The notes under the pieces: generated by a model
What the model was told of the DNA's origin: nothing
Databases searched by the model: none
Seen by the model: the letters and a program-made list of their open reading frames with translations, nothing else
Program-made: the position numbers and the translations under genes
From: a virus
Taxonomy: Duplodnaviria > Caudoviricetes
IMG/VR virus record: IMGVR_UViG_3300046678_000974
Span: 12,409 to 76,408 of that record
Reading direction: 5' to 3' (one strand)
DNA length: 64,000 nt
In this document: in pieces, positions 1-64,000 of the stretch
Layout of the letters: each line of letters starts with the position of its first letter
Position numbering within the stretch: the stretch's first letter is position 1

Positions 1-1773
1 GCGGGGGCTAGCGGGGGCCTATTGGCTCGTGGCGCGAACGCTGCACAAGGCATTAAAGCGGCTGGCATGGGTGGCGTGGTCAATCGTGGTCTGATGGGTT
101 TCTTGATCACTGGGGTTGCTTCAGCGGCAGTGGACGGCATCACAGATGAGAACTCTGGTACCAATGAATTAATGAAGAATGCCTTGGAAGGTGCTGGTAT
201 CGGTTATGCTGTAGGTGGTCTGTGGGGTGCATTGATCGGTGCTTTAGCTGATGTCACTTTGAAAGCAGCGCATAAAGGTCTGACCAAGAGCATGATCGAG
301 AAAGACGATTATGCCAAACAGCATCCCGATGAAACCTTTGTCGATCCGATTAGTGGCATCGCCGTCACCGGTTTGAAGAACCGTGACGTGCATCCACCGG
401 CACCATTCAATCAAGCGGACGAGGATGTCCGCGAACACGCAGTACAAAATCGTATTGCAGGAACAACAGAGACGACTACCGCTGTTAGCGCTCGGGTGAA
501 TGCACCTCGTGTCTCGCGGATCACCCGATCACCCAATGATATGCGGCCAGAGCGTGGCACAGTGAAGCAGACTGATTTTGATAGTCCATTGGCACATCAG
601 CTTGCTGGTATCAATCAAACCCAACAGCAACAGCAGACGGCCAATGCCTTCCGTCAACAGGGCATCACGCCACAGACAATTCCAATGCCTGCTGGTGTAT
701 CAGAGATACCCGGTGTGGGCAAGCCGACAGGGCCGCTTATCCCCGCGATCAAGATCGATACCATGAACGTGGACACCTTGAATGTAAGGATGTTTGGTAG
801 CACAGGTGGTGGGGCTGGTGCAGGAAAAGGCGGAGGTGGTGGTGGTGTTTCAAGTGGAGCACCAATTGATGCTCAGAAAAATGGTACAGGTATTGCGCTT
901 ACTTCGGCACAAGGAGGATTGGCTGGACATACGATTGGTGGCAATTTGCCTGCCGGAGGATTTCATGGCGGTGGTCATAGTGGCGTTATGTCACCAGCCA
1001 CTGGGGGCGTTGGTTCGATTCCCACATCAAATGCGCCTGTCAAGCCACTATCCACTGCCGAACAGAAAAGATTGCAAAACGAATCGATGCAATTTTGGCA
1101 GACAGAAGGAGGTTTGAATAAACACCGAGCGGCTGGTATGACCGCACAGGAACGCGCTGAATCTGGATTTAATAAGAATGCGATTGGCGATAGTGGTTTA
1201 GCCAGAGGTTCTTTCCAATGGCATCCGGATCGGCAAAGGGCCATTCTGGCTGGCACCGGTATCGATGTGACCAGTCCGAATACAACTCATCTCCAAATGC
1301 TGCAAGCAGCGCATTGGGAAATGACAAAAGGTAAGGAACAAAAAGCATGGGCTGAAATTAATAAGACGAACACAGCACGGGAATCGGGCGCGGCAGGTTC
1401 GTTGTTCTACGAACGTCCGAGAGATCGGATTGGTGAGGCTAGTCGGCGTGGTGCTTTGGCGACATCGATTGAAAACGAGACACCGAATATGGGGGCACCA
1501 TTAGGTCTCGGTGCGACAACACCCATGGATCGAGATAAAGCGATGTCTTCGCCCAATATCCAAGGCCCACGAGTCAATCCTGAACAAGGTGATGTACCCG
1601 CGAACAATATGCATTTGACAATCCATAGTCCTAACTACTTGGATGGCGAACGTATCAGCGAGCATGTGGCGCATCATATCATTGGTGGTGGCCCTACTGC
1701 GATGGGTGGTTCGACGGCGTTTGATCCCAGAATGCATCCGATGGGGCCGGGAGCCTCGATTGGTAGGTTCTAA
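1..1773 (+). CDS. Tape measure protein, C-terminal part, with phage tail lysozyme (Phage_lysozyme2-like) domain; 5'-truncated
   Basis: Frame is open from base 1. Gly/Ala-rich body, then AAGMTAQERAESGFNKNAIGDSGLARGSFQWHPDRQ...SLFYERP, typical of tail lysozyme domains. Lies directly upstream of hub/spike genes. Confidence 0.8.
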   Translation, partial: AGASGGLLARGANAAQGIKAAGMGGVVNRGLMGFLITGVASAAVDGITDENSGTNELMKNALEGAGIGYAVGGLWGALIGALADVTLKAAHKGLTKSMIEKDDYAKQHPDETFVDPISGIAVTGLKNRDVHPPAPFNQADEDVREHAVQNRIAGTTETTTAVSARVNAPRVSRITRSPNDMRPERGTVKQTDFDSPLAHQLAGINQTQQQQQTANAFRQQGITPQTIPMPAGVSEIPGVGKPTGPLIPAIKIDTMNVDTLNVRMFGSTGGGAGAGKGGGGGGVSSGAPIDAQKNGTGIALTSAQGGLAGHTIGGNLPAGGFHGGGHSGVMSPATGGVGSIPTSNAPVKPLSTAEQKRLQNESMQFWQTEGGLNKHRAAGMTAQERAESGFNKNAIGDSGLARGSFQWHPDRQRAILAGTGIDVTSPNTTHLQMLQAAHWEMTKGKEQKAWAEINKTNTARESGAAGSLFYERPRDRIGEASRRGALATSIENETPNMGAPLGLGATTPMDRDKAMSSPNIQGPRVNPEQGDVPANNMHLTIHSPNYLDGERISEHVAHHIIGGGPTAMGGSTAFDPRMHPMGPGASIGRF

Positions 1774-1780
1774 ATAATCG

Positions 1781-2260
1781 ATGCCCCTCGTAACATCCCA
1801 ACCCGATCCGATTCTGGTGATCACTGGACCATCGGGTAGTATCACCTTCGGTGGCTTTGAAATCCCAGAGTTCATTCATGTGGGTGGGCCATTTCGGGCA
1901 ATCGTTCATAAGCAGCCGGGTGGCACAAGACAGATCGATTCGATGGGACCTGATCCTGATCCGATCAAATGGGATGGAATATTCCTCTCGGCTGATGGCT
2001 ATACACGCGCCCGTGCTTTGTATGCCATGTATGAAGCTGGTGATAAGGTCACAGTGAAATGGACTGGTTGGTCGCGGGATTGTGTAATCACTCACTTCAC
2101 GTTACGTTATAAAGCAAATAATTATGTTGAATATGCCATCGAATTGACCGAAGTGACTGTCATTCCAACCGGCGTGTTGATCGGTGTTGATCAATCGACT
2201 CTTCAAGGATTGCTGAAAGGTGCAAGCAATGTACCAAGCGGTGGTGGTGGTCTGGGATGA
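1781..2260 (+). CDS. Tail tube initiator-like protein (P2 gpU/Mu DNA-circulation N-terminal type)
   Basis: ITFGGFEIPE...HKQPGGTRQIDSMGPDPDPIKWDGIF...VTVKW pattern; position between tape measure and hub. Confidence 0.6.
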   Translation: MPLVTSQPDPILVITGPSGSITFGGFEIPEFIHVGGPFRAIVHKQPGGTRQIDSMGPDPDPIKWDGIFLSADGYTRARALYAMYEAGDKVTVKWTGWSRDCVITHFTLRYKANNYVEYAIELTEVTVIPTGVLIGVDQSTLQGLLKGASNVPSGGGGLG

Positions 2261-3498
2261 GTGGTAGTGCCAATGATTTTGCTCAACATAGCGATGTTTG
2301 GCGGCCTCGGTATCGTGTGCTCATCGGCAAAGGTGGTGTGCGGGCGCCGGGTGATGTAGCTGATATCGATGTTACTGCGATCACCCTATCGGTGATGACA
2401 CAAAAACAGAACTGGTATCAGGCTGATCGCCATAAAATTGTTTTGAGTTTGTGGGAGCAGCGTCAGTTTGGCTATTTCTTCTGGGCTGATTTCATCTCAA
2501 TGTCGGTACTTGTGGAGATAGGTTTCGAGAAAAACTTGACAACGGAAATGACTGAAGTGTTTCGTGGTTTTGTTGATAAAATAGCCATTGACGCAGTACG
2601 TGGTACGGTGACCTTGACAGGTCGTAATACCTTTCTGTTACTGACTGATGGTAAGGAAATCAGCTTCGATACCAACGCCACTATCAAAGAGATCATTGAA
2701 CGGGTGGCTAAGGAAACCAAAATCGAAGTCGATACCAGTCAAGTGAAAAAAGTTGACCTCGGTACAATGAAGGGTCGCTTCTGGCCAACCAATGAAGAAA
2801 AGGTGGATGGGCGGGATGGTCATAATGCTACGATGAACCCCAATGATATCTACTCGCAAATCTCGCGGGAGTACGGTGTGTTCTATTATGAAGATGGGGG
2901 CACCGTGTTTTTCAAGGACAATGATCTAGAGGGCACCGTTGGGTTTGTTGCGGTGGCACCTCAAGGCATCTATGAGGAACCGAGTGTTACTAAGCTGACA
3001 GCATCCAATTGTACCTCATTGGAGATTGAGCATAATCTGAATATCAGTCAATGGGACTGGTATGTGAATGCCACCAACTATGATCATGCTGGCGAAGCAG
3101 ACGGCAATCGCGCCCTGTATCCTGAAGGTAACAAAGATTCGCCTTTTGGGCGAGCGCATTATGCGCAGTCAGCTAATCGCCATCACGATGACAATGTAAA
3201 ACTGGCAAAATCGCAATTTGAAGAGTTCACGCTGCACGAATGGAGTCTGACAGCCAAATGTTCAGGCCCACAGATACTTGGATTAAAACTGAATAATCTG
3301 CTCAACATCGAAGGTACTGGTACCATCATTGATGGAGATTATGTGATTGATTCAATTGAACACCAACTTGATTTTCAACGTGGCTATGTTGGTACCGTGA
3401 AGGGTCGCTGGGGGGCTGGCATTGCTGGTCAGACTGGCGCGGGATTATCTGGGCCATCTGGCATTGGTGCTGATGTTCCTGGTGGAGCACCAACATAA
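2257..3498 (+). CDS. Baseplate hub / late control D-like protein
   Basis: 413 aa; VFRGFVDKIAIDAVRGTVTLTGR and C-terminal GDYVIDSIEHQLDFQRGY motifs; synteny. Confidence 0.7.
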   Translation: MSGSANDFAQHSDVWRPRYRVLIGKGGVRAPGDVADIDVTAITLSVMTQKQNWYQADRHKIVLSLWEQRQFGYFFWADFISMSVLVEIGFEKNLTTEMTEVFRGFVDKIAIDAVRGTVTLTGRNTFLLLTDGKEISFDTNATIKEIIERVAKETKIEVDTSQVKKVDLGTMKGRFWPTNEEKVDGRDGHNATMNPNDIYSQISREYGVFYYEDGGTVFFKDNDLEGTVGFVAVAPQGIYEEPSVTKLTASNCTSLEIEHNLNISQWDWYVNATNYDHAGEADGNRALYPEGNKDSPFGRAHYAQSANRHHDDNVKLAKSQFEEFTLHEWSLTAKCSGPQILGLKLNNLLNIEGTGTIIDGDYVIDSIEHQLDFQRGYVGTVKGRWGAGIAGQTGAGLSGPSGIGADVPGGAPT

Positions 3499-4217
3499 TG
3501 GCATTCGTTTCCGATCAGATCATCAATATGGTCAAACTTCATTCCAGTAAGATCAATGAATCTTATGGCTCGGTGAAGTATGCTCGTCTGAAAGAATATG
3601 ATCCTGAACATTGTATCGCTAAAGTTGCATGGTACGATCCCAATGAAGACAATTATGAAAAACTGATCTCTGGGTGGCTGCCGATCATTGTACCATTCAT
3701 CGGTAAAGGTGATGATACGCAAGCTGATGGTGGCGAGGCATGGGGATTTGTTGCACCGCCTAATATCGGCCAGCCAGTGGTTGTGCTTAGCCAACATGGT
3801 GATTTCAATAATGGTTTGATCATCGGTGGTAGCTATTCGAGCAAATCACCGGTACCTAAAGTTGATGGCAAAGCGACTGAGGATGGTGAGTTCCTCATCA
3901 TGCACAAAAAAGGTAGCTACATCAAACTTTGGAATGATGGCGATATCTCTATATTCACAAAGCATGATTTGAACTTACACATTGATCATAATGGTAATGT
4001 CCATATCCTCGGTGATCTCAATGCAGCCATAGATGGCCAAGTGGCAGTAGCAGGCGGCAAATCAGTGTTAATCTCAGCCAAATCACAAATCGCTCTGGAT
4101 GCTCCAGTGGTCAATGTCAGCAAAACACTCACCGTTGGTAATGGAGCAACCGGACAATTTGAGACTAACGGAACTGTCGTGACCGTGGAGAACGGCATCG
4201 TGACCAATATAATCTAG
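3498..4217 (+). CDS. Baseplate central spike (gpV-like)
   Basis: OB-fold-like N-terminus (SGWLP...WGFVAPPNIGQPVVVLSQHGDFNNGLIIGG) followed by beta-helix repeats; coupled to the hub gene. Confidence 0.8.
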   Translation: MAFVSDQIINMVKLHSSKINESYGSVKYARLKEYDPEHCIAKVAWYDPNEDNYEKLISGWLPIIVPFIGKGDDTQADGGEAWGFVAPPNIGQPVVVLSQHGDFNNGLIIGGSYSSKSPVPKVDGKATEDGEFLIMHKKGSYIKLWNDGDISIFTKHDLNLHIDHNGNVHILGDLNAAIDGQVAVAGGKSVLISAKSQIALDAPVVNVSKTLTVGNGATGQFETNGTVVTVENGIVTNII

Positions 4218-4227
4218 GATAAGAACT

Positions 4228-4785
4228 ATGCCTCTCATTCAAGCCGATCAAACAGCCATTGCAAACGTCAGTGGCGGCCTCTGTAACCTGCATCTCGATG
4301 CAAGTTTCGGCCTATCAGCAATCCTTAATCTCGTCCATTTTCAGAACTTTCATAGTGCCATCAGCAATGCTACATGCTGTGATCTAGTCACATTGATCCC
4401 ACAATCACTGAATACCATCTTGTCTGAGATCAATGGCATTCTAGCCAATATCGATTCAATTGTACCAATGACCGGTTTACTCCATGTCCCCACCAACTTG
4501 ATTGGTGTGATCAAATGGATCGCCAGTTTCGTTCAAATATTCATTGGACCATTCCTTGTAGCATTGCTAAAGAAAATTGCAATGTTAGGTGGTGTCATTG
4601 GTGAAGTAACTACATTGGCCGGTGCGATTGAACATGCTCTATCCGATCTGGGTGGATGCGCCGAATCCTTCTTGCCGAAGGTGAGTCTGAATGTTGCGCC
4701 TCTCAATGTCACCCTACCGGGCGGACAGACCATCGGACATAATGGCTTCAATCTTAACATCGCAGGAACACAGGCAACAACCTAA
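4228..4785 (+). CDS. Hypothetical protein (hydrophobic, tail region)
   Basis: 185-aa ORF continuing the operon. Confidence 0.55.
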   Translation: MPLIQADQTAIANVSGGLCNLHLDASFGLSAILNLVHFQNFHSAISNATCCDLVTLIPQSLNTILSEINGILANIDSIVPMTGLLHVPTNLIGVIKWIASFVQIFIGPFLVALLKKIAMLGGVIGEVTTLAGAIEHALSDLGGCAESFLPKVSLNVAPLNVTLPGGQTIGHNGFNLNIAGTQATT

Positions 4786-5072
4786 TGAGCAGTACAGTCC
4801 CTCCATCAGTAGATGTCATCCAATCGCAACAGATTGCCACCCTAATCGCACAGACTGCTGCGCTACAAACGGCGGTAGCATCTGCCACAGCATCAGCATC
4901 TGAGATAGCAGCTTTATCTGCCAAAATCGACGCATTACAAAGTCAAGTCGATGATATCAATCATCAATTGGACGTGGGACCACCGAAGTTCGGTGTGTGG
5001 GAGATATCAGGGGCTGGTGATTCCGTAGGAGAGATCAATTCAGTGATTGATAATATTCTAAAACAACCTTGA
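4785..5072 (+). CDS. Hypothetical coiled-coil protein
   Basis: TAATG overlap with upstream stop; heptad-like IAALSAKIDALQSQVDDI. Confidence 0.55.
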   Translation: MSSTVPPSVDVIQSQQIATLIAQTAALQTAVASATASASEIAALSAKIDALQSQVDDINHQLDVGPPKFGVWEISGAGDSVGEINSVIDNILKQP

Positions 5073-5128
5073 TTTATAATTATGGCATCACCCAAATTAG
5101 CACTAAATGCCACTGACTAAGGTACATC

Positions 5129-5380
5129 ATGATCACGCAAGAAGTCTATGAGCAGACCTCAATCAATGCACTATCCAAGATTAGAGCAATATTGCATCAG
5201 GCTGAACAAGTTCATCCCGACATCCCCATGTCGATAATGGTCTCGCTATTGGCTGACGTATCCTTGTTGAATGAATCGCCTGAGACATTCGAGGAAGAAC
5301 TGCTAAACTCAATTAGACAATGTCGAACATTGCGATATGATATGATCTGTAATGAGGCTAGCTCATCAATTCATCATTGA
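5129..5380 (+). CDS. Hypothetical protein
   Basis: 83 aa, AAGG RBS upstream. Confidence 0.5.
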   Translation: MITQEVYEQTSINALSKIRAILHQAEQVHPDIPMSIMVSLLADVSLLNESPETFEEELLNSIRQCRTLRYDMICNEASSSIHH

Positions 5381-5541
5381 GTCGATCGCAGCCATACTGC
5401 CCTCGCACTATGCAAGGACCAAAATGGACACCGCTTACGCCGGGTAGGATTGCCAATCTCTGGATTCTTACGCAAACAACGGAAAAACAGCTTCATTGCT
5501 GAAGGACGTCTCCGAACAAACGGCGGCAACGGATAGATCAT
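5374..5541 (-). CDS. Possible small basic protein (55 aa)
   Basis: ATGA overlap with the stop of the upstream minus-strand gene; MIYPLPPFVRRRPS...; not in the ORF track. Confidence 0.3.
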   Translation of the reverse strand: MIYPLPPFVRRRPSAMKLFFRCLRKNPEIGNPTRRKRCPFWSLHSARAVWLRSTQ

Positions 5542-5864
5542 AGCTCAGCGACTGGTAACAATACCGTTCGTTGAATGACGGCACCCACATTGGTGACGAC
5601 CGTATAGACTATCTCATAAACTTGGCCATCCACACCGCCATTGATATAGGCGGAGAGTATCGTTGGCAACACACGATTGCCACTGATCACTGGTGTTTCG
5701 ATGGTCAGATCAGAATTGTCACAAGTCACGGTAAAGCTGGTGATGGTCTGCGCATGAGGCTGTGAGACATTGCGTTGGAACTCTTGCGCCAAGCCGAAGT
5801 CGAACCCAAAGGATCGCCGCTCGCTTGGAGTTTTTCCTATAAACAAATAAGGGACAGCCGTCAT
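5538..5864 (-). CDS. Phage fibre-tail adaptor-like protein
   Basis: KTPSERRSFGFDF...SAYINGGVDGQVYEIVYTVVTNVGAVIQRTVLLPV matches the usual pattern of this small family. Confidence 0.6.
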   Translation of the reverse strand: MTAVPYLFIGKTPSERRSFGFDFGLAQEFQRNVSQPHAQTITSFTVTCDNSDLTIETPVISGNRVLPTILSAYINGGVDGQVYEIVYTVVTNVGAVIQRTVLLPVAEL

Positions 5865-7903
5865 GTCAGCATCAACTCTTCCACTCGTAGATCAACGAGT
5901 TCATCATCGTCTATGGGATTTATCGTCTCAAAGCCGACAGCTTGATCACTGAACCGCAGTCCTACTACCAATGGCTCATCACGCATCGCGACAATAATAT
6001 CTGGTCCTCTCCATCGGGTGGTGACTGCCATAGCTGCGACAAGATTGATAGTGAATGTCGCCTGCATCGTCGTATTGGCGATCATCGTCACCATCGCGAT
6101 CGACGGCAGCGTCAATGTGATATCGAGCGACTGCTGAATACCCAGCCCCGCAGAGAACTCAAACGGCGGTAATGTCAGGGTGATCGATAGCGGATTGGTA
6201 AGAGTGACATCAATCGTCCCAGTCTCAGCAACACTATCAACCGCTACAAGATTAATGGTTTTGGCCGAGGTTGCGGTTAGCTGATTTGCTGATCCGGCAC
6301 TGGTAGTTGCAGGGATGGTTAGATCGAGTTGCTTCCCAACCGTGTTGGCTATACCACTGGTATTGGTTCCGGTAAGCGGTGGAGTAACAGCACCGATGAG
6401 ATTGCCCAACGCAAGCGAACTGCTGGATGCTGGAATAGCGAAACTGAGATCAAAGCTGAAGGCACCGATATTTGCTGCGCTACTGACACTGGAGAGCGAG
6501 ACAAATTGCCCACTGACAACAGAGAGAGTGCCTACAGCACCGGTGCTTGAAACGCCGGTAATCGATTGATCATGATCAATCTCAAAGGTAAATGTTCCGA
6601 TTGCCCCAGATGCATTCACGCCGGTTAGCGCAAGCTGTGCTTCGATCGATGCGGTGGCTGCAACACCTGTTCCAGTCGCACTGGCGGGCTGGATAAGGAT
6701 GGCTGTGGTAACACTGCCGATATTGCTACTGGTTGTGGTACCAGCAATGTCATGATCAATCTCGATTACGAGTGATCCAACGACTCCTGCACTTGTGACT
6801 GAATCGGCAACCACATTGGTGGTCGAGGAGGTATTGACTGCGAGCGTACCAAGTACACCGGGACTGGCAACGGCTGGAATTGCAATCGAAGATGAGGCAC
6901 TGATCGTCGGTGTACCGACACCACCGGTGCCAACAACTCCTACAATATCATGATCAACTTCGACTGAAGTGGTGCCGATGCCACTTGTGCTGGCGGTACT
7001 GGGAATAGCCAGATCGATTTCAATCGATGGCGTTCCGGCATTGCCTGTACCAGCATTACCAGTAACTCCATAGTCGATCTCTACTACGACTGTGCCAATG
7101 ACACCATTACTGGAAACACCAATAACCGATCCGGTATCATCGACCTCGATGGTCGGGGTTCCAACAGCGCCAGTACCGGCAGTACCAGTGGCAGAACGAT
7201 CGATCTCGATTATGACTGTACCAATGGCACCACTACTAGAGACGCCGATTGGTGAAGCAGTATCATCGACCTCGATAGTTGGCGTACCTACGCCGCCGGT
7301 TCCTGTAACCCCTGTGACGCCATGATCAACTTCGACTATGACTGTACCAATGGCGCCGCTACTAGAGACGCCGGTTGGTGAAGCAGTATCATCGACCTCG
7401 ATGGTCGGGGTTCCAACAGCGCCATTACCGGCAGCGCCAGTGACAGAACGATCTATTTCAATAACCGGTGAGCCGGTACCACTGATTCCAGTGACACCGG
7501 TAACGCTATGGTCTATTTCGGTATGAGTTGTGCCTACACCACCGGTGCCCGCAACTCCTGTAGCACCACGGTCGATCTCGATAACAGGTGTACCAGTCCC
7601 ACCGGAACCTGCGACACCGGTTACAGAATGATCGATTTTAGTCGATGGTGATCCTACGCCACTACTACCAGCGACGCCAGTAACGCCATGATCGATTTCA
7701 GTATGGGGGGTGCCAACGCCGCTGGTGCCAAATACACCGCTTGGAAGAGAAGTGATCTGTGCAATTGTTGAACCAACGCCACTGGTACCAACAACGCCAG
7801 TAGGCGAACCACTACCATCAAACCCTGCGGGTGCGTATGATTTGTATTTCTTTTGAGGGCGACGCCACAGGCGGCGGAAGACCCCCGTGCTGGATGTCGC
7901 CAT
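5861..7903 (-). CDS. Repeat-rich fibre protein (19-21-aa TGVxGxGxVGTPxIEID repeats)
   Basis: 680 aa, roughly 20 degenerate Thr/Gly/Val repeats. Confidence 0.65.
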   Translation of the reverse strand: MATSSTGVFRRLWRRPQKKYKSYAPAGFDGSGSPTGVVGTSGVGSTIAQITSLPSGVFGTSGVGTPHTEIDHGVTGVAGSSGVGSPSTKIDHSVTGVAGSGGTGTPVIEIDRGATGVAGTGGVGTTHTEIDHSVTGVTGISGTGSPVIEIDRSVTGAAGNGAVGTPTIEVDDTASPTGVSSSGAIGTVIVEVDHGVTGVTGTGGVGTPTIEVDDTASPIGVSSSGAIGTVIIEIDRSATGTAGTGAVGTPTIEVDDTGSVIGVSSNGVIGTVVVEIDYGVTGNAGTGNAGTPSIEIDLAIPSTASTSGIGTTSVEVDHDIVGVVGTGGVGTPTISASSSIAIPAVASPGVLGTLAVNTSSTTNVVADSVTSAGVVGSLVIEIDHDIAGTTTSSNIGSVTTAILIQPASATGTGVAATASIEAQLALTGVNASGAIGTFTFEIDHDQSITGVSSTGAVGTLSVVSGQFVSLSSVSSAANIGAFSFDLSFAIPASSSSLALGNLIGAVTPPLTGTNTSGIANTVGKQLDLTIPATTSAGSANQLTATSAKTINLVAVDSVAETGTIDVTLTNPLSITLTLPPFEFSAGLGIQQSLDITLTLPSIAMVTMIANTTMQATFTINLVAAMAVTTRWRGPDIIVAMRDEPLVVGLRFSDQAVGFETINPIDDDELVDLRVEELMLT
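7090..7720 (-). repeat. Intragenic tandem coding repeats (57/63-bp units)
   Basis: Near-identical blocks such as gtatcatcgacctcgatggtcggggttccaacagcgcca at ~7135 and ~7386. Confidence 0.8.
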
Positions 7904-7918
7904 TTGTTACACCTTAGT

Positions 7919-8392
7919 TTACGTGTTTTCCGAGAAAACCAAATAGCCATCCATGGTTGTTGCGCTACCGGGTGCGGTTTCCAAGCCGACGATCAATCCT
8001 TCAGAGACAGCAAAACTAGGTCTCCATTCAGGTGCTGGCACGAACAATAGTCCATTAAGGACATTCCAACCCCAAGAGAATAGGGTGACATTGGTACCAT
8101 TGGTGGTGGCTCGCGCGGTATTATTCAGTCCTACGGTTGCCATACTACAAGTGCTATCGGTTGATGTCAGAGCAACAGGCGTTTGGTTGACCGAACCGCC
8201 TGATCCGAGGGTGACGGTGGCACCAAATCGCTTGATGATGACACGTAGCTCAGCCGGTGCGGTTGAACTCTCTGAATTGAGTTCGAATTGGTGCAACGTG
8301 ATGCCGATCGAGGTGCCGATTTTGAACGCGAACAGGTCTTGTGCGGCAGAGACAGACACATTGTTGAATTGGATACTATAGTACCGGGCCAT
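7919..8392 (-). CDS. Hypothetical virion protein
   Basis: Start moved to MARYYSIQF (ATG at 8392, AAGGA RBS); beta-rich sequence. Confidence 0.65.
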   Translation of the reverse strand: MARYYSIQFNNVSVSAAQDLFAFKIGTSIGITLHQFELNSESSTAPAELRVIIKRFGATVTLGSGGSVNQTPVALTSTDSTCSMATVGLNNTARATTNGTNVTLFSWGWNVLNGLLFVPAPEWRPSFAVSEGLIVGLETAPGSATTMDGYLVFSENT

Positions 8393-8412
8393 GGATGATT
8401 CCTTCGTGATAT

Positions 8413-9690
8413 TTACCGGAGCAACATGGGGCGTTGTTTCCATGGCTTGAGTATTGGGCCATATGATACGCTGGTATACGTGATTCGCACCTGACCCCTT
8501 CCGCCTGCCGAACCGTTATTAGTAGTTGTTGCTGCACCTCCGCCACCTCCTGGTGCACCTGCGGCACCCGGACTGACCGCTGCGGTTGCTCCACCCCCAC
8601 CTTCGACATTGGATACACCAGCCGCACCGCCAGAACCGGCATCGCCAGTCCCACCAGTACCGGTTGTGGCAGTTGTACCGGCCCCATCCTTACCTGCCGC
8701 ACCGCCACCACCACCTCCAGCGGTACGGGTCGCTCCTCCACCACCAGCATTCTTGGCGACATTACCGATGGATGTCGCAGTTGCTCCACCAACGCCTCCG
8801 GTAACTCCCGATGTCGCGCCTCCGCCTCTTGCCAAAACGTAACAAGCACTCGACTTCCAGAAGCTAGCACTACCGGCAGCTTCAAATTGAGTACCGGCGA
8901 TGCGGAAAGTAATGTCTATTGCCGCGCCATTCGTCACAGCAAATCCCATGCTTATGTTGACATTGGCATTTGTGGTTGTTGCGCCGGTGCATGAGGGTGT
9001 GCGAGTAAGTGTTGTGGTCCAAGTAAAATTGGCAAATCCAATACCAGCGAAACTAACACCATCAATGAACTGAAGAAATGGAGTAGCAATATTAGTCAAG
9101 CCTGTGCCAACATTGTCTCGATAGCAAGTGTAAAAGCTCTCGAAATAAGTTGTTGACGTCGCTATACCGCTGGTAAGACCGATTGCAAAGAATAGATTAA
9201 CGTTACCGCTGGCTCCCGGTGTTCCGTTAACACGGAGATCGACATAGGGGAACCCGCTATTCAAATCAGTACCAAATCCAACGACTGATGTAGTCAATCC
9301 AGCAGGATTACCGCTATATGACCAACCAGTCGGTAGGGTACCAGGAGTACCGACAACTGCACCGGTGTTGATTGAGTTTGGAAAGAGATTGATATTATTG
9401 GTACTGAAGCTAGTATCGGTACCAGCCGTGCTATTCGCCGCACCTGTACCAGCCGATCCAGTATTCTGAGTGAAACTTATTCCGCTTGCGACATCATGGG
9501 GCGTGACCGTGTACAAACTCTTGGCCCATGCCCCACCCGCACCTCCGGCCCGGAATGATGTGCTCGATCCACTACCGCCCGATCCGGCTCCCCAACATTC
9601 CACAGTCAAAACAGTACCGACTGGGGCATCTGATGGAACTGTCCAAGTCTGTGGCGAACCGGATGTTGTTGTGAGTGTGACGACTGGCAT
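8413..9690 (-). CDS. Glycine-rich fibre protein with inserted carbohydrate-binding-like domain
   Basis: TWTVP...TVECWGAGSGGSG N-terminus, Gly-rich C-terminus ending GRGQVRITY; internal NLFPNS...IAGTQFEAG segment. Confidence 0.65.
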   Translation of the reverse strand: MPVVTLTTTSGSPQTWTVPSDAPVGTVLTVECWGAGSGGSGSSTSFRAGGAGGAWAKSLYTVTPHDVASGISFTQNTGSAGTGAANSTAGTDTSFSTNNINLFPNSINTGAVVGTPGTLPTGWSYSGNPAGLTTSVVGFGTDLNSGFPYVDLRVNGTPGASGNVNLFFAIGLTSGIATSTTYFESFYTCYRDNVGTGLTNIATPFLQFIDGVSFAGIGFANFTWTTTLTRTPSCTGATTTNANVNISMGFAVTNGAAIDITFRIAGTQFEAAGSASFWKSSACYVLARGGGATSGVTGGVGGATATSIGNVAKNAGGGGATRTAGGGGGGAAGKDGAGTTATTGTGGTGDAGSGGAAGVSNVEGGGGATAAVSPGAAGAPGGGGGAATTTNNGSAGGRGQVRITYTSVSYGPILKPWKQRPMLLR

Positions 9691-9732
9691 GCTGATATTT
9701 ACCCCTGAAGGTAAATATGATCATGAGCAGGG

Positions 9733-10173
9733 GTGAATATGGCTATGAAGATAAGCAAAAACGGCATCAATTTTATTCAAACCTTCGAGGGTGTTCGATA
9801 TGAAGCCTATCAGGATTCAATTGGCGTTTGGACTATAGGCTATGGCCATACGGCTGATGTCTATGAGGGTATGAGCATTACTCCCGAACAAGCCACACAA
9901 TATCTGGCTGATGATCTCTGCAAGTTTGAAGGCTATGTTGATAGCTATGTCACGGTACCATTGACACAGAACCAGTTTGATGCACTCGTCTCGTTTTGCT
10001 ATAATCTTGGCGGAGGCAACTTACACAAATCTGATGTATTGTCGTTGCTGAACTCTGGTCAATATGATCAAGCGGCAGATGCCATTTTGGAATGGGATCA
10101 CGCTGGTGGTAGGGAACTGCCCGGACTTACTCGGCGTCGCAGAGCCGAACGCGATCTCTTTTTAGCGCAATAG
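9733..10173 (+). CDS. Phage lysozyme/endolysin (GH24)
   Basis: FEGVRYEAYQDSIGVWTIGYGHT catalytic E-D-T motif; LTQNQFDALVSFCYNLG; GLTRRRRAERDLF. Confidence 0.95.
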   Translation: MNMAMKISKNGINFIQTFEGVRYEAYQDSIGVWTIGYGHTADVYEGMSITPEQATQYLADDLCKFEGYVDSYVTVPLTQNQFDALVSFCYNLGGGNLHKSDVLSLLNSGQYDQAADAILEWDHAGGRELPGLTRRRRAERDLFLAQ

Positions 10174-10176
10174 TAG

Positions 10177-10207
10177 TAACACCAGCCCAATTATGGGACT
10201 GGTGTTA
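10177..10207. terminator. Hairpin between convergent genes
   Basis: taacaccag-ccca...tggg-a-ctggtgtta stem. Confidence 0.55.
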
Positions 10208-11783
10208 GGGCTACCCAATTCGTACCATCGAACTGATACCATAGATCAACTGCTGTGGTATTAGTGTTCAATGTACCGGCGCCAGCACCGCCATTGACAA
10301 TAGTCAATGTGCCAGCCAATCCAGCATTGCCTGAGCGGCGAATATGCACTGTACTGCCGGTACGTGGTAATTGTGTGCTGGCTGTGACACTTATGCGAGC
10401 GCCCAAAGTTAAAGTGAATGAGGTGATACTCGATGGCACAACGATGGTCGCATGTTCGTGTTGGCTCCAATGCGTGTAGGTTGCTGACACATTAAGCTTA
10501 GCGCGTTCACATACTGAATTGGCTGCACCATGCACGAATCGGTTGAACATCTCCGGCGTGGCATTACTTGCCATCGGCATATGATCGTCCAAGAATATAT
10601 GCCCTTGGATATTGCCACCCGGATTATCAAACGAAATGAACTTGTTGACCTCGAAGTTTGGCACATAGTCCGGTGATGCGGCACCAATCAATCCCAATAG
10701 ACCAAAGTTTGAGGTAATTTCACCGGTCGCTGCTAAACATGTGATGTTCAAATTGTTAATGATTACTGTTGATGAGCCGCCTTGATAATCGCCGTAGAGA
10801 TATGGCGTGCCGGTTAATGCTGCGGACAGAATGATCGGATCGACAATCTTAAAGCCGTTAATGGTAAAAGCTGATGCTGCTCCTGAAAAGAACGAAGCCT
10901 GTGAGCCAGTCAGTTTTATTTGTTCCATATGCAAAGCATTAATCGTAACGGCTCGGGCGCCAGCACCACCAAATAAAATTGCTACGTTACATGCACCATT
11001 AGCGAGTGTAAGTCCATCGAAGAATAACTCACCAACCGTACCTGGAAAGTTAATGAAGTTAGCAATGGCGGGATTACCAGAACTACCGCCTTGTATAACT
11101 AGATTTTGAAATTGGCTGGGCGGAATAGCGGCGGCTTCTTGAGGATTGAAGTTCAATCCAATATTCTGAAATCCAATAGCACTGATGTCATGGAATCTGT
11201 TGCCTGATATATTGGTCGCAGCAACATCGACAGCATTATATGCTGGATTGGTTGCCATTGGCATATGAATATCACCAACTATGCTATTCACCAAATAACC
11301 AATATTCAATGCCTTGGCAGAGGTGAATCCTGTCTGTGCTGCACCATACGAAAGATTTAACCCCTCGATCTTCACGCCACTGCTTGCTGTCGCACCGGTG
11401 GTATCACCAATAGTAAGAATGGGACAAGAGGGAGTCGTAGCGTAAAACTGTATAATCTGCGATCCATAGCGCGAGCCAATTAGGGTCAATCCATAATTAC
11501 CAACACCTTGTGCTGGAATACTCAGACCAGTTGAGGAATTGATCTCATAGACGCCCGGTTCAATAACAAAGAACTTACCATGAGATGCAGCATAGGTGAT
11601 GGCATTTTGTAAGGCTGTCGCATTAGTTTGTCGGACACCGGTTGTTTGACCTGCACCCATAACCAACCCAGAAGCTAGATGGGCAAACACCGAACCGCGA
11701 ATAATTGCTGGGGCGCCAAGTCCCGAAGCGTTGAGAACATCATCTTGGCCACCACCGGGAACTTGTTGATAGTTGAATGTCAT
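10191..11783 (-). CDS. Beta-helix (pectate lyase-like) tailspike/depolymerase
   Basis: NATALQNAITYAA...FVIEPGVYEI...LIGS pectate_lyase_3-like start; beta-helix periodicity; ends YQFDGTNW. Confidence 0.6.
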   Translation of the reverse strand: MTFNYQQVPGGGQDDVLNASGLGAPAIIRGSVFAHLASGLVMGAGQTTGVRQTNATALQNAITYAASHGKFFVIEPGVYEINSSTGLSIPAQGVGNYGLTLIGSRYGSQIIQFYATTPSCPILTIGDTTGATASSGVKIEGLNLSYGAAQTGFTSAKALNIGYLVNSIVGDIHMPMATNPAYNAVDVAATNISGNRFHDISAIGFQNIGLNFNPQEAAAIPPSQFQNLVIQGGSSGNPAIANFINFPGTVGELFFDGLTLANGACNVAILFGGAGARAVTINALHMEQIKLTGSQASFFSGAASAFTINGFKIVDPIILSAALTGTPYLYGDYQGGSSTVIINNLNITCLAATGEITSNFGLLGLIGAASPDYVPNFEVNKFISFDNPGGNIQGHIFLDDHMPMASNATPEMFNRFVHGAANSVCERAKLNVSATYTHWSQHEHATIVVPSSITSFTLTLGARISVTASTQLPRTGSTVHIRRSGNAGLAGTLTIVNGGAGAGTLNTNTTAVDLWYQFDGTNWVALTPVP

Positions 11784-11793
11784 ATATTTTCCC

Positions 11794-12924
11794 TTAGACC
11801 AAGTTGCTGGAAGCTACAGCCGTTAGACTTGGATTGAGTCCAGTGACAGAGGCGTTGATTGCAGTCGAACCGCTATGACCACGCCAACTATTGCCGAACA
11901 TAATGACTGATGTATTGGCTCCTCCACCAACGGCATTCACTGGAGTGGTACCGGTTGTCGCGCCAAACTTGGTTGAATTGCCAATCACTGCGGTATCCGT
12001 ATTGCCACTAAGGAAGAGATGATTGCCTGACATGGTTACTTGATCGGCAAAGTTGCGGATCGTATTACCGCAAATCACACCATTGCGATTGTTTGTCCAA
12101 CGAATATTGCTGGCTCCATTGGAGTCAATGATATTATTCGAGATTACATTATCTTCGGTCGAATCGGCCACCACACCATTGCCACCATTGAACTCGATCT
12201 TGTTGTGGGTAATGATGTTATCTTGAGCACCACTATCCAACTGGATACCATGCGAGCTATTACCGTTGATGAAGCAGTTCTGAATGCGACTGTCACCTAC
12301 GTTCCAAACTCCGAGGGTATTCGCAGCAAATACACAGCCTTCGATTACGGCAGTTGGAAATCCACCGGAGGCGAAAGTATTTCCCTCGATACCGGCATTG
12401 CATTGGGTGAAGACACAATCACGAAAATAGAACGGGATACCAAGTGCAAGTGTCACACCATGATGGGTGCTATCACCGATGATTGCCATGTCCACCATCG
12501 CGGTGCCACGGTTATCATTACCTGTACCTGATGTGGATGTTGCGACAGCACTACTTGATCCACTGGTCTTCTTCAATACTGAACCTAACAAAGTGGACAG
12601 AGTGCCAAATGGATAACTGTTGGTGGGTGTGGCGCCGCGTAGGGTGACACCGACTGGGATGGTAATGGTTGAGATGACACTGACACCAACTGGCGCGATT
12701 ACAATGTACTTCTGAGTACCAACTGCGGCATTGAAGGCATTCGTCCAAGCAGCCGTATCATCCGAGCTACCATTGGCTTGTACGCCAAAGTCAGCGGCCC
12801 AGATAACATCTCCGAAGTGCGATCGAAGACTGCGGGCGACCGCACCGGTGGCCGTTTGAACCACAGTGGCAGTCGAAAGATCGCCAGTGACCGGTTGGTT
12901 GTTGCTGTTATATAGATATGTCAT
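11794..12924 (-). CDS. Right-handed beta-helix tailspike-like protein
   Basis: IWAADFGVQANGSSDDTAAWTNAFNAA; repeated Asn-ladder NxIxxN motifs. Confidence 0.75.
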   Translation of the reverse strand: MTYLYNSNNQPVTGDLSTATVVQTATGAVARSLRSHFGDVIWAADFGVQANGSSDDTAAWTNAFNAAVGTQKYIVIAPVGVSVISTITIPVGVTLRGATPTNSYPFGTLSTLLGSVLKKTSGSSSAVATSTSGTGNDNRGTAMVDMAIIGDSTHHGVTLALGIPFYFRDCVFTQCNAGIEGNTFASGGFPTAVIEGCVFAANTLGVWNVGDSRIQNCFINGNSSHGIQLDSGAQDNIITHNKIEFNGGNGVVADSTEDNVISNNIIDSNGASNIRWTNNRNGVICGNTIRNFADQVTMSGNHLFLSGNTDTAVIGNSTKFGATTGTTPVNAVGGGANTSVIMFGNSWRGHSGSTAINASVTGLNPSLTAVASSNLV

Positions 12925-12939
12925 TTAGACCACATTTCA

Positions 12940-13452
12940 TCAGACTACGGACCAATTTGTACCGTTGTAAATTAGATCGACACTCGAAAAGGCAAGATTG
13001 AGTACGATACCAGTGGCGCCCAACACGTTATCAATATTCTGCGTGGCTTTCACGGTGATCGCATTTGTCGCTGCATCACCTTTGCCGTCTTTCACAGTGA
13101 TAATTCTTCCAGTCGTGGGGGCGGCTGGCAGGGTTACTTGAGTGGCAGCACCACTCGTCTTATTAATGACCACATAGCGATCAGTTGCAGCGACGGTATA
13201 GTTGCCAGCGGCGATGATCACAGCAATCTTACGGACTTCGGCAGACGAAGTGGTGATAACACCACCAACGCTCAGCGTATTTGATAGAGTGATCGGACCA
13301 GTCAGCGTTTGCGCCGTGCTTTGATGGATCGACACTGCATCATCAAAGGCGTTGTTCAGTCCGAGAGGAACAGCGCCGCCAGTATTGGCGCCGCATTGAG
13401 TGCCGTCCACAAAGACGACAGAACCATTATAGGAATTGCTAAAAACCGACAT
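12940..13452 (-). CDS. Short tail-fibre module protein, paralog 1 of 3
   Basis: True start MSVFSNSY at 13452 (GAGGA RBS); TDRYVVINK...GRIITVKDGKGDAATNAITV...YNGTNW. Confidence 0.75.
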   Translation of the reverse strand: MSVFSNSYNGSVVFVDGTQCGANTGGAVPLGLNNAFDDAVSIHQSTAQTLTGPITLSNTLSVGGVITTSSAEVRKIAVIIAAGNYTVAATDRYVVINKTSGAATQVTLPAAPTTGRIITVKDGKGDAATNAITVKATQNIDNVLGATGIVLNLAFSSVDLIYNGTNWSVV

Positions 13453-13481
13453 CTCATATCCTCGGAGTATGGGATATTTAG

Positions 13482-16400
13482 CTAGCCCACTGAGGCTGTC
13501 CAACTCATGGTCATGCTGGTACTTGTGGTCGAACCAATCAATGGTGTCCCCGGTATCGTAGGCAATCCAACCGTAGGTACGGGTTGTGGTGCTGCGCCAA
13601 CTGCATTTAAGACAACCACACTCATTGCTGGAATAGTGATCCCTGCGAGCAAAGCCGACGTAGATAAGGTGGTGGTAAAGCCAGTCGGGTGCGTCGAAGA
13701 CAACTCCCAATATGTCCAAGCTGATGTCGATGAACCATTCATCGCCACCGAAACTGGATAAGCTGTAGAGACATCGTAATTGATGATCTGACAGCAGGTA
13801 CTGTTGGCGTTCACAGTCCCCAAGGTTACGATGTTCATCCCAGAAGAGGTTGTTGAACTGATAACATTTCCGGGTGCCAATGCTCCCAGTTTTTGATATA
13901 CATATCCCGGTGGACGTAGGAAATATGGTCCTTGTCCAAACGTATTTGAATCTATCAGCCCATACCATTGATCATAGGCGATATCCCAACGATTAGCCCA
14001 TGCCAAGGTTCCTACTTTGCCGATAGTGGCATATCGAAATGCTGCATATACAGCCCCGGTCACATCAGCCTGATATGAACTGGCACCGGGCTGTCCGTCC
14101 ATGTTGAACTCGGTGAGGAATATTGGTGCTGTTGAAGATATCGCTGTATTGACATTCTGACGAACATCTAAGAAGATATCAGTGAGTTCATCTGAGAAGC
14201 ATTGTGCAACTGACTTGCTACCATTCTCCTCGGTATATCCATGTCCACTGATGAAGTCAGGATGACAGTTTTGAATGAATGTCGTTAATCTTTGATTATT
14301 GAAATACGAATCATCCAAGCCACCGCATTGATATGAGGGATCAACGGCTTTTATTCCAACCGCCATGGCGTTAAAAAGGCCGATACACGAATTGATATCG
14401 GTACCATCGGCTTCGTTAGCAAATGTCCAATAATAAACTGGCACACCACCATTCTTGAAATGTTGTGCTATTTGCTGACAACGATCTTGATGAACTGCCC
14501 AGTCAGATGGTGAAGTGATGTTCAACCATGAACACCATCCCACTGTGATGATTAAGTTGGCGGTCGTTAACGTGGTGCCAATGGTAAAGCACTTCTGCGC
14601 ATTGTTGATAAAATTATCAATCCAACTCCAATCTGCTGCTGATGTGCGAGTGGGAAAAATCTGTGTGATGTGGAAGTTCTGATTCCAGTTAAGACGAATG
14701 GAACCAATGTTCATCGACTTGCAGATGGTTTGAAATGCCGGATCGACCATCAATCCATAATCACCACGTGTGATGTTCATATCATTACAGGCAACACCAT
14801 AAAACTTTGGCGATATTGCCACACCGGTTAGTGATGTCAAATTGAAGGTGACGTTCGGTCCTGTCGGTGGTTGAACTGGCGGTCCCGGAACCAATCCCAA
14901 GGGGCTGACTGTTGTACCACTGGAGGGCTGCCACGCATCACTTGATACTGTTTTGAAGTACCATAGTACACCTTGCGGCAGATTTGCCGGACCAGTGATT
15001 GGTCCTGAGAATGTTTGGGTCGATAGATTCCAAGTGAACCAATTCTGAGAAGGACCATCTTGGGCAAAGATTATGTTTTGATAGAGATCGATTGCACTGG
15101 TATTGCCGCCACCATTGATAATGTTCCCATCCATTCGGAAGTTCTCTTGGACATCGATGGTATAGGTATGACCTCCAAATACAATGCTACCATTATTCGG
15201 TGTCGCATAGGTAGAAGTACTCAAAATGGTCGCAGATGATTGCCGCCAAACTTGTCCATTCACATAGGCAAGCGATATTACAGTGTTACCAGCCGAAGCA
15301 TCGACTGCGCCGTTTACACTAACACGCGAATTGGCCAATGTCCAACTGGACAAATCAGAACCAATAATTGACGTTAGTGGTGGCACCGTTGAACCATTGG
15401 GCGATGCTGAAACGAATGGATTGGCAACAGATGCCCAAGGATCAGATACCAGCGTCTTGACAAACCAATTCCCTAATGAGTTCTCGATATAAACACGGCT
15501 ATTCAGATACACAACTTCGACAGCCGAAACATCTGGTACCCCATTGATCACAACACGATTGTTGCTCAATGTCCAAATGGTTAGATCGGAACTAATGATC
15601 TGAGTTGCCGGAGGAATGATAGTTTCATCGGCTGATGGTGTTAATGAAGGCGGTCCCGGTGGCCCACCCGGAGGTGGTACTGGTACTTGGCTGATGCTAT
15701 AGATTTGTGACAGATAGGCGGATTGTTCAGGATATAATGATCCACCACCCCATGCTGTAACTACGCCGAAGTCAGGTGATGAACCACGATGCGGTCCCCA
15801 ATAACACCATGCCCATGAGATTGGCTGTTGTCCAGTGAGGAACCGAGGGCCACCACTAGCTTGGCCATTGACGTACTGCACGAATGTATTGCCCCAATTG
15901 GTAGCATCAGTGGTCAACATAGCATCGCCGCAGGCCATAACCATTACCGGTGCGATGTTATTAGATACCATGAAGCCCCACATCGTATTGGCGCGATTGA
16001 TATAAACGGTACCAGCATCAATACCGGTACCAATCGGCGCAACCTCATTAGGGAATGACTGGACGCCATAGACAACTTTATTGGAGACAGTGAGGTTCAC
16101 CGGCGTGGTCGAGGCCAATCGCAAGTCGCCTTCAAAGGAACCGGTCGCCACATTGAGGGGTGCTTCGCAGATGATCAATGGGTTACTGTCGATTGCTTGG
16201 ATGGCATTGCCCACACTGACGTACATGGCGTGCAGATCGGTTGGGGTGTTATCACCCCATGTCGCACCGAGATTGACGCCTTGGGCAGATATGGGTGCCC
16301 AGCGTAGATCATAACCTAAGATTGCTGTGTTATTAGCATAGCGATTGGCTATCCGTGTCCAATGCTGCGCAAATATACTCGATGTGATTGTACCTGTGGT

Positions 16401-18344
16401 TCCCGATCCATCGGTACCATCGGTGCCGTTTCCGGTGGAGAACCACAATCCATTGGCTTGGCCTTGTGCATCAGGGAGTACGATACCTTCACTGCTATGA
16501 GAATCGAGAATAACCCGCATGCCAATAAAGCCAGCATAAGCAATAATTGCATCGAGCACTTCCATATAGGCTAAGCCCACAAGATCAGGATTGATCGTTG
16601 TGTTGATGCCGGTGATCATATCGTTGTTCATAACGCCAGCGTCATTGAGCAAGATACGAATAGCGTTGAAACCAAGACGCGCCATATCCTCCATCGTCAC
16701 TTGGTAGCTGACGATATCAAGACCACGCAGGAAACCATTGCGTAGGTGCATACCATCCCAAGTGATCGCGTTGATGCGGATTGATTGGTTATTGATGTCG
16801 AGTATCTGACTACCCGAGACATGCATGGGGCCATTTGTAAGTGCGTGAATTGGTGCCGGTTGTGGTGTCGGTTGCGGCCCCACTGGTGGCCCAGGGGGAG
16901 GACCAGGGGGTGGCCCTCCTGGTGGTGTCACTGGCGGAGTTGGTTGGGGTGGCCCTCCTGGTGGTGTCACTGGCGGAGTTGCTTGCGGTACATTGGCGAC
17001 CGGTATAGGTGTCGGGATATTACCCGCAGCAGTGATGCCTGTCGTCGTCAACCACAATTTTCGACCGGTTGATTTCCAATCGTTGTAGAGTTTCCGTAAC
17101 CAGCCATTATCGCCCCAGAGTGGCAAGCCATAAGGACTTTCCGGATCGATTGCTGTTTCCCAATAGGATTGTATGTTGGACGAATTGGCACTTTGGCCGA
17201 AAGGCGCACTAATCTCGATGCCGATCGCGTCCCATATCTGGGTCGCACCCGAACCCCAATCCATTGCGGTATTGCTACCCTTTGGGCCGACCGTAGCTGG
17301 GGTAGCTTGGTACAGCACAGAACCACTGAATATCGATTTACAGGCTGCGTAAAGTGCTCGCCATTGTGGCATGTAATCAACCGGACTATCGCCGTCGCCT
17401 TTATAGGGAAATATACCGGGGGCAATTGAAAGAGCGATGCAGCCATTTCGTGTTGCGCATGTCGCTAATTGAATAGCAAGAGACTGTAAGTTGGTGAGAA
17501 ACACCACAGGATCAGATGGTTGGATCAGATACTTTGCTTGTAGATCAGTCGAGTTCAACACTAATGCAAGGATAACCTGAAGACCATTGGCTTGATAAGT
17601 AGCGCAGACTTGGTCGATCGACCCTCCAAGGATAACCGGATCATTGTTGGCATCCTTCCAGTGTACGTCAGTGGCATGTACATTCGGCATAAAGGCCAGC
17701 ACAGGCACATAGACTGCCGAAACATTCAAGGTGTTTTTGATTGCCGCACTGTTGGCTGGTTCACCACTACCCGGATATAAGTCCTGTACGGCAGCGACAA
17801 TGTTCATGTTCGCAACAGGCGGTACTGGATTGGGTGATGGCCCCGGCGGCGGTGTCGGTCCCGGTGTTGGTGTGGGGCCGGGCGGCGTGGGCGTTGGTGT
17901 GGGGCCGGGCGGTCCCGGTGGTGGTGCAGGTAGCGGGACGAAAGGAAGTGGATTCAATCGATCATTGATATGTTGGATCGCCTCAATAAACTTTTGAGCC
18001 GGTCCCGGATAGCCTAGCACATTGGACATGCGCAGCAGGTATTGTTCTGCCCAATACGACATCCACGCATCGTTGAGGGGTACGGTTAGATTGCCGACGG
18101 TATCAGCGGAAACAATCGATGCTTCGTTGATTTGTTTGGTTTGAAACAAGATCGCTTCATTGGCAGCGATGAAAATCTCTTCCAATCCCGGTGTACTGGG
18201 ATCGGCATTTGATTCAATTTGATTAAGGGCGCGTTGAAGATCGGCCGCCGATTGGGGATTGGTCGTTGCATCGGCTGGGATTTGCAACTGTGAAATCTGT
18301 TGCAACAACTGTGCAAGCTGCGGGGAAATGTCCGTCATGGACAT
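13482..18344 (-). CDS. Giant multidomain glycosidase-like fibre: GH113-like (catalytic Glu absent) + GH5-like (catalytic Glu absent) + repeat modules + GH39-like + terminal FN3 A-B fragment
   Basis: 1620 aa with Pro-rich linkers. GH5_1 pattern (ILDINNQSIRI...GFNAIRI...GMRVILDSH...GYDLRWAP...NIAPVMVMACG). C-terminal barrel keeps FANEAD and IFLTEFN. Confidence 0.8.
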   Translation of the reverse strand: MSMTDISPQLAQLLQQISQLQIPADATTNPQSAADLQRALNQIESNADPSTPGLEEIFIAANEAILFQTKQINEASIVSADTVGNLTVPLNDAWMSYWAEQYLLRMSNVLGYPGPAQKFIEAIQHINDRLNPLPFVPLPAPPPGPPGPTPTPTPPGPTPTPGPTPPPGPSPNPVPPVANMNIVAAVQDLYPGSGEPANSAAIKNTLNVSAVYVPVLAFMPNVHATDVHWKDANNDPVILGGSIDQVCATYQANGLQVILALVLNSTDLQAKYLIQPSDPVVFLTNLQSLAIQLATCATRNGCIALSIAPGIFPYKGDGDSPVDYMPQWRALYAACKSIFSGSVLYQATPATVGPKGSNTAMDWGSGATQIWDAIGIEISAPFGQSANSSNIQSYWETAIDPESPYGLPLWGDNGWLRKLYNDWKSTGRKLWLTTTGITAAGNIPTPIPVANVPQATPPVTPPGGPPQPTPPVTPPGGPPPGPPPGPPVGPQPTPQPAPIHALTNGPMHVSGSQILDINNQSIRINAITWDGMHLRNGFLRGLDIVSYQVTMEDMARLGFNAIRILLNDAGVMNNDMITGINTTINPDLVGLAYMEVLDAIIAYAGFIGMRVILDSHSSEGIVLPDAQGQANGLWFSTGNGTDGTDGSGTTGTITSSIFAQHWTRIANRYANNTAILGYDLRWAPISAQGVNLGATWGDNTPTDLHAMYVSVGNAIQAIDSNPLIICEAPLNVATGSFEGDLRLASTTPVNLTVSNKVVYGVQSFPNEVAPIGTGIDAGTVYINRANTMWGFMVSNNIAPVMVMACGDAMLTTDATNWGNTFVQYVNGQASGGPRFLTGQQPISWAWCYWGPHRGSSPDFGVVTAWGGGSLYPEQSAYLSQIYSISQVPVPPPGGPPGPPSLTPSADETIIPPATQIISSDLTIWTLSNNRVVINGVPDVSAVEVVYLNSRVYIENSLGNWFVKTLVSDPWASVANPFVSASPNGSTVPPLTSIIGSDLSSWTLANSRVSVNGAVDASAGNTVISLAYVNGQVWRQSSATILSTSTYATPNNGSIVFGGHTYTIDVQENFRMDGNIINGGGNTSAIDLYQNIIFAQDGPSQNWFTWNLSTQTFSGPITGPANLPQGVLWYFKTVSSDAWQPSSGTTVSPLGLVPGPPVQPPTGPNVTFNLTSLTGVAISPKFYGVACNDMNITRGDYGLMVDPAFQTICKSMNIGSIRLNWNQNFHITQIFPTRTSAADWSWIDNFINNAQKCFTIGTTLTTANLIITVGWCSWLNITSPSDWAVHQDRCQQIAQHFKNGGVPVYYWTFANEADGTDINSCIGLFNAMAVGIKAVDPSYQCGGLDDSYFNNQRLTTFIQNCHPDFISGHGYTEENGSKSVAQCFSDELTDIFLDVRQNVNTAISSTAPIFLTEFNMDGQPGASSYQADVTGAVYAAFRYATIGKVGTLAWANRWDIAYDQWYGLIDSNTFGQGPYFLRPPGYVYQKLGALAPGNVISSTTSSGMNIVTLGTVNANSTCCQIINYDVSTAYPVSVAMNGSSTSAWTYWELSSTHPTGFTTTLSTSALLAGITIPAMSVVVLNAVGAAPQPVPTVGLPTIPGTPLIGSTTSTSMTMSWTASVG

Positions 18345-18346
18345 AT

Positions 18347-18883
18347 TTACCCATTGGGTATGCCTCGTTTCGAGATTGCAGAAGGGATAATAAGCGTAGA
18401 TGCCGTGGCGACAGCGAAGGTTATTACCGAGTTCCGAGTCATTGGATTTTCCAATGGTGCTTCGAGACTAACCTTTGTCGCTGTGCGATTTCCCATTGGA
18501 GGGAGGGTGCGCGTAGGAATCGGAGACGGTGGCAAGACCCCGGCAACAGGCGTGGGAAACAGAGCACTGATATCAGCGTAACCTTGAGCGAATGGGATAC
18601 CCGAGGGAATTGTGTATATTTGTTCAACCGATGTCACCAATCCAAACGTATTGTAGCCTGCACAGTATATCAAGTTACCAATCCCAATACCATCAACAGG
18701 AAACAACATCAGTACTTGATCACCTACAAGATTGTCAGTCGAGGTGATCGCATCGATCGGACCATTGATCACCCAATCGCTCAGGTGATTGGTGGTCATG
18801 ATGCTAACAAAGCCGGTGGCATCTCCGAAGTTTTCCAAGGCCAAGCGAATGGCATCGGCATGTAGCACTTTGATCTCTTTCAT
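18347..18883 (-). CDS. Hypothetical protein between the two giant glycosidase genes
   Basis: 178 aa, ATGA-coupled to the upstream gene, stop 2 nt before the next gene. Confidence 0.6.
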   Translation of the reverse strand: MKEIKVLHADAIRLALENFGDATGFVSIMTTNHLSDWVINGPIDAITSTDNLVGDQVLMLFPVDGIGIGNLIYCAGYNTFGLVTSVEQIYTIPSGIPFAQGYADISALFPTPVAGVLPPSPIPTRTLPPMGNRTATKVSLEAPLENPMTRNSVITFAVATASTLIIPSAISKRGIPNG

Positions 18884-21800
18884 GGCGTCTTCTTGATCCC
18901 CGCAAACGAACTGCCGATCACCCCAGCGGCTGGTGTATTAATCACACCAGTATCTTGATTGCCCGAGGAACCCTGTGGATCACCGGTCGAGACTGATACT
19001 CCGAAGAATATATCAGCATTACGTACCATCTCATTGGTAAGTGCCTGCCAATATGCATTGAACACTGGTGCCACAACACCAGAAGGTGCTGGTACCGGTG
19101 GTAATGGTGGCCCGCTGGCCGGTGATGTAGCCAATTGCGGTACTACAGTGTTAGGACTAACACGATCGCCCGGACCATTCTTAGGGGAGGTCGCAAATGC
19201 CTGACCACCAATATGTTGGTTCCGCAAGGGACAAACGAACTGGAGAATGGTCGGCAAATCTTGATTGAGATTGGCAGTAATTGATGGATCAACATCCTGT
19301 GTCACACAGAGATGGAAGCCGTCAGGTGAACTACCCCGCCACAATGCTCCAAAGGTTTGCAGACAATTCCAGATCATCTGTCCTTCCGTAGTCAATCCAT
19401 TTGGCATGATCGCTGATTGAGGGATACCCACCGTGGTACCAGCGACCAGATTGCCAGTGTATGGCACGATGTCTTGCAGGTCTTGTTTCTTTTGCGGCCA
19501 TGATGCCGGTGTCAGATTATCCGATCCATCACTGCTACCACTGCGCAAGAACTGAGGAGCATGCATATAGCGAAGCATATGGGTGATGGCTGGATAGGTT
19601 GTGTTTCGATTGGGATCGAAATCGTATGAGGTCAACATTCCGGGGATACCACTGTACCCGTAATTAGATGACTCTTGATCCTCACCGTAATGATCACTGG
19701 TTGGATCATCGGTCTCGCCAAACGATGCGAACACATTCTGGTCACCGGTGATGGGTGACTGATTGATGTCAACGAAGCTCCATGTGGTTTTGGGATTACC
19801 GGAGATATCCCAGACATTAAAGCTATTGCGACCAAACGAAGCACCTGATGTAGGGCCGGGGGTATACGCCTCCAAAGGTATATGGAGATTGGCAGTCAGA
19901 CCGCTGTCGCGTTGATACGCGTCTGGGGCGGTAGCAAATGTGCTGATCGGATCACTTGCAGCGGCAAACCAGATCACATCACCCTGTGCGATTGACGGCG
20001 TGACACTACCGCCGTGACGGAGATCGATGGTATCGCTATCACTGTTCTGTCCCCAAACGGCACCACTACCGAGTTTGGTCACCCAGACACTCGGGCCACC
20101 AACGGTGCCGGTGGAACCATCGCCGCCGGGGACGTCCCAATAATTGCGTGGAGCGACCACAGGTGCTGGTGGTGGAAAGATCGGTGGTGGCGTTGGAGGG
20201 GGTTGTACAGGCGGCCCAGGTGGCAACACAGGCGGTCCCGGTGGTTGCACTGGAGGGGTTGGTACAGGCGGGGTTGGCCCAATAGGGCTTGGCGGTACTG
20301 GAACGGTTACATTAAACGTGCCAGTCAATGTAACGAGACTACGCGATGGTAGTTGCAGATTGAAATTACCGGTGACTGTCAAGTTCTGTTGGATAGGTGG
20401 GTTGGCGTGTGCCGGTGACAGTTCCCAATAGATCGCAGTTTGGTTCGGCAATCCGATCAAGGTAACAATTTGCGTAGATGGTGAATAGTTGATGAACGCG
20501 GTGCTGAATGAATAGGTATCAACAGAGGCTTCAATTGCTCCGCCGATTTTTACTGTGCTGGCAAGACAAATCACATTCGTCAAAGCCGGACCAACTGATG
20601 AAAAGACTTGGGTACCACCCATGATTCTTCCAAGTTGCCCCAACATATAGCCCATTGGTCGAATATTAGAACCGTCGTTATTGACGATAGTGAAGTTATT
20701 ATTCTGGCCAATAGTCCAGATAGCCCCACCCATGATGTTATTATCGAGATTGGCACGAGCACCCAAAGTGTAGAGCGCACCGAAGATTGCACCATCGATC
20801 GTTTGCATCATCGGTTCAGAACCGTTAAAATCAATATTCCATTCGCCCAAAAATATTGGAATATTGGGGAAGGCTGCTCGCATGGTCGCAATATCGCTGG
20901 TTTGGCGATTGATGATCGATGAAAATAACGAGAAGTTGTTAGTATAACTACCAGTCACATAGGTGTGGTATGACACAAAATCTGGATTGTGTGACACCAA
21001 TGGAGTGTTAAAATCGCTTCGGGCAAACGAGGTGGTAGGCCCACCTACTTGATAGTTGGGGTTGACCGACTTCAGAGCATTACGGATTGTATCAAAGGTA
21101 TTAAAATAACTGATCTGATCAGCATCAGGTTCATTCCAATATTCCCAATAGAAACATTCGAAACCATTATTCTTGAAGAAGTTGGCTAATGCGATTGCTT
21201 GGGACGCACTACCTTTGGTCGCAAGACCACCAAAGGTAAACACCTGCTGCATACGGGATAGATCAGACGCGCTAGTCGGTTGTTGCCACATCTGACTCCG
21301 CAAACCAGTGAGCCAGTTGTTCTGCATTGTAATGTTTTGATTGCCACCACCGGGCCAATGATCAAGTGATCCCTGTGTGTTATGACGAAACAAACGCCAG
21401 TTCTGTTGGTGATAAGTTGATTGCCAACCGGGATTAGCGGCGGCTCCATAATCATTAACCCCCGGCGAGTTCAATCCCTCGGACCCAACACCCCAAATAA
21501 ATGGCGAGATTTGACCGACAGGTGTTGTAAGACCGATGACCACTTGCGTACCGACAGCCGGTGATGGGCTGGGCGAAGGAGGCGGCGCCGGTACTGGTGG
21601 GGGAGAGGGAGGTTGTCCAGGTAGATTGGGGGGCGGTGTAACTGGTCCGGTGCTGAAGCTATTGGTTAATTCGATGTATTGAAACCAGTTGCCAGTGGTT
21701 GCATCAGCGGCATAGATGAAGTTATCAAATAGATCGGCCTGCCCAGTATTGCTGCCACCGGGTACTGCGCTGCCATCTTTGTTGAAGTTTAGATTTAAAC

Positions 21801-23565
21801 CAATGGTATAGGTATGACCATTGAGTACCAACGATCCATTACCAGATGTGATATAAGTCGTGGTACTAGGTGGTGTCGGTGTTGGTGTCGGACCGGGTGG
21901 CGATGGCATTACCACACCTATCGTCGGATCGACAGATGTACCAGAACCGGGAGACCACACATCGGATGGAAAGGTTTTTGCCCACCATAGATTGGATGAG
22001 TTTTTTTGCCAAACTTGTCCACTGATATAAGCAATTTCAATCACATTCGATGATTGGCCATCGGAGTTTCCGTTCACGCCGACGGAACCATCACCCAAGA
22101 TTGTCCAAACAGTACCATCGACGCCGGTGATACTAGCCCATGGCGGAACTTGAACACCATTCAAACTGGGAGTCACACCGGGCGAAGGAGGCGGCGAAGG
22201 CGGAGGTGGGCCAACCGGTGGGATAGGTACAGTCGAACCACTAAATGGCAGCGTACTTAACATCACCACTGAAATGGCGGGTACGTTAACCGTTAGATTG
22301 GTGGTCGTCGTTTGATGCGGGGTGTTCTGATTGACCGAACCAATCTCCCAGTAGTTGTATGTCCTGCCGGGAATATCGCCGGTAACACTGAGTGTAATCG
22401 ATTGCTGCGATGATCCGTAGTTGATCAATTGGATCGTATAATCATTACCATTCTTGGTCGCCAATACACCGAGGTTGCTGGCCGAACCAATGATCGTCAC
22501 TTGTTGTCCAGCCATCCAGCGTGCGCATTGGGAAACAGTATAGCCAGTCGGACGAATGAACCCAGCAGGTGCACTGCCGTTTCCGTTTAGCGGAATGACA
22601 CCGAAGTTGCTATCACCAAACAAGTTCCAGTGACCACCATAAACCACATTAGCGCCAGATTTGGCGACAGACTGCATGGCGAGAGCCGAGTGACAGGCAC
22701 CCACATACGATCCGTTGTCCCCATCGCTTCCGTTAAAACTGACATTGTGTTCGGTGATTGCCTGTGGTTTGTTGGCAGTCACATTGGCGATCGGAATAGC
22801 GAGATTATTTCCCCAAACACTGGCATCGTTCAAGTTTTGTGTTGGTGACTCGGTACCGGTCGCGCCAGACGTATAGCGATGCCATGAGCAGCCAGCAAAT
22901 TGCGACCCCAAAGTATTCTGGGCATTTTGCGCATCATCTTGGTAAGGGAAATCATCCGCTAATCCGAAGACATGGTGGGTGTTTCCGGTACCATCATTGT
23001 ACGCAGCGAGTGCTGTAGCGACTGCACTGATACAGGCGAGATGAGTGCTAATGTTTTGGCCATGGGGGTATTCATTGAATACCTCCCAGAGGTAGCACGG
23101 AAATCCCTTGCTGAACGCGTACTGTGCGAGTTGGACGAATTGTTGACCGAGTAGCGCTCGATCGTTGGCATTCGACAGATTGAGCCAAGGTGGTGCGCCG
23201 GGACACAGCATCAACTGGGTCGTTGCTGGGTTCATGAACTTAAGGGCGTTATTGAAGAGATCGCCTACCCAAGTGTTGAAGTTGGGACTAGCTCCCCTTG
23301 ACGGGAAACACCCACCCATAACGAAGCTGGAGGCCAGAGGATTGGCGGGTGATGGGCGAGAATTATCCCAGTTGAAGCGCAGGAAGGGGATGGAGATTTG
23401 GGAGGCCAGCGACTGGAAGGTTGAACTCGTGCAAGCTTCACCGGCAAACGGGGTCTGACTCTGGAACGAGTCCATCTGCATCTGATTGGTGGCGAACCCA
23501 TAGAGGGTACGGGGAACGATGATGCCAGTAGTGCTGGTAAGATTGACGGTAATGTTGACCATCAA
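18880..23565 (-). CDS. Giant multidomain glycosidase-like fibre: two GH39-like barrels + repeat modules + C-terminal domain of unknown function
   Basis: 1561 aa; WEVFNEYP/AITEHN and WEYWNEPD/IFLGEWN clan GH-A motifs; Pro-rich linkers. Confidence 0.8.
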   Translation of the reverse strand: MMVNITVNLTSTTGIIVPRTLYGFATNQMQMDSFQSQTPFAGEACTSSTFQSLASQISIPFLRFNWDNSRPSPANPLASSFVMGGCFPSRGASPNFNTWVGDLFNNALKFMNPATTQLMLCPGAPPWLNLSNANDRALLGQQFVQLAQYAFSKGFPCYLWEVFNEYPHGQNISTHLACISAVATALAAYNDGTGNTHHVFGLADDFPYQDDAQNAQNTLGSQFAGCSWHRYTSGATGTESPTQNLNDASVWGNNLAIPIANVTANKPQAITEHNVSFNGSDGDNGSYVGACHSALAMQSVAKSGANVVYGGHWNLFGDSNFGVIPLNGNGSAPAGFIRPTGYTVSQCARWMAGQQVTIIGSASNLGVLATKNGNDYTIQLINYGSSQQSITLSVTGDIPGRTYNYWEIGSVNQNTPHQTTTTNLTVNVPAISVVMLSTLPFSGSTVPIPPVGPPPPSPPPSPGVTPSLNGVQVPPWASITGVDGTVWTILGDGSVGVNGNSDGQSSNVIEIAYISGQVWQKNSSNLWWAKTFPSDVWSPGSGTSVDPTIGVVMPSPPGPTPTPTPPSTTTYITSGNGSLVLNGHTYTIGLNLNFNKDGSAVPGGSNTGQADLFDNFIYAADATTGNWFQYIELTNSFSTGPVTPPPNLPGQPPSPPPVPAPPPSPSPSPAVGTQVVIGLTTPVGQISPFIWGVGSEGLNSPGVNDYGAAANPGWQSTYHQQNWRLFRHNTQGSLDHWPGGGNQNITMQNNWLTGLRSQMWQQPTSASDLSRMQQVFTFGGLATKGSASQAIALANFFKNNGFECFYWEYWNEPDADQISYFNTFDTIRNALKSVNPNYQVGGPTTSFARSDFNTPLVSHNPDFVSYHTYVTGSYTNNFSLFSSIINRQTSDIATMRAAFPNIPIFLGEWNIDFNGSEPMMQTIDGAIFGALYTLGARANLDNNIMGGAIWTIGQNNNFTIVNNDGSNIRPMGYMLGQLGRIMGGTQVFSSVGPALTNVICLASTVKIGGAIEASVDTYSFSTAFINYSPSTQIVTLIGLPNQTAIYWELSPAHANPPIQQNLTVTGNFNLQLPSRSLVTLTGTFNVTVPVPPSPIGPTPPVPTPPVQPPGPPVLPPGPPVQPPPTPPPIFPPPAPVVAPRNYWDVPGGDGSTGTVGGPSVWVTKLGSGAVWGQNSDSDTIDLRHGGSVTPSIAQGDVIWFAAASDPISTFATAPDAYQRDSGLTANLHIPLEAYTPGPTSGASFGRNSFNVWDISGNPKTTWSFVDINQSPITGDQNVFASFGETDDPTSDHYGEDQESSNYGYSGIPGMLTSYDFDPNRNTTYPAITHMLRYMHAPQFLRSGSSDGSDNLTPASWPQKKQDLQDIVPYTGNLVAGTTVGIPQSAIMPNGLTTEGQMIWNCLQTFGALWRGSSPDGFHLCVTQDVDPSITANLNQDLPTILQFVCPLRNQHIGGQAFATSPKNGPGDRVSPNTVVPQLATSPASGPPLPPVPAPSGVVAPVFNAYWQALTNEMVRNADIFFGVSVSTGDPQGSSGNQDTGVINTPAAGVIGSSFAGIKKTP

Positions 23566-23599
23566 CTATTTACCGGCCATCTCTCCGGTCTCTCAAGGT

Positions 23600-24230
23600 A
23601 ACACCTGTCTCAAAAATGAGACAGCAATCATACGCTCCAGCGCAATCGAACCATTGCTCTGATAATTAAAAAAATGTAATCTTGCTGTTATATGATTTTT
23701 CAGACGACAACCACTTGTCGGCATCTGTGTCGTCATTTGGCAATTTTTTAGACGACCTGTCATTTGCAAAAAAAAAGACAGGGCGACCAGCAGGGAGCCA
23801 CTGTACCCCTCTGGGGACGACGACTGGCAGGTCGCGATTGCCAGCCCTGTACGCTCTTCTGGCGGCGATAGCGATCCTGTTCTGTACCAGCCCTGCCTTG
23901 CTGTCGCTTTTCCGATTCAAAGTACCAAAACTTCGCAAGGCTAAGCAAGGAAGCTCTGCTTCCGCAGCGTGCCGCAGCGAATGATTGTTTTCTGCGACGG
24001 GCGGGCGAAGCCCCGCCTGTCGCTGAACAACGGGCGACTCAATGGCGCCAGTCGGCCCTTCTTCGTCTTCTCTTCGACCAGTGGTCTCTGTATCTGAGGG
24101 AGCGACATATGTCGCTCCCTATCGTTTGAGGGGGGTTGTCAAACCCCTGTCAAATCTGAACCTACAGAAGTCAATGACTATAGAGAGAGGATTCATATTA
24201 GACATGGCTTTGACAGGGGTTTGACAAGGG
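23600..24230. other. Hairpin-rich intergenic region (possible origin/ssi or regulatory RNA)
   Basis: Hairpins ctgtctca-aaaa-tgagacag and gcgacgggcggg...cccgcctgtcgc; 24-bp palindrome agggagcgacatatgtcgctccct; 19-bp inverted repeat pair. Confidence 0.5.
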
Positions 24231-25118
24231 AGGGTAGCAACTTGCGAACAGGACATATGATCCGCTGGTTATGCGCCAGTTGGGATCGAAGTTTTTGGTG
24301 GGACGAAATGGTCCCATGTCAATGCGTTGCCCATCAATCATGAGAATGACACGGGGGTCTTTGGCGGGATCAAGGTGATTTGTCAAAGCAATCATTTGAT
24401 TGGGGAATAACCGCTCACCTTGCTGATACAGAAAGCCCACATGATCATAGGAATTGAAATCGGCTGTGAATGCCCGACTCTCGTCTGTCCATGTAGTGCC
24501 ATGCTTCATCTTCTTGCTGCGAGTTCGATTGCCCAGAAACTCATGGGCTGATTCAGTGCGGCAATTGATGGCTTTTTGCGAGCCATCTTTATAGAACAAT
24601 TCAATCTTGAGCCACCATTCACTGAAATGTTTGCGCCGATGTGCAGGGATATCGAGTTCGTGACTAATCTGGCATTGGATTTTTTTCACCTTCTCCACTT
24701 GAATCCCCTGCCATTTGGTGATCTCTTTGGGAGAAGTTGGTGGGTTTGTGTTATCTGGCGCATCAGTGCGGTGTTCGACATCAGCGACACGGTCACTGAA
24801 CTCCTTGACCCACACACTCTGTGCGTTAAGACGACCTTCGAGCCGACGTATTACTGCGTCTTGTATGTCGATCGTTTTAGTAAAGCGCTTGATGATGTGC
24901 TCTTCGAACTCATCGAAAAGTTTATGAACTTGTTCGGCAGTATAATATTCAGGTTCATTCGGCTCGGTCGGAGCAGCATGCAACTGTATGACGTTTGACA
25001 TTGGGTAATCCTTTGATGTTTTCCTTGTCATGATATCATTCCCTTGATCATTTTCGGATGGGTGGTCTAGCAGAGTACCTAGAGGAGGCCAATCCCCTAG
25101 GTAGCTCCGACCCATCAC
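24198..25118 (-). CDS. Hypothetical protein (start probably downstream, e.g. MTRKTSK or MSNVIQL)
   Basis: Long ORF with coiled-coil N-terminal part; no family recognised. Confidence 0.55.
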   Translation of the reverse strand: MMGRSYLGDWPPLGTLLDHPSENDQGNDIMTRKTSKDYPMSNVIQLHAAPTEPNEPEYYTAEQVHKLFDEFEEHIIKRFTKTIDIQDAVIRRLEGRLNAQSVWVKEFSDRVADVEHRTDAPDNTNPPTSPKEITKWQGIQVEKVKKIQCQISHELDIPAHRRKHFSEWWLKIELFYKDGSQKAINCRTESAHEFLGNRTRSKKMKHGTTWTDESRAFTADFNSYDHVGFLYQQGERLFPNQMIALTNHLDPAKDPRVILMIDGQRIDMGPFRPTKNFDPNWRITSGSYVLFASCYPPLSNPCQSHV

Positions 25119-25200
25119 GACATTATCAAAGGACGATGCCCGCTAAAGCATCACATCTATTTATACCACTTCCATCAAAACACCGCAATAGCGCAAGTTA

Positions 25201-25677
25201 TCAACCACGTATCGGGTCTTGTGCCCATGTGATCTCCTGCGCCCCATCGATCTCCCGCTGTGATGGTTTGCTGCCGCGTATCGTCTCACCCCGTACCATT
25301 TGGACCTCTGGCTTCAGTTGCTCCTTGCCCAGACTGATCTTGCTACCACGGATGATCTCCCGCCGCGAACACACACGGCGTACCTCTTGCATCTCATTGC
25401 GCCATTCTAGATCGATGTGCAACCGATCATCCGTCTCCCATACCATCGCCACCGCAATCGCGTCAAATGCCATGGACATTATCTGGATGCGTTGCGCAAT
25501 CGTGTCATCGAGTTCAACGCGGATTATCTTTTCGTCTGGGCGATAGAATATCGCGATCGGCTGTATCGATCCAGTCTTCTCAAAGTCCAACTTGCTACGG
25601 AACTTGGTGTCAGCCAATAAATGTAAGGCTTGTTTTTGTGTTAAATATTCGGTTTTATTCATCCCTATTCGCCCCAA
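25201..25677 (-). CDS. Hypothetical protein
   Basis: 158-aa ORF, divergent from the next gene across an AT-rich spacer. Confidence 0.55.
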   Translation of the reverse strand: MGRIGMNKTEYLTQKQALHLLADTKFRSKLDFEKTGSIQPIAIFYRPDEKIIRVELDDTIAQRIQIMSMAFDAIAVAMVWETDDRLHIDLEWRNEMQEVRRVCSRREIIRGSKISLGKEQLKPEVQMVRGETIRGSKPSQREIDGAQEITWAQDPIRG

Positions 25678-25727
25678 TAAATGTTATATTTATAAATAGA
25701 TCAAGATATCAACACAGAGGAACTCGT

Positions 25728-26072
25728 ATGAAGTCTGCCCCTTTTAGTATCTCAGCGTTTTGGCGGAATGATCGACCCGAAGGTATTGCGGTCTTATTTC
25801 ACGGCGGTGATAATCTGGCTGCCATTGAACATAAGATCGCGTTGGCCTGCGAAGAAATGGATCAGCCTGACCATGATCACAGTGCGATTCTGCTGGCACA
25901 ATTAGCCGAATATGCCAGTCGTCGTGACGCATTGTCTCTTGATGAGAAGATCGATGTTGCTTGTCTGATCGGTGCCTTGCAGCATGTTGGTGTGATCATC
26001 GCAGATAACTTCAATGGTCTGATGATCATCAAAGGTAGAATCCCTATCTATAATGATGAGAAGATCGTCTGA
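25728..26072 (+). CDS. Hypothetical protein
   Basis: Start MKSAPF with GAGGA RBS. Confidence 0.55.
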   Translation: MKSAPFSISAFWRNDRPEGIAVLFHGGDNLAAIEHKIALACEEMDQPDHDHSAILLAQLAEYASRRDALSLDEKIDVACLIGALQHVGVIIADNFNGLMIIKGRIPIYNDEKIV

Positions 26073-26233
26073 TGATCATGCGTGAAGTAAAGTCTGATAT
26101 CTCCATGCTGGATGACCAGCATCGGGTACTACACTAAATATTTTCGTGCCGTGACATGGTGCCGGTCGAGATGTCCGGACTACTGTTATCTTCTCCTTTC
26201 GGGATATAGGTTGTGAAACATTGCGGCACTCCC

Positions 26234-26340
26234 TTGTAATCCCAAGGTGATTGGTCTATATTAAAGTCTCTGGGTCACGTCCTGTTCCGGAAAACCCCTC
26301 AGTAGCATTCGCTCCTAGCTACTGAGGGGTTTTCTATTTG
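26234..26340 (+). ncRNA. Candidate ~70-nt small RNA or attenuator
   Basis: TTGTAA-17-TATATT promoter (26234-26262), no ORF, then 17-bp stem gaaaacccctcagtagc/gctactgaggggttttc followed by U-rich tail. Confidence 0.45.
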
Positions 26341-26371
26341 ACGGTAAATATCCGAAAGGATTCTTTCGCGA

Positions 26372-26767
26372 ATGGACCTGTCCCATCTTATCGGTACTGA
26401 CATCGCCATTACATCGTCCGTCAATGCCACTGCTGATCTGTTGAACATTGTCAATCCGATCGAAGGACAGCAACGCGTGCTTCGGCGTCTGTTGACCAAT
26501 CCCGGTGATTACGTTTGGCAACCCATCTATGGTGCAGGACTGGCACGATTCGTTGGTCAGCCAATCAACAATCTCACTCTCAGCGGTACAATTCGTCAGC
26601 AGATGAAGCTGGAACGAGCGGTTAAACAAGTGCCACCTCCCAATGTCACCCTCGCCAGTCAACCTACCGGTGTGGTGGTCGCAGGAGTTCAATATATCGA
26701 TGCTGATACCAATCTTACCTCGGCGTTGAGCATCCCGCTATCAGACTTGCCGCAGGCGGGAGCATAA
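26372..26767 (+). CDS. Baseplate wedge initiator (gpW/gp25-like)
   Basis: QRVLRRLLTNPGDYVWQPIYGAGLARFVG motif; directly upstream of J. Confidence 0.75.
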   Translation: MDLSHLIGTDIAITSSVNATADLLNIVNPIEGQQRVLRRLLTNPGDYVWQPIYGAGLARFVGQPINNLTLSGTIRQQMKLERAVKQVPPPNVTLASQPTGVVVAGVQYIDADTNLTSALSIPLSDLPQAGA

Positions 26768-26770
26768 ACC

Positions 26771-27946
26771 ATGACATTGTTTACCAAAAACTTTGATCAA
26801 ATGGTCGATGCACAACAAGCATCGCTCCAAGTCGCCAATCCATTGTTTACGTTCTCGGCTGGTTCCGACGTCCAAGCCTTCGCAGAAGCCAATGCTGGGA
26901 TCGCACTGTTCCTCCAATATTTGATCTTCAAGACCCTGACACAAACTCGACTGGCTACCAGCTTCGGTGCGGATGTCGATAGTTTCGGCGCTGATTTTTT
27001 ATTCGCGAGATACCCAGCGATCTCTGCTACCGGTCAAATCTTGATTACGCGGTTTACTGCTCCCAATGAAATCCGTATCCCGATCAATGCCGTGGTCAAG
27101 ACATCAGATAATGCCGTCAGTTTTGCCATCATCCCCGATAGTAACAACGCTACCTATAACGCAGGGTTTCAAAGTTATGTTATGAATCCGGGGGTGTTCC
27201 AAGTCTCGGCATTGGTCAAAGCTATAGTACCCGGTACTATAGGCAATGTCGCTGCCAATACAGTGACCAAGCTGTCAGCCTCCTTGGCGATCGGCTCATT
27301 GACCAATCTGGCACCCTTCGTTAATGGCGTCGATCAAGAATCGGATGCGGCATATAAGAATCGGTTTCAGTTTTATATCAATACTCGTTCGGCCAGCACC
27401 CGTCTTGCTATTGAGAACGCGATCATCAACACCCAGACCGGTTTGACTTATACCATCAATGAAAATGTTGATGCCGAGTTTAAGCCATTGCCGGGACAGG
27501 TCACCATCTATGTTGATGATGGTACCGGGTTTCCGCCTGACATACTGTTTGCTGGTACAGTGGCAACACCGGGGCTGTGGCAGAACATCAACAATGTAAG
27601 ACCCGCTGCGGTATCGTTCACTGTCGAACCAGCCCATCCGGTACCAGTGAATATCGAAGTCAGTACCATCTTCAATCCGGGATATAACAGAAACGATTTT
27701 GTTGGACTTATCGGTACTGCTATCGCCAACTACATCAATTCGCTTGCAGTAGGGCAGACCCTGTATATGACGCGCTTGTATCAGGTGATCTACGATAGTG
27801 TTCCGGGTGCTCTGGCTGATGCGCATGATCTATTGATCAATGGCGATTCAGTCGATGTCACTGTGACACCGGCGGAAGTCCTGCGGTTCATCAGCAATGC
27901 ACCGCCCGGATCAGATATCCCACCGAGCGAAATGACCATAGATTGA
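26771..27946 (+). CDS. Baseplate J-like protein
   Basis: ATGQILITRF...GTIGNVAANT...NGVDQESDAAYKNRF...VTIYVDDGTG...VRPAAV. Confidence 0.9.
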   Translation: MTLFTKNFDQMVDAQQASLQVANPLFTFSAGSDVQAFAEANAGIALFLQYLIFKTLTQTRLATSFGADVDSFGADFLFARYPAISATGQILITRFTAPNEIRIPINAVVKTSDNAVSFAIIPDSNNATYNAGFQSYVMNPGVFQVSALVKAIVPGTIGNVAANTVTKLSASLAIGSLTNLAPFVNGVDQESDAAYKNRFQFYINTRSASTRLAIENAIINTQTGLTYTINENVDAEFKPLPGQVTIYVDDGTGFPPDILFAGTVATPGLWQNINNVRPAAVSFTVEPAHPVPVNIEVSTIFNPGYNRNDFVGLIGTAIANYINSLAVGQTLYMTRLYQVIYDSVPGALADAHDLLINGDSVDVTVTPAEVLRFISNAPPGSDIPPSEMTID

Positions 27947-27953
27947 GGCAGTA

Positions 27954-30422
27954 TTGATGACCTTTCTGACACAGACTGATGTCGTTGAGCGCCTGTACAA
28001 TCTATTACCACGTGGCTGGTACCCCGACCTCCAAGATGCGCCCAATCTTCAAGCCGTCTTGTCGATGTTGGCCGCGACGTATAGCAATGACTTTGATGGT
28101 CTCTATCAACTTCTGCTCTACGTCCAGCAACAAGCACGGGTGTTCACCGCTACCGACTTCTGGCTCGATCTAGCAGCACAGGATTATTTCGGCAGTCGTC
28201 TACAGCGTCATGTGTCAGAATCAGATACCAGTTATCGTCGCAGAATCATCCTCAATCTCCTAGCACCACGTGGTACTCGGCCTGCTTTGGTTGCTAATGT
28301 AACTAACCTTACAGGTGTTACACCGAGAGTCATTGAACTTCGTAATCCGGGTGATTGCGGTTCCTATTCAAGCCTTGGCAATCCTGTCTGGGGTGGCGCT
28401 GCATATAATCAACAGGGTGCTTATGGCACGCTCACTATGCCGTTCCAACTGTTGATCAGTGTACAACGTCCACAAGGCGAAGGTATTCCGCTGATCAATG
28501 GCTATAGTATGCCGGGCAGTGGCTATGCCACCTATCCTAAGCCATTCGGTTTTACTGGTGGCAATCTACCCCCAGCAAATACTTGGGGTATCTCATCTTA
28601 TGAACAACTGATCGATATCATCGGCCAAGTTACCGATACCGATATCTATCAAATGGTATCGGATACCATGCCTGCTGGAACCATCGCTTGGACGGCGATT
28701 CATTCCGAGTTCGTTGAGTCACCACCCATCGGTGGTGGTGCTATGCTGGATGTTAATTTTTATCTGAATATGTCGGTGTTGTCAGCCAGTCGAGGCGTGC
28801 AAGGTGCACAAGCATTGGCGAATATGGCGTTTCCGATCCTGTTTCATGCCACCATGGTCGAGCAAGCCCACCTGCTCGGGCATTTTACGATGTCGCCTTT
28901 CCGTTTCTCGGCTGGTATGTCCTTGGTGTCGCCTTTGATGGTAACGATCAATATGATCATGCCGATCATCGTTTTCAAAGCAGCGATGCAATTCGAAGCG
29001 CTCTCTGCCAAGTTCACTATACCAGCTATCAGTATGACGCCAACCGTAATCTTTACTGGCCAAACACAGCCACTATTGCCTGCCAATTTGCCCTTCACCC
29101 TCGGCACGATCGTCGGTGCGCAGCCATTAATTGGTATCAACTTCATACTTGGCCAGTCTGCTCCAGGTGAAGCCGGAGGCATGCCGGCTATTGCAGTCAA
29201 TTCTGTCTGTCATGTGGGCGATTTTGCCGCTTCAGTGCCGCCTTCTCTTGCATCGGTCACTGCTGGTACAGTCGCCGGTCTCACAGAAGTTACCGGTGTC
29301 GGTCTGTCCAGCAGTTTCAATATCCCAGCAGTCAGCGGCACGACGATCGCCGCTCCGCTCGCACCACAACCGCAGCCAGTGCTGCCGGAAACACTGCCGT
29401 TCCTATTGGGTGGTGGCGTGCAGACCCAGCCACAAGTCACGTTGGCACTGCCGGATGTACAGAGCACAACCATTCTGGGCAGTCTTGCCGTGCCACCGAG
29501 ATTGGCTGCTGTCACAAGCCAAGCAACCCTTGGCACGCTTGGCGTCTCGACCAGCGCGTTCCAAACTTTCAATCCAACAAGGAAGACCAGCAATATCAGT
29601 CTTTCTCCCGATCTGCTTACCGCAACCAAGACGATTGGCACCAGTGCCGATCCGATCTTTGGGACCAAAACGGCTACGTCTGGATTGTACTATTGGGAAG
29701 TCACAGTCAGCATTACCAATGCCAGTCAGATCACCGCTGGTATCGCCAATATTACAGCACCATTCGCATCAGGTGATTTCATCGGCTTCGATGTCAACAG
29801 TATCGGTTGGGCAGCAAATGGCAATGTGTTGGAAAATAACATATCACAAGCATCATGGCCAACATGGACGTCAACCGGTGCACCAATCCAGCCTCAGACA
29901 TTGACTACCAGCGCACCCGGCGGCACACAGATGTCGCTGGCTTGGGGCGCCGCTGTCGATGTAATCACCATGTGCTTTGCCTTCGATGCCTATGATGGCT
30001 TGCTATATGGTCGTATAGGCGCCGGGCCTTGGAATGGTGGTGGCGCAACCACCTCCGCCGGACTAGTGACACTCGGTGTGACACCGCTTGGACAAGGCAC
30101 CTCTAGTGGATCGACTGCGATGACAATTCTTGGCCAGACGCCGCTTGGTAGCTCGATCGCAGGACAGTCCAGTGGTGCTGTTATCCCGCCGCCATCTGGG
30201 CCACCCAATGCGCCTCAAACACAAGTCGGTACCATCCTGTCCGGTTCGGTCGTGATCACATGGCAGTCTACACAAACCGGTTTGCTAATCCCATCCACTG
30301 TGTTCGACGGTGGGGCAATCGGTCCAGCGGTAACCCTGTTCTCGTCGGGCGATAAGGCAGTCATGGCAGTTGATAGTGCGCACTGGCAGTATCAGCCACC
30401 TGACGGATACACAGCATGGTAA
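27954..30422 (+). CDS. Baseplate wedge gpI-like protein fused to a linker and C-terminal SPRY/B30.2-like domain
   Basis: WLDLAAQDYFG...ESDTSYRRRI...RGTR at the N-terminus; GLYYWEVTV...FAFDA...YQPPDGYTAW SPRY-like C-terminus. Confidence 0.75.
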   Translation: MMTFLTQTDVVERLYNLLPRGWYPDLQDAPNLQAVLSMLAATYSNDFDGLYQLLLYVQQQARVFTATDFWLDLAAQDYFGSRLQRHVSESDTSYRRRIILNLLAPRGTRPALVANVTNLTGVTPRVIELRNPGDCGSYSSLGNPVWGGAAYNQQGAYGTLTMPFQLLISVQRPQGEGIPLINGYSMPGSGYATYPKPFGFTGGNLPPANTWGISSYEQLIDIIGQVTDTDIYQMVSDTMPAGTIAWTAIHSEFVESPPIGGGAMLDVNFYLNMSVLSASRGVQGAQALANMAFPILFHATMVEQAHLLGHFTMSPFRFSAGMSLVSPLMVTINMIMPIIVFKAAMQFEALSAKFTIPAISMTPTVIFTGQTQPLLPANLPFTLGTIVGAQPLIGINFILGQSAPGEAGGMPAIAVNSVCHVGDFAASVPPSLASVTAGTVAGLTEVTGVGLSSSFNIPAVSGTTIAAPLAPQPQPVLPETLPFLLGGGVQTQPQVTLALPDVQSTTILGSLAVPPRLAAVTSQATLGTLGVSTSAFQTFNPTRKTSNISLSPDLLTATKTIGTSADPIFGTKTATSGLYYWEVTVSITNASQITAGIANITAPFASGDFIGFDVNSIGWAANGNVLENNISQASWPTWTSTGAPIQPQTLTTSAPGGTQMSLAWGAAVDVITMCFAFDAYDGLLYGRIGAGPWNGGGATTSAGLVTLGVTPLGQGTSSGSTAMTILGQTPLGSSIAGQSSGAVIPPPSGPPNAPQTQVGTILSGSVVITWQSTQTGLLIPSTVFDGGAIGPAVTLFSSGDKAVMAVDSAHWQYQPPDGYTAW

Positions 30423-30437
30423 AGGCTTAAATAAGAC

Positions 30438-33398
30438 ATGGCCAAACCTAACTTTTTCGTAGGCGAGTTGCTCGCAGCCGATGAACTCAATGCAGCTTTT
30501 GCTGATTGCGTTTCCCTTAGCGCAACAGGTACCCAAACACTTGCTTCGATAATCAATCTACCACAACTCATTGCAACCATCAGCGTTCAAGCAGAACAGT
30601 TGGTGGTTACCGGTGATCTGGTGTGCACCTCTAGCTCAGCCGTAACCCTTCCTGTAGGCCCAACGATCGAACGGCCTAATCAGCCTGCGGGTGGAATGCT
30701 GCGTTGCAATTCCGATGCCGCTACCTTGGAAGCCTATCTTCCTTCGGGTAAATGGGTCACACTCGCAACCACCGATGCCGCTGTCACACCGGTCAATCCT
30801 CCACTCAGTATGGAAGCACCAACATTCGGTGTGGCTACCAGCAATGCAATCCCAATGGGTTGGTCGAATCCACACGGGGGCACTGCCCCATTCACCTTCA
30901 AGGTTGAGTTTCGTCCCACTGGATCAGCAATATTTGCCACTTGGACACAGCAAACTTCTGCCCTCGCTACGACAGTGTCAGGTCTGCTACCAGCAACTCG
31001 CTATGATTTTCAGGTCACCGCGTTCAATGCGGCTGGTTCGGCAATCTCCAATATAGTCTCCACTAATACAGTTGGCTTCCTCGATGGAGGGCCGGGTAAT
31101 CTTACCGCTTCCCAACCAACTAGCACGACAATGGCATTGACGTGGTTGCCAATCAGTGGTGCAGCCTACCAAGTTCAATACGCAGTACCAGGAGCAACCC
31201 TGTGGACTGATTTCGATGGGCCTGTTAGCGGTAATAATGTCACTGTCACAGGACTCATCGCCAATACCCAGTACCTGTTCCATGTCATAGCCAAGACATT
31301 ATCGAATAACGCTGAGTCATTGGTAGCACAAAATGCCACCCTTACAGCAGCCACCACAGCCCCCAATACGGCGACAGCTTTGGTGGCTAATGGCATTACT
31401 ACTTCAGGGTTTACCGTCTCGTGGCAGCCTCCTACGGCTGGCACACAGCCATTGTCCTATCGCCTGCAATATCAATTGGCAGGTACCTCAACATACACTG
31501 ATTATGGCCAAGCACAGACCCAGACCTCAGTATCTTTGATCAATCTCGATTCGTCATCCGGCTACAACGTCCGAGTGATCGCAACGAATTCGGCAGGGTC
31601 AAGCACCAGTGTGCCATTGACGATTACAACTCTTACCGCTGTGGCAAACCCCGGTGAGGTTAAGGGATCGCAGATGTCGAGCCCAACAGCACCAACGATC
31701 ATCGCTCCCTTCATCGCCAATGTTCCTCAAGCCTCAGCAATCGCCCTCACCGGTATTCAATTGATCGATCCGGCTGCCATCTATTCGCCCGGAACAATCG
31801 CAGTCACAGTATTGGCCAACACTGGCATGGTCACCATGACAGATGTGAGCGGAAATAATATCACCGGGTCTGGAACCAATGTCATCAACTACGCCTCAAC
31901 TTATCCCGCAGTACAAGCCGCATTGGCATCGTTGGTCTATACCGCGACTACCCTCGGGAGTGACAACGTTACCATCACAGTAGTTGATCAATTGATCAAA
32001 CAGACTGCATTATCGATTGCGATTACTGTCTCTGATGGTGTAGGAGTAACTCCATCACAGCCTCCACCGGGGGGTAATCCATCCTCAACGATTACTGCAA
32101 CTGGACAGCCTTCTGATTTCAATGGCACCTTAGCCAATCGCTCCAAAAGTTTCACTGATCGTCTGGGAATCAATGTGCGGTTGGAAGACCCCGGCTATAC
32201 ACGGAACTTCACTGGACTGCAAGCAGCAGTGTTGGAAAATCTGATCATGTATGTGGGTCAGAGCAATATCCCATATCTTCGGCATAACGCAGGTACTGCC
32301 CTCAATCCAGCGTTCATGAGTCAGATTGCCACCAATACCAATACCCATTTTATTCTCGCCATCGATCAAAAGGTCCAGCCACAATCCTATAGTGTGGTCA
32401 CTAATCTCATGGAACAGATGGCATTGTTCTATAATAATTCTGTTTCTGCTTTCGAAGGACCCTATGGTGCCGATCAGGCACCCACAGTGTTGGGTCCAGT
32501 TAACTTTTTGCCGTCAGCAGCACAGTTTCAGAACACCTTATACAGTGCCGCTCATGCAGTCGGTATACCAGCACGCCAGTTGACACCGATCGCACCCGGT
32601 AATAACAACCAGTTCGGTTCGCCTCCAGCCGATGTCGGTACCACTTCGTTGTTTCCGCCATTCAGTCCTAATGGTACCGGTAGTCCATTGTTCACTACCG
32701 ATTCCAATGGCTATCTGGCAAATGCTTTGAGTGGTGCACGTACCGCAACACCCAATCTACCAACCGCAATCGTCTCATTCGGCTGGCAATCATTCCCTAA
32801 TGGTACCACCAATACAGGTCTCGGGTTGGTTAATGAAACCACACAGGCCGTCTATATTTTGGAGACTTTGTTCTCGGCTTACAAACAGAACGTCACCAAT
32901 ATCATGATCAATGAACTGCTGGATGTGCAGGTCGGTCAATCAATCGATGATTTTGGTCAGTCCTTTGGTCTGTTCAACTCAGCAGGCACACAGAAAATCT
33001 CAGCCTTGGCCTTGCGTGCTATCATGTCCAAGCTGATCGATAATTCAATCTTCTCATTCAGCTTCGTACCAGGGCATCTGGATTATACCGTGACCGGTAA
33101 GCCCGGTCCCTATGGTGGCTTCGTGAATACAGGCTATCAAGATGTGGTGTTTCAACGTTCAGATGGTACCTACCTATTAATTATGTGGAATGAACAAGTT
33201 CTCAATACACGGGGTGGTAATAATGCTCCGCTCAATGTGCCGAGTGTGCCGATTATCTTGACGTTCAATGAGACCACCAAGAGCAATGTTCAAGTGTTTG
33301 ATCCGATCTTAGGACAGACTGTACAGCAACAGAGCACAGTGGGATCAATGAATATCAGTCTGCCGCCCTATCCTATCATTGTTCAGGTGACCTTCTGA
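30438..33398 (+). CDS. Tail fibre with three intact FN3 domains and a GH-A-like barrel lacking catalytic Glu
   Basis: Fibre-anchor start FFVGELLAADELN; three FN3 repeats; DRLGINV...AFEGPYGAD...AIVSFGW...FGLF. Confidence 0.75.
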   Translation: MAKPNFFVGELLAADELNAAFADCVSLSATGTQTLASIINLPQLIATISVQAEQLVVTGDLVCTSSSAVTLPVGPTIERPNQPAGGMLRCNSDAATLEAYLPSGKWVTLATTDAAVTPVNPPLSMEAPTFGVATSNAIPMGWSNPHGGTAPFTFKVEFRPTGSAIFATWTQQTSALATTVSGLLPATRYDFQVTAFNAAGSAISNIVSTNTVGFLDGGPGNLTASQPTSTTMALTWLPISGAAYQVQYAVPGATLWTDFDGPVSGNNVTVTGLIANTQYLFHVIAKTLSNNAESLVAQNATLTAATTAPNTATALVANGITTSGFTVSWQPPTAGTQPLSYRLQYQLAGTSTYTDYGQAQTQTSVSLINLDSSSGYNVRVIATNSAGSSTSVPLTITTLTAVANPGEVKGSQMSSPTAPTIIAPFIANVPQASAIALTGIQLIDPAAIYSPGTIAVTVLANTGMVTMTDVSGNNITGSGTNVINYASTYPAVQAALASLVYTATTLGSDNVTITVVDQLIKQTALSIAITVSDGVGVTPSQPPPGGNPSSTITATGQPSDFNGTLANRSKSFTDRLGINVRLEDPGYTRNFTGLQAAVLENLIMYVGQSNIPYLRHNAGTALNPAFMSQIATNTNTHFILAIDQKVQPQSYSVVTNLMEQMALFYNNSVSAFEGPYGADQAPTVLGPVNFLPSAAQFQNTLYSAAHAVGIPARQLTPIAPGNNNQFGSPPADVGTTSLFPPFSPNGTGSPLFTTDSNGYLANALSGARTATPNLPTAIVSFGWQSFPNGTTNTGLGLVNETTQAVYILETLFSAYKQNVTNIMINELLDVQVGQSIDDFGQSFGLFNSAGTQKISALALRAIMSKLIDNSIFSFSFVPGHLDYTVTGKPGPYGGFVNTGYQDVVFQRSDGTYLLIMWNEQVLNTRGGNNAPLNVPSVPIILTFNETTKSNVQVFDPILGQTVQQQSTVGSMNISLPPYPIIVQVTF

Positions 33399-33871
33399 TG
33401 CCATTCACCAATTATGCTGATGGAACCGTGATCTTTGCCGCGCAATTGAATGCCGACAATGCCACATCACTCGATCTCAACACAGCAACTACACAAACCC
33501 TTCAAGGCGGTCTCACCCTGTCTGGGCTATTGACCACACAGGCAGTGACCACCAATGGTGTGCTCACTCTCAAGGGTGGTACCATCAATAACGTTAAGCT
33601 GATCACCACCGGTGCCAGTTATACCATGCTGCCCACCGATCGATACATCTTTTGTCAGACCAGTGCCGCTATTACGATCGCCTTGATATCAAGCCCAACA
33701 CAGGGACGTACGATTACAGTTAAAGACTCGGGTGGTACGGCAGGGACTGGGAATATTACCATTTTGCCAGCGGCTGGCTTCATCGATGGTATAACCAGTT
33801 ATGTTATCTCTGCCAACTATGGTACCGCAACTTTCATATATTCAGGGTCGAGATGGTTAAGCGGCGCCTGA
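33398..33871 (+). CDS. Short tail-fibre module protein, paralog 2 of 3
   Basis: TDRYIFC...GRTITVKDSGGTAGTGNITI...IDG...YSGSRW. Confidence 0.75.
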   Translation: MPFTNYADGTVIFAAQLNADNATSLDLNTATTQTLQGGLTLSGLLTTQAVTTNGVLTLKGGTINNVKLITTGASYTMLPTDRYIFCQTSAAITIALISSPTQGRTITVKDSGGTAGTGNITILPAAGFIDGITSYVISANYGTATFIYSGSRWLSGA

Positions 33872-33892
33872 TAACGGAGCGTAAATAAGATC

Positions 33893-34468
33893 ATGTTTCT
33901 AGCATCGGTCTACACGGGCATCGCCCTCAATTCGTTTTCAGTCATGTGGAACAACGCCACATTGACAATATACAGTGGCGTACCACCCGGTACCGCCGAA
34001 GCCTCGCTTAGTGGTAACACTCAGCTTGTTCAATATGTTTTTGCTGCTACCGCATTTAGTGTGGTGTCCACCGCAAGCGGATTCGACACACAGACTGCAA
34101 GTTTTGTCGCTTCAGCCGTAGCCCCCACCAATACAGGGACAGCAACCTTTGGCCGAATCGATATCGTGCCAGCAACATGGGCCGCTACCACAGCTTATGT
34201 GCGTGGCGCTGTGGTCAGCAAGTCGAGCAACTATTACACCTGTGTTGTATCAGGAACTTCGGGATCAAGCGGTCCCTCTGGTACTGGCCTCGGCCAATTG
34301 GATGCGACTACAGCATGGGATTACGTCGGCCCTACCACGGCAGGCACCACAGCGGCACAGGTCACTGTCGGCACCTCTGGTACTGACATCATCATGGCTT
34401 CTACCGCGTTACAGACTGGTGTGACGGCCACCATTACGGCTTGCAACTTACAGATACCGGTCAACTGA
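33893..34468 (+). CDS. Virion structural protein with inserted CBM5/12-like motif
   Basis: ATLTIYSGVPP...TGTATFGRI...GTSGTDI frame with insert WAATTAYVRGAVVSKSSNYYTC. Confidence 0.55.
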   Translation: MFLASVYTGIALNSFSVMWNNATLTIYSGVPPGTAEASLSGNTQLVQYVFAATAFSVVSTASGFDTQTASFVASAVAPTNTGTATFGRIDIVPATWAATTAYVRGAVVSKSSNYYTCVVSGTSGSSGPSGTGLGQLDATTAWDYVGPTTAGTTAAQVTVGTSGTDIIMASTALQTGVTATITACNLQIPVN

Positions 34469-34929
34469 TGACAATTTCAAAGATTCTAGTCACCAACAAT
34501 ACTGATGGCAATCATTCGCCAGATACCTGGGCCATGGCCGCAGCAGAGATGCTGGCCAATACCATGAACCTGACTGGACAGAATGCTATCGATGGACAGC
34601 GATTGGTCATCAAGTTTGCCGATGTTCTGATCAAACACTTTGATCAGATTCAAAAATTAGAGACTAAGAAGTTGGAGAATGATGCTAAACATCTATTGAC
34701 CAACTTCGATGATGAACTCGAAATCGATCTGCGCAAGATTGTCCAAGAGCTACAGAAGGTGGCCAAAGGTACTGTCTGGGAAGCACATTATCAATCTCCG
34801 TCTGTGCAGGTTGCGGCCATAGATGAATTGCGTCGGCTATTTTATACCTCGATGCACGTCGATCGCTTGGCTTTCGCTACCAAAAATCCTGATAATCTAC
34901 ATGCCGCAACTTATATGAAGGTGAGTTAA
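34468..34929 (+). CDS. Hypothetical protein
   Basis: TGATG-coupled start MTISKIL. Confidence 0.6.
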   Translation: MTISKILVTNNTDGNHSPDTWAMAAAEMLANTMNLTGQNAIDGQRLVIKFADVLIKHFDQIQKLETKKLENDAKHLLTNFDDELEIDLRKIVQELQKVAKGTVWEAHYQSPSVQVAAIDELRRLFYTSMHVDRLAFATKNPDNLHAATYMKVS

Positions 34930-34930
34930 T

Positions 34931-35602
34931 ATGGCTATCACAACTGCAATGGCGACCAGCTTCAAATCCGAACTGATGCAAGCCTCGCATTGTTTCAATG
35001 CACCCCCCGGTTCGGCGCCAACTGGTAACACCACCAGTGCCAGCACATCAGTGACCTCAGTCAGTTCACTAACCGGTATTTCCGTGGGTCAGAAGATCAG
35101 TGGCACTGGTATTCCGGTGAACACTGTAATCGCCGCATTGCCCTCCACAAGCAGTCTTACGCTTAGTATAGCTGCAACCGCTACCAATACCGGTACAACC
35201 TTTACTCTGGCAGGCGATGTATTCAACATAGCACTGATCAAGTCAGGCATGGCCGGTACCTATGGAGCAACTACTAGCAACTATAGCGCTGTTACTGGCA
35301 ATAGTGATGAGGTGAGTGGTACTGGTTATACGGCTGGCGGATTGGCATTGGGTAATGTCACTCCAACCAATGATGGAGCCTCGGTTGCTTGGACTAGCTT
35401 CAGCCCTAACCCCAGTTGGGCCGGCGCCACCTTCAGCACCGCAGGCTGCATCATCTATAGCACCTCAGCACGCAATGCAGGGGTCACTGGACGTGCCATT
35501 TCCGTCCACGATTTCCAAGGTGTCCAATCAGTATCAAGCGGAACTTTGACAATTCTTATCCCTTCCGCAACGAATACTACGGCGTTGCTACGCCTGAGTT
35601 AG
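34931..35602 (+). CDS. Conserved phage virion structural protein
   Basis: MAITTAMATSFKSEL...EVSGTGYTAGG...CIIY...VHDF...TILIP pattern common in phage tail regions. Confidence 0.65.
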   Translation: MAITTAMATSFKSELMQASHCFNAPPGSAPTGNTTSASTSVTSVSSLTGISVGQKISGTGIPVNTVIAALPSTSSLTLSIAATATNTGTTFTLAGDVFNIALIKSGMAGTYGATTSNYSAVTGNSDEVSGTGYTAGGLALGNVTPTNDGASVAWTSFSPNPSWAGATFSTAGCIIYSTSARNAGVTGRAISVHDFQGVQSVSSGTLTILIPSATNTTALLRLS

Positions 35603-35662
35603 ACTTCAGACGCAATGCTTGGCTCCTAGGCATGGCGAGTACGGCTCGGTGTTTGAAGTCTG

Positions 35663-35704
35663 GAGGGTAGATGAGTTTTCCTCCTGTCTCATCTACCCTC
35701 TTTT
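35663..35704 (+). terminator. Intrinsic terminator
   Basis: 13-bp stem gagggtagatgag/ctcatctaccctc followed by TTTT. Confidence 0.75.
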
Positions 35705-35921
35705 AATTTGGTAATGATCCCGTCTCATTGATGATTCGAGCCATCCGTATCTGATCCCGCATCAAGTTCACGATGCTGTCTAACAATTTGTTCTGAACTT
35801 CGGGGTCTTTATTCACCCCAATGATCAACATCAACATGGTGGAGATCATTGCCGATATCGTATCATCAAAACGACTACCATTGATCGCAGCACTCAGTTT
35901 GCCACAGAGTTCATCGTCCAT
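35703..35921 (-). CDS. Hypothetical protein
   Basis: Coupled small ORF. Confidence 0.5.
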   Translation of the reverse strand: MDDELCGKLSAAINGSRFDDTISAMISTMLMLIIGVNKDPEVQNKLLDSIVNLMRDQIRMARIINETGSLPN

Positions 35922-36166
35922 CAGTTGGTTCTCATTTCACGAATGCGTCTGATCTTCAACTTAATATGCTCCATCAACATCTCCAGTAACTGATAGGGAT
36001 TGTCAAAGTCAGCCAAGAGATTGCTGATCAAGTTGGATAGGGTCTGCCAGTTGTCATGACCAGCATCCTTCACCTTTTCAAGTTCACTATAGATGTTCAG
36101 GATCGCTCGCTTCTCAATCTCAGCAATCTCTGGTGGAACAGGTCGAAATATCGAATCGTCTGTCAT
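35921..36166 (-). CDS. Hypothetical protein
   Basis: 81 aa, AAGGA RBS. Confidence 0.55.
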   Translation of the reverse strand: MTDDSIFRPVPPEIAEIEKRAILNIYSELEKVKDAGHDNWQTLSNLISNLLADFDNPYQLLEMLMEHIKLKIRRIREMRTN

Positions 36167-36167
36167 G

Positions 36168-36434
36168 TTATTTCCTTTCCAAGCGGTCTAATGCCGCTTC
36201 AAGTTGCCAATCTTCATATCCCGGTATAAAACTACCGTCCCTTTTTTCGATCAGGATACCATATCCCATCGCAGTATAGCGTGCAAAGTTAGCCATCAAT
36301 TGCTGCGACCCGTCGTTCCAACCTACGGAGCTTACGACGGGCGCGGATTCGCGCGTGGGTTTCTGGTTTAGCATAGGCATAGCGTTCGACAAGGCTTCGG
36401 TAGGCTCTATGTTCTTGATGATAATCTTTGGCAT
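36168..36434 (-). CDS. Hypothetical protein (true start uncertain)
   Basis: Overlaps the upstream ORF by ~145 bp. Confidence 0.35.
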   Translation of the reverse strand: MPKIIIKNIEPTEALSNAMPMLNQKPTRESAPVVSSVGWNDGSQQLMANFARYTAMGYGILIEKRDGSFIPGYEDWQLEAALDRLERK

Positions 36435-36702
36435 ACTGTAGTGCCCTTTTCTTATTCGCTCTCGTTGATTCGATCACTGAATTGATCTGACATATCTTAC
36501 ACCGTGATTGATAACCAGACTTGCTGAGTTGGTAACGATGGAAATCGCGACATTCTTTTACCACCCCACACATTGAACACGTCTTAAGCTTATCCTCCGG
36601 CCATGCCGGCTTCTTTCTCGGTGTCAATGGACGTCCAACAGCCTTGGGCTTGAAGCCAAAGGGCATCTCATACTTGATCGCTCGCCTAGGTTTACCAATC
36701 AT
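36289..36702 (-). CDS. Cys-rich Zn-finger protein resembling the N-terminal part of phage HNH endonucleases
   Basis: CSMCGVVKECRDFH...YQSRCKIC followed by an Arg-rich helix; no HNH motif. Confidence 0.55.
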   Translation of the reverse strand: MIGKPRRAIKYEMPFGFKPKAVGRPLTPRKKPAWPEDKLKTCSMCGVVKECRDFHRYQLSKSGYQSRCKICQINSVIESTRANKKRALQYAKDYHQEHRAYRSLVERYAYAKPETHARIRARRKLRRLERRVAAIDG

Positions 36703-36807
36703 GATAAAAAATCCCTAAAATACCCCCCTATTTAGCATAATCACCGTTACGAAAATAAATACAGGGTCAACCCATCAAGGCTTGACGCCATAATAAGGAC
36801 AAGAAAC

Positions 36808-37218
36808 ATGGCAAGACCCAGAACACGACCAGACACTCTTACTGTTCAACATGACCGGCAGCGTGATACTAATCGATATTATGATACCGATCCATTTGAT
36901 GGTTGGGCCAAGACGGCGTTGAATAACGCACGCCGTCGGGCGCGATTGAAAGGCTTGGCCTGCACCATCACAGTGGAAGATGTTAAACAAGCTGCCAAAC
37001 ATGTGACCCATTGCCCAATCTCTGGTGTTGAGTTGCTCTACGCACGTGGTTATGGTCTGCGAGCCAATTCAGCCAGCATCGATCGCTTCGACAATACTTC
37101 TGATTATACCCCAGAAACCATCGCAGTGATCTCCATGCGGGCTAATGCCATCAAAGGCAATTGTAGCATCGATGAGATGATTGCCATCGGTGATTACGCC
37201 AAGCTACGCAAGCTGTAA
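36808..37218 (+). CDS. His-Me finger (HNH-like) endonuclease
   Basis: CPISGVEL...SASIDRFDNTSDYTPETIAVISMRANAIKG. Confidence 0.65.
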   Translation: MARPRTRPDTLTVQHDRQRDTNRYYDTDPFDGWAKTALNNARRRARLKGLACTITVEDVKQAAKHVTHCPISGVELLYARGYGLRANSASIDRFDNTSDYTPETIAVISMRANAIKGNCSIDEMIAIGDYAKLRKL

Positions 37219-38202
37219 CTTTTTAGGGTTCAACCGCAGTGCCGTTCCAGCCATCGATAATGCCGCCTTTCGATCACCCAAATGCAGGTACGCAATGCCT
37301 GCCAGATCATATGGCCCCTCATTGTTGGCATAGCGATCAGCCATATAGGCAGTCGTGGGCGGTACTGCGGTCGCCCGTAAACAGAGATCAATACAAGCAT
37401 GAACATTCGCTTGGTTTAAACAGTACTTCGCCGCTGCTACATACGAATCCCGCGATCCATCTTCTAATGTCGCCCGCATAAACCATTCATATGCCTTCGC
37501 TTCACCCAATAAAGCATAGGCTTGCGCAATATATCGCATTGAACTTGCGCGTTCTGCCGCCCATAATGCAGTCTTCATCTTGAGATGATGCTGCAAGGCC
37601 GTGATCGCTTCACCATATCGCTGCATCATGAAATATTCCCGTCCCAGATAGTGCGCACTACGATCATCATCAGGGTCTTCCCGCACCGCCATCTCTAACA
37701 GGTCGATATAGTGTCGGTTTTTTGTCGCATCAGGATGATGCTCAATCAGTATCTCATCACATCGACCCATCTGCTCTAATCCTCTCGCCACCAAAGTCTC
37801 ATGTACCGGATGCTTCCAGCGGTGGGAGAATCGACCGACAATCTTATCAGTCCAGAATGTTACCTCGGGTGACCACACATAGCCATATTGCAACCGATTG
37901 CCAGTCCATGATCTCTCCAATAACTCACGCCAACCAGGTACCAGTACCTCATCCATGTCAAGCGAAACCACCACATCACACTCCGGTAACAGAGCTAAGG
38001 CAGCATTGCGAGCATCATCAAACCGAAATGGACTAATACGGATTTGCTGATAGGCTATCCCATAGTCCGCTAAACGACTCATGGTGGCATCGGTCGAACC
38101 GGTGTCCACCACAAGCCGATGGTCAGCATCTTCCGTCGAGTTCGCCCAACGATCAACAAATCTCTCTTCGTTAAGCGCAATCGTATACACCGTGATTTTC
38201 AT
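37204..38202 (-). CDS. Glycosyltransferase family 2 with TPR-like repeats
   Basis: VYTIALNEE...VVDTGSTD...SLDMDE (DxD)...HPVHE; helical C-terminus (RSAHYLGREY). Confidence 0.85.
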   Translation of the reverse strand: MKITVYTIALNEERFVDRWANSTEDADHRLVVDTGSTDATMSRLADYGIAYQQIRISPFRFDDARNAALALLPECDVVVSLDMDEVLVPGWRELLERSWTGNRLQYGYVWSPEVTFWTDKIVGRFSHRWKHPVHETLVARGLEQMGRCDEILIEHHPDATKNRHYIDLLEMAVREDPDDDRSAHYLGREYFMMQRYGEAITALQHHLKMKTALWAAERASSMRYIAQAYALLGEAKAYEWFMRATLEDGSRDSYVAAAKYCLNQANVHACIDLCLRATAVPPTTAYMADRYANNEGPYDLAGIAYLHLGDRKAALSMAGTALRLNPKKLQLA

Positions 38203-38239
38203 CTATAGGGTTCTTTATATCTTGATACCTCTATATAGC

Positions 38240-38587
38240 CTACTTTCGCTTATAAAGACGATCCAGCTTAAAGATGCGCTCAAGTTCCTTGTGTGCCGAA
38301 TTGGGGTCTTGCGGTACCCACTTTTCAGCAATCTCTTCGTCCATAGTCCGGGGTTCACCCGGTGCCCAACCAAAGTCAGTTGGCCAATAGCCCGATGGAG
38401 GAAATGATGCGATACCCAAAATACCTCGCGCCCACATCGATGTCATGGACATCGTCTGTGATACGTAGTTGAGGAATCGCGTCGCTGAGTCTTCGTCACG
38501 TCCCTCGATATACAGAGTGCATACGCAGCGATATAGCTTCTCAGGCGGGATGGTCATTGAACAGGTTCCTTGTGACAAATCCATCAC
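38240..38587 (-). CDS. Hypothetical protein
   Basis: ORF; start probably MTIPP. Confidence 0.5.
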   Translation of the reverse strand: MMDLSQGTCSMTIPPEKLYRCVCTLYIEGRDEDSATRFLNYVSQTMSMTSMWARGILGIASFPPSGYWPTDFGWAPGEPRTMDEEIAEKWVPQDPNSAHKELERIFKLDRLYKRK

Positions 38588-38721
38588 AGCATGTTATACC
38601 AAACCTGTCAACCCCTAATGGTCCCTACCTTACAATCCGGATAAAACCTCGCGCCTATGCATAAATCATTTAGATGTCAAGATATAATGTGCTATATAGC
38701 TCAAGGCTTGGAGAAAATGCG

Positions 38722-38946
38722 ATGTGCGAAAAAGAGTTGACGATGAGGGAGATCAGCGAGAAATTGCTGGTTAGTATGCAAACCTTGCATACATGGCGAA
38801 AAGGTAGTCCATTACGCGATCCGCTAACCGCCAATCGACAGGAACGTGGCGCAGGCTTCGTGGTAACAATTTGTGAATGTAATTTGCTCGATTATCTAGA
38901 AAAATATCGACCCGATCTCGTTCATCGTTGGCCAAATCAACCCTAA
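38722..38946 (+). CDS. Small HTH DNA-binding protein (MerR/Xis-like)
   Basis: LTMREISEKLLVSMQTLHTWRK. Confidence 0.55.
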   Translation: MCEKELTMREISEKLLVSMQTLHTWRKGSPLRDPLTANRQERGAGFVVTICECNLLDYLEKYRPDLVHRWPNQP

Positions 38947-38967
38947 AGCTGTCAACTTAAATAGGGG

Positions 38968-40236
38968 ATGGATGTTGTTATCCCCTATCGACCTCGCCCT
39001 TGGGCACTGCGTGTGCACAATAATCTATCACGCTATCGCGTGCTCGTATGCCATAGGGCCGCTGGGAAAACCGTATTCGCAGTCAATGATCTCATTCGCG
39101 ATGCGCTCACCGGCCCACCACAAGCACGTTATCTCTATATTCTTCCGCAACAGAATCAAGCCAAGCGCAGCGTGTGGGATATGCACGTGGAAAACTTCTG
39201 TCGCAAACTGCCCCAAATCCATATGCATCGTCAAAGTATGACAGTAACATTCCATAATGGTGCCAAACTACTGATTATGGGGTCAGACGATCCAGAAAAC
39301 TTGAGAGGCTTGCACGTTCATGGTATTGTGCTCGATGAGGTCGATGATATGCATCCAGAGGTGTGGACTGTTGTCAGACCAACACTAATGACTCATACCG
39401 GTAGATGTTGCTTTATCGGTACCCCGAAAGGCAAAAAACGACTGTACGACTATTATCAATGGGGACAAAATCCCGAGTATATCGAATGGACTTCAGAATT
39501 ATTGACATGGCGGGATACCGGTGTGATTTCATCCGAAGAAATCGAATCTCTGAGACAAGAGTTTTCCCCAGAAAAGTTCTCCCAAGAACTCGAATGTGAC
39601 TTCGAATCAGCCAATGTTGGCGCGTACTATGGTCGTCAACTCACTGAACTCCGCGAACAAGGACGTATTAAATACTTCGATCCACCTCTCTATCGCCCCG
39701 ATCTCGAAGTTCATAGTTGTTGGGACTTGGGAATCAGAGACCATATGGCAGTCTGGTGGTATCAACTCGTAGGCGAAACGATCAATTTCATTGACTACGA
39801 AGAGGCGGGGTCGATGGGATTCCCTGAATGGGGCGCCATCTTCGAGAATAGAACCAAAGAATATGGCTACAGATATGGCGACTTCGTTGCCCCATTCGAT
39901 ATTCGCAATCGCGAGCTTGGTACCGGTATCAGTCGCGAAGAGTCTGGTGCGCAATTTGGCCTCTATTTCGTTCGATGCCCAGACCAAGGTGTGGCTGACG
40001 GGATCGAGTTAGTCAGACAAACCCTGCACAAATGCCAATTCGATCTAACACGCTGCGATAAAGGCGTCGAAGCCCTGCGTGCATATCGATCAAAACTCGA
40101 TAATCAAGGCCACCCAGTCGGACCCCTACATGATTGGAGTTCTCATTCAGCAGATTCGTTGCGCTATGGAATCACTTGGATCGAACAGGTGGTCAATCGA
40201 CCCGCCCCAATGCGTATGCCAATTCGACGTATGTAA
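38968..40236 (+). CDS. terL: Terminase large subunit
   Basis: Walker A HRAAGKT, Walker B IVLDEVDD, coupling motif FIGTPKG, nuclease WDLG...HSADSLRY. Confidence 0.93.
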   Translation: MDVVIPYRPRPWALRVHNNLSRYRVLVCHRAAGKTVFAVNDLIRDALTGPPQARYLYILPQQNQAKRSVWDMHVENFCRKLPQIHMHRQSMTVTFHNGAKLLIMGSDDPENLRGLHVHGIVLDEVDDMHPEVWTVVRPTLMTHTGRCCFIGTPKGKKRLYDYYQWGQNPEYIEWTSELLTWRDTGVISSEEIESLRQEFSPEKFSQELECDFESANVGAYYGRQLTELREQGRIKYFDPPLYRPDLEVHSCWDLGIRDHMAVWWYQLVGETINFIDYEEAGSMGFPEWGAIFENRTKEYGYRYGDFVAPFDIRNRELGTGISREESGAQFGLYFVRCPDQGVADGIELVRQTLHKCQFDLTRCDKGVEALRAYRSKLDNQGHPVGPLHDWSSHSADSLRYGITWIEQVVNRPAPMRMPIRRM

Positions 40237-40242
40237 GGAGAT

Positions 40243-40443
40243 ATGATGGTTACTGAAAATTACCCGTGGACTGAAGTCATCTGCCAACAATGCAAACGCA
40301 AGTTTATGACCCCATTTCCACTATCAAGAAAATACTGTCACACAAATTGTAAAGTGTTGGCCCATCGCATCAAACACGGCGCCAAACCACGAGCACATCA
40401 CAAGCTGGGAGAAATCACCGGCAAAGCTATACCGAACCGGTAA
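40243..40443 (+). CDS. Small Zn-finger protein
   Basis: CQQC...KYCHTNCK. Confidence 0.5.
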   Translation: MMVTENYPWTEVICQQCKRKFMTPFPLSRKYCHTNCKVLAHRIKHGAKPRAHHKLGEITGKAIPNR

Positions 40444-41329
40444 TACCACTGGAATCTGCACCACCAACCACATCAACCACATCAGAGGATTCAATACCGG
40501 TGAAAAAGCTATGATCGTTCAATGTACCATGACCCAAGACCATCACAGGTACCACCTGCGCAGTGTCAGTCGGATATTCAAGTTCGTATAGTAAATCACG
40601 CTTCCATAGATTCTGCTTTTCGACTACATCATCAACCATAAAGCCAGCCCCAATCACTGGACCCGAACATGACCCGTCGTCAAAAAAGAATCGATCCAAT
40701 CCCTGCAAGTTCGGATCAACCAATGAACAAAACTGATCTCGTAATCCCACCGTGGCCGTCCAAAATGTCACCCGCCAAATCCCACATTGACGGTGAACTT
40801 CACTCAACACATTCACGTCCATTCCAAGCGCCACACTTACCCGCTTATAGGTATTCAGGGTCAGAACTGGCCCCGTGGCAGATGCACCGGGAAACTGCCC
40901 AGCAAAATATGTCGCAATCGAAGCAGGGGTGTCTGTCGAGGATAACCGCATGGCTACACCAGCACTATTCCCATAAGCCACCGACATGACCTCGATATCA
41001 CTGGCAAGACCTTCAAAGGTCACCGCGTTGCCAGCAATCGAAGCAAACATCGTCGGCGCAGGCACCCGCACCGGTTGATGCATGTGCTGCCGTAGAAACC
41101 GAGTTGTATTGCGCTGTCCCGGTTGGGAAAAGACCGTAATGTTGGTGATCGGCGGATTCGCTGCCAAGTCTTTGACCAGTTGCTGATCGACCGGCCAGCC
41201 CCTCATTAGCCGAAATGGCTGATTCAATGCATCACACATCCCAACAGCATAGGGCTGATAGGATGAACTCGTCAGTATCTTGGCAATCTCACGAACGAAT
41301 TGCGACTCAACAATCGATGCATCAGGCAA
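40427..41329 (-). CDS. Putative tail completion/terminator protein
   Basis: 300 aa, last in a neck-gene-like cluster; RGWP and YELEYPT motifs. Confidence 0.45.
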   Translation of the reverse strand: MPDASIVESQFVREIAKILTSSSYQPYAVGMCDALNQPFRLMRGWPVDQQLVKDLAANPPITNITVFSQPGQRNTTRFLRQHMHQPVRVPAPTMFASIAGNAVTFEGLASDIEVMSVAYGNSAGVAMRLSSTDTPASIATYFAGQFPGASATGPVLTLNTYKRVSVALGMDVNVLSEVHRQCGIWRVTFWTATVGLRDQFCSLVDPNLQGLDRFFFDDGSCSGPVIGAGFMVDDVVEKQNLWKRDLLYELEYPTDTAQVVPVMVLGHGTLNDHSFFTGIESSDVVDVVGGADSSGITGSV

Positions 41330-41338
41330 TGTGTTAAG

Positions 41339-41485
41339 TTATCCTCGTACCTTTTTTAAGCGTGGATTTTTCTTCTTCGCCGCTTTGCTCGCATTGCGTG
41401 AAGCATTGGCTAATATCGCCCCAGCACTCTTCTTGCTGATGCCCTCTTTGCGGGCAATCTTGCCCTGTACACTACGAAAACTCAT
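41339..41485 (-). CDS. Small Lys-rich phage protein (48 aa)
   Basis: MSFRSVQGKIARKEGISKKSAGAILANASRNASKAAKKKNPRLKKVRG; below the ORF-track cutoff. Confidence 0.65.
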   Translation of the reverse strand: MSFRSVQGKIARKEGISKKSAGAILANASRNASKAAKKKNPRLKKVRG

Positions 41486-41489
41486 CTCA

Positions 41490-41777
41490 TTATCCCGCCG
41501 ATACAGTCATTACACCCGAGTTCGACCATATACGACCAATCACATGCGGATCAGCCGTTGGCAAATTGGTCATACTGACCGAGGCATTCGTTAAACTGAC
41601 CGTACCAGTCATACTGACTGCACCAGTCGCTGTCAGTCCACCAACTGTCGTGGTACCCGTGAATGTCGGACTAACCGGAGTGAAATTAACGCCACCAACA
41701 ACAATAGTGTCAGTGTCGATACCTTGACGGACAATCAAGCCGTGATAGGATTTGTCGCTGGTGAAATATGTGGCCAT
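41490..41777 (-). CDS. Hypothetical virion protein
   Basis: Ends LPTADPHVIGRIWSNSGVMTVSAG, a common phage fibre terminal motif. Confidence 0.55.
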   Translation of the reverse strand: MATYFTSDKSYHGLIVRQGIDTDTIVVGGVNFTPVSPTFTGTTTVGGLTATGAVSMTGTVSLTNASVSMTNLPTADPHVIGRIWSNSGVMTVSAG

Positions 41778-41831
41778 ACAAATATTTATAGAGCCCACCC
41801 CATTCGATGGGAAATCAATATGGAATTAGGA

Positions 41832-42473
41832 CTAGGGTTGCTCCATCGCCATCGAGAAGTACCACCCTTCCTTCCCCAGTGATGGCATCGACACAACATA
41901 ACGTCGTCCGAGTTCATCAATGATGACGTCATACTCTTCGATCATCACACCATCAGGCAATAATGGCGCATAACCAATCATCCATGGCGAGCGTACCGAT
42001 CCCGGTGTATGCGCCTCATTCGTCTCGCCTTTGGTACCTGGACTAATCGCAATCGGCCAGCCCGTAATTTTCGTCACCGGTGTGGTATCACCACCATAGC
42101 CATTGTCGATCGACCCAGATGGCTGAATCAAATTGATCGTCGCATCACAACGAGTCAATTCAGCCGGTCGTAATGGCTCAATCCATGCCACAAAGAAGAT
42201 GTGCTGATCGTAATCCCACAAATAATCACCCACTTTGATCAAAGTAAGATCAAGTAGTGCATAATAATTCTGCTTGTTGTACTCAGATGGCTTCATAAAG
42301 CCAAAATGATAGTCCTGATCAAACGCCAGCGGCAATTCTTGCACAATGTTCTGATTGCGCAGAACTGGCCCAGTATCAAGCGGACGGAAAACCACAAAGG
42401 TATGCCCAACTTTACTCGCCGCTATCGAATAGCCATGATTAACGTGCGATTGAATGATCGCTTCAGTAACCAT
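41832..42473 (-). CDS. Putative head closure protein
   Basis: Beta-rich; W...P...DVIIDELGRRYVV pattern; follows the adaptor-like gene. Confidence 0.5.
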   Translation of the reverse strand: MVTEAIIQSHVNHGYSIAASKVGHTFVVFRPLDTGPVLRNQNIVQELPLAFDQDYHFGFMKPSEYNKQNYYALLDLTLIKVGDYLWDYDQHIFFVAWIEPLRPAELTRCDATINLIQPSGSIDNGYGGDTTPVTKITGWPIAISPGTKGETNEAHTPGSVRSPWMIGYAPLLPDGVMIEEYDVIIDELGRRYVVSMPSLGKEGWYFSMAMEQP

Positions 42474-42884
42474 CTAGCGAACCATTCGCACCGATGAACC
42501 CGAACCCGAACTGTAGCGGAAAAATGGCCCCGGATCAAGCTGCATAAAAGCACACAATTGAACGCGATGGTAATTGAACAAATCCTGCCGATCCCATGGT
42601 TCGTGATCATTGCGCGTCCAGACTGCCGCTTTCTCCGTATCGAGATTGCTGCGACTGACAAAGATGTCATTCTCCAATTGGTTCAGTTGAGGCAACATCT
42701 GACCCTGTAGCAACGCAATCTCATCATCGCTCAGATTGTTCATGCGGTACTCAAGCGTGTTGTACTCACTAAAATATTGCCAATACATCAGCGATCCACC
42801 ACCCATACGCGTGTCACCCAAGGCGCCATAACCGCAAAAGCGTCTGATATCTACTTTGTCAGCCGAGGCGAGCGTAAGAGTCAT
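42474..42884 (-). CDS. Putative head-tail adaptor
   Basis: KVDIRRFCGY...LEYRMNNLS...NLDTEKAAVWTRN helical pattern. Confidence 0.5.
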   Translation of the reverse strand: MTLTLASADKVDIRRFCGYGALGDTRMGGGSLMYWQYFSEYNTLEYRMNNLSDDEIALLQGQMLPQLNQLENDIFVSRSNLDTEKAAVWTRNDHEPWDRQDLFNYHRVQLCAFMQLDPGPFFRYSSGSGSSVRMVR

Positions 42885-43192
42885 TCGACAACCACAAAAC
42901 TAGTGAACTTGCAGTCATGCAACATCTGAATCTCATCAGCAGAATCAACCACCTGACCAGCTTGCCACATGCGATTGACACCCTTCTTGTCAATGAAACC
43001 CCACATCCGAGTCATCTTGATCTTGCTAGGTAGTTTCGGTTCTTCCTTGACAGGAACAGCCACATCCATTTTATCGTCTTTGATTTCCACCTTGGCAACA
43101 CCAGCTACCGTCTTGGTTTCTGCTTCCATCGTCAATCTTCCCTTTCTAGTATTTACCGAAACTTCCGCATTGTCCTCAACATCGATCGCCAT
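42881..43192 (-). CDS. Hypothetical protein
   Basis: ATGA-coupled to the downstream gene. Confidence 0.55.
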   Translation of the reverse strand: MAIDVEDNAEVSVNTRKGRLTMEAETKTVAGVAKVEIKDDKMDVAVPVKEEPKLPSKIKMTRMWGFIDKKGVNRMWQAGQVVDSADEIQMLHDCKFTSFVVVE

Positions 43193-44199
43193 ACCCGCTG
43201 AGTCTCTTCATTGTAATCCTGCAAGCCATGCCATTGCGCACGAACCCATTCACGACGCAACATCTCAGCACGCATCAAACGATATACCATGTCATTGCTC
43301 ACTGTCGGATCAGCAATTGCATATTCACCCAGCCATGGTATCTCTTTCGAACCAATCAACGGCACCCCAGCACTCACCGCATCCGCCCCAACAATACAAA
43401 ACGTCTCGGAGAACGATACGCACATACAAAAATCCATCTCTTGCATCAAATCAACAAACTCATCATGCTCCAACCATGGATGCTCTACCAATTGAGAGCT
43501 ATAGGTATGCGAAAATAATGCCCGCAAATTGCGCAATACCGGTGAACCAACTTGCTCAATGCGACTGGCATTGATATGGAACCGTAAACGTCGCCGTGTC
43601 TGTTGACAAAACTGAATCGCCGCTACTGCCTGTTGTAATTGATTCTTCAACGGTCTAATGGCCCCGAAACAGCCTATGTCAAATACATTGTCACCACCAT
43701 GATGATCACCCAGTGGCGGTACTATATCCAGCGGATAATAATTCGGCGCATATGCATTCAGATCATAGAACTCTTGGCGACCATATGACCATGCAATCGT
43801 TTGAAAATCATTCATCGCTACAGGGTCATTCGACATCACCATAACACCACGTGACCAATATCCATATAGCCATTCTGTGGCAATTCCCTCATTCGCAATA
43901 AACGGTACATCAGAATGATTGCGCACCGCCCATTTAACATTAGGCCATTTCGGAATGAGAACGTCCAGTTTGCTCGGAACGACCCAGAATGCCTCTAACA
44001 CGACTAAGTCTGGTCGGAATAGAGCAATTGCTGCGTCTATTTTGTTGTTGTCCTCTAATTGAACCATCTGGGCGACATAGCCCATGTCGGTCAACATATC
44101 GACAATAAAACTTACTGAGTTTTTTAAGCCACTAGAGAGATCGGAACCCGTACCACCCCAGTAACCTTCCCTCCGCTTGAGGCAAAATAATATGCGCAT
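43153..44199 (-). CDS. GT-B fold (GT4-like) glycosyltransferase
   Basis: IGCFGAIRPLKN...VSFSETFCIVGADAVSAGVPLIGS (E-x7-D/E motif). Confidence 0.7.
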   Translation of the reverse strand: MRILFCLKRREGYWGGTGSDLSSGLKNSVSFIVDMLTDMGYVAQMVQLEDNNKIDAAIALFRPDLVVLEAFWVVPSKLDVLIPKWPNVKWAVRNHSDVPFIANEGIATEWLYGYWSRGVMVMSNDPVAMNDFQTIAWSYGRQEFYDLNAYAPNYYPLDIVPPLGDHHGGDNVFDIGCFGAIRPLKNQLQQAVAAIQFCQQTRRRLRFHINASRIEQVGSPVLRNLRALFSHTYSSQLVEHPWLEHDEFVDLMQEMDFCMCVSFSETFCIVGADAVSAGVPLIGSKEIPWLGEYAIADPTVSNDMVYRLMRAEMLRREWVRAQWHGLQDYNEETQRVWRSMLRTMRKFR

Positions 44200-44239
44200 A
44201 TGTTATTTATGGTCTCAATCTATCAATCTAAATAACGGT

Positions 44240-44482
44240 ATGAGCCATTCTTTCCAACATCTCCCCCTCCCCGTGCAACAGATTATCAAACAACAATTCG
44301 AACAAGATATGCGTAAACACTTTGATCTGCTCCAAGTTGAACAATTGGATTATTTTCTTCAGCAACTGCATATCCAAACAGAATTGCAAGACTTTTGTGA
44401 AAAGTTGTGGCAAGAACAACTCAATCATTATCGCGAGGATGTATGGGAAAGTTGGCTAGAGGAAAAAGACCTCGCCCCATGA
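44240..44482 (+). CDS. Hypothetical Gln-rich protein
   Basis: ORF coupled to the methylase gene. Confidence 0.5.
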   Translation: MSHSFQHLPLPVQQIIKQQFEQDMRKHFDLLQVEQLDYFLQQLHIQTELQDFCEKLWQEQLNHYREDVWESWLEEKDLAP

Positions 44483-45012
44483 GCTATCACGTCCTTGCTG
44501 CCGATCCCCCGTGGGCCTTTCGACCTACCTATAATTCACACGGCATACGGTCTGTCCTCAATCATTATAACATCATGACCCTCGATGACATTAAGGCATT
44601 GCCGGTTCAAACACTCGCCGCCAGAGACTGTGTGCTGTTCCTATGGGCGATCGACACGCATATCCCAGAGGCGCTGGAAGTGATCACCGCATGGGGCTTT
44701 CGCTACAAAAGCGTCGCCTTCACATGGGTCAAAACTACATCCACAGGTAAATATGCCATCGGCTGTGGTTGGTGGACACGGGCTAATACCGAGACCTGTC
44801 TGCTCGCCACACGCGGTAAGCCTAGACCCCAAGCTAAGGACGTCAGACGCCTCGTGGTCAGCCCCAGACGCGAGCATAGCCGCAAACCAGATGAGATATA
44901 TGATACACACATCCCACGCCTATGTACCGGCCCATACATCGAATTATTCGCCCGTACAACACGGATCGGTTGGGATCGTGCATTTTCTAATGAAGAAAAT
45001 AAGTTTGATTGA
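44479..45012 (+). CDS. MT-A70 family adenine methyltransferase
   Basis: ADPPW, CVLFLW...WGFRYKS...WVK, NTETCLLATRG, REHSRKP, IELFAR. Confidence 0.92.
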   Translation: MSYHVLAADPPWAFRPTYNSHGIRSVLNHYNIMTLDDIKALPVQTLAARDCVLFLWAIDTHIPEALEVITAWGFRYKSVAFTWVKTTSTGKYAIGCGWWTRANTETCLLATRGKPRPQAKDVRRLVVSPRREHSRKPDEIYDTHIPRLCTGPYIELFARTTRIGWDRAFSNEENKFD

Positions 45013-45106
45013 TTTGAATAATCGCGTTCAGTAATCAAACTGAACTCTTCCAAGGAGAGCACCAATGGATAATTGTCCGATTTGTGGGCAACCACATCCA
45101 AAATGA

Positions 45107-45130
45107 AGAGAGGCCCGTAAGGGCCTCTCT
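45107..45130. terminator. Bidirectional hairpin terminator
   Basis: agagaggccc-GTAA-gggcctctct perfect 10-bp stem between convergent genes. Confidence 0.7.
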
Positions 45131-45132
45131 CT

Positions 45133-45465
45133 TCATTCACCCTTCGCTTCACGTACGCGCCGTTCCATCGATTCCTGATCTTCACGATACATCGATTCCG
45201 GATAATCTGCCTCACACTCATACAGATTAACCATCACATCACGAGTAATAATCGTCTCAGACATATCACCCTTTAACATAGTTCCCGTCAGATCATACCG
45301 AATGCCATTTACCCAAAAACCTCCCTTCGGATAGGCATTCCATGCATCCGCCGCCTCTTGAACTTGAACTAAGAAATCATCCGCCGAGAGTTCAGTCTCA
45401 GACTCGATCACCCGCTCATATTCAATAGTCTCAGTCGTCGTCACGATTACACAATGCGTTGCCAT
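45133..45465 (-). CDS. Hypothetical acidic protein
   Basis: Member of a tightly packed operon. Confidence 0.55.
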   Translation of the reverse strand: MATHCVIVTTTETIEYERVIESETELSADDFLVQVQEAADAWNAYPKGGFWVNGIRYDLTGTMLKGDMSETIITRDVMVNLYECEADYPESMYREDQESMERRVREAKGE

Positions 45466-45466
45466 G

Positions 45467-45691
45467 TCACTTGCCCTTTCTCGCAGCCAGTTGTGTCAGT
45501 ACCAACGGTATCATCGGTGGGATCGCATGATCCTCACTCACCCATCGACGCAGCGTTCGCTCGTTAATGCCTAGAGCAGCCGCCAACGAACGCTGCGTAT
45601 AACCATACCGATCAATCCAGCCTTGCAATTCATCACCCGTCATACGATCAGGATCAGACCGAATAATTCCCTTGTCTTGTGTTTTTCCCAT
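45467..45691 (-). CDS. XRE-type HTH protein
   Basis: YTQRSLAAALGINERTLRRWVS. Confidence 0.75.
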   Translation of the reverse strand: MGKTQDKGIIRSDPDRMTGDELQGWIDRYGYTQRSLAAALGINERTLRRWVSEDHAIPPMIPLVLTQLAARKGK

Positions 45692-45727
45692 AATCAGAAT
45701 GTATGACAGTTTACCCTAGATAGCAAA

Positions 45728-46774
45728 TCACGTATTCGTGCGGGGGGGTTTTTGTGCATCAGGGAAGGGATCAATCGCTCCGTTCATAACCTCATACCAA
45801 GGCAACGATAATGGCTGATGTGCATTAGCCATCTCCCGCGTGCGGGCTGGATTATTGACCATGGTGGCCCTACGCGGGAACCTTGTGCCAAAGCGGTTAG
45901 TGACGATGGAGCCGCGCCGATGATGTGGTTCTACGGTGCGTCCGGTCGGTTCGCTCGGCAAGCCAGATATCCAATGCGTACGAGGGATCAGATTGATGAT
46001 ACGCACGACAGGTTGTACCTTCGGTAGTCCGAGCCTTTCGCGCCGGGCGTTAATCCGCAGCGCCTCATGCGTCCCTTCCACCACCACCATGTCGCCCTTC
46101 TCTGCTCCCATGAGCTTCTGGATGGTGTGTAGCAGCACCAGCACGCGAAGCCAGACCTCATGCTCATGCTCTCTAAGCAGCGACCGTCGCCGCTCGACAT
46201 CGCCAACGTGGCGAAACTGGGCATAGGCGTCATAGGTGGTCGAGTCGTCATCCAACTCGCTAAGCGGGGCGCCGACCGTACCTTGTCCGTGTAGCAGAGG
46301 CACGGACACAACGGTCTCCAACAACCAGACTTGGTCTTGCCGCACCCAGCGGAACGGGATGAGATTGAGTCCGTCGCCGTCGCCGTTTGGCGTGCGTATC
46401 ATGCCGACCCACCAGATGATCGGCGTACCGCCTTTGTTATCCTGTAGGTAGAGAGCTTCATCATAGGGTACGGACAGGAAGCCTTTGCCAAACTGCTCAC
46501 CGAGGAAATGCATCGTCTCAGCGGCCATTTCCAGTAAGGTTATAGACGGTTTGCCATTCTCGGTTTTAAAGTTACTATCGTCCAGCCGGGGTTCGATTTG
46601 AGTTAGATCGAACACTGGCAACATATGATAGTCGGAACCCACATCATTCACTGAGCGGCCCGGTTCAAACCGCACTTTGCCAGTGGTCGATACTTTGACG
46701 CCAGCAATGCGATGCAAACGCACGGCCTCTATGAACGATGCATGAGCGTCAGTACTATTGAGCAAGGGTCTCAT
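45728..46774 (-). CDS. Hypothetical phage protein
   Basis: 348 aa; C-terminal PHHRRG motif. Confidence 0.55.
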   Translation of the reverse strand: MRPLLNSTDAHASFIEAVRLHRIAGVKVSTTGKVRFEPGRSVNDVGSDYHMLPVFDLTQIEPRLDDSNFKTENGKPSITLLEMAAETMHFLGEQFGKGFLSVPYDEALYLQDNKGGTPIIWWVGMIRTPNGDGDGLNLIPFRWVRQDQVWLLETVVSVPLLHGQGTVGAPLSELDDDSTTYDAYAQFRHVGDVERRRSLLREHEHEVWLRVLVLLHTIQKLMGAEKGDMVVVEGTHEALRINARRERLGLPKVQPVVRIINLIPRTHWISGLPSEPTGRTVEPHHRRGSIVTNRFGTRFPRRATMVNNPARTREMANAHQPLSLPWYEVMNGAIDPFPDAQKPPRTNT

Positions 46775-46792
46775 GACATTTTCCTTCCAGCG

Positions 46793-47416
46793 TTATTTCA
46801 AAGCGATCGGTGGTGTCTTGTCCTCCATCGGTTCATGCATACTGTCACATTCTGCGTTCCAGCAACATGGCGTTCCAGCCTTCGTCAATGACGTATACTT
46901 GATATACATCGTGGTCTTGCAATCGTCACATTGGAACTTGAAGGTGCCATTACCGCCCCCACTCCGTGGCCCCTTGTATGGCGTTTTCAAACCATGCCGG
47001 GGCAATGGTGGTAATGCATTCACCAACGCCGTCAAATGAGCGCGTAGCCCCGCCATGGGCGTCGTATTCCACTTCTCGCGCTTCTCCAAGCCCAATGCCT
47101 TACAGGCTTCAGCAAACGCCTTGCCATGCACCGTCCCCGAGGGCATCAGCGCATGGATGATCTCATGCACTAAGACCCCCGCTACCTCCACCGGATCGCT
47201 CATCTGGCCATCTTCATAGGCCGTCACGAAGATATGGGAAATCTCACCCTTCTCGTTTTGGGTCTTGGCCGTACAAAATCCCAAACGACGCGTTAGCATC
47301 GTAGACATCGTCACCGTCATCTGGCCATGAATCCTATAGCCATGCTCCCGAAACCACGGTCGCAACATTTCAGCCATTCGGTTCAGCCACGCCTCGCGAT
47401 TGAGTTTCTCAGCCAT
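46793..47416 (-). CDS. SprT-like Zn metalloprotease domain protein
   Basis: VLVHEIIHA (HExxH), HGKAF, C-terminal CDDC...C Zn ribbon; start reassigned to MAEKL. Confidence 0.7.
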   Translation of the reverse strand: MAEKLNREAWLNRMAEMLRPWFREHGYRIHGQMTVTMSTMLTRRLGFCTAKTQNEKGEISHIFVTAYEDGQMSDPVEVAGVLVHEIIHALMPSGTVHGKAFAEACKALGLEKREKWNTTPMAGLRAHLTALVNALPPLPRHGLKTPYKGPRSGGGNGTFKFQCDDCKTTMYIKYTSLTKAGTPCCWNAECDSMHEPMEDKTPPIALK

Positions 47417-47417
47417 C

Positions 47418-48473
47418 TCATGCCTCCTTCTTTGCAGACCGCCGCGCACGATCCTTCGCATTCTTCGCCGCCTTCTGTTCATCCGTCAAGGGCTTGCGCT
47501 TCCCCTTGGCCTCCGGCGTCACCGGCAAGCCACCCGTCGGTTCTACAGGCGCCACCGGTTCTTCCACAGCCACAGGTTCTTCCACAGGCGCTTGGGGCAT
47601 CGTTACCTTCGTCGGCGGTTCAATCACCCACGGATCAGGATTCTTCACCCTCTTGCCGTCTTCCTCGCGAGGATTCATCTCACACCGTCCCTCCGCCAAA
47701 GACTGCCATATCTCCGGTGACTTCAACCGATAATCCGCCACCTGACCGATCAAGGTACGCACACTGACTTCCTTGAGACGATTGTAGTTACAGGCAAACC
47801 ACTCCAATACCTCGTTGCTCTCTTTAAGAGACAACGATCGGCCCTTGTAAATCTTGTCCCGCAATAGATGCTTGCCGTCCGTCCCCATCCAACATGAAAA
47901 GTGAAAGCAATCCAACGGCGTAAATGACAGGAAACTGTGTAACTGAAATCGCGATTTCAACGCGTCAATATGACTTCGCATATTCTTGTCAAACGCCAAT
48001 AGCTTCGGATCGTGAACAGGTTTGTTCGAAATAAACCCAAACCGGCAATTTACATGAAACCGGCCATGGCCACCCTTGCGAAGGTCTACAAATAGCCGTT
48101 CGCCTTCCGCATTCGCCACAATCTTCAATTTGTTCATTAAAGGTTCCGATGCCCACACATGGTCATTGTCATCCGACAGCAACACATTGCGGGGATGGCG
48201 GTACTTGTACAATTCATCAGCAATTTGCTGATCATTGCAGTTTTGCAGTGGCACAACCCGAGCACCACCTATCGCCAGATTCTCATCTGCGCCAAACGAT
48301 TTCCCAATACCGGGCGGTCCCACCACAAGCAGACTGTGATAGGTTCCATTGCCTAACGCTATGTAATATTGGTATAGCGTCATCATTTGACCGTGTAGCT
48401 CGTTGGACTCAATCCGATAGCCGCGTGGTGCACTGCTCATGCTATCCACTCTCTTCCAAAGGTTCCAACCCAT
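47418..48473 (-). CDS. AAA-like P-loop ATPase
   Basis: GPPGIGKS, VLLSDDND, GFISN. Confidence 0.75.
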   Translation of the reverse strand: MGWNLWKRVDSMSSAPRGYRIESNELHGQMMTLYQYYIALGNGTYHSLLVVGPPGIGKSFGADENLAIGGARVVPLQNCNDQQIADELYKYRHPRNVLLSDDNDHVWASEPLMNKLKIVANAEGERLFVDLRKGGHGRFHVNCRFGFISNKPVHDPKLLAFDKNMRSHIDALKSRFQLHSFLSFTPLDCFHFSCWMGTDGKHLLRDKIYKGRSLSLKESNEVLEWFACNYNRLKEVSVRTLIGQVADYRLKSPEIWQSLAEGRCEMNPREEDGKRVKNPDPWVIEPPTKVTMPQAPVEEPVAVEEPVAPVEPTGGLPVTPEAKGKRKPLTDEQKAAKNAKDRARRSAKKEA

Positions 48474-48874
48474 GCGATGCGCTGGCGTCGGTCGGTTAGG
48501 CTAGGCGTCGTCCGTCAGTCTTGCTCGCGGGAACGAGCGGGTTCAGGCAGTACCGCCTTACGGCACACAGACGCATAGTCAATCAACAATAGCGTCCATG
48601 GCGTCCCTCTATCTGATGTTCTGGCACAATTGTGTCAGAACGTCACACCCATCGGAGGCCGACAGGACGAGAGAGCCGTTAAGGCAATCCCAACGTATAA
48701 TCGGTTACCACAGGGGCAATCCGATCGAGTTTAAGCCCCTACACACTGGGTGAAAGAGCGCGGTGACTTCTGCCTCCGCCTTTTAGACCCCCAATCGCCT
48801 TGGACGATTGAGACAAAAACTCTGCTGGCCAGAGAGCTTGCGGTCTTTATAGCCCCTCGCCGGTCAGCCGTCAA
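48474..48874 (-). promoter_or_regulatory. Sigma70 promoter plus ~365-nt structured leader
   Basis: TTGACG-17-TATAAA (48874-48846); several stems downstream; no ORF of 60 aa or more. Confidence 0.6.
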
Positions 48875-48971
48875 ATGACATTATTGTGATCAGATATCCC
48901 CTTGACAAACCATCCAATTCGTGCTAGCCGTCATATGAGACAAATCTATTTTTTAAGACACCCCCTAGAAA

Positions 48972-48998
48972 GATATGGGGACGAAATGTCCCCATATC
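48972..48998. terminator. Hairpin terminator
   Basis: gatatggggac-gaaat-gtccccatatc perfect 11-bp stem right after a stop codon. Confidence 0.65.
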
Positions 48999-48999
48999 A

Positions 49000-49266
49000 T
49001 CAGTTGGGCAGTTCTTCGTTCTTTGTAAGCGCTTTCCGCAAATCGCGAATGAGATTGTTGAACTCGATTAGATATCGTTCCAGTTCAGCGTCGGATTGGT
49101 TGCTAACAATCTCCTCAACCAAAGTAGCCGCCACAATGGTAGCCTCCCTTATACTGAAGTGGTGGGCGACACACTGTTGCGTAATATAATGCGTAAACGC
49201 ACGTATCTCATTCATTTTGTCACTCATGCCGTCACTCATGCCGTCACTCCCTCGGTTCAGGAACAA
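49000..49266 (-). CDS. Hypothetical protein
   Basis: Small early-region ORF; 12-bp tandem repeat gives MSDGMSD starts. Confidence 0.5.
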   Translation of the reverse strand: MFLNRGSDGMSDGMSDKMNEIRAFTHYITQQCVAHHFSIREATIVAATLVEEIVSNQSDAELERYLIEFNNLIRDLRKALTKNEELPN

Positions 49267-49276
49267 ATACCATTGA

Positions 49277-49474
49277 TCAACTATCGCGATTGCGGACCAC
49301 TATCTCGATGTCGTCGTCATCGACACCGTCACTGATCAGTGTCAGGTAAGCGTACTCTGGCTCGTTGTACGTCGTAAGGCGGAAGTCGTATGCGAGGCTG
49401 GCTGTCGTCTCGACTAGGACCTCGCAGTCGTCCGGCAAATTGGAGAGTCCAGTGATCAACTCACGCTTCTTCAT
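49277..49474 (-). CDS. Hypothetical protein flanked by 24-bp direct repeats
   Basis: GGAG RBS; repeat tcggttcaggaacaaataccattg at 49252 and 49498. Confidence 0.55.
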   Translation of the reverse strand: MKKRELITGLSNLPDDCEVLVETTASLAYDFRLTTYNEPEYAYLTLISDGVDDDDIEIVVRNRDS

Positions 49475-49489
49475 GTCATTCTCCTATTG

Positions 49490-49672
49490 CTAGACCTTCG
49501 GTTCAGGAACAAATACCATTGTCAATACAAGCCATCGATCCTTTGCACGACTCCATACCCCACTGCGATAAAGCCAGCCTCCCGGTACCTCTAATCGTTC
49601 TGTTTGATCTGTTTGATCTGACCTATCCGATTCAGATACAATCGTATACCAATGTTCCATTTCGTATCTCAT
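49490..49672 (-). CDS. Hypothetical protein
   Basis: TERLEVPGGWLYR...MVFVP motif typical of small phage proteins. Confidence 0.6.
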   Translation of the reverse strand: MRYEMEHWYTIVSESDRSDQTDQTERLEVPGGWLYRSGVWSRAKDRWLVLTMVFVPEPKV

Positions 49673-49827
49673 TTCTTTAACTCCTTGTCCTCACGCAATA
49701 CTCGCTCTAACAACGCAAGCAGATCATCGATACCCCCCTTACCATTCTTGAGATAATCAAAATACGCCGCCGGATTCTTCTTTTTGATTATCCGTAACGT
49801 CGCATTCAATCTCACGTGTTTGCCCAT
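49669..49827 (-). CDS. Hypothetical protein (52 aa)
   Basis: MGKHVRL...; ATGA overlap with the next gene. Confidence 0.45.
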   Translation of the reverse strand: MGKHVRLNATLRIIKKKNPAAYFDYLKNGKGGIDDLLALLERVLREDKELKK

Positions 49828-50024
49828 TGCCGATACTCCGTATTGTCCGTTACATCCTCCGCATACCAGCCTTGTGTCGCCGTATACTTTCGTCCCATCG
49901 TCGCCCGCAAATATATCATGGCATCCTCCGGCGATTCAGCCCAGCGGTCTAACCCCGCAAGAATCGTCGTACGCTCCCCCACATGCCGTCGATAGCAATA
50001 TAATCGCACTTTGTCGTTCGCCAT
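49812..50024 (-). CDS. Hypothetical protein
   Basis: Packed small ORF. Confidence 0.5.
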   Translation of the reverse strand: MANDKVRLYCYRRHVGERTTILAGLDRWAESPEDAMIYLRATMGRKYTATQGWYAEDVTDNTEYRQWANT

Positions 50025-50485
50025 TATTTCTTCCTCTGATCTACCCCGTGAAGTCGCCCCAATTCATCCGGACTCAATCCCGGATCAAATGACATGCCCA
50101 TGTTTATATCTTGTGAGCGTAATAATAAGTGCACTTGTCTCATCTCTTCCACCGTCATGTACGCCGTCAGCGTCAATTGGTGAACTCCATCCGGTACCTC
50201 AATCACAGACATCGGTACAGGCCCGTCAGTCTTTTCAATCCAATTATCCCCCACAGGCTTGCCGTCAATCGTACACTCCGTTACAATATCGTCAATGTCA
50301 GTATCGCCGCTGGTTTCCTTTCGTCGCGTCCGCCAACTGAACGATCCATTACATAGTTTCTCAATCTGTTCATCGTCGTCCTCCGCCTCGATCCGTATCC
50401 GTCCCTCCATCGTTTCGTAATGCGTGATCTGGCGAACCAAATATCCTTCATATCGAGCCATGTCATGCCCTCCTACTGCCGTCAT
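50024..50485 (-). CDS. Hypothetical protein
   Basis: GGAGG RBS before MARYEG. Confidence 0.55.
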   Translation of the reverse strand: MTAVGGHDMARYEGYLVRQITHYETMEGRIRIEAEDDDEQIEKLCNGSFSWRTRRKETSGDTDIDDIVTECTIDGKPVGDNWIEKTDGPVPMSVIEVPDGVHQLTLTAYMTVEEMRQVHLLLRSQDINMGMSFDPGLSPDELGRLHGVDQRKK

Positions 50486-50515
50486 ACATCATTGTATCAA
50501 TATATCAAGTCACGT

Positions 50516-50761
50516 TCACGTTATCTCACGTACCCAATCATACGGCGCGTTCCAATCGCTGCCAGCAACAGTGTAGTCTTCGTCCTCCGGTATCTCTTCG
50601 TCGCGAATCATTTCAGCCAAATATTCCTCCGCCGCCGTCCGTGTAGCGAACTCTAATAGACCATACTCCATACCGTCAGGATCAATAATTGTCCAATATT
50701 CCGGCACAATCTCCCAATCTACATTCTCAGTTCCCTCCATCATGTCTAAATTGAATCGCAT
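50516..50761 (-). CDS. Hypothetical acidic protein
   Basis: Small ORF. Confidence 0.5.
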   Translation of the reverse strand: MRFNLDMMEGTENVDWEIVPEYWTIIDPDGMEYGLLEFATRTAAEEYLAEMIRDEEIPEDEDYTVAGSDWNAPYDWVREIT

Positions 50762-51007
50762 GGCGTTGTCGCGACAATCATCCTTATAGCCCTTGGGATG
50801 ATAGAAACCACAGCCGTCACATTCATGTCACCCCCTGATTTACCCCCTATTGGCATGGTTTTTGGGGGCGGATAACTAGGGTGAGGCGTCATAACTCAGG
50901 ACAGAGTCCCGTGCCACGTGCGGGGTCGCGTCGGTGCAAGTCCGGCTGGCGCCATCAGATTATAGTCCTCCTATTGGGGCGGCAGTACACCGCCCCAAAT
51001 TGATTCG

Positions 51008-51202
51008 TCAGCCGTTAGCCCAGTCAGCCCATATTGGCAATTCTATTTCCGCCTGTCCAGCCTCACGCCAGCCCTCGGTCCAAGACTGCCACAATTCAAG
51101 TTCATACTCTGTCTCCCACCCAGAATAGGGATTATCCTCAATCCCATATTCGCCCATCACATACGCTTCCCACCCTTCATTGAACGCTACTTGCGGGTTC
51201 AT
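51008..51202 (-). CDS. Small protein with ribosome-modulation-factor-like motif
   Basis: AFNEGWEAY...NPY...QSWTEGWREA. Confidence 0.45.
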   Translation of the reverse strand: MNPQVAFNEGWEAYVMGEYGIEDNPYSGWETEYELELWQSWTEGWREAGQAEIELPIWADWANG

Positions 51203-51277
51203 GACTCATCCCAACATACCAAGAGTGACATAACACCAACAAAACCAACACCACAAAACAACAGGATTAACATGTCC

Positions 51278-51694
51278 CTAGACTCCTACTTGCTCAGTGA
51301 CACGTAACCACCCACGCTTCATGAACATGTCATAATCAGCACGTACGTCACTATTGTCACGTTTCGCTACATGTCCCGCAGCAATATCCGCCAACGAATA
51401 TGTTTCGCGTGCATCAAACGGATAGATTCCGCGATCCGTAATGATATGCAAAGCCTCTTGTATCCGCTTAAACCGTACAGCCACACCATATTCAGCACAC
51501 AAGGATTGTAGCCGGTCGTATGTGGTCCGAGTCGGCCAGCAACACATGCCTATAACAATGTCGCCCCCAGATACCTTGTACGCAATGCAGTTTTCAAACA
51601 GAAACAACTTGTCCCCAGTACTCCGAGTATTGCGCAAAGTCTTTTGCTGGCCAGCCTTAAACGCCGCCGCTATACGCATTCCGGTTACTCGCAT
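51278..51694 (-). CDS. Hypothetical early protein
   Basis: First gene behind the leftward copy of the repeated promoter. Confidence 0.6.
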   Translation of the reverse strand: MRVTGMRIAAAFKAGQQKTLRNTRSTGDKLFLFENCIAYKVSGGDIVIGMCCWPTRTTYDRLQSLCAEYGVAVRFKRIQEALHIITDRGIYPFDARETYSLADIAAGHVAKRDNSDVRADYDMFMKRGWLRVTEQVGV

Positions 51695-51718
51695 TGTCTT
51701 GTTCCTTTCGGTCTATCG

Positions 51719-51877
51719 GCTTTCGTGACTCTTAGATAGGGCATATCGTCCAAAGTAGCAAGGGTTTTTTACCCTATCTTACATCACGAAACCGTGTATC
51801 ACGAAAACGAGAGCAAGCAAAAAAACTATTGCCCTCCCTGACAAAATGCCCTACATAAGATTCACGAAAGCAGCGAA
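51719..51877. promoter_or_regulatory. Divergent pair of repeated early promoters (copies C and A)
   Basis: TTGCTA-17-TATCTA..TCACGAAAGC (minus strand) and TTGCCC-17-TACATA..TCACGAAAGC (plus strand). Confidence 0.7.
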
Positions 51878-51910
51878 ACCCCGAAACAATGCCATAGGGA
51901 ACAGAGACAA

Positions 51911-52249
51911 ATGACCGATGCAATCGATTTCCGCCAGTTTTTGAATGGCGAACGCACATATGAGCGGTTCTGGCAAATGAGTCCTCGGGACCAAAGTGTC
52001 ATATGGAATAGCCTGAAAGAGACAGAAAAGGTTACATTCAGGGACTTACGCTGCCTTAGCCCGCAACTGCGCGGATATGAAGGATATCGAGTCGAAGTTT
52101 CAGGCGAGCATTACAAGTATCGCTTTATTGTCGGACGCTCGACGGGCTGGAAACCGGTGCATCTTGAAATCAAAACCAAACGCTCGCACGGAGGCGGTGC
52201 TGCATCTAAGTTTTATGACAGTGTCAAGGTAATAGAGCGCGTTCGCTAA
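51911..52249 (+). CDS. Hypothetical early protein
   Basis: CLSPQLRGYEGYRVEV...RFIVGRSTGWKPVHLEIK motif. Confidence 0.65.
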   Translation: MTDAIDFRQFLNGERTYERFWQMSPRDQSVIWNSLKETEKVTFRDLRCLSPQLRGYEGYRVEVSGEHYKYRFIVGRSTGWKPVHLEIKTKRSHGGGAASKFYDSVKVIERVR

Positions 52250-52287
52250 TCGTTAGCCGAATATTACCCCCCTGAAGGGATAAGACA

Positions 52288-52569
52288 ATGGTCGTAGTGG
52301 AATATCGGTTGCGGCGACAGACTCTCGAAAATGATACTGATTGGTCGGATGTCTATCGTTGCGAATATACCCCTGCTACACAACACAAATATCTTTGGCC
52401 GAGAGAAATCGCAAAAGCAATCGCAAAGTCTCACCGAATTGGAAAAGTCGCCCTAGTTGCAATTAACACCGAGGAAAGAGATACCGAACTCGGTCATTTG
52501 ACACGGTTTTGTATTTGGGCCGAAACACCAAAAAAGCGTACGGATATGGACATAATCATTCTTGAATAG
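52288..52569 (+). CDS. Hypothetical early protein
   Basis: AAGGG RBS. Confidence 0.55.
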   Translation: MVVVEYRLRRQTLENDTDWSDVYRCEYTPATQHKYLWPREIAKAIAKSHRIGKVALVAINTEERDTELGHLTRFCIWAETPKKRTDMDIIILE

Positions 52570-52586
52570 CTAGATACCGCCTACAC

Positions 52587-52684
52587 TCTTACATCACGAA
52601 ACCGTGTATCACGAAAACGAGAGCAAGCAAAAAACTATTGCCCCCTGACAAAATGCCCTATATAAGACTCACGAAAGCAGCGAA
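52587..52684 (+). repeat. Second copy (B) of the ~100-bp promoter cassette
   Basis: Near-identical to 51777-51877. Confidence 0.85.
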
Positions 52685-52696
52685 GGGATCAAGACA

Positions 52697-52903
52697 ATGG
52701 CAAAGCAGTACACGGTCGTGGTTTATGACAACGTGTTTTCGATGGAAGGGATAGCCCGTCGTACGAGTCCAACGTTGGCCAAGGCGAAAATATTAGCCAA
52801 GGCCATGTATGCGGAGCATCGCGGGTATCCTGATAGGGCGGTATGGGTATTCGCCGGTAGCGAGCACATGCTTTCGCCAATCGTGTTTGAGATTACCCCC
52901 TGA
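52697..52903 (+). CDS. Hypothetical early protein
   Basis: Behind promoter copy B. Confidence 0.6.
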   Translation: MAKQYTVVVYDNVFSMEGIARRTSPTLAKAKILAKAMYAEHRGYPDRAVWVFAGSEHMLSPIVFEITP

Positions 52904-52957
52904 AAGCCCGGAGGACCGATGATACAAGGTTCGGTTTATCCGCGTGATGCTGGGCTT

Positions 52958-53034
52958 GCCAAGGAGGGTTGACGATGGGTGGGGGCGGCTAACAACTGCC
53001 CCCTTACGTCTCGGTTCAAATCCGAGCGTTGGCA
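52958..53034 (+). tRNA. tRNA-like element or pseudo-tRNA (anticodon position AAC, Val)
   Basis: Acceptor GCCAAGG/CGTTGGC-A (6/7 pairs); T-arm CTCGG-TTCAAAT-CCGAG; anticodon arm with loop CTAACAA; no D-stem; no encoded CCA. Confidence 0.5.
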
Positions 53035-53045
53035 TACCGCAACCC

Positions 53046-53291
53046 TCAAAACAATTGTCTCTGTTTTGTCCATTCTTCCAGCCGTTTATAGGAACCAGCA
53101 CATAGATCACGCTCGATGATCGCCTTGTTTGCCACGGATGCGGCGGTGTTCGCCCATTTTACAAGAGTCGGTAGTGAACGACCCGGAGGTGGTGGGGTCG
53201 GTAGAACGGCTTCGTGTGTGCATGTACCGACCGGCGGCGCTGTCATGCAACTAGATAAGCAAAGCATCGCAAGGAATATTCCTACTTTCAT
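53046..53291 (-). CDS. Lipoprotein, o-spanin (Rz1)-like candidate
   Basis: Signal peptide with lipobox LSSC; Pro-rich stretch; CAG near the C-terminus. Confidence 0.5.
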   Translation of the reverse strand: MKVGIFLAMLCLSSCMTAPPVGTCTHEAVLPTPPPPGRSLPTLVKWANTAASVANKAIIERDLCAGSYKRLEEWTKQRQLF

Positions 53292-53689
53292 CGTCTCGGA
53301 CCCGCCAACCGCTGTCCAACAGCTTGTGCTACATCGCCGCGTAGATTATCAATCGATGCTCGCAATCCTTCGATTTGCAGACGCAAATCTTTGTTAGCAT
53401 CACGACCCTCTGTCAGCCGCACTTTGAGATCGTCAACAGTCTCGCGGGAAACACCGATACGTACGGCAAGCTGCAACTCGCCAACATTATGTTCTAGCGA
53501 TGTGACTTTTTCGGCAATTACATCGACATTCGCGGTCTTGGCTTGAGTAAGCAGTTGGCCGCCGCCAAATGTTGTGAGTAACGCCGCAGCGTAAATCATG
53601 TCCTTACGCCCGAAAGTAAGGGAACTGTTGCCATTGTCTTCAGCCATCCAGATTCCTAAAAGTGGTATAACCATCGTTTTCCACGGCAT
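53288..53689 (-). CDS. Membrane-anchored coiled-coil protein (i-spanin-like candidate)
   Basis: Hydrophobic segment followed by heptads; ATGA-coupled to the lipoprotein gene. Confidence 0.4.
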   Translation of the reverse strand: MPWKTMVIPLLGIWMAEDNGNSSLTFGRKDMIYAAALLTTFGGGQLLTQAKTANVDVIAEKVTSLEHNVGELQLAVRIGVSRETVDDLKVRLTEGRDANKDLRLQIEGLRASIDNLRGDVAQAVGQRLAGPRR

Positions 53690-53821
53690 ACTGGACCATT
53701 ATTTACCGCTTGTACAGCGTCTTCCTAGCGTTGCCCGGCGGAGGATAACTAGGGCAATGAGCGAAACTAGCGACGAACGGCCCTCGAAAGGGGGCCGTTT
53801 TCATGTCTAAATACCCTCGTT

Positions 53822-54253
53822 ATGAGCGAAACTAGCAGCGTCCCAGATATACAAGAGAGTCGCAAGGTGGTTGATAACCCCATAAAAAGAGACTCTAAAG
53901 GGCGTGTTTTGCCCGGAAAAAGCCTCAATCCGCATGGTAGGCCACGGGTTAGAACGGTTATAGAACAGTTGAACGCAAAGGGCTTCGATTGTATTGAGGA
54001 AGCCATTGAACTGTTTCAAAACCCAAAGACAACAACATATGTCAAATGGGACATACTCAAGGAACTGTTGTCCTACCAGTACGCTAAGCTACGTACGGTT
54101 GCAGTCACGAATCCCGACGGCGAACAAGCGTCTATCAAGATATCGTGGGACACAAATGATGCTAAGCAACAGTTCGTTGACCATATGCAAAACGTTCACG
54201 ATAACGTGAAGGACGCTATCTTAGCCGATGATGATAACGATAAAGACTGTTGA
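53822..54253 (+). CDS. Terminase small subunit-like protein (DUF5681-type)
   Basis: RDSKGRVLPGKSLNPHGRPR motif followed by helices. Confidence 0.6.
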   Translation: MSETSSVPDIQESRKVVDNPIKRDSKGRVLPGKSLNPHGRPRVRTVIEQLNAKGFDCIEEAIELFQNPKTTTYVKWDILKELLSYQYAKLRTVAVTNPDGEQASIKISWDTNDAKQQFVDHMQNVHDNVKDAILADDDNDKDC

Positions 54254-54760
54254 TTAACCGTATCTGTTACCGTATCTGTTGCATGCCTTAATATACCATG
54301 AAGGTCTAGCGTTCATATAGCGTGGCCAAACGCTAGATGCAATCGTATATCAGCGTGTACACGCGTTCGTGATTAACGTTAGTAGCACATAGCAAGAACA
54401 TATGTAGACTGTTGATATACGGTCTAACTAACCGTAACTAAGTCATTGATATCATTGAGATAATAAGACGTGATAATAGCCCTTCTCACGTTAAAACCTA
54501 CGGTTGCATAACAGTCCGTATCGTGCAACCAAGCGTTCACATACGCGTGTATCACGCTAACGTGTATTGACCATATCGATATGGCACAATGCACAATCCA
54601 TTGCGTATTGTGAGGGGGGGTGGGGCATACCCGTCTTGGGGTTTTGAAGGGCGCACGCAAAAAAGCGGCCACGGTTCAAATATAACTTGACACTCCAGAA
54701 CCTCTTGATATATTGAGACCTCACATGGAGGGATGGTGATGACCCGGTTGTTGGTTTACG
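54254..54760. other. Non-coding region at a strand-composition switch (origin or packaging/terminus site candidate)
   Basis: Tandem ccgtatctgtt repeat, many short palindromes, G-run gaggggggggtgggg; plus strand is C-rich to the left and G/T-rich to the right. Confidence 0.45.
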
Positions 54761-54761
54761 G

Positions 54762-54980
54762 ATGATGCAATGTCTGGAATATACTGGATCGGCCAGCAAT
54801 TGGCCGAGGATATTTGCATGGTGTGAAGATCAGTTCGAGGGTGAGTTTCGGGCGTATTCTGCTATGAACAGTCTATTGTTGTTCATCCATGATGAGATGG
54901 ATATATTCAAGTTCACGGTTGCTTGGGGTGCTCATCCGCCGAGTGATATTTCGAAATATCATCGCCCGTATCGGGTTTGA
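54762..54980 (+). CDS. Hypothetical protein
   Basis: Small ORF. Confidence 0.45.
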   Translation: MMQCLEYTGSASNWPRIFAWCEDQFEGEFRAYSAMNSLLLFIHDEMDIFKFTVAWGAHPPSDISKYHRPYRV

Positions 54981-55305
54981 GTTGACAGCGACATAGTTTG
55001 GTATGTTCTTCGAGTGCGGACAAGCGGCGTTCGAGGCTTTCCCAGAAGTCCCGTGGGCGGAAGTCGCGTTTGATATTTCCCAGTTCGTTTTCATGTCCCT
55101 GCACCTGTAGCCGAAGCGTTTGTAGAATGCCGGTACCATGGGTTTCGATTTCGGTGATTCTGGCGGAATTGACTTCGATTTGTCGCAGACTGGCGCCGAC
55201 ATAGAGTACTGAGCCGCCTATACCGAATAACAGACCGACTACGGCGACGACAGTCGCTTTACCTACATCAACATGGAAGTTCGAGCCATTACCGTTATCG
55301 CTCAT
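54913..55305 (-). CDS. Single-TM coiled-coil membrane protein
   Basis: MSDNG...ATVVAVVGLLFGIGGSVLYVG TM segment. Confidence 0.55.
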   Translation of the reverse strand: MSDNGNGSNFHVDVGKATVVAVVGLLFGIGGSVLYVGASLRQIEVNSARITEIETHGTGILQTLRLQVQGHENELGNIKRDFRPRDFWESLERRLSALEEHTKLCRCQLKPDTGDDISKYHSADEHPKQP

Positions 55306-55460
55306 CGAATATTTACCTTGACACCCCAGAACCACTTGATATATTGACATCCTCTTCAACAAGGTAAAAGCAATGGAACTGCGGTATAAGGTAAGGTTCG
55401 AGGCGTTCAGCGATTTCTGTCGGTTTCTCAACTACTGTCAGGCGATCCCGTTACCGGTGA

Positions 55461-55718
55461 GTGGCTTCTTTGCCGATAGTATCAACAGGAGTTACAGTGA
55501 TGGAAGACCCCTATACTGACGAAGAGCTAGCTCCGTACGATGCTGAGGGTGCGATGATAGACCTTGAATTGAACATTGCCATAAAGATGCATAGCGACAT
55601 TTTGCGTGAGATGAAGGCATATGTCAAAAGCGATTCCTTGGCGCGGGTCAGCGGCATCGTTGATGCATTACAGATGATATTGCGGGAGGAGTATCTCTGT
55701 ATGGAAAGGCTTAGTTGA
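55461..55718 (+). CDS. Hypothetical protein
   Basis: Small ORF. Confidence 0.45.
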   Translation: MASLPIVSTGVTVMEDPYTDEELAPYDAEGAMIDLELNIAIKMHSDILREMKAYVKSDSLARVSGIVDALQMILREEYLCMERLS

Positions 55719-55782
55719 TGGATACATGGTGGGCGGTATGGTTATCAGCCTTGGTATTGCTGATTGTGGTGACGATATTCTA

Positions 55783-55894
55783 TTGACAGGTTGATAGGGA
55801 TTTGATATAAGGGGATTGTACCTCTCGGCAGGGTACATTTCTTGTGGTGAGAAGAACGGCGGAGGTTAGCGACTGCAACCCCGCCGTTTTCTTT
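55783..55894 (+). ncRNA. Candidate ~80-nt small RNA
   Basis: TTGACA-17-TATAAG promoter; hairpin tgtacc..gggtaca; terminator aacggcgg..ccgccgttttcttt; no ORF. Confidence 0.5.
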
Positions 55895-55902
55895 ATCTGG
55901 TA

Positions 55903-56136
55903 TTAGGTATCATCTTTTTGTGCAAGCAGGACGTCTTTGACCTGTGAACTGCGCGATGATCCGAAATAAAAGCCTGTTACGGCGCCGATGCCTGATCCGA
56001 CGACCAGACCGGCGATGCTATTCATAATAGCTGCATCGCCTCTCCAGAACACACCGAGCACGGTACCTGCGACGATGATCAGGATGATGATCGCGACGAT
56101 AGATTGTGGTGAAAGCAACGAATCGGTATGGATCAC
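55903..56136 (-). CDS. Holin-like two-TM protein
   Basis: IVAIIILIIVAGTVLGVFW and IAGLVVGSGIGAVTGFYFGSSRSSQVKD; GTG start assumed. Confidence 0.7.
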   Translation of the reverse strand: MIHTDSLLSPQSIVAIIILIIVAGTVLGVFWRGDAAIMNSIAGLVVGSGIGAVTGFYFGSSRSSQVKDVLLAQKDDT

Positions 56137-56155
56137 GAGTTCTGGTCGGAAATGG

Positions 56156-56542
56156 TCATTCGTCTTTGAGTAGTTTATCGAATTGCGCTTCGAGATCATC
56201 CATTTTGGTCTCGATGTCATGCAGGGTGACATCGTCATCGAAGATGGCATGATCCATATCTTCGATTTCAGAGAGTTCGTCTTCTAGATGATTCCATGCG
56301 GCTCGCCATTCTGCCTTGCGCAGATGATAGGCGATATAGGCTTCGACCTTCTCCATCGTTACGACGGCATGACCCGGTCGATTGCGGTTCATAAAGAAGG
56401 CGTCATGTAGGAAGTAGGCGATCTCGGTGCGCTCATTTTCGCTGGCATCACGGAGTATCTGACCCAACCTGATCTCTTGATTGATCTGTGCGATCACGTT
56501 GTTGGTCAGGTCGGTGATCAGGTCGTGGGTTGTGTTATCCAT
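56156..56542 (-). CDS. Hypothetical protein
   Basis: 128 aa, coiled-coil C-terminus. Confidence 0.55.
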   Translation of the reverse strand: MDNTTHDLITDLTNNVIAQINQEIRLGQILRDASENERTEIAYFLHDAFFMNRNRPGHAVVTMEKVEAYIAYHLRKAEWRAAWNHLEDELSEIEDMDHAIFDDDVTLHDIETKMDDLEAQFDKLLKDE

Positions 56543-56621
56543 AGGGGTTTCTCCTCATGGGTTATTTACTCGGGTCGATCGGCCAAAGGTAAATAAGGGG
56601 ATCATATAAGGAGCTAAAGCT

Positions 56622-56882
56622 ATGGCGACAACAGATGGCACTGAGATGGCCGTGAATCCTTTTCATGAGCGGGTGGGCAAGCTATTGGGTGAGTTTGTCG
56701 GCAAGCCGGTGACCAGCGGCTTGGTCAATGAACTGACGTCACGGGTGAGCAAACAATCGGGGGTGACCTCGGTGATCAGTGAACAGACTGGCAGTGGCAT
56801 CAAGTTGATGGTCAACCATGTTGAGGGGGTATTTCATTGGCTGATCAATGAGACGGTGACCCTGATCAAACATAAAATCTGA
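56622..56882 (+). CDS. Hypothetical protein
   Basis: AAGGAG RBS. Confidence 0.55.
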   Translation: MATTDGTEMAVNPFHERVGKLLGEFVGKPVTSGLVNELTSRVSKQSGVTSVISEQTGSGIKLMVNHVEGVFHWLINETVTLIKHKI

Positions 56883-57037
56883 TGAAGATCGATATTGATC
56901 CTGACAAATATGCGAAGTATAAGATGCTGTTGAGACCAATTGGTGTATTTGCATTACCACCATCTGATTTCACTGATCATTTGCTGACGCATGTATTGCT
57001 AATTTTGGAAAATACGAAGCCGCGCACCGATGACTGA
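56882..57037 (+). CDS. Hypothetical protein (51 aa)
   Basis: TGATG coupling; MKIDIDPDKY... Confidence 0.45.
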   Translation: MKIDIDPDKYAKYKMLLRPIGVFALPPSDFTDHLLTHVLLILENTKPRTDD

Positions 57038-57119
57038 TTGCCAGCAGGCATCACCGAATAGGGCTTGACAGGTTGATCTCTTTAATTTACATATATTTGT
57101 GTATATCTGGAGAGTAAGC

Positions 57120-57308
57120 ATGCCGGTAGACAGGGGAGAACGAGCGAAAATCGCGATGTTGTGTGAGTTGGTTGCGCAATTGAAGGAGTTCAACGCCAAG
57201 TTGGAAGTGTCTATTGCGAGGCTGTATTCTGATATTGCCCCTACTTCCCCAGATGGCTCTCCGAGCATTTTTTCGGTTCCCTCCGACGAGGTAGACGAGG
57301 AAGAGTGA
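57120..57308 (+). CDS. Hypothetical protein
   Basis: TTGACA-17-TACATA promoter at 57065 and GGAG RBS. Confidence 0.5.
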   Translation: MPVDRGERAKIAMLCELVAQLKEFNAKLEVSIARLYSDIAPTSPDGSPSIFSVPSDEVDEEE

Positions 57309-57348
57309 GCTTGATCGGTGGCCTTGCGGGCCGCCGCAAGCTTTTTTG

Positions 57349-57654
57349 TTATGCGGCGTCGGTAGGATGAGGCCAGAGACGATAGATGCGGACGAAGAGT
57401 CCATTGATTTGTTGCAGATCGTGTTTGGTGGCTGCCATATTTTGTGCATTAGGGGCATTATCGAGACAGCAGGCGCTGTGTTTGAGAAGACCGGCGAGTT
57501 CGTGTAACTCGGTGATCAATTCCAAGAGAACTTGATTATTTGTTGACGGCACTATAGTAGCCACCGATTCGATTGGCGGCATCTTGTAGGGATTTGATAA
57601 GTTTGCTGCGTTCTGGTTCGTTTGGTATGTCATGATCTGAGAGCCAACTGACAT
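57349..57654 (-). CDS. Hypothetical protein (start uncertain)
   Basis: Overlaps the upstream gene's 3' end. Confidence 0.35.
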   Translation of the reverse strand: MSVGSQIMTYQTNQNAANLSNPYKMPPIESVATIVPSTNNQVLLELITELHELAGLLKHSACCLDNAPNAQNMAATKHDLQQINGLFVRIYRLWPHPTDAA

Positions 57655-58195
57655 GCAGCATGCCGATCACCTGATTGGACAGGTCATTTATCGGCACAAA
57701 GAGGCCGACCTTGGTACCGCGTCGCATGGTGATATCTTTGAGGGTGCCATTGCGCAGGTCCTTGGTTTCGATCCAGACGGCATGCTGTGAGACCATTTCT
57801 GGTAGTAGTTGGGCGAAGGCGCTGGCTGGTAGATTGGCGACTTCTTCTTGATTGGCGGAGACACCGGGGGAGGTAATGATGGTTTCGACTGAGACGAAGA
57901 AGAGGCTATTATTTCCGACATCATGGACGCTATTGTGGAAACGAGCGATACTAATGCGGTTGGCATTGAACTGGCTCAGGAAGTCATTGAGCATTGCGTC
58001 GATAACGGTATAGGTAGCGACGGTTTTCTTGAACTTGGTATAGCTGCCGACGTAGGCTTCACCGAACTTTGATGCGTAGGAACCGGTGAACATAATAGCG
58101 CCATAGCCGATAACGCCGAGAAGTACGAGGGTGATGACGAACGGGACGTGTTGCCGCATCCACTCTGCGAGGGTTGGGATGTCGCGAAGTTCCAT
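57536..58195 (-). CDS. Single-TM protein with GAF-like domain (T4 holin T-like architecture)
   Basis: TM aa ~19-36; ANRISIARFHNS...GLFVPINDLSNQVIGMLHVSW GAF-like strands; 219 aa. Confidence 0.5.
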   Translation of the reverse strand: MELRDIPTLAEWMRQHVPFVITLVLLGVIGYGAIMFTGSYASKFGEAYVGSYTKFKKTVATYTVIDAMLNDFLSQFNANRISIARFHNSVHDVGNNSLFFVSVETIITSPGVSANQEEVANLPASAFAQLLPEMVSQHAVWIETKDLRNGTLKDITMRRGTKVGLFVPINDLSNQVIGMLHVSWLSDHDIPNEPERSKLIKSLQDAANRIGGYYSAVNK

Positions 58196-58213
58196 ACCTC
58201 TAGTTATCTCAAG

Positions 58214-58834
58214 TTATCTATGGATCGTGATCAAACACCCTGCGACGAGGGTGACGACCATACCGAACAGGGCTGCTTGGCCATAGCGTTGGGCCATATG
58301 CTCATTAGTGATGTACACGGTGACCGCTTTCAATTGGATGCTATCGAGGGAGACTCGGATACTATCCATGAGATTTTTACCGAGATGTTTTAGTACTTCG
58401 CCACTGGCAGCTTGTAGACCTGCGTTATTTCTCACATCGATAGTGTATTGCAGTTCTTGTAGTTTACGAGTGATCAGTTCATTGGTTGTGGAGACGTGTT
58501 CGATTTCTCCGACGGGTAAGGCGGCATCGGTAAGGATTTGCATATTGGTTTCGATATGGGTGAGTGCCTCATGATAAGGGGCAAGATAGCCTATATCGCC
58601 GGTGATGATATAGCCACGTTGGCCGGTTTCGGCATTGAGCAGAGTGACCATTAGAGCATGGGCGGCATTTTCAGCGGATTGGGCTTGATCGATTTTTTGT
58701 ATGATTGCGCTGAATTGCCAGCAGGCGGCGACGGTCATGATCAAGCTGATAACAAAGATCACGGAGAAAAACATACGCATGAGATATTTATATGTTTTGT
58801 GTCGTACTAGATAACGTGATTGATATGGGTTCAT
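58214..58834 (-). CDS. Stand-alone CHASE3 sensor-domain membrane protein
   Basis: TM1, LLNAETGQRGYIITGDIGYLAPY, GKNLMDSIR, TM2, then stop. Confidence 0.85.
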   Translation of the reverse strand: MNPYQSRYLVRHKTYKYLMRMFFSVIFVISLIMTVAACWQFSAIIQKIDQAQSAENAAHALMVTLLNAETGQRGYIITGDIGYLAPYHEALTHIETNMQILTDAALPVGEIEHVSTTNELITRKLQELQYTIDVRNNAGLQAASGEVLKHLGKNLMDSIRVSLDSIQLKAVTVYITNEHMAQRYGQAALFGMVVTLVAGCLITIHR

Positions 58835-60345
58835 TGGGTTCGCACGTTAGTTGAGGTTGCTGGTGAATTGCTGCCTTTTTGTGGTGATTGGCCAGCTTGG
58901 GCCAATTTGAGTTGGTTGGCTAGGAGTTTTTCCTGATCTTGTTCGATTTCGCCTAATTCGGCATCGATATCTTCATATTTGAAGAACTTGTTAAGTTGGC
59001 GCAGGGCTTCTTTCTTCGACATAAGACCGCCTTGTACGAGTGCAACGATTGTTGCACTTTCTGTTTGTTGGTCGAATGGAGTAGCGGGGAACCAATCTGG
59101 GTAGATCAATTCGAATGATACATTGGTCGCAGACATATTGGTACGCTTGCCTTTGACGATGATCGGTACTTTGTTGGCGATCATCAGCATCATATTGAGT
59201 AGTTGGCGGATGCCAATCTCGCAATAGCTTTCTCGCAGGGTAGAAGCTAGTTGTACTGTCGGCAGATAGAGGAATCTTTGTACCACGGAGCTATGTGAAG
59301 TGGCGATCTTTGATGGATCGGCTCGATTGGAATGGATTGAGTGCAGGGCTTCGTCTTTTAGCTCTTTGACGGTATCGATGATGGCGTGTGCGGCATCACC
59401 GGTGATTTCGAGTACTTTGGCATCGCCTTCGACCCCCAGAACCAATGCATTACCTTCGGCGCGTACGAAATCAGCGACTTGGCTTGGATTGCGAACTTTG
59501 AAGACCATCAAGGGGTCGGATGCGTATTTCAAAGCGGCATCGGAACGACTCATTAGGTAATCTATTTGGACTGCGTTTTCGATGGCTGGTTCGAAGGTGC
59601 AAAGACCATCTATTTGGTTTCCGCCGGGTAGATTTTTGATCCAGACGAATGGTACGAAGCCCAAATTGTGTTGAACTGAGCGAGTTGGGTCGATTCTGGG
59701 GCGATAATTTTCATCATGGGTGACTTCCCATGGTTCGAACCACGTTTCTGCGTCATTATCCCAGATGCGTTGGAACCAAAACCACTTATTCATGGCTAGT
59801 TTGTCGATTTGGTAGCCTGCATTGAGTAAATCGCGACCTTGTAGTTTGTATTTTTCTGTTAATTTGATGAGTTTTTGTGGATCGAGAGGATCGAATTGTG
59901 GTGTTAGGAAGGTGGTCCAATGCGCAAGTGGGAAGAATCGGTTATTGAGGACGCGGATTTGGATAGCGACGGAACCGATGGCACCTTTATAGGCGGCATC
60001 TTGCATCAGGTAGACTAGATGGCTGTCTTGGATGACATCTTCGCACCATTGTTGGACGTTTTGGTCTTCGGTGAGGATACTTGGGAAGCGATCTTCACCA
60101 AACATGAAGGATGTGGACTCTTCGACCACGGATCGCATCAAGTTCAGTCCAGTATTGGTAGATGGGGCGCGATTGATCTCTTCGATGTACCGAACTGCTG
60201 ATTTTCCGACGTATTGCTGATAGTAGCCGTACTCGAAGCAGTCGTAGAGGGTACCCTCTAGGATTTTCTGGTAGATGAAGAGGTCATAGTACCGATCAGG
60301 CAGTTGTTTGTCCTTAACGGTTTTCTCTCGAATGATGCTATACAT
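58831..60345 (-). CDS. Portal protein
   Basis: 504 aa; HNLGFVPFVW, QIDYLMSR...LKYASDPLMVF, SKKEAL; SPP1 gp6-like layout. Confidence 0.8.
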   Translation of the reverse strand: MYSIIREKTVKDKQLPDRYYDLFIYQKILEGTLYDCFEYGYYQQYVGKSAVRYIEEINRAPSTNTGLNLMRSVVEESTSFMFGEDRFPSILTEDQNVQQWCEDVIQDSHLVYLMQDAAYKGAIGSVAIQIRVLNNRFFPLAHWTTFLTPQFDPLDPQKLIKLTEKYKLQGRDLLNAGYQIDKLAMNKWFWFQRIWDNDAETWFEPWEVTHDENYRPRIDPTRSVQHNLGFVPFVWIKNLPGGNQIDGLCTFEPAIENAVQIDYLMSRSDAALKYASDPLMVFKVRNPSQVADFVRAEGNALVLGVEGDAKVLEITGDAAHAIIDTVKELKDEALHSIHSNRADPSKIATSHSSVVQRFLYLPTVQLASTLRESYCEIGIRQLLNMMLMIANKVPIIVKGKRTNMSATNVSFELIYPDWFPATPFDQQTESATIVALVQGGLMSKKEALRQLNKFFKYEDIDAELGEIEQDQEKLLANQLKLAQAGQSPQKGSNSPATSTNVRTQ

Positions 60346-60408
60346 GATGACCTATTTAAGGTTGAGAAGATCGCTACTGGCTAAATATTGGCATCTAAGG
60401 GGTAAAAC

Positions 60409-60921
60409 GTGATGGGTGTTGTTGCCAATTCTGCATATCAAGAGGGATTAGCCCTCAAGGCCAATTCGGCGGATGTGATTGCCAGTTCCAATCCGATTGG
60501 GTTGAATGATCTGGTCGCTGATGCATTTTCGTTATCTGGTGTGCCTGTTGGTGGCAGTGGTTCGCCCGCCAGTCAGACGGTGGCTGGTCCTGTAGTGTTT
60601 TCTGGTGCGGTGACCTTCAGCGCTGGTCTATTGGGTCATGTGGTGGTTCTGAGCGTAGCTGGGCCGTATACGGTGGCAGCGACGGATCGTTATGTGTTGG
60701 TCAACTTTGCTGGTGCGATGATCGTCAACTTGCCGGCGGCGCCGGTGATTGGTCGTTTGGTGACTGTGAAGGACATATCTGGTTTAGCAGCAACCAATGT
60801 GATCACCGTGAAGGGGACGCAGAACATTGATGGTATTACTGGATCGACCGGTGTGGTGGTCAATACGGCGTATGGATCGGTTGATGTGGTGTATAATGGA
60901 ACCACCTGGAGCATCTTGTAA
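60409..60921 (+). CDS. Short tail-fibre module protein, paralog 3 of 3
   Basis: TDRYVLV...GRLVTVKDISGLAATNVITVKGTQNIDG...YNGTTW. Confidence 0.75.
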   Translation: MMGVVANSAYQEGLALKANSADVIASSNPIGLNDLVADAFSLSGVPVGGSGSPASQTVAGPVVFSGAVTFSAGLLGHVVVLSVAGPYTVAATDRYVLVNFAGAMIVNLPAAPVIGRLVTVKDISGLAATNVITVKGTQNIDGITGSTGVVVNTAYGSVDVVYNGTTWSIL

Positions 60922-61019
60922 TGGCAAAACGACCAAAACCTCGACCGGTTCCGGCAAAACCGACCATTACATCGGTCAAGCCAACGAGTAATGAATCGGT
61001 TTCATTGATCTGGAGATGA
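60921..61019 (+). CDS. 32-aa mini-ORF encoding FN3 strands A-B
   Basis: TAATG-coupled; MAKRPKPRPVPAKPTITSVKPTSNESVSLIWR; stop AGA-TGA-C lies 1 nt before the next ATG. Confidence 0.5.
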   Translation: MAKRPKPRPVPAKPTITSVKPTSNESVSLIWR

Positions 61020-61020
61020 C

Positions 61021-63267
61021 ATGCCGTTAACCTATCAACCTGCATTTCGTGTACATGGCACGACGACATGGATCAATTTTGGTCAACCGGTGACGAGCAC
61101 GAGTGTATTGATCACTGGATTGTCGCCATCAACGCAGTATGATTTTCAGATTACTTCGATCAATGCGTTTGGTTCGACGCCGAGTACACCGATTTCCGCG
61201 ACCACACCGGCGGTTACGACGATCAACAGTATTGGTCTAGCGCCGCAGACATTTTCTGCTGGTTCAGCGATTGGTACCACGGTTGGTACTGTGACGGTTA
61301 CCATGTCATCGGGCAATTTTACTGGTGCATTGACAGTGACTGGTACCGATGCTGGATCATTTACCAGTCCTATTGTTGGCAATCTGTTGAAGTTGGCAGT
61401 TGGTAATACGACTGTGAAGACCTATAGCATCAACATTGTTGCCACACAAAGTGGGGTGACCACATTTACCCAGCCCTTCAGCATTACTGCTACATCAGCA
61501 GTTACTGAGGCATCGGAAGGTGCGTTGATTACGACTATTGGTCCGGTGATGAATGCTTCACTTACCAAATACGTGGCTCAGTCTTCACCCCCATGGAATG
61601 TGTTTGCGCTGATTAATACTGGTACCGGTCGTGATCCGCAGATCAGTTTGGACACGGGGAGTGGTCCCCAGGTATTGCCACAGAGTGGTTTGGTTGCCAA
61701 ACTGGCATATCACAATCACGTTGAATGGCAGTTCAATGGCACGAATTGGTATTGGTGGGATACGGCGTCGAGTGCCACACCGGACAAGTTCACATTGTGG
61801 ACGATTAACAGTGTCAATTTGTCAGGTAATGGCACTTATACGCCTAATTTGGCGGCGAATCAGCCAGTTAGTACTGTCTCTGTTGTGCAGTCTGATGGTC
61901 AGACATTTCAGGGGACCTATTCGGTTGTCTCGACACCGAGTGGTGCCTTCAAGATGGTTGGTGCGGTATTGACGTCGAATGTGGTTTTGAGTGCATCAAG
62001 TTATAGTGTGACTGTGACAGCGACGCCGAATGTAGTTGTTGAAGGTGCATTATCGACTACAGTCAATTTGACGAATGGTACTGTTTCTAATGTCCAAGTA
62101 CCTCTCGGCATCCATCTTGGGAATGGATTGTTCTCATCTGCTGCACCTTATGGCAGCACGAATCTGCATTGGAATGGTGTGATTAGCGCTATGGGGCGTA
62201 CTCCGGCAGTTTTAGGAGCTACGGGGGCTAATACGTTTGGTGGTTTTGCTGGTGGATCACCCCCGCCTAATTGGGGAGCAGGTGATTTAGGTAGTTGGCA
62301 AGGTGCGAGTATTCCGACCAATGGTAGTGTGACTCCTCTGCTTACTTGGTCGTTTACTGATGGAACGACTGATCAGGCATTTTCTGCTTATGCGGCAATA
62401 GGCACGGCGAGTGAACCATCATATGGTGGGCAGAAACTATCTTTCTGGATTCAGAATAGTCTCACGCAATGGAAAAATGCTGGTTTCACCAAAGTTTATA
62501 TCCGCGTGAACTGGGAGTTTCAATCTAGTACATCTACTGGTGGTCCTATTGGAGGATTTGGGGTTGGTAGCACAGGAAACTTGCCAATTTGGCGCAATGC
62601 TTGGCGGGGTTTCTGTAATGCAGCCCATGGTGTCTCTGGACTTACTGTAAAGATGGTTTGGTGTCCAGCAACGGCGAATGATACTGGTGATCCAGCCGTT
62701 CCTCCTTTTGGAGCGATATTGAATTATTTTCCTGCTGTGAATAGTGGGTCTGGTTTTACTGGTGCAGCCGCTGATGGCTTTGCTCCGGCTGCTGTTGGTG
62801 GTAAGTTTGTTGATGTTATAGGACCTGATTTGTATGCCTTTGGTGGCGGTGGATTATCGTATCCGGATGAAGTTGATCCCACGAGTTTGACGACTACGAC
62901 TGCATGGTTTTTTGATTCTTGTGTGAAGATTGCCCAATCACAGGGATTGACTTTTGGCATATCTGAGTTTGGGGATTTTTCAGGCCAAACTGAGGCTACT
63001 GCTAGGGCTTGGGACCCGACCTATAGTCAAGGAGGGCGCACTGGTGGTTGGACTCCCAATCATTTTTTCAACTATATGAACAATCTTAAAAATCTCAGTC
63101 CTGCGGTGCCTATTGAGTTCATATGCATCTATGACGTCAATGTCGCCCCATTACTAATTCCATTCAGCAACATGTCACAGACCAACAGTGATTTGATGGG
63201 TTATCGGAAAATCCTTGGCCTAGGAGGCACTGCTCCGACTCCGATAATGACAATTGCTGTGCCATAA
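61021..63267 (+). CDS. Fibre protein: FN3 C-G fragment + cadherin/Ig-like domains + GH26-like glycosidase
   Basis: MPLTYQPAFRVHG...YDFQITSIN; KVYIRVNWEF, VDVIGPDLY and FGISEFG GH26-like motifs with both Glu present. Confidence 0.75.
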   Translation: MPLTYQPAFRVHGTTTWINFGQPVTSTSVLITGLSPSTQYDFQITSINAFGSTPSTPISATTPAVTTINSIGLAPQTFSAGSAIGTTVGTVTVTMSSGNFTGALTVTGTDAGSFTSPIVGNLLKLAVGNTTVKTYSINIVATQSGVTTFTQPFSITATSAVTEASEGALITTIGPVMNASLTKYVAQSSPPWNVFALINTGTGRDPQISLDTGSGPQVLPQSGLVAKLAYHNHVEWQFNGTNWYWWDTASSATPDKFTLWTINSVNLSGNGTYTPNLAANQPVSTVSVVQSDGQTFQGTYSVVSTPSGAFKMVGAVLTSNVVLSASSYSVTVTATPNVVVEGALSTTVNLTNGTVSNVQVPLGIHLGNGLFSSAAPYGSTNLHWNGVISAMGRTPAVLGATGANTFGGFAGGSPPPNWGAGDLGSWQGASIPTNGSVTPLLTWSFTDGTTDQAFSAYAAIGTASEPSYGGQKLSFWIQNSLTQWKNAGFTKVYIRVNWEFQSSTSTGGPIGGFGVGSTGNLPIWRNAWRGFCNAAHGVSGLTVKMVWCPATANDTGDPAVPPFGAILNYFPAVNSGSGFTGAAADGFAPAAVGGKFVDVIGPDLYAFGGGGLSYPDEVDPTSLTTTTAWFFDSCVKIAQSQGLTFGISEFGDFSGQTEATARAWDPTYSQGGRTGGWTPNHFFNYMNNLKNLSPAVPIEFICIYDVNVAPLLIPFSNMSQTNSDLMGYRKILGLGGTAPTPIMTIAVP

Positions 63268-63275
63268 ATATCGTT

Positions 63276-64000
63276 ATGACCATTTCCTACAATGTTTTGT
63301 ATCGTGTGCATGGCACCACTACTTGGACAACGTTTGGTAATACCGCTTTAACAACGGTTACAGTTACTGGTCTTAATCCAAATACTTCGTATGATTTTGA
63401 AGTACAAGCGGTCAATGAGGTTGGTACGGCTACCTCCAACATTGTGCAGGGCAGTACCTTGGGTGGTGTGACGTTCACTAGCATCACGCTATCGTCTCAG
63501 ACATTCACTGCTGGATCGAATGTTGGCACGCCGGTTGGCACAATCTCTGTTGGGCTATCATCAGGTACTTTCAATGGTGCATTCCAACCGATCACTGGGC
63601 CGGATGCAGCGTTCTTCCAAATTGTCTCTGGGGTGTTACAATTAGCGGTCAATAATACAACGGCTCGCTCGTATAACATTTCTATTACGGTCAATCAGAG
63701 CGGTGTGACCAATACGCCTTTCACACAAGCATTCCCGAATATTGTCGCCAGTGTGGGTTCGCTTGAAGCTAGCGAAGGTGCTCTGATTCAGACTATTGGT
63801 CCTACGATGAATGCTTCGCGTACCAAATACGTGGCTCAGTCAACTGGGCCGTGGAATGTGTTTGCGCTGATTAATACTGGTACCGGTCGTGATCCGCAGA
63901 TCAGTTTGGACACGGGGAGTGGTCCCCAGGTATTGCCACAGAGTGGTTTGGTTGCCAAACTGGCATATCACAATCACGTTGAATGGCAGTTCAATGGCAC
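63276..64000 (+). CDS. Paralogous fibre protein (FN3 C-G fragment + Ig-like domain), 3'-truncated
   Basis: Open to the window end: MTISYNVLYRVHGTTTWTTFG...YDFEVQAVNEVG...; absent from the ORF track because it has no stop. Confidence 0.8.
   Translation, partial: MTISYNVLYRVHGTTTWTTFGNTALTTVTVTGLNPNTSYDFEVQAVNEVGTATSNIVQGSTLGGVTFTSITLSSQTFTAGSNVGTPVGTISVGLSSGTFNGAFQPITGPDAAFFQIVSGVLQLAVNNTTARSYNISITVNQSGVTNTPFTQAFPNIVASVGSLEASEGALIQTIGPTMNASRTKYVAQSTGPWNVFALINTGTGRDPQISLDTGSGPQVLPQSGLVAKLAYHNHVEWQFNG
63852..64000 (+). repeat. At least 149-bp perfect direct repeat of 61594-61742
   Basis: Identical sequence tggaatgtgtttgcg...ttcaatggcac. Confidence 0.95.

What the first reader, a model, noticed from the sequence alone, without database searches (positions are those of the whole stretch)
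13482..13562. 1620-aa glycosidase fibre ends abruptly after FN3 strands A-B
Seen: the C-terminus is PTIPGTPLIGSTTSTSMTMSWTASVG-stop, and read-through of the TAG does not continue FN3. Joining it to the N-terminus of the 748-aa protein 47 kb away gives SWTASVG-MPLTYQPAF, paralleling intact SWQPPTAGTQPLSYRLQY. Inference: either a tip tag that chains a second enzyme in trans, or the scar of an inversion that split one ~2400-aa ancestral gene.
Basis: partly seen in the sequence, partly recalled or inferred. Interest (0 to 1): 0.7.

Follow-up and report, generated by a model that had tools for sequence, protein, structure and literature searches.

The report
Half-domain docking tag on phage fibre
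A giant sugar-cutting tail protein of an uncultured 76-kb soil phage ends in the first two strands of a small fibronectin-type (FN3) domain. Two other enzymes of the same phage begin with only the remaining five strands, so the tail is most likely a plug that hangs a second enzyme on the fibre, not the scar of a broken gene; binding is untested.

Summary
The 1620-aa protein (13482..18344, minus strand) ends ...PTIPGTPLIGSTTSTSMTMSWTASVG-TAG. This 41-residue tail matches only the starts of FN3 domains among all PDB sequences (best E 0.006). No frame downstream continues the domain.

The inversion idea is refuted:
- A syntenic ortholog in another phage (L003) and two further homologs end right after the glycosidase domain, with no tail.
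- L003 has the same downstream genes, stop codon and intergenic box.
Two other phages share this layout.
- There are no inverted repeats at the two sites and no recombinase gene.

The "tip tag" idea is supported but unproven:
- Six enzymes from at least four phage contigs start at exactly FN3 strand C.
- This genome has two such acceptors (748 and 712 aa) and two sequence-supported orphan A-B pieces (the mini-ORF and this tail).
- The tail is a lineage-specific, in-frame gain that stops in the same loop as the mini-ORFs.
- Lactococcal phage Tuc2009 is a solved precedent: a BppU hairpin completes a BppA sandwich.

This scan had already flagged the split-FN3 system on this same genome (e1-5909372, e1-5909373).

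The parts
13482..18344 (-). 1620-aa multi-domain fibre or glycosidase protein (P0001). It has a helical N-terminus, Pro/Thr linkers, a GH5-like barrel and a C-terminal clan GH-A barrel with beta-sandwich, followed by the tail.
   Evidence: Pfam Cellulase 546-806; GH39 1311-1434. AF2 model of residues 1151-1620: pLDDT 89.4. Foldseek: GH51, GH79 and GH39 structures.
13485..13607 (-). 41-residue C-terminal tail (residues 1580-1620): NAVGAAPQPVPTVGLPTIPGTPLIGSTTSTSMTMSWTASVG. It consists of a Pro-rich linker plus FN3 strands A-B, ending 5 residues after the strand-B Trp.
   Evidence: Absent from orthologs P0159, P0019 and P0020. 138 homologs of the enzyme domain mostly stop aligning at query position ~430 of 470. 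All PDB phmmer hits are FN3 starts. AF2 pLDDT falls to 37-50 after the last sandwich strand.
13482..13562 (-).
13453..13481 (-). 29-nt spacer with a TAAATA box (13475-13480) and a GAGGA ribosome-binding site ahead of P0008. It is homologous to the spacer after the tail-less ortholog in L003.
   Evidence: TAG CTAAATA here, TAG CTCTAAATA in L003.
12940..13452 (-). P0008, a 170-aa tail-fibre-anchor-like protein and paralog of P0006. The same gene follows the ortholog in L003.
   Evidence: (phrog_972, tail fiber proximal subunit, positions 110-188).
11794..12924 (-). P0018, a 376-aa right-handed beta-helix tailspike-like protein. It is syntenic in L003.
60409..60921 (+). P0006, a 170-aa anchor-like protein. 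Its TAA stop overlaps the mini-ORF start (TAATG).
   Evidence: The L002 homolog is 70% identical and has the same TAATG junction.
60921..61019 (+). 32-aa mini-ORF MAKRPKPRPVPAKPTITSVKPTSNESVSLIWR-stop, carrying FN3 strands A-B. Its stop is followed by 1 nt and then the ATG of the 748 gene.
   Evidence: The frameshift-fused reading aligns to Pfam fn3 positions 7-83 of 84. Counterparts exist in L002 (40 aa...VVLTWTASK-stop) and G001 (26 aa).
61021..63267 (+). 748-aa acceptor enzyme (P0002). FN3 strands C-G occupy residues 1-62, followed by cadherin-like domains and a C-terminal enzyme domain.
   Evidence: AF2 gives pLDDT 86-93 for residues 1-62.
63276..64000 (+). Second acceptor enzyme (P0009, 712 aa; it continues across the circular junction of the contig). 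It starts MTISYNVLYRVHGTTTW, with no A-B piece upstream; a TAAATA box lies 5 nt before the ATG.
29880..30266 (+). Two A-B-like inserts in the C-terminal domain of the 822-aa protein that follows the Baseplate_J gene (P0158).
   Evidence: sequence; the G001 ortholog has insert 1 but lacks insert 2. Searches show no FN3 signal by profile, Pfam or PDB search.

Best explanation
The last 41 residues of the 1620-aa protein are a Pro-rich linker plus a two-strand (A-B) FN3 hairpin that cannot fold into a domain alone. I propose it is a docking tag. It would insert into the five-strand (C-G) half-FN3 at the N-terminus of one of the phage's two glycosidases (the 712-aa or the 748-aa protein), completing the beta-sandwich in trans and hanging a further enzyme on the distal end of the fibre.

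Shown:
- The tail is FN3 A-B.
- The tail is a lineage-specific in-frame addition.
- Half-FN3 acceptors and separately encoded A-B pieces are conserved in several related phages.

Inferred:
- That tail and acceptor bind each other.
- Which acceptor is the partner.
- What the co-translated mini-peptide does. It may be the permanent partner of the 748 protein, or a temporary cap.
For: 1. The tail matches only the starts of FN3 domains in the whole PDB (E 0.0057; FN3con residues 12-36), while the acceptors match FN3con 44-100. The two pieces are complementary.
2. Three homologs lack the tail, and the syntenic one keeps the same stop, spacer and downstream genes. The tail is therefore an in-frame gain of about 37 codons placed just before the native stop.
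3. The tail stops 5 residues after the strand-B Trp (WTASVG-stop). The independent mini-ORFs stop in the same loop (WTASK-stop in L002, WR-stop here), and all acceptors begin just after that loop.
4. Six acceptor genes from at least four phage contigs start with Met at the identical alignment column. Two of them (the 712 gene and the L001 gene) have no A-B piece upstream, so they must be completed in trans or stay incomplete.
5. The mini-ORF/acceptor junction frames differ (+1, +1, -1), so these are separate coupled ORFs, not one recoded gene.
6. This genome has two acceptors and two sequence-supported orphan donors. Its relative G001, a 52%-complete record, shows one acceptor and no tail in what is held.
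7. AF2 models the enzyme domain confidently and leaves the tail unstructured and free. It also models the half-FN3 confidently, and no further strands are predicted within residues 1-62.
8. Solved precedent: Tuc2009 BppU carries a 25-residue C-terminal beta-hairpin, absent from TP901-1, that completes a sheet of BppA domain 2 into a titin-like domain (PMC4742702).
Against: - No binding evidence of any kind exists. No multimer prediction was possible with these tools.
- No relative carrying a tail was found, so selection on the tail cannot be measured.
- The correlation between an extra acceptor and an extra donor rests on one genome against one half-complete genome.
- The low pLDDT of the tail is expected anyway, because the alignment has no sequences covering it.
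- The mini-ORF already supplies A-B for the 748 protein, so the tail is not strictly needed for it.
- The mini-peptide's own role is unexplained.
Confidence: 0.55

Rival explanations
1. The tail is a neutral remnant. A piece of an FN3-coding sequence was captured at the 3' end of the gene by illegitimate recombination and is translated without any function.
For: The tail is unique to this genome among all homologs found. Phage fibre genes are mosaic. There is no paralogous DNA source and no sign of selection that I could measure.
Against: The insert is read in the FN3 frame. It has a proper Pro-rich linker. It ends in the same B-C loop as the conserved mini-ORFs, and it leaves the native stop, spacer and downstream gene intact. 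By rough reckoning, frame (1 in 3) times loop position (about 1 in 10) makes this an unlikely accident. It also occurs in a phage lineage that demonstrably uses split FN3 pieces.
Confidence: 0.25
2. The tail is a functional flexible extension whose partner is something else: another virion protein, a host glycan, or an assembly factor. The 712 and 748 proteins attach elsewhere, for example to the baseplate.
For: Insert 1 there is conserved in G001. The mini-ORF can serve the 748 protein.
Against: Those inserts gave no FN3 signal in my profile, Pfam or PDB searches, whereas the tail did. The only incomplete FN3 domains found in the genome are those of the 712 and 748 proteins.
Confidence: 0.13
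3. The two pieces come from one ancestral ~2400-aa gene that an inversion between 13482 and 61021 split, or that an active DNA inversion switch still rejoins.
For: The two pieces are on opposite strands, so an inversion would join them in frame-compatible order.
Against: A syntenic tail-less ortholog has the same downstream genes. The 748 gene has its own upstream A-B mini-ORF, conserved in L002 and G001. No inverted repeats exceed chance (8-9 nt). No recombinase is present. No fused homolog was found.
Confidence: 0.02
4. An assembly error or chimeric join at 13482 cut off the rest of the domain.
For: The record is a metagenome assembly whose 127-nt terminal overlap lies inside a repeat shared by the 748 and 712 genes.
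Against: The sequence immediately after the tail (TAG, TAAATA box, P0008, P0018) is collinear with an independent assembly, L003. The repeat problem is 50 kb away.
Confidence: 0.03

Closest known systems
Lactococcus phage Tuc2009 baseplate tripod: the BppU C-terminal beta-hairpin completing BppA domain 2 (PMC4742702)
   Same: A short C-terminal extension on one virion protein is absent from the close relative that lacks the accessory protein (TP901-1). It supplies two strands that complete an Ig-like sandwich of a separately encoded carbohydrate-binding accessory protein. Here, likewise, the tail is absent from orthologs and the candidate partners start with an incomplete sandwich.
   Different: No sequence relationship is known or was tested. 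Here the domain is a canonical FN3 split at the B-C loop. The incomplete half is at the partner's N-terminus (in BppA it is the C-terminal domain). Free mini-ORFs also encode the hairpin. The carrier is a 1620-aa glycosidase rather than a baseplate protein. The complex here is only inferred.
Donor-strand complementation and exchange in chaperone-usher pili (own knowledge)
   Same: An Ig-like fold lacking strands is completed by strands from another polypeptide. A temporary donor (the chaperone) can be replaced by the final one, which is a possible role for the mini-peptide.
   Different: In pili one strand (G) is missing, not two N-terminal strands. The machinery, setting and sequences are unrelated. 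Exchange here is pure speculation.
Engineered split domains: FN3 fragment complementation (Koide laboratory, 2005) and SpyTag/SpyCatcher (own knowledge; papers not read here)
   Same: These show that two pieces of a small beta-sandwich can reassemble with high affinity. The tag/catcher logic is the same.
   Different: Those are man-made. SpyTag forms a covalent isopeptide bond, for which there is no sign here.
Invertible tail-fibre segments (Mu G segment with Gin, P1 C segment with Cin; own knowledge)
   Same: A constant fibre part is combined with alternative distal parts.
   Different: Those need a serine invertase and inverted crossover sites next to the fibre gene. Both were tested here and are absent.
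Ig-like domains appended to phage structural proteins by programmed frameshift (Fraser et al. 2006; own knowledge)
   Same: Small Ig or FN3 domains sit at the ends of phage structural proteins, at gene junctions that involve a frame change.
   Different: No slippery site is present, and the frame relation is not conserved among the three mini-ORF/acceptor junctions (+1, +1, -1). The 1620 tail has nothing to shift into.

Membership tests
Fibronectin type III domain (Pfam PF00041) | Sequence match to the family profile or to solved FN3 domains | tested here: met
   Tail: all 11 PDB phmmer hits are FN3 N-termini, best E 0.0057, although Pfam gives no hit for so short a piece. Acceptors: fn3 at 26-31 bits, above the cut-off of 25.
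Fibronectin type III domain (Pfam PF00041) | A complete seven-strand domain (~85-90 residues) in one polypeptide | tested here: not met
   The tail covers only FN3con residues 12-36. The acceptors cover only fn3 positions ~31-83 or FN3con 44-100. No frame continues the tail.
Tuc2009 BppU/BppA-type hairpin docking | A terminal hairpin extension that is absent from orthologs | tested here: met
   P0159, P0019 and P0020 end 2-4 residues after the last sandwich strand; this protein runs 41 residues past it.
Tuc2009 BppU/BppA-type hairpin docking | A partner protein with a beta-sandwich that lacks those strands | tested here: met
   The 748 and 712 proteins start at strand C. The AF2 model of residues 1-62 has strands C-G only.
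Tuc2009 BppU/BppA-type hairpin docking | A physical complex in which the hairpin completes the partner's sheet | not testable with these tools
This needs a binding assay or a structure.
Tuc2009 BppU/BppA-type hairpin docking | Sequence homology to BppU or BppA | not tested
   No BppU or BppA chain appeared among the PDB sequence hits of the tail or the acceptor. No direct comparison was made.
Site-specific invertible fibre segment (Gin/Cin/Hin type) | A recombinase gene in the genome | tested here: not met
   PF00239 and PF00589 give no match in six frames of the complete 76-kb record; the controls were positive.
Site-specific invertible fibre segment (Gin/Cin/Hin type) | Inverted repeats at the two junctions | tested here: not met
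   The longest shared words between 13380-13620 and 60880-61100 are 8-9 nt, against 8.35 nt expected by chance. No such pair appears in the window-wide repeat list.
Programmed ribosomal frameshift fusion | A conserved slippery site and a conserved frame relation at the junction | tested here: not met
   The junctions are TGA-C-ATG (+1), TAA-A-TTG (+1) and an ATGA overlap (-1), with different P-site codons.

The most novel reading that the evidence does not exclude
The phage uses a natural, modular tag/catcher system built from one FN3 domain split at the B-C loop. Each glycosidase is made with an open five-strand socket. A co-translated 26-40-residue mini-peptide caps the socket, and it is later displaced by hairpins fixed on virion proteins, such as the tail of the 1620-aa fibre and perhaps baseplate loops. 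This would be a donor-strand-exchange-like assembly step that lets enzymes be swapped or added by gaining a 40-residue tag.
Probability: 0.15. Interest if true: 0.8.

Novelty: new variant of a known kind. Interest (0 to 1): 0.55.

Why it matters
If the tail really plugs into the half-FN3 of another enzyme, it shows how a phage can add a depolymerase to its fibre by gaining about 40 residues, without fusing genes. That would be a simple rule for how branched, multi-enzyme host-recognition devices evolve.

It would also help annotation. Very short ORFs and odd "truncated" FN3 ends in phage fibre modules would count as functional docking pieces rather than errors.

A natural, non-covalent split-FN3 pair could also be a useful protein-assembly tool. 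The Tuc2009 structure shows the principle exists. Here it appears in a canonical FN3 domain with several donors and acceptors in one genome.

Tried and rejected
- **No close relatives in the main collections.** Megablast and tblastn of the locus and of P0002 against GenBank phages gave no close relative; only distant cellulase-domain hits appeared. IMG/VR scans with P0002, A1 and P0006 found nothing. The GTDB genome scan found nothing.
- The contigs of P0010, P0019 and P0020 could therefore not be read, and I cannot prove that P0019 and P0020 end at a true stop. L003 does.
- **An idea dropped.** I first thought the 29 nt after the TAG might be a remnant of an acceptor gene start (17 of 31 matches to L002). 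I dropped this when L003 showed the same spacer after a tail-less ortholog.
- **Spurious ORF.** The 342-aa ORF at 12940..13968 overlapping the tail is spurious upstream of Met-172. It has no homology and an odd composition, and other long overlapping ORFs occur in this genome.
- **No intragenomic source.** No DNA source for the tail was found within the genome. The best protein-level look-alike is the start of the second FN3 of P0005 (37.5% over 40 aa, E 0.05).
- **Baseplate inserts.** I therefore did not count them as donors.
- **Literature.** A search for split FN3 or strand complementation in phage fibres found nothing direct.
- **Not attempted.** I did not try to fold the frameshift-fused mini-ORF plus 748 reading (P0160).
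Full report
**Setting.** The window is bases 12409-76408 of a 76,408-bp IMG/VR virus record. The record has a 127-nt terminal overlap, which marks a circular assembly, and CheckV rates it 100% complete. Joined across that overlap, the last gene of the window becomes a 712-aa paralog of the 748-aa protein. The genome carries many large glycosidase-bearing tail proteins.

**Observation.**
- The minus-strand ORF 13482..18344 encodes 1620 residues and ends ...AMSVVVLNAVGAAPQPVPTVGLPTIPGTPLIGSTTSTSMTMSWTASVG, then TAG.
- Reading through the TAG gives LNIPYSEDMRCRF.... The other frames give a stop after two codons, or the next gene, P0008 (start 13452, preceded by GAGGA). Nothing downstream continues an FN3 domain.
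- The tail is truly FN3-like, and this does not rest on impression. phmmer of the last 42 residues against all distinct PDB sequences returns 11 hits, all FN3 domains and all at the domain's first two strands. Examples are RPTP-sigma 287-315, [29 protein letters not shown] (E 0.0057); FN3con residues 12-36 of 100; and titin residues 3-27 of 109.
- Pfam cannot score so short a piece. A leave-one-out profile of A-B halves ranks the tail first among non-seed hits in all six frames of the genome, but only at 7.5 bits.
- The 748-aa protein starts MPLTYQPAFRVHGTTTW. It matches Pfam fn3 from position 47 (FN3_DSCAM model from position 26) and FN3con residues 44-100.

Directly upstream of the 748 gene lies a 32-codon ORF (60921..61019), MAKRPKPRPVPAKPTITSVKPTSNESVSLIWR-TGA.
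- Its ATG overlaps the TAA of the preceding 170-aa gene P0006 (TAATG).
- Its stop is followed by one base and then the ATG of the 748 gene, with GGAG five bases upstream.
- Read with a +1 step at the stop, mini-ORF plus 748 aligns to Pfam fn3 positions 7-83 of 84.
- The 748 protein's missing strands are therefore next door, not 47 kb away.

**Relatives.** The phage is isolated in sequence space, but four informative relatives were found.
1. **L002, a soil metagenome contig.** A P0006 homolog (70% identical) is followed by TAATG and a 40-aa mini-ORF ...PPTKPTVIIRKVETKDVVLTWTASK-TAA. One base later comes TTG and MPILYQPMYRVHGTTTW. The fused reading covers fn3 positions 2-81 of 84.
2. **G001, the IMG/VR record behind L003 and L007.** A beta-helix gene is followed by TAATG and the mini-ORF MAKTKRKPTPPVVTVVSEITTTVALT-TGA, which overlaps (ATGA) the start of MSLTYQPRYRVTGSPTW.
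3. **L001.** A gene that begins MAITYQCMYRVHGTTTW overlaps the end of a GH16-like gene, with no A-B piece.
4. **P0010.** It begins MPVSYTPQYRVHGTTTW and carries a GH16-like C-terminus.

Together with the 748 and 712 proteins, that makes six genes from at least four phage contigs that start with Met at the same alignment column, just before strand C. The three mini-ORF/acceptor junctions differ in frame relation (+1, +1, -1) and share no slippery sequence. They are coupled separate ORFs rather than one recoded gene. That the short ORFs stay open despite heavy divergence argues that they are translated.

**The tail is a lineage-specific gain.**
- An exhaustive profile search with residues 1151-1620 found 138 homologs of the enzyme domain. 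Nearly all alignments end at query position ~430, and many proteins end there. The few that run on continue into unrelated linkers.
- The closest homolog, P0020 (70% identity), ends ...IPAMSVVVLSIP. P0019 (2198 aa; same N- and C-terminal modules) ends ...IPAMSIIVITY.
- Most telling is the syntenic ortholog in L003 (P0159, 1400 aa; 64% identical over the last 600 residues). It ends ...IPAMSIVVLTATS, then TAG TAG CTCTAAATA.... A P0008-like gene and a P0018-like beta-helix gene follow, the same order as in the window.
- The window reads ...VVVLNAVG[...]WTASVG TAG CTAAATA.... About 37 codons have therefore been added in frame just before the native stop, leaving the spacer and the next gene untouched.
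- AlphaFold2 with 46 homologs models the clan GH-A barrel and sandwich at pLDDT above 90 up to the strand SVVVL. The tail is left without structure (pLDDT 67, then 50, then 37). The fold resembles GH51, GH79 and GH39 enzymes.

**Inversion hypothesis.** It is contradicted on every count.
- Conserved synteny at 13482 (above).
- A conserved P0006, mini-ORF, acceptor arrangement at 61021 (L002).
- No inverted repeat beyond the 8-9 nt expected by chance.
- No serine or tyrosine recombinase anywhere in the genome.
- No fused GH39-FN3-GH26 protein, either among proteins of 891-2835 residues related to the C-terminal enzyme or among proteins longer than 1310 residues related to the acceptor module. 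The nearest long proteins are ordinary FN3-cadherin arrays with complete FN3 domains.

**Tag hypothesis.** The genome contains exactly two incomplete C-G halves, in the 748 and 712 proteins, and two sequence-supported orphan A-B halves, the mini-ORF and the tail.
- The 712 gene has no A-B piece upstream; eight bases separate it from the 748 stop.
- The tail ends in the same B-C loop as the mini-ORFs: WTASVG-stop here, WTASK-stop in L002.
- AF2 models residues 1-62 of the 748 protein confidently as strands C-G, followed by a complete seven-strand cadherin-like domain. No extra strands are predicted within those first 62 residues. I could not inspect the coordinates, so packing of the next domain against the open face is not excluded. 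Foldseek matches FN3 and cadherin arrays.
- G001 has a tail-less ortholog and, in the 52% of its genome that is held, one acceptor.
- A solved precedent exists. In Tuc2009 the BppU protein has a 25-residue C-terminal beta-hairpin, lacking in TP901-1, that "completes one of the beta-sheets" of BppA domain 2, and the composite resembles a titin domain (PMC4742702).
- The neutral-scar alternative requires several coincidences: the captured piece is in the FN3 frame, it is cut in the one loop where this phage family splits its FN3, and it was inserted without disturbing the native stop. I rate that as unlikely but not excluded.

**Limits.**
- Binding is untested.
- No second genome with a tail was found, so there is no measure of selection.
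I saw the sequences and found insert 1 conserved and insert 2 absent in G001. My profile, Pfam and PDB searches gave no FN3 signal for them, so their status, and the true donor-to-acceptor count, stay open.
- The role of the mini-peptide is unknown. It could be a permanent partner of the 748 protein or a temporary cap.

**Verdict.** The inversion reading is refuted. The trans-docking reading is the best-supported one (about 0.55), as a new variant of the hairpin-completes-a-sandwich docking known from Tuc2009. The same scan had already flagged the split-FN3 system on this genome (e1-5909372).
- the tail is the most canonical of the A-B pieces;
- the tail is a recent in-frame gain, absent from a syntenic ortholog;
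- the 748 protein is not an orphan of the 1620-aa gene.

Noticed in passing
window 61516-61742 and 63774-64000; contig ends: The 748 and 712 genes share a 227-nt stretch at 93% identity with a long identical core. The record's 127-nt 'direct terminal repeat' lies inside this repeat: it occurs three times, at genome offsets (0-based) 0, 74023 and 76281. The circular join still gives an intact 712-aa ORF, but the repeat could allow deletion or copy-number change of the 748 gene.
   Followed up: partly
L003 11642-13632 (G001): In the relative G001 the acceptor is split again. A 335-aa ORF (half-FN3, cadherin-like and lectin-like parts) ends 14 nt before a separate 322-aa ORF that carries the enzyme-like domain.
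   Followed up: no
L001 1-2608: There are two acceptor-type genes in tandem; the first has a GH16-like C-terminus whose last codons overlap the next gene's ATG. Beyond about residue 400 the second ORF's translation looks like non-coding or opposite-strand sequence, so the contig may be chimeric or the ORF over-extended.
   Followed up: no
window 60409-60921 and 12940-13452: P0006 and P0008 are 50% identical paralogs on opposite strands, 47 kb apart. Both resemble positions 110-188 of the T4-type long-tail-fibre proximal subunit family (phrog_972). They look like stand-alone anchor modules that precede separately encoded enzymes.
   Followed up: partly
window 13475-13480 (-), 63265-63270 (+); L003 9932-9937: A TAAATA box sits right after the 1620 stop, 5 nt before the ATG of the 712 gene, and after the ortholog's stop in L003.
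   Followed up: no
window 29880-30266: The 822-aa protein after the Baseplate_J gene has a 52-residue insert (...PPNAPQTQVGTILSGSVVITWQST...) that its G001 ortholog lacks. A first A-B-like insert is shared by both. No FN3 signal was found by profile, Pfam or PDB search.
   Followed up: partly
window 10191-11783 (-): A 530-aa protein follows P0018, in the position where G001 has its mini-ORF and acceptor. From its sequence it looks like another tailspike-type protein (impression only; Pfam and PHROGs gave no significant hit), so the acceptor block has moved between lineages.
   Followed up: no
window 12940-13968 (-): A 342-aa ORF overlaps the last 160 codons of the 1620 gene in another frame. 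Only its last 170 codons (P0008) look real.
   Followed up: yes

What the first reader, a model, noticed from the sequence alone, without database searches (positions are those of the whole stretch)
29880..30266. Two FN3 A-B strand pieces inserted in-frame into loops of the baseplate SPRY domain
Seen: the SPRY-like sequence WTS-TG/DVI is interrupted by APIQPQTLTTSAPGGTQMSLAWGAAV, which matches intact FN3 #2 of the neighbouring fibre (PGNLTASQPTSTTMALTW) at 9 of 18 positions. A second insert after GPWNGG ends in PPNAPQTQVGTILSGSVVITWQ. Neither is followed by strands C-G. Inference: these are docking hairpins displayed from the gpI-type wedge protein, the usual fibre attachment point. Random decay would be unlikely to leave two precise A-B units in surface loops.
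Basis: partly seen in the sequence, partly recalled or inferred. Interest (0 to 1): 0.8.

Follow-up and report, generated by a model that had tools for sequence, protein, structure and literature searches.

The report
FN3 half-domain hairpins in baseplate SPRY loops
A phage baseplate protein carries two short inserts that look like the first two strands of a fibronectin-type (FN3) domain, while two enzyme-bearing fibre proteins of the same phage start with only the other five strands, so the pieces probably clip together as plug-and-socket joints, which has not been measured.

Summary
The 822-aa protein after the Baseplate_J gene (27954-30422) ends in a true SPRY domain: the core has pLDDT above 90 and every top PDB fold match is SPRY/B30.2.

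About 70 aligned homologues lack three segments:
- ins1: aa 643-669.
- ins2a: aa 698-739.
- ins2b: aa 746-771.

ins1 and ins2b resemble FN3 strands A-B in the correct register. They rank just below the genome's intact FN3 starts and above 20 whole-genome shuffles. Pfam fn3 does not detect them, and support for ins2b is weak.

The same kind of roughly 26-aa piece sits at five different loop or terminal positions in related metagenomic SPRY proteins.

Two paralogous fibre proteins (61021-63267; 63276 onward) begin exactly at FN3 strand C. So do their orthologues at 43-47% identity, which have no A-B piece next to them.

Co-folding the SPRY domain with one C-G piece gave weak support: ipSAE 0.45, best control 0.00.

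The best reading is that these are split FN3 domains completed between proteins, as solved once for Tuc2009 BppU-BppA. Here the hairpins sit in internal SPRY loops. Binding is untested.

This scan has noted split-FN3 joints on other phage DNA, and this system on this genome. It is a new variant of a known kind.

The parts
27954..30422 (+). 822-aa baseplate protein (P0001). It follows the Baseplate_J-like wedge gene, has a conserved N-terminal ~250-aa baseplate module, and ends in a SPRY domain.
   Evidence: The syntenic relative P0004 follows a PF04865 Baseplate_J gene.
29553..30419 (+). SPRY/B30.2-fold domain (aa ~534-822).
   Evidence: 103 homologues. AF2 core pLDDT above 90. Foldseek PDB and viral hits are all SPRY/B30.2.
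29880..29960 (+). ins1, aa 643-669. A 27-aa FN3 strand A-B-like hairpin, inserted just before the conserved strand that starts DVITMCFAFD.
   Evidence: Absent from 70 of 71 homologues. 9/18 identity to fibre FN3 #2. PSSM 12.9 bits. hhalign P=9e-4 at template columns 1-26. Kept in P0004 with the hallmark P..P..L...T..L.W residues.
30045..30170 (+). ins2a, aa 698-739. A 42-aa insert made of two ~19-aa repeats of the TLG..PLG type.
   Evidence: Shared only with P0004. 57-nt direct repeat D2. No FN3 signal beyond control level.
30189..30266 (+). ins2b, aa 746-771. A 26-aa FN3 strand A-B-like piece, inserted between the conserved NP-like motif and the T.TG motif.
   Evidence: Unique to this protein. 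FN3 HMM positions 2-29. PSSM 14.8 bits, above all 20 genome shuffles. hhalign only P=0.08.
30801..31637 (+). Three intact FN3 domains of the neighbouring 986-aa fibre (gene 30438-33398).
   Evidence: Pfam fn3 E 9e-29, three stretches.
61021..61218 (+). Orphan FN3 strands C-G at the N-terminus of the 748-aa fibre/glycosidase-like protein P0106 (gene 61021-63267).
   Evidence: FN3 HMM positions 29/32-92. Pfam fn3 47-83 and FN3_DSCAM 26-79. Aligns to residues 44-100 of the 100-aa FN3con, PDB 4u3h.
63276..63473 (+). Orphan FN3 strands C-G at the N-terminus of the paralogue P0107. The gene starts at 63276, runs off the window, and ends at genome position 1541 (712 aa).
   Evidence: No A-B-like sequence in any upstream frame.
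60921..61019 (+). 32-aa mini-ORF encoding only an FN3 A-B piece. Its start overlaps the stop of the upstream gene (TAATG). Its stop lies 1 nt before the P0106 ATG, in another frame.
13485..13574 (-). FN3 A-B piece forming the extreme C-terminus (ends ...SMTMSWTASVG) of the 1620-aa GH5/GH39-like protein (gene 13482-18344).
   Evidence: PSSM 32.3 bits, the best non-intact window in the genome. Pfam Cellulase and GH39 hits.

Best explanation
The SPRY domain at the C-terminus of the wedge-position baseplate protein has acquired three loop insertions. Two of them (ins1, ins2b) are FN3 half-domains: the A-B beta-hairpin without strands C-G.

The complementary half, strands C-G without A-B, forms the N-terminus of two paralogous fibre/glycosidase-like proteins of the same phage.

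The most likely working:
- A five-strand C-G piece cannot close its sandwich alone.
- It takes an A-B hairpin from another polypeptide, and the FN3 domain rebuilt between the two chains is the joint.
- The baseplate SPRY domain would then be a two-socket docking platform that fastens accessory enzyme-bearing fibres to the baseplate rim.

What is shown: the inserts, their absence from homologues, the orphan halves and their conservation.

What is inferred: that the halves complement in trans, and that these particular hairpins pair with these particular fibres.
For: 1. The inserts are additions to a normal SPRY fold. 70 of 71 aligned homologues run straight through all three sites. The core folds at pLDDT above 90, while the inserts stay at 50-62 with no secondary structure, as expected for pieces that need a partner. 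The alignment has only one other row at the inserts, so this point is weak.

2. Both pieces align to the very start of FN3, model positions 2-26 and 2-29. Genome-wide they rank directly under the intact FN3 starts and the 1620-aa C-terminal piece, and above 20 of 20 whole-genome shuffles.

3. The phenomenon recurs.
- P0004 (46% identical) keeps ins1 in a more canonical form, has another A-B piece one loop earlier, and lacks ins2b.
- P0010, P0016 and P0036 carry A-B pieces at two other SPRY loops and at the C-terminus. P0009 and P0011 carry only the terminal one.

4. The partner halves exist and are conserved.
- P0106 and P0107 start at strand C.
- Orthologues P0110, P0111 and the 502-aa protein of L012 (43-47% identity where measured) start at the same residue, with no A-B beside them.
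- In the P0009 family the C-G piece is as conserved as the SPRY core (60% against 55-62%). The terminal A-B is at 45% and the linker at 22%.

5. In L011/L012, A-B ends and C-G starts alternate along consecutive baseplate and fibre genes.

6. There is a solved precedent. In Tuc2009 a 25-residue BppU hairpin completes a sheet of the 57-residue BppA domain 2, giving a titin-like composite domain (PMC4742702). The sizes here are 26-27 and about 62-66 residues.

7. The E217 triplex subunit gp45 carries the fibre attachment loop (PMC10329688). This suggests that the gene after Baseplate_J is a fibre anchor.

8. Co-folding A1 (SPRY domain) with A2 (P0107 residues 1-70) gave weak support.
- ipSAE was 0.45, 0.06 and 0.82 in three runs, median 0.45. 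The best of three controls was 0.00.
- That mark was reached by 58 of 80 solved complexes and 2 of 110 mismatched pairs.
- At 0.60 or under it was reached by only 7 of those 80 solved complexes and by both mismatches.
- Run agreement was at least 0% of contacts. Partner pLDDT was at least 75.
- My own alignments were used, so these counts hold only roughly.
- A like joint has been solved, so the pass may partly come from memory.
Against: - Pfam fn3 gives no hit on either insert, even at E<=10.
- An HMMER model of A-B pieces did not report them at all.
- hhalign supports ins1 only moderately (P=9e-4, probability 23%). It does not separate ins2b (P=0.08) from the non-FN3 control ins2a (P=0.089).
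- The co-fold pass is weak, and one of the three runs scored 0.06.
- The genome has four A-B pieces but only two C-G pieces.
- P0106 has its own A-B mini-ORF immediately upstream, so the baseplate hairpins are not needed to account for it.
- The donor and acceptor genes lie about 31 kb apart, unlike the adjacent-gene pattern in L011/L012.
- No C-G-first gene was found in the 44 kb seen of the contig of the closest relative, P0004. That contig lacks the portal region where these genes lie here, so the absence is inconclusive.
- Loop A-B pieces are less conserved (29-38%) than the terminal ones.
Confidence: 0.5

Rival explanations
1. The inserts derive from FN3 but act within the protein. ins1, ins2a and ins2b together total 95 residues, about one Ig-sized domain. 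They pack into an accessory beta-module or a variable binding surface on one pole of the SPRY domain, for example for host-glycan contact. They do not receive another protein.
For: - P0001 and P0004 each keep two A-B pieces plus ins2a, although one of the A-B pieces sits in a different loop. This suggests the set matters rather than the position.
- ins1 ends directly at the start of a beta-hairpin whose other end leads to ins2 after about 9 residues. The inserts therefore probably emerge near each other. This is an inference from the strand order.
- SPRY loops are the usual ligand-binding surface in SPSB and TRIM proteins (the fold hits; established knowledge).
Against: - AF2 gave no secondary structure and no packing for the inserts. 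The alignment there is only two rows deep.
- This reading does not explain why orphan C-G pieces are conserved at fibre N-termini.
- It does not explain why the same A-B piece also occurs as a free C-terminal tail.
Confidence: 0.22
2. The hairpins do complete FN3 halves in trans, but not those of P0106 and P0107. Possible partners are a neighbouring wedge copy, the adjacent 986-aa fibre, or a protein not recognised here. The two C-G-first fibres would take their A-B from the mini-ORF peptide and the C-terminus of the 1620-aa protein.
For: - The mini-ORF lies directly before P0106 with coupled stop and start.
- The C-terminal piece of the 1620-aa protein is by far the most canonical orphan A-B, at 32.3 bits.
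- Four donors for two acceptors leaves two donors unaccounted for.
Against: - Two dedicated profile scans of all six frames found no further C-G piece in the 76-kb genome.
- The co-fold of the SPRY domain with P0107's N-terminus passed weakly, while all three controls scored 0.00.
Confidence: 0.15
3. The FN3 likeness is chance or compositional. These would be ordinary T/S/G/P-rich loop extensions ending in a Trp, with no FN3 ancestry and no docking role.
For: - No Pfam fn3 hit.
- The A-B HMM found nothing.
- ins2b is no better than the ins2a control in hhalign.
- The PSSM margins over the shuffles are small: 12.9 and 14.8 bits against a shuffle maximum of 12.3.
Against: - Both pieces align in the exact start-of-domain register.
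- The orthologous insert in P0004 is more canonical.
- Clear-cut A-B pieces (PNPPTAV..SIALSWTAS type) occupy other loops of the same domain family, and some are detected there by the fibre-FN3 HMM at E 2e-4 to 1e-2.
- The two pieces have nearly the same length, 26-27 aa.
Confidence: 0.1

Closest known systems
Lactococcus phage Tuc2009 baseplate tripod: BppU C-terminal beta-hairpin with BppA domain 2 (Legrand et al. 2016, PMC4742702; PDB 5E7T as named in an earlier scan note)
   Same: A ~25-residue hairpin from one baseplate protein completes a sheet of a ~57-residue partial sandwich of an accessory carbohydrate-binding protein. The composite is a titin/Ig-FN3-like domain. The piece sizes match those here: 26-27 aa and about 62-66 aa.
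   Different: In Tuc2009 the hairpin is a C-terminal extension and the acceptor is a C-terminal domain, in a siphophage of a Gram-positive host. Here the hairpins sit in internal loops of a SPRY domain, two per chain, in a contractile-tail baseplate protein. The acceptors are N-terminal. No structure or binding data exist here.
Donor-strand complementation in chaperone-usher pili (Pap/Fim; my own knowledge, not checked here)
   Same: An incomplete Ig-like fold is completed by a strand from another polypeptide, and this makes the joint.
   Different: Pili lack one strand (G) and use a chaperone and strand exchange. Here two strands (A-B) are missing and no chaperone is identified. A capping role for the 32-aa mini-ORF peptide is speculation.
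Fibre attachment on the triplex subunit after Baseplate_J (E217 gp45, P2 gpI, Mu gp48 class)
   Same: The gene order gp25-like, Baseplate_J-like, then this protein, then the fibre. E217 gp45 holds a flexible fibre attachment loop (PMC10329688).
   Different: No sequence-family hit to Tail_P2_I or to a solved triplex subunit. This protein has a ~570-aa extension with a SPRY domain that the short Ralstonia-phage homologues (~235 aa) lack.
SPRY/B30.2 domains in phage tail proteins (e.g. Burkholderia phage AH2 tail fibre, Ralstonia phage RSL2 B30.2/SPRY proteins; BFVD models)
   Same: Same fold, also in tail proteins. About 100 sequence homologues exist, mostly ~200-aa single-domain proteins.
   Different: Those aligned here have none of the three inserts.
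Ig-like/FN3 domains appended to phage structural proteins (Fraser et al. 2006; my own knowledge, not checked here)
   Same: FN3 modules decorate virion proteins. The neighbouring fibre has three intact copies.
   Different: Those are whole domains in cis. Here only halves are present.

Membership tests
SPRY / B30.2 domain (PF00622) | Sequence match to the Pfam SPRY model above its gathering score | tested here: not met
   13.7 bits against a cut-off of 26.3. Only profile positions 2-57 match, and the match stops at insert 1. The homologue P0005 passes at 29.2 bits.
SPRY / B30.2 domain (PF00622) | Bent beta-sandwich fold superposable on solved SPRY domains | tested here: met
   AF2 core pLDDT above 90. 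The top 50 Foldseek PDB hits are all SPRY/B30.2, with E down to 8e-10 and target TM 0.6-0.82.
Fibronectin type III (PF00041), as a fragment | Match to the curated Pfam fn3 profile | tested here: not met
   No hit on either insert or on the 293-aa domain at E<=10.
Fibronectin type III (PF00041), as a fragment | Alignment in register to strands A-B, with the N-terminal Pro and the strand-B Trp | tested here: inconclusive
   The fibre-FN3 HMM aligns positions 2-26 and 2-29 with E(Z=1) 0.06 and 0.18. PSSM scores are 12.9 and 14.8 bits against a shuffle maximum of 12.3. hhalign gives P 9e-4 for ins1 and 0.08 for ins2b.
Fibronectin type III (PF00041), as a fragment | Strands C-G following in the same chain (a whole domain) | tested here: not met
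   The SPRY core resumes directly after both pieces. This is what makes them halves.
Split Ig/FN3 joint of the Tuc2009 BppU-BppA type | Donor: a free ~25-aa beta-hairpin on a baseplate protein | tested here: inconclusive
   The length (26-27 aa) and the sequence pattern fit. AF2 did not predict a hairpin; pLDDT there is 50-62.
Split Ig/FN3 joint of the Tuc2009 BppU-BppA type | Acceptor: a partial sandwich lacking exactly those strands, on another virion protein | tested here: met
   P0106 and P0107 start at FN3 model positions 29-33. P0106 residues 5-62 align to residues 44-100 of FN3con. The same start is conserved in orthologues.
Split Ig/FN3 joint of the Tuc2009 BppU-BppA type | Physical completion of the fold between the two chains | not testable with these tools
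   Only a weak co-fold pass: ipSAE median 0.45, best control 0.00, no contacts reported.
gpI / gp7-class baseplate wedge (triplex) subunit | Position directly after the Baseplate_J-like gene and before the fibre | tested here: met
gpI / gp7-class baseplate wedge (triplex) subunit | Sequence-family membership (Tail_P2_I or a solved triplex subunit) | tested here: not met
   No Pfam or NCBIfam hit. No PDB sequence hit below E 0.24. There are only weak PHROG baseplate hits (E 1e-6 to 2e-3) and a precomputed PF27728 label.

The most novel reading that the evidence does not exclude
The ~26-aa FN3 A-B hairpin behaves as a portable docking cassette. It has been inserted repeatedly into at least five different loop or terminal positions of phage baseplate SPRY proteins. 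The number and position of the cassettes then set how many C-G-first enzyme fibres a virion carries, and which ones. The 32-aa mini-ORF peptide acts as a temporary cap on P0106 that is displaced on assembly, a strand-exchange step like that of pili.
Probability: 0.15. Interest if true: 0.85.

Novelty: new variant of a known kind. Interest (0 to 1): 0.62.

Why it matters
If the halves do complement, phages of this group fasten accessory glycosidase fibres to the baseplate by rebuilding a small domain between two chains. A baseplate protein can then gain or lose docking sites simply by gaining or losing a 26-aa loop insert.

That would give a readable sequence rule: count the A-B and C-G halves to predict which tail proteins attach to which in uncultured phages. 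It would also give a natural two-piece tag system displayed from loops rather than from chain ends.

It would extend the single solved case (Tuc2009) to contractile-tailed phages and to internal loop display.

Tried and rejected
- Single-sequence AF2 of aa 530-822 failed, with mean pLDDT 30. It was replaced by the alignment-based model.
- Pfam fn3 on the isolated inserts gave nothing.
- An HMMER model of 16 A-B pieces did not report the inserts. An ungapped W-anchored PSSM was used instead.
- The word-indexed protein search found only the protein itself. The full HMMER scan was needed.
- Scans of viral contigs with P0001 and P0106 found no relatives.
- tblastn of P0036 and P0106 against cultured-phage records found nothing.
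- P0001 matched cultured phages only through its N-terminal 270 aa: Ralstonia phages Hyacinthe, Raharianne and Albius, and Komagataeibacter phages phiKX1 and phiKX2.
- The genome search on the relative's record was not possible.
- The contig of the relative P0004 was walked over positions 4713-48903 and showed no C-G-first gene. This is inconclusive.
- A programmed +1 frameshift, or a sequencing error, joining the mini-ORF to P0106 was considered. It is judged unlikely as the general explanation, because orthologues start at strand C with no upstream A-B. It was not tested with reads.
- Short direct repeats at the insert borders (D1, 13 of 17 nt) look like chance.
- Literature searches for a split FN3 or strand-complementation joint in phage tails found nothing beyond Tuc2009.
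Full report
**What is at the coordinates**

The finding lies in ORF 27954-30422 (+), which encodes 822 aa. The gene follows a gp25-like gene (26372-26767, phrog_975) and a Baseplate_J-like wedge gene (26771-27946, phrog_6 at E 5e-39). It precedes a 986-aa fibre with three intact Pfam fn3 domains.

The first ~250 aa match phrog_26379 and ~235-aa proteins of Ralstonia phages. The wedge ('gpI-type') assignment rests on this gene order and on weak PHROG baseplate hits. No Pfam, NCBIfam or PDB sequence match supports it.

The genome is one 76,408-nt contig with a 127-nt terminal overlap, which indicates a circular assembly. The window covers positions 12409-76408.

**The SPRY domain and its insertions**

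- Pfam SPRY gives only a sub-threshold half match that stops where the first insert starts.
- A full HMMER scan of 1.84 billion representatives found 103 homologues. Most are ~200-aa single-domain proteins.
- In nearly all of them, the query segments 5-112, 143-172 and 246-293 lie next to each other.
- In a 72-row alignment, the stretches aa 643-669 (ins1), 698-739 (ins2a) and 746-771 (ins2b) are empty in every row except P0004. P0004 has ins1 and ins2a but not ins2b.
- With this alignment AF2 folds the core at pLDDT above 90 and leaves the inserts at 50-62 without secondary structure.
- Foldseek returns only SPRY/B30.2 domains from the PDB: SPSB2 at E 8e-10, then Ash2L, TRIM9/67 and DDX1.
- From viral models it returns SPRY proteins and tail fibres of phages.

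**Are the pieces FN3 A-B?**

For:
- The 9-of-18 identity to fibre FN3 #2 is real, and 10 of 2000 shuffles reach it.
- An HMM of the three fibre FN3 copies aligns ins1 to model positions 2-26 and ins2b to 2-29, with nothing after.
- A W-anchored PSSM was built from 16 A-B pieces: three from the fibre and thirteen from homologues. It was run over all 67,490 windows of the six-frame genome. After the intact FN3 starts, the top scores were the C-terminus of the 1620-aa protein (32.3 bits), a window at fibre aa 424 (15.2), ins2b (14.8) and ins1 (12.9). Twenty whole-genome shuffles gave maxima of 7.9-12.3.

Against:
- Pfam fn3 sees nothing in the inserts.
- An HMMER A-B model misses them.
- hhalign gives P=9e-4 for ins1 but only 0.08 for ins2b, the same as the ins2a control.

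Taken alone, the case is moderate for ins1 and weak for ins2b.

**Comparative evidence**

This is what lifts the case.
- P0004 is 46% identical over the full length and syntenic. It keeps ins1 in a more canonical form (…PSAPSLSLGSVANTSVALNWTPA…). It carries a further canonical piece (…PSVTTPVISSSTYDTITVSWPAS…) one loop earlier. It lacks ins2b.
- A second family comprises P0009, P0010, P0011, P0016 and P0036, of 457-504 aa. Each starts with FN3 strands C-G only and ends with an A-B piece (…TLTITWTAS-stop). In three of the five members there are two more A-B pieces in two further SPRY loops.
- A-B pieces therefore occupy at least five different positions in this domain family.
- Conservation in that family is 60% for the C-G piece, 55-62% for the SPRY core, 45% for the terminal A-B, 29-38% for the loop A-B pieces and 22% for the linker.

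**The other halves in this genome**

Profile scans of all frames find exactly two orphan C-G pieces.
- One is at the N-terminus of P0106 (61021-63267, 748 aa).
- The other is at the N-terminus of its paralogue P0107, which starts at 63276, wraps the contig end, and is 712 aa.
- P0106 residues 5-62 align to residues 44-100 of the 100-residue consensus FN3 of PDB 4u3h.
- The orthologues P0110 and P0111 (47% and 43% identity) and the 502-aa protein of L012 start at the same point (M-x-[ILV]-[STL]-Y…YRV…). None has an A-B piece upstream. P0111 has only 39 nt of upstream spacer.

The strand-C start is therefore old and maintained, not a recent break.

Besides ins1 and ins2b, there are two more orphan A-B pieces.
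- A 32-aa mini-ORF (60921-61019) whose stop lies one base before the P0106 start, in another frame.
- The last ~30 residues of the 1620-aa GH5/GH39-like protein.

**Gene-order pattern in relatives**

L011/L012 is a tail module with E217- and Pam3-type Pfam labels. Its gene order is as follows:
1. The sheath-initiator gene ends with an A-B piece plus a 22-aa tail.
2. The next gene is P0036, with the layout C-G … A-B.
3. The gene after that overlaps by ATGA. It starts with strand C alone, holds a SPRY domain, and ends with strands E-G.
4. An 82-aa protein ends in A-B.
5. A C-G-first fibre follows.

P0069 repeats the 'C … SPRY … E-G' layout. FN3 pieces at chain ends and in SPRY loops are thus a systematic feature of this phage group.

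**Mechanism**

A C-G piece lacks strand B, the centre of one sheet of the sandwich. By general knowledge of the fold it should therefore need A-B from elsewhere.

One solved example exists in phages. In Tuc2009, a 25-residue C-terminal hairpin of BppU 'completes one of the beta-sheets' of the 57-residue BppA domain 2, and the composite superposes on a titin domain (PMC4742702). I was led to that paper by earlier notes of this scan and read the passage myself.

In E217, the triplex subunit gp45 carries the fibre attachment loop (PMC10329688).

Co-folding the SPRY domain (alignment A1) with P0107 residues 1-70 (alignment A2) gave weak support.
- ipSAE was 0.45, 0.06 and 0.82 in three runs, median 0.45. 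The best of three controls was 0.00.
- The mark was reached by 58 of 80 solved complexes and 2 of 110 mismatches.
- At 0.60 or under it was reached by only 7 of the 80 and by both mismatches.
- Run agreement was at least 0% of contacts, and partner pLDDT was at least 75.
- No contacts were reported. My own alignments were used, so the counts hold only roughly.
- The pass may partly reflect memory of solved split or whole FN3 folds.

**Weighing**

I put 0.5 on the reading that ins1 and ins2b are trans-completed FN3 halves that dock the C-G-first fibres. The rivals are:
- Intramolecular use of the three inserts (0.22). This is suggested by P0001 and P0004 both keeping two A-B pieces plus ins2a, though in different loops.
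- Trans-completion with other partners (0.15). This is suggested by four donors for two acceptors and by the mini-ORF sitting beside P0106.
- Chance likeness (0.10).

**Novelty**

Split Ig/FN3 joints in phage baseplates are known from one structure.

New here:
- display of the hairpins from internal loops of a SPRY domain, two per chain;
- presence and absence of such cassettes at different loops among relatives;
- the setting in a contractile-tail baseplate of a phage that encodes several large glycosidase-like proteins.

I rate it a new variant of a known kind, untested at the bench.

Noticed in passing
window 60921-61019 (+): A 32-aa ORF (MAKRPKPRPVPAKPTITSVKPTSNESVSLIWR) encodes only an FN3 A-B piece. 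Its ATG overlaps the stop of the upstream gene (TAATG). Its TGA lies 1 nt before the ATG of P0106, which is in the +1 frame. A GGAG motif precedes both starts. It could be a free capping peptide, a frameshift partner or a remnant.
   Followed up: partly
window 13485-13574 (-): The 1620-aa GH5/GH39-like protein ends in the most canonical orphan A-B piece of the genome (…PTIPGTPLIGSTTSTSMTMSWTASVG-stop; PSSM 32.3 bits).
   Followed up: partly
window 12940-13452 (-), 33398-33871 (+), 60409-60921 (+): There are three small proteins of 157-170 aa. The two 170-aa copies are 43% identical to each other. The copies at 33398-33871 and 60409-60921 have a C-terminal domain that hits phrog_972 (T4 proximal tail-fibre subunit, N-terminal part). 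Each of the three lies directly beside a gene that ends or starts with an FN3 piece or carries FN3 domains. They may be adaptors.
   Followed up: partly
window 29100-29540 and 30045-30170 (+): Short 'hydrophobic-LG…P(L)G' motifs (PFTLGTIVGAQPLIG, PFLLGGGVQTQP, TILGSLAVPP, LVTLGVTPLGQG, MTILGQTPLGSS) recur through aa ~380-530 and again as the two repeats of ins2a. Their structure is unknown.
   Followed up: no
genome ends (window 63872-63998 = genome 1-127): The first and last 127 nt of the 76,408-nt contig are identical, which indicates a circular assembly. P0107 runs across this junction and ends at genome position 1541 (712 aa).
   Followed up: yes
L011:11497-12276, L012:8386-9168; protein P0069: These genes start with FN3 strand C alone (MSGTTYQVQYRP…), then hold a SPRY domain, and end with FN3 strands E-G. 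It looks as if the SPRY domain were nested inside an FN3 whose A-B strands sit on the preceding protein.
   Followed up: partly
window 29880-29960, 30045-30266: The inserts have G+C of 0.60-0.63, against 0.53 for the gene and 0.49 for the window. This may only reflect their Gly/Ala/Pro/Thr content.
   Followed up: no
window 31707-31781 (+), fibre aa 424-448: The window APFIANVPQASAIALTGIQLIDPAA scores 15.2 bits with the A-B PSSM although it has no Trp. It may be the start of a fourth, diverged Ig-like domain after the three FN3 copies.
   Followed up: no

Follow-up and report, generated by a model that had tools for sequence, protein, structure and literature searches.

The locus described here lies in the complete genome of a tailed phage (76,408 bp with direct terminal repeats), and positions are given in the window, the stretch of 64,000 nucleotides that was analysed. 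On the minus strand, the portal gene is followed by a gene for a protein with a CHASE3 domain between two transmembrane (TM) helices and by a gene for a protein with one TM helix and a GAF domain, referred to below as the CHASE3 protein and the TM-GAF protein. The transcription unit with the two genes opens with the portal gene (58831..60345, 504 aa), whose assignment as portal was upheld by a match to phrog_64 (portal, E 1.2e-22) and whose product is 65% identical to the portal of a related phage contig, L009. The genes for the CHASE3 protein (58214..58834, 206 aa, PF05227) and the TM-GAF protein (57536..58195, 219 aa) are both real and occupy the strand and coordinates that the original prediction had assigned to them. 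In the sequence, the ATG of the CHASE3 gene overlaps the portal stop codon as ATGA, and the TM-GAF gene starts 18 nt 3' of the CHASE3 stop codon. A ribosome binding site of its own had been proposed for the TM-GAF gene; the GAGG motif is indeed present, but it ends just 1 nt before the ATG. Being co-transcribed with the portal gene, the pair should be expressed late. Between the unit and a block of small genes that converges on it from the plus strand (56622..57308) lies a GC-rich hairpin (57316..57340, no strand assigned), which was found by a terminator scan and by reading the sequence and has a T-run on the plus strand only.

The CHASE3 protein matches the Pfam CHASE3 family PF05227 over residues 46-167 with E 4.5e-25 and 88.6 bits (cut-off 28), and nothing but the dipeptide HR follows TM2, in agreement with the prediction of an orphan CHASE3 domain between two TM helices. 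Its AF2 model (pLDDT 91.3) is all-helical, with helices at residues 3-78, 81-108, 111-138 and 151-204, and TM1 and TM2 run on into the first and the last helix of the bundle. In the PDB, the CHASE3 sensor domain 3VA9 matches the model best (TM-score 0.88 by target, rmsd 1.8 Å). Judged from the positively charged N-terminus, the four-helix bundle is probably periplasmic. Public gene calls begin the protein at M21, giving 186 aa, and it joins a family of stand-alone homologues of about 190 aa. A six-frame search of the whole 76,408-bp genome gave no match to HATPase_c or GGDEF. A frameshift hiding a kinase domain, which the original prediction had named as a possible refutation, is ruled out by the absence of HATPase_c and GGDEF in every frame, and on this genome-wide search the protein is confirmed as a sensor without kinase or cyclase output. 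Among the fold matches of the model are LytS-XylFII, TorS-TorT and QseE-QseG; sensors built on a four-helix bundle are known to form complexes with proteins of the periplasm.

The TM-GAF protein begins with a short N-terminal tail, followed by a hydrophobic helix between approximately residues 17 and 37; the GAF domain spans approximately residues 56-219. Its own sequence matches no Pfam family, GAF included, and Phage_holin_T (PF11031) gave no match at E up to 1. The AF2 model (pLDDT 95.9) is a canonical GAF domain, and the TM helix continues unbroken into GAF helix 1. With VIA, the model superimposed on 3W2Z with Z 17.7 and an rmsd of 2.2 Å over 143 residues, and the best 50 entries were all GAF domains (Z 17.7 to 15.1); a match to the GAF fold was also found with Foldseek (E 2e-7). 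The predicted combination of a single TM helix with a GAF-like domain was thus substantiated by the one hydrophobic helix and by the GAF fold at Z 17.7. Foldseek additionally retrieved the periplasmic domain of the T4 holin T (6PXE_D, 6PX4_T and 6PSK_T) with E 5e-6 to 9e-6 and TM-scores of 0.66-0.72 by target, and T4 T, with 218 aa against the 219 aa of the TM-GAF protein, has the same architecture.

The family to which the TM-GAF protein belongs comprises 134 representatives at 50% identity, with members of about 200-250 aa, and is almost exclusively viral. Among the matches listed, the nearest ESM Atlas clusters are 93-100% viral with lengths of 191-229 aa, and the viral clusters hold 55-167 members. 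Two of the 30 ESM Atlas feature matches are clusters named 'Holin family protein', in which 45% of the members carry PF11031 (score 0.97), and the BFVD matches are headed by full-length phage TM-GAF proteins, together with proteins that carry the annotation class III holin or T holin. Individual members rarely match Pfam profiles, with 7 of 62 matching PF01590 (best E 8e-8) and one of 62 matching PF11031 (E 8.4e-4). In a profile-profile comparison, the profile of the TM-GAF family (A2) aligned with a profile of 7 T4/T5-type holin sequences at 90.3% (E 1.5e-6, 124 columns in register), compared to 10.7% for cellular GAF domains as a control. The 16 closest family members, which form the subfamily linked to CHASE3, reached 13.8% on their own and the more distant members 94.4%, and the T4 T sequence by itself gave a weak hhalign match (55%, 33 columns). 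When the A2 HMM was searched against the whole T4 genome, gene t was the sole match. With cellular GAF domains, A2 aligned in hhalign at 99.4% (E 1e-21), and HMM matches reached 3e-17 in large cellular sensor proteins. These comparisons suggest that the TM-GAF family is remotely linked to the class III holins of T4 and T5, chiefly via its distant members, and that the GAF domain is related much more closely to the common signalling GAFs, which are typically cytoplasmic, than to T. The likeness to T4 holin T that had been proposed therefore holds for architecture, length, Foldseek matches and the family profile, but not for the closest relationship of the GAF domain itself.

Five pairs of homologues bear on the question whether the two genes belong together. 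Five of the closest homologues of the TM-GAF protein are apparently co-located with a short CHASE3 homologue, as they come from contigs of identical size and source: P0171/P0031 (74,689 bp, JGI), P0174/P0002 (1,522 bp, JGI), P0181/P0032 (2,593 bp, Logan), P0010/P0033 (6,685 bp, Logan) and P0014/P0165 (4,189 bp, Logan). These exact matches indicate indirectly that the pair is co-conserved, which answers in the affirmative the co-occurrence check suggested with the original prediction. For ten more distant TM-GAF clusters no contig-size match with CHASE3 homologues was found, and the pairing seems to be confined to the closest TM-GAF subclade. In tblastn searches of 50,697 phage records, no match was obtained for the TM-GAF protein and one weak match for the CHASE3 protein. 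A pattern scan for TM-GAF proteins found none in IMG/VR, one locus (L008) in the JGI metagenomes and none in 185,579 GTDB species genomes. Of the IMG/VR CHASE3 loci L002-L006, the two that were read, L002 and L003, encode full-length kinase or cyclase proteins. None of the best 80 CHASE3 matches in GTDB cellular genomes has a TM-GAF neighbour; 78 of these loci encode long proteins, and the remaining 2 are truncated at a contig end.

In L009, the nearest phage relative found, which is a 41%-complete fragment, the genes for portal, scaffold and capsid follow each other in a row and no such pair is present. The absence of the pair from the equivalent position in L009 would fit an accessory cassette, and the pair is located at the end of the operon beside the terminator hairpin; both observations are compatible with a moron that encodes a membrane toxin and its inhibitor and serves in superinfection exclusion, abortive infection or phage-phage competition. 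The precedent would be SpoIISA of Bacillus subtilis, a membrane-attached GAF toxin that causes lethal holin-like lesions and is neutralised by its GAF-binding partner SpoIISB (PMC3057836). SpoIISA, however, spans the membrane with three TM helices and has its GAF domain in the cytoplasm, whereas the TM-GAF protein has one TM helix, and its antitoxin SpoIISB is small and disordered. Neither the CHASE3 protein nor the TM-GAF protein matched a PADLOC defence model at E up to 0.01, and the late expression implied by a transcript shared with the portal gene, in a phage whose genome has direct terminal repeats, likewise argues against such a cassette, which we regard as improbable.

The side of the membrane on which the GAF domain resides can be judged from indirect evidence. 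In the TM-GAF family, a pair of cysteines covaries strictly at the alignment positions that correspond to residues 139 and 167 in the protein described here: both are present in 41 of 132 sequences, only the first in none, only the second in 3 and neither in 88. The second cysteine is part of a 'C-P' motif that is aligned with C175-P176 of T4 T. This covariation suggests a disulfide and hence a periplasmic GAF domain; since neither this TM-GAF protein nor the CHASE3-linked subfamily contains cysteines, the argument applies to them by homology only. The two partners found upstream of TM-GAF genes carry periplasmic domains: CHASE3 in this phage and, in L008, a solute-binding protein (NMT1_3) that is secreted. 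Charge counts under the positive-inside rule are ambiguous, both for the family (46, 46 and 15) and for close relatives (2 versus 1). This TM-GAF protein may have an N-in/C-out topology with a periplasmic GAF domain.

The charge counts are also compatible with a C-in topology, and with the reverse orientation (N-out/C-in) the two proteins could form a split signalling or decoy module. The CHASE3 protein would then heterodimerise with CHASE3 kinases or cyclases of the host, or signal through TM contacts to a cytoplasmic GAF domain, which in turn would bind a small molecule or a protein of the host. Host sensor kinases are known in which a CHASE3 domain precedes a GAF domain, for example CfcA (PMC6849547). 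The GAF domain strongly resembles those of large cellular sensor proteins, and its first helix is a direct continuation of the TM helix in the AF2 model, as in signalling helices. On the other hand, no HATPase_c or GGDEF output domain is encoded in any frame of the phage genome, the TM-GAF family is almost entirely viral with none detected by the pattern scan of the 185,579 species genomes, and the best 80 cellular CHASE3 matches lack a TM-GAF neighbour. The covarying cysteines additionally suggest an oxidising compartment, and the partner found in L008 in place of CHASE3 is a secreted solute-binding protein. A split signalling or decoy function thus appears quite unlikely.

Lysis genes elsewhere in the genome provide the context for a possible holin function. 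A GH24 endolysin (9733..10173, plus strand, 146 aa) was identified by its match to PF00959 (E 4.1e-50), while searches of the genome for Amidase_2, SLT, Peptidase_M15_4 and GH108 gave no match. According to its sequence and the neighbouring ORFs, the endolysin is soluble, with no SAR or signal sequence, and has no adjoining holin gene, so that it needs a holin encoded elsewhere. An alternative holin candidate is a small Gly-rich protein with two hydrophobic segments in its ORF translation (55903..56250, minus strand), which matches phrog_9990 (unknown function, E 1.2e-5). The adjoining gene (54913..55431, minus strand) encodes a protein that resembles i-spanins in architecture only, combining a TM helix at the N-terminus with a coiled coil, and has no Pfam or PHROG match. 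If the 2-TM protein made the hole, the CHASE3 and TM-GAF proteins would be an antiholin or timing modulator rather than the holin itself. Members of the TM-GAF family also occur in cultured phages, and a comparable arrangement may exist in one of them, Nonlabens phage P12024S, in which the family member P12024S_12 (126 bits) is encoded after a tail fibre gene and directly upstream of a Peptidase_M15_3 endolysin. The gene 3' of this endolysin encodes another TM protein with a match to GTA_holin_3TM (E 0.005, below the cut-off), and the TM-GAF protein of this lysis cassette could therefore be a regulator instead of the hole-former. In T5 and KIT04, too, the T homologue is encoded upstream of the endolysin. 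In T4- and T5-type phages it is the T-like protein itself that is annotated as holin, which argues against a purely regulatory role, as does the failure of the 2-TM and i-spanin-like proteins to match any known holin or spanin family. We therefore consider a regulator pair acting on the 2-TM protein unlikely. The label 'structural protein' for gp232 of Salmonella phage Arash is of little weight in this context, because the underlying proteome listed 116 proteins, metabolic enzymes included (PMC10585845).

The reading that we prefer, with a probability of roughly 45%, is that the CHASE3 and TM-GAF proteins form a co-conserved and late-expressed membrane module for lysis control that resembles T and RI, with the CHASE3 protein as periplasmic regulator. 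The TM-GAF protein would be a candidate class III (T-type) holin or lysis effector, and its insertion with a short cytoplasmic tail, one TM helix and a periplasmic GAF domain (N-in/C-out) would correspond to the plan of class III holins. It may build up in the inner membrane and at length permeabilise it, allowing the soluble GH24 endolysin to reach the cell wall. The CHASE3 protein would be anchored in the same membrane by its two TM helices with the four-helix-bundle sensor in the periplasm, where it may bind the GAF domain and/or the TM helix and thereby hold the TM-GAF protein inactive, or activate it. An extracytoplasmic ligand sensed by CHASE3 would shift this balance and so set the timing of lysis. 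The membrane topology, hole formation, the contact between CHASE3 and GAF, the direction of regulation and the ligand are the parts of this mechanism that we infer. The lysis-timing module of the original prediction is partly supported. A more far-reaching version, which we consider possible but doubtful, is a ligand-gated lysis switch in which CHASE3 directly binds the periplasmic GAF domain of a T-type holin in response to a signal from the host envelope or the environment and not to superinfecting DNA, and in which the TM-GAF family is ancestral to the T4/T5 holins and has swappable sensor partners, either CHASE3 or a solute-binding protein.

Lysis inhibition is a classic case of a phage sensing its surroundings. 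It has been worked out mainly in T-even phages, in which T acts with RI and RIII, and further cases were reported for Vibrio phage ICP1 and coliphage N4. If our preferred reading of a lysis-control module is correct, the combination of a holin-like protein with a bona fide bacterial ligand-sensing domain would constitute a second, mechanistically different route to signal-dependent timing of lysis. It would also provide the first function for a phage-encoded CHASE3 domain; a full-text literature search for CHASE3 and phage returned no paper that, by its title or the start of its abstract, concerns a phage-encoded CHASE3. In addition, a sizeable uncharacterised viral family of proteins of about 200-250 aa would obtain a working annotation, and the T4/T5 holins would become members of the GAF superfamily, linked to it by an intermediate family.

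Among cellular proteins, the CHASE3 domains of histidine kinases, cyclases and chemoreceptors (PF05227, 3VA9) have the same layout of TM1, periplasmic bundle and TM2 as the phage protein, which differs from them in that it stops two residues past TM2 and has no HAMP, kinase, cyclase or MCP module. A parallel to a sensor without catalytic output is GlnX of Corynebacterium and Mycobacterium, a CHASE3-like four-helix-bundle membrane protein without output domain that relays signals from GlnH to PknG and thus acts via a separate partner (PMC9769921). GlnX differs from the phage protein in its four TM helices, its two bundles and an N-terminal region of about 110 aa in the cytoplasm, and it is a cellular protein with no link to lysis.

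With regard to T4, the holin T (PF11031; 6PSK, 6PX4, 6PXE) shares with the TM-GAF protein a short N-terminal tail, one TM helix and an alpha/beta GAF-like C-terminal domain of about 160 aa. The 'C-P' motif is common to T and the TM-GAF family, and remote profile homology is indicated at the family level, whereas the conserved cysteine pair of T (175/207) has no counterpart in the CHASE3-linked TM-GAF subfamily. The TM-GAF protein differs further in lacking a direct match to PF11031 and in having a GAF domain that is still recognisably canonical. T4 RI, which is thought to sense superinfection, is a small protein encoded elsewhere in the genome, whereas the candidate regulator in this phage is a CHASE3 four-helix-bundle sensor with two TM helices that is encoded immediately upstream. 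Both phages have in common that the gene for T or the TM-GAF protein lies away from the endolysin gene and that a second membrane-tethered protein with a helical periplasmic domain is a candidate regulator, which in the phage described here would be the CHASE3 protein.

The IMG/VR virus record (76,408 bp; the window spans its bases 12409-76408) has direct terminal repeats, is rated 100% complete and contains genes for tail sheath, baseplate wedge, tail fibres, large terminase, portal and a soluble GH24 endolysin; it is thus the complete genome of a contractile-tailed phage. The portal gene (60345..58831) is on the minus strand, and two genes come after it on that strand: the CHASE3 gene (58834..58214, 206 aa; Pfam CHASE3, E 4.5e-25), whose ATG start codon shares an ATGA with the stop codon of the portal gene, and the TM-GAF gene (58195..57536, 219 aa), which starts 18 nt past the CHASE3 gene. 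This is in line with the original prediction of a pair downstream of the portal. The CHASE3 protein was predicted to fold into an all-helical hairpin of TM helix, four-helix bundle and TM helix (pLDDT 91.3), the closest PDB structure being 3VA9, a CHASE3 sensor domain (target TM-score 0.88 at an rmsd of 1.8 A), and its C-terminus lies two residues past TM2. Pfam match, model and sequence therefore agree that a CHASE3 domain between two TM helices ends right after TM2, as had been proposed. The accompanying claim that no kinase or cyclase is attached also held: HATPase_c and GGDEF had no match in any of the six frames of the whole genome and so, judging from the sequence, no broken kinase is hidden behind a frameshift at this locus. 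Stand-alone CHASE3 homologues of about 185–215 aa form a tight family, and two of them (P0181 and P0182) carry a brief collagen-like Gly-X-Y stretch (PF01391) past TM2.

The 219-aa protein consists of a 16-residue tail, one hydrophobic helix and a single domain (AlphaFold2, pLDDT 95.9). In VIA, this domain scored Z 17.7 with 143 residues superposed at rmsd 2.2 A, and the best 50 entries were all GAF domains; the domain is thus a canonical GAF, where a GAF-like domain in a single-TM protein had been anticipated. The TM-GAF family, 134 representatives at 50% clustering and nearly all 190–280 aa long, has PF01590 (GAF) matches in 7 of 62 members, and its HMM picks up GAF domains of large cellular sensor proteins (E down to 3e-17; hhalign 99.4%, E 1e-21). 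Among the ESM Atlas clusters listed as nearest, all were 93–100% viral (191–229 aa), the best BFVD matches were full-length phage proteins of 198–245 aa, and no member turned up when GTDB species genomes were scanned by pattern. Apart from a 256-aa member in one cyanobacterial genome, the family is viral as far as these searches reach. In the jumbo Klebsiella phage RaK2, the adjacent genes ORF145w (L112:2183-2827) and ORF146w (L112:2840-3562) encode products of about 214–240 aa annotated as hypothetical; ORF146w was matched by the family HMM at 29.5 bits and ORF145w was not; the BFVD fold matches include a RaK2 protein of 214 aa, which is also the length of the ORF145w product.

Several searches tie this family remotely to T-type holins. 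A PDB profile search listed T4 holin T at E 0.005, gene t was the sole match of the family HMM in the T4 genome, and the neighbours in both BFVD and ESM Atlas include annotated T or class III holins. The postulated likeness of the 219-aa protein to T stood only in part: Foldseek aligned the periplasmic domain of T to the TM-GAF model (TM-score 0.68–0.72 by target) and the family scored 90.3% against a profile of seven T4-/T5-type holins (E 1.5e-6, 124 columns in register; cellular GAF control 10.7%), but the 16 members closest to the 219-aa protein reached 13.8%, against 94.4% for more distant ones. By these scores the T link is carried mainly by the distant members, and together with the GAF matches the family seems to connect canonical GAF domains to the T holins, the 219-aa protein lying on the GAF-like side.

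Co-occurrence was judged indirectly, by exact agreement of contig size and source between the two homologue lists. Five such matches link CHASE3 with TM-GAF homologues, in support of co-conservation: P0171/P0031 (74,689 bp, JGI), P0174/P0002 (1,522 bp, JGI), P0181/P0032 (2,593 bp, Logan; P0181 being one of the CHASE3 homologues with Gly-X-Y), P0010/P0033 (6,685 bp, Logan) and P0014/P0165 (4,189 bp, Logan). They include all three closest TM-GAF homologues (52–39% identity), and the two genes would take up 83% of the 1,522-bp contig. Ten more distant TM-GAF clusters had no same-size contig in the CHASE3 list. On one JGI contig, from soil, the gene of a TM-GAF homologue (37% identity) is coupled in translation not to CHASE3 but to the gene of a secreted NMT1_3 protein, a solute-binding protein of the TAXI type (the two genes are L008:271-1161 and L008:1163-1678); a TM-GAF gene can thus adjoin the gene of another periplasmic ligand-binding protein, which suggests interchangeable sensor partners. 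The nearest phage relative found (L009, a 41%-complete fragment; portal 65% identical) has consecutive portal, scaffold and capsid genes without the pair. Taken together, we conclude that the pair is probably accessory, a cassette that a single subclade has conserved. In L009, scaffold and major capsid genes directly follow the portal on one strand, in the place filled here by the pair; here the portal lies on the strand opposite to scaffold/capsid (genome bases 1779-3654), about 5 kb off across the terminal repeat, indicating an inverted or rearranged head module. Directly after the major capsid gene, genome bases 3706-4332 encode a 2OG-Fe(II) oxygenase (phrog_61, E 1.4e-20), a gene that is kept in L009.

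Membrane orientation separates the reading favored below from a rather improbable one, in which the pair would be a module for host signalling or a decoy and its GAF domain would be cytoplasmic. Charge counts around the TM-GAF helix are ambiguous. Cysteines at the alignment columns of residues 139 and 167 in the 219-aa protein covary strictly (132 members: both 41, first only 0, second only 3, neither 88; counts ignore kinship), a nearly invariant Pro follows the second, which aligns with C175-P176 of T4 T, and seven of seven T homologues compared have exactly two cysteines. The Cys pair of T4 T forms a periplasmic disulfide. Such covariation is as expected of a structural disulfide and argues for an extracytoplasmic GAF, by homology in the case of the 219-aa protein, which has no cysteine. 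Both partners found upstream of TM-GAF genes, CHASE3 and the solute-binding protein, would also be periplasmic.

The GH24 endolysin (9733..10173, plus strand) lacks a SAR or signal sequence, is a lone plus-strand gene with tail-fibre-like genes of the minus strand on either side (8413..9690 and 10191..11783) and has no small membrane-protein gene beside it; from this arrangement, the hole-forming holin must be encoded elsewhere in the phage, as in T4. TM-GAF members occur in cultured phages, and in Nonlabens phage P12024S one (126 bits) lies between a tail-fibre gene and a Peptidase_M15_3 endolysin, the gene position of the T homologues in T5 and KIT04. Against a simple reading, a gene for a TM protein also follows the endolysin in P12024S, and in our phage a 2-TM Gly-rich protein (phrog_9990; 55903..56250, minus strand) adjoining an i-spanin-like TM/coiled-coil gene is a second holin candidate; that the pair regulates a different holin is unlikely in our estimate. 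The minus-strand cluster 54913-56542 (a 128-aa protein, the 2-TM protein and the TM/coiled-coil protein, none matching a named family) may be a holin/spanin cassette. A GC-rich hairpin (57316-57340), a strong intrinsic terminator, marks the junction of the portal/CHASE3/TM-GAF unit with a convergent plus-strand block (56622-57308) of three small ORFs (86, 51 and 69 aa, the first two joined by ATGA), which ends there.

We tentatively favor, at a probability of roughly 45%, a T-type holin or close functional relative gated by a CHASE3 regulator. The 219-aa protein would be this holin, with its GAF domain in the periplasm; the CHASE3 protein, anchored beside it, would bind the GAF domain or TM helix and gate hole formation on an extracytoplasmic ligand. 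Each element has precedent. T4 T and RI form a periplasmic holin/antiholin complex (PMC11413866, PMC8385771), the CHASE3 fold matches include the TorS-TorT, LytS-XylFII and QseE-QseG complexes of four-helix-bundle sensors with periplasmic partners, and GlnX, a membrane protein resembling CHASE3, lacks an output domain (PMC9769921). In SpoIISA, a GAF attached to the membrane has a holin-like toxicity that a partner keeps under control (PMC3057836), an arrangement also reminiscent of a toxin/inhibitor exclusion cassette, which we regard as the least probable alternative. Literature on holins, GAF domains and phage yielded no T-like TM-GAF family beyond SpoIISA, and no paper retrieved by a full-text search on CHASE3 and phage named a phage-encoded CHASE3 in its title or the start of its abstract. 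Compared with the lysis-control pair T/RI of T4, the gated holin proposed here from sequence would have a different partner, a bona fide ligand-sensing CHASE3 domain.
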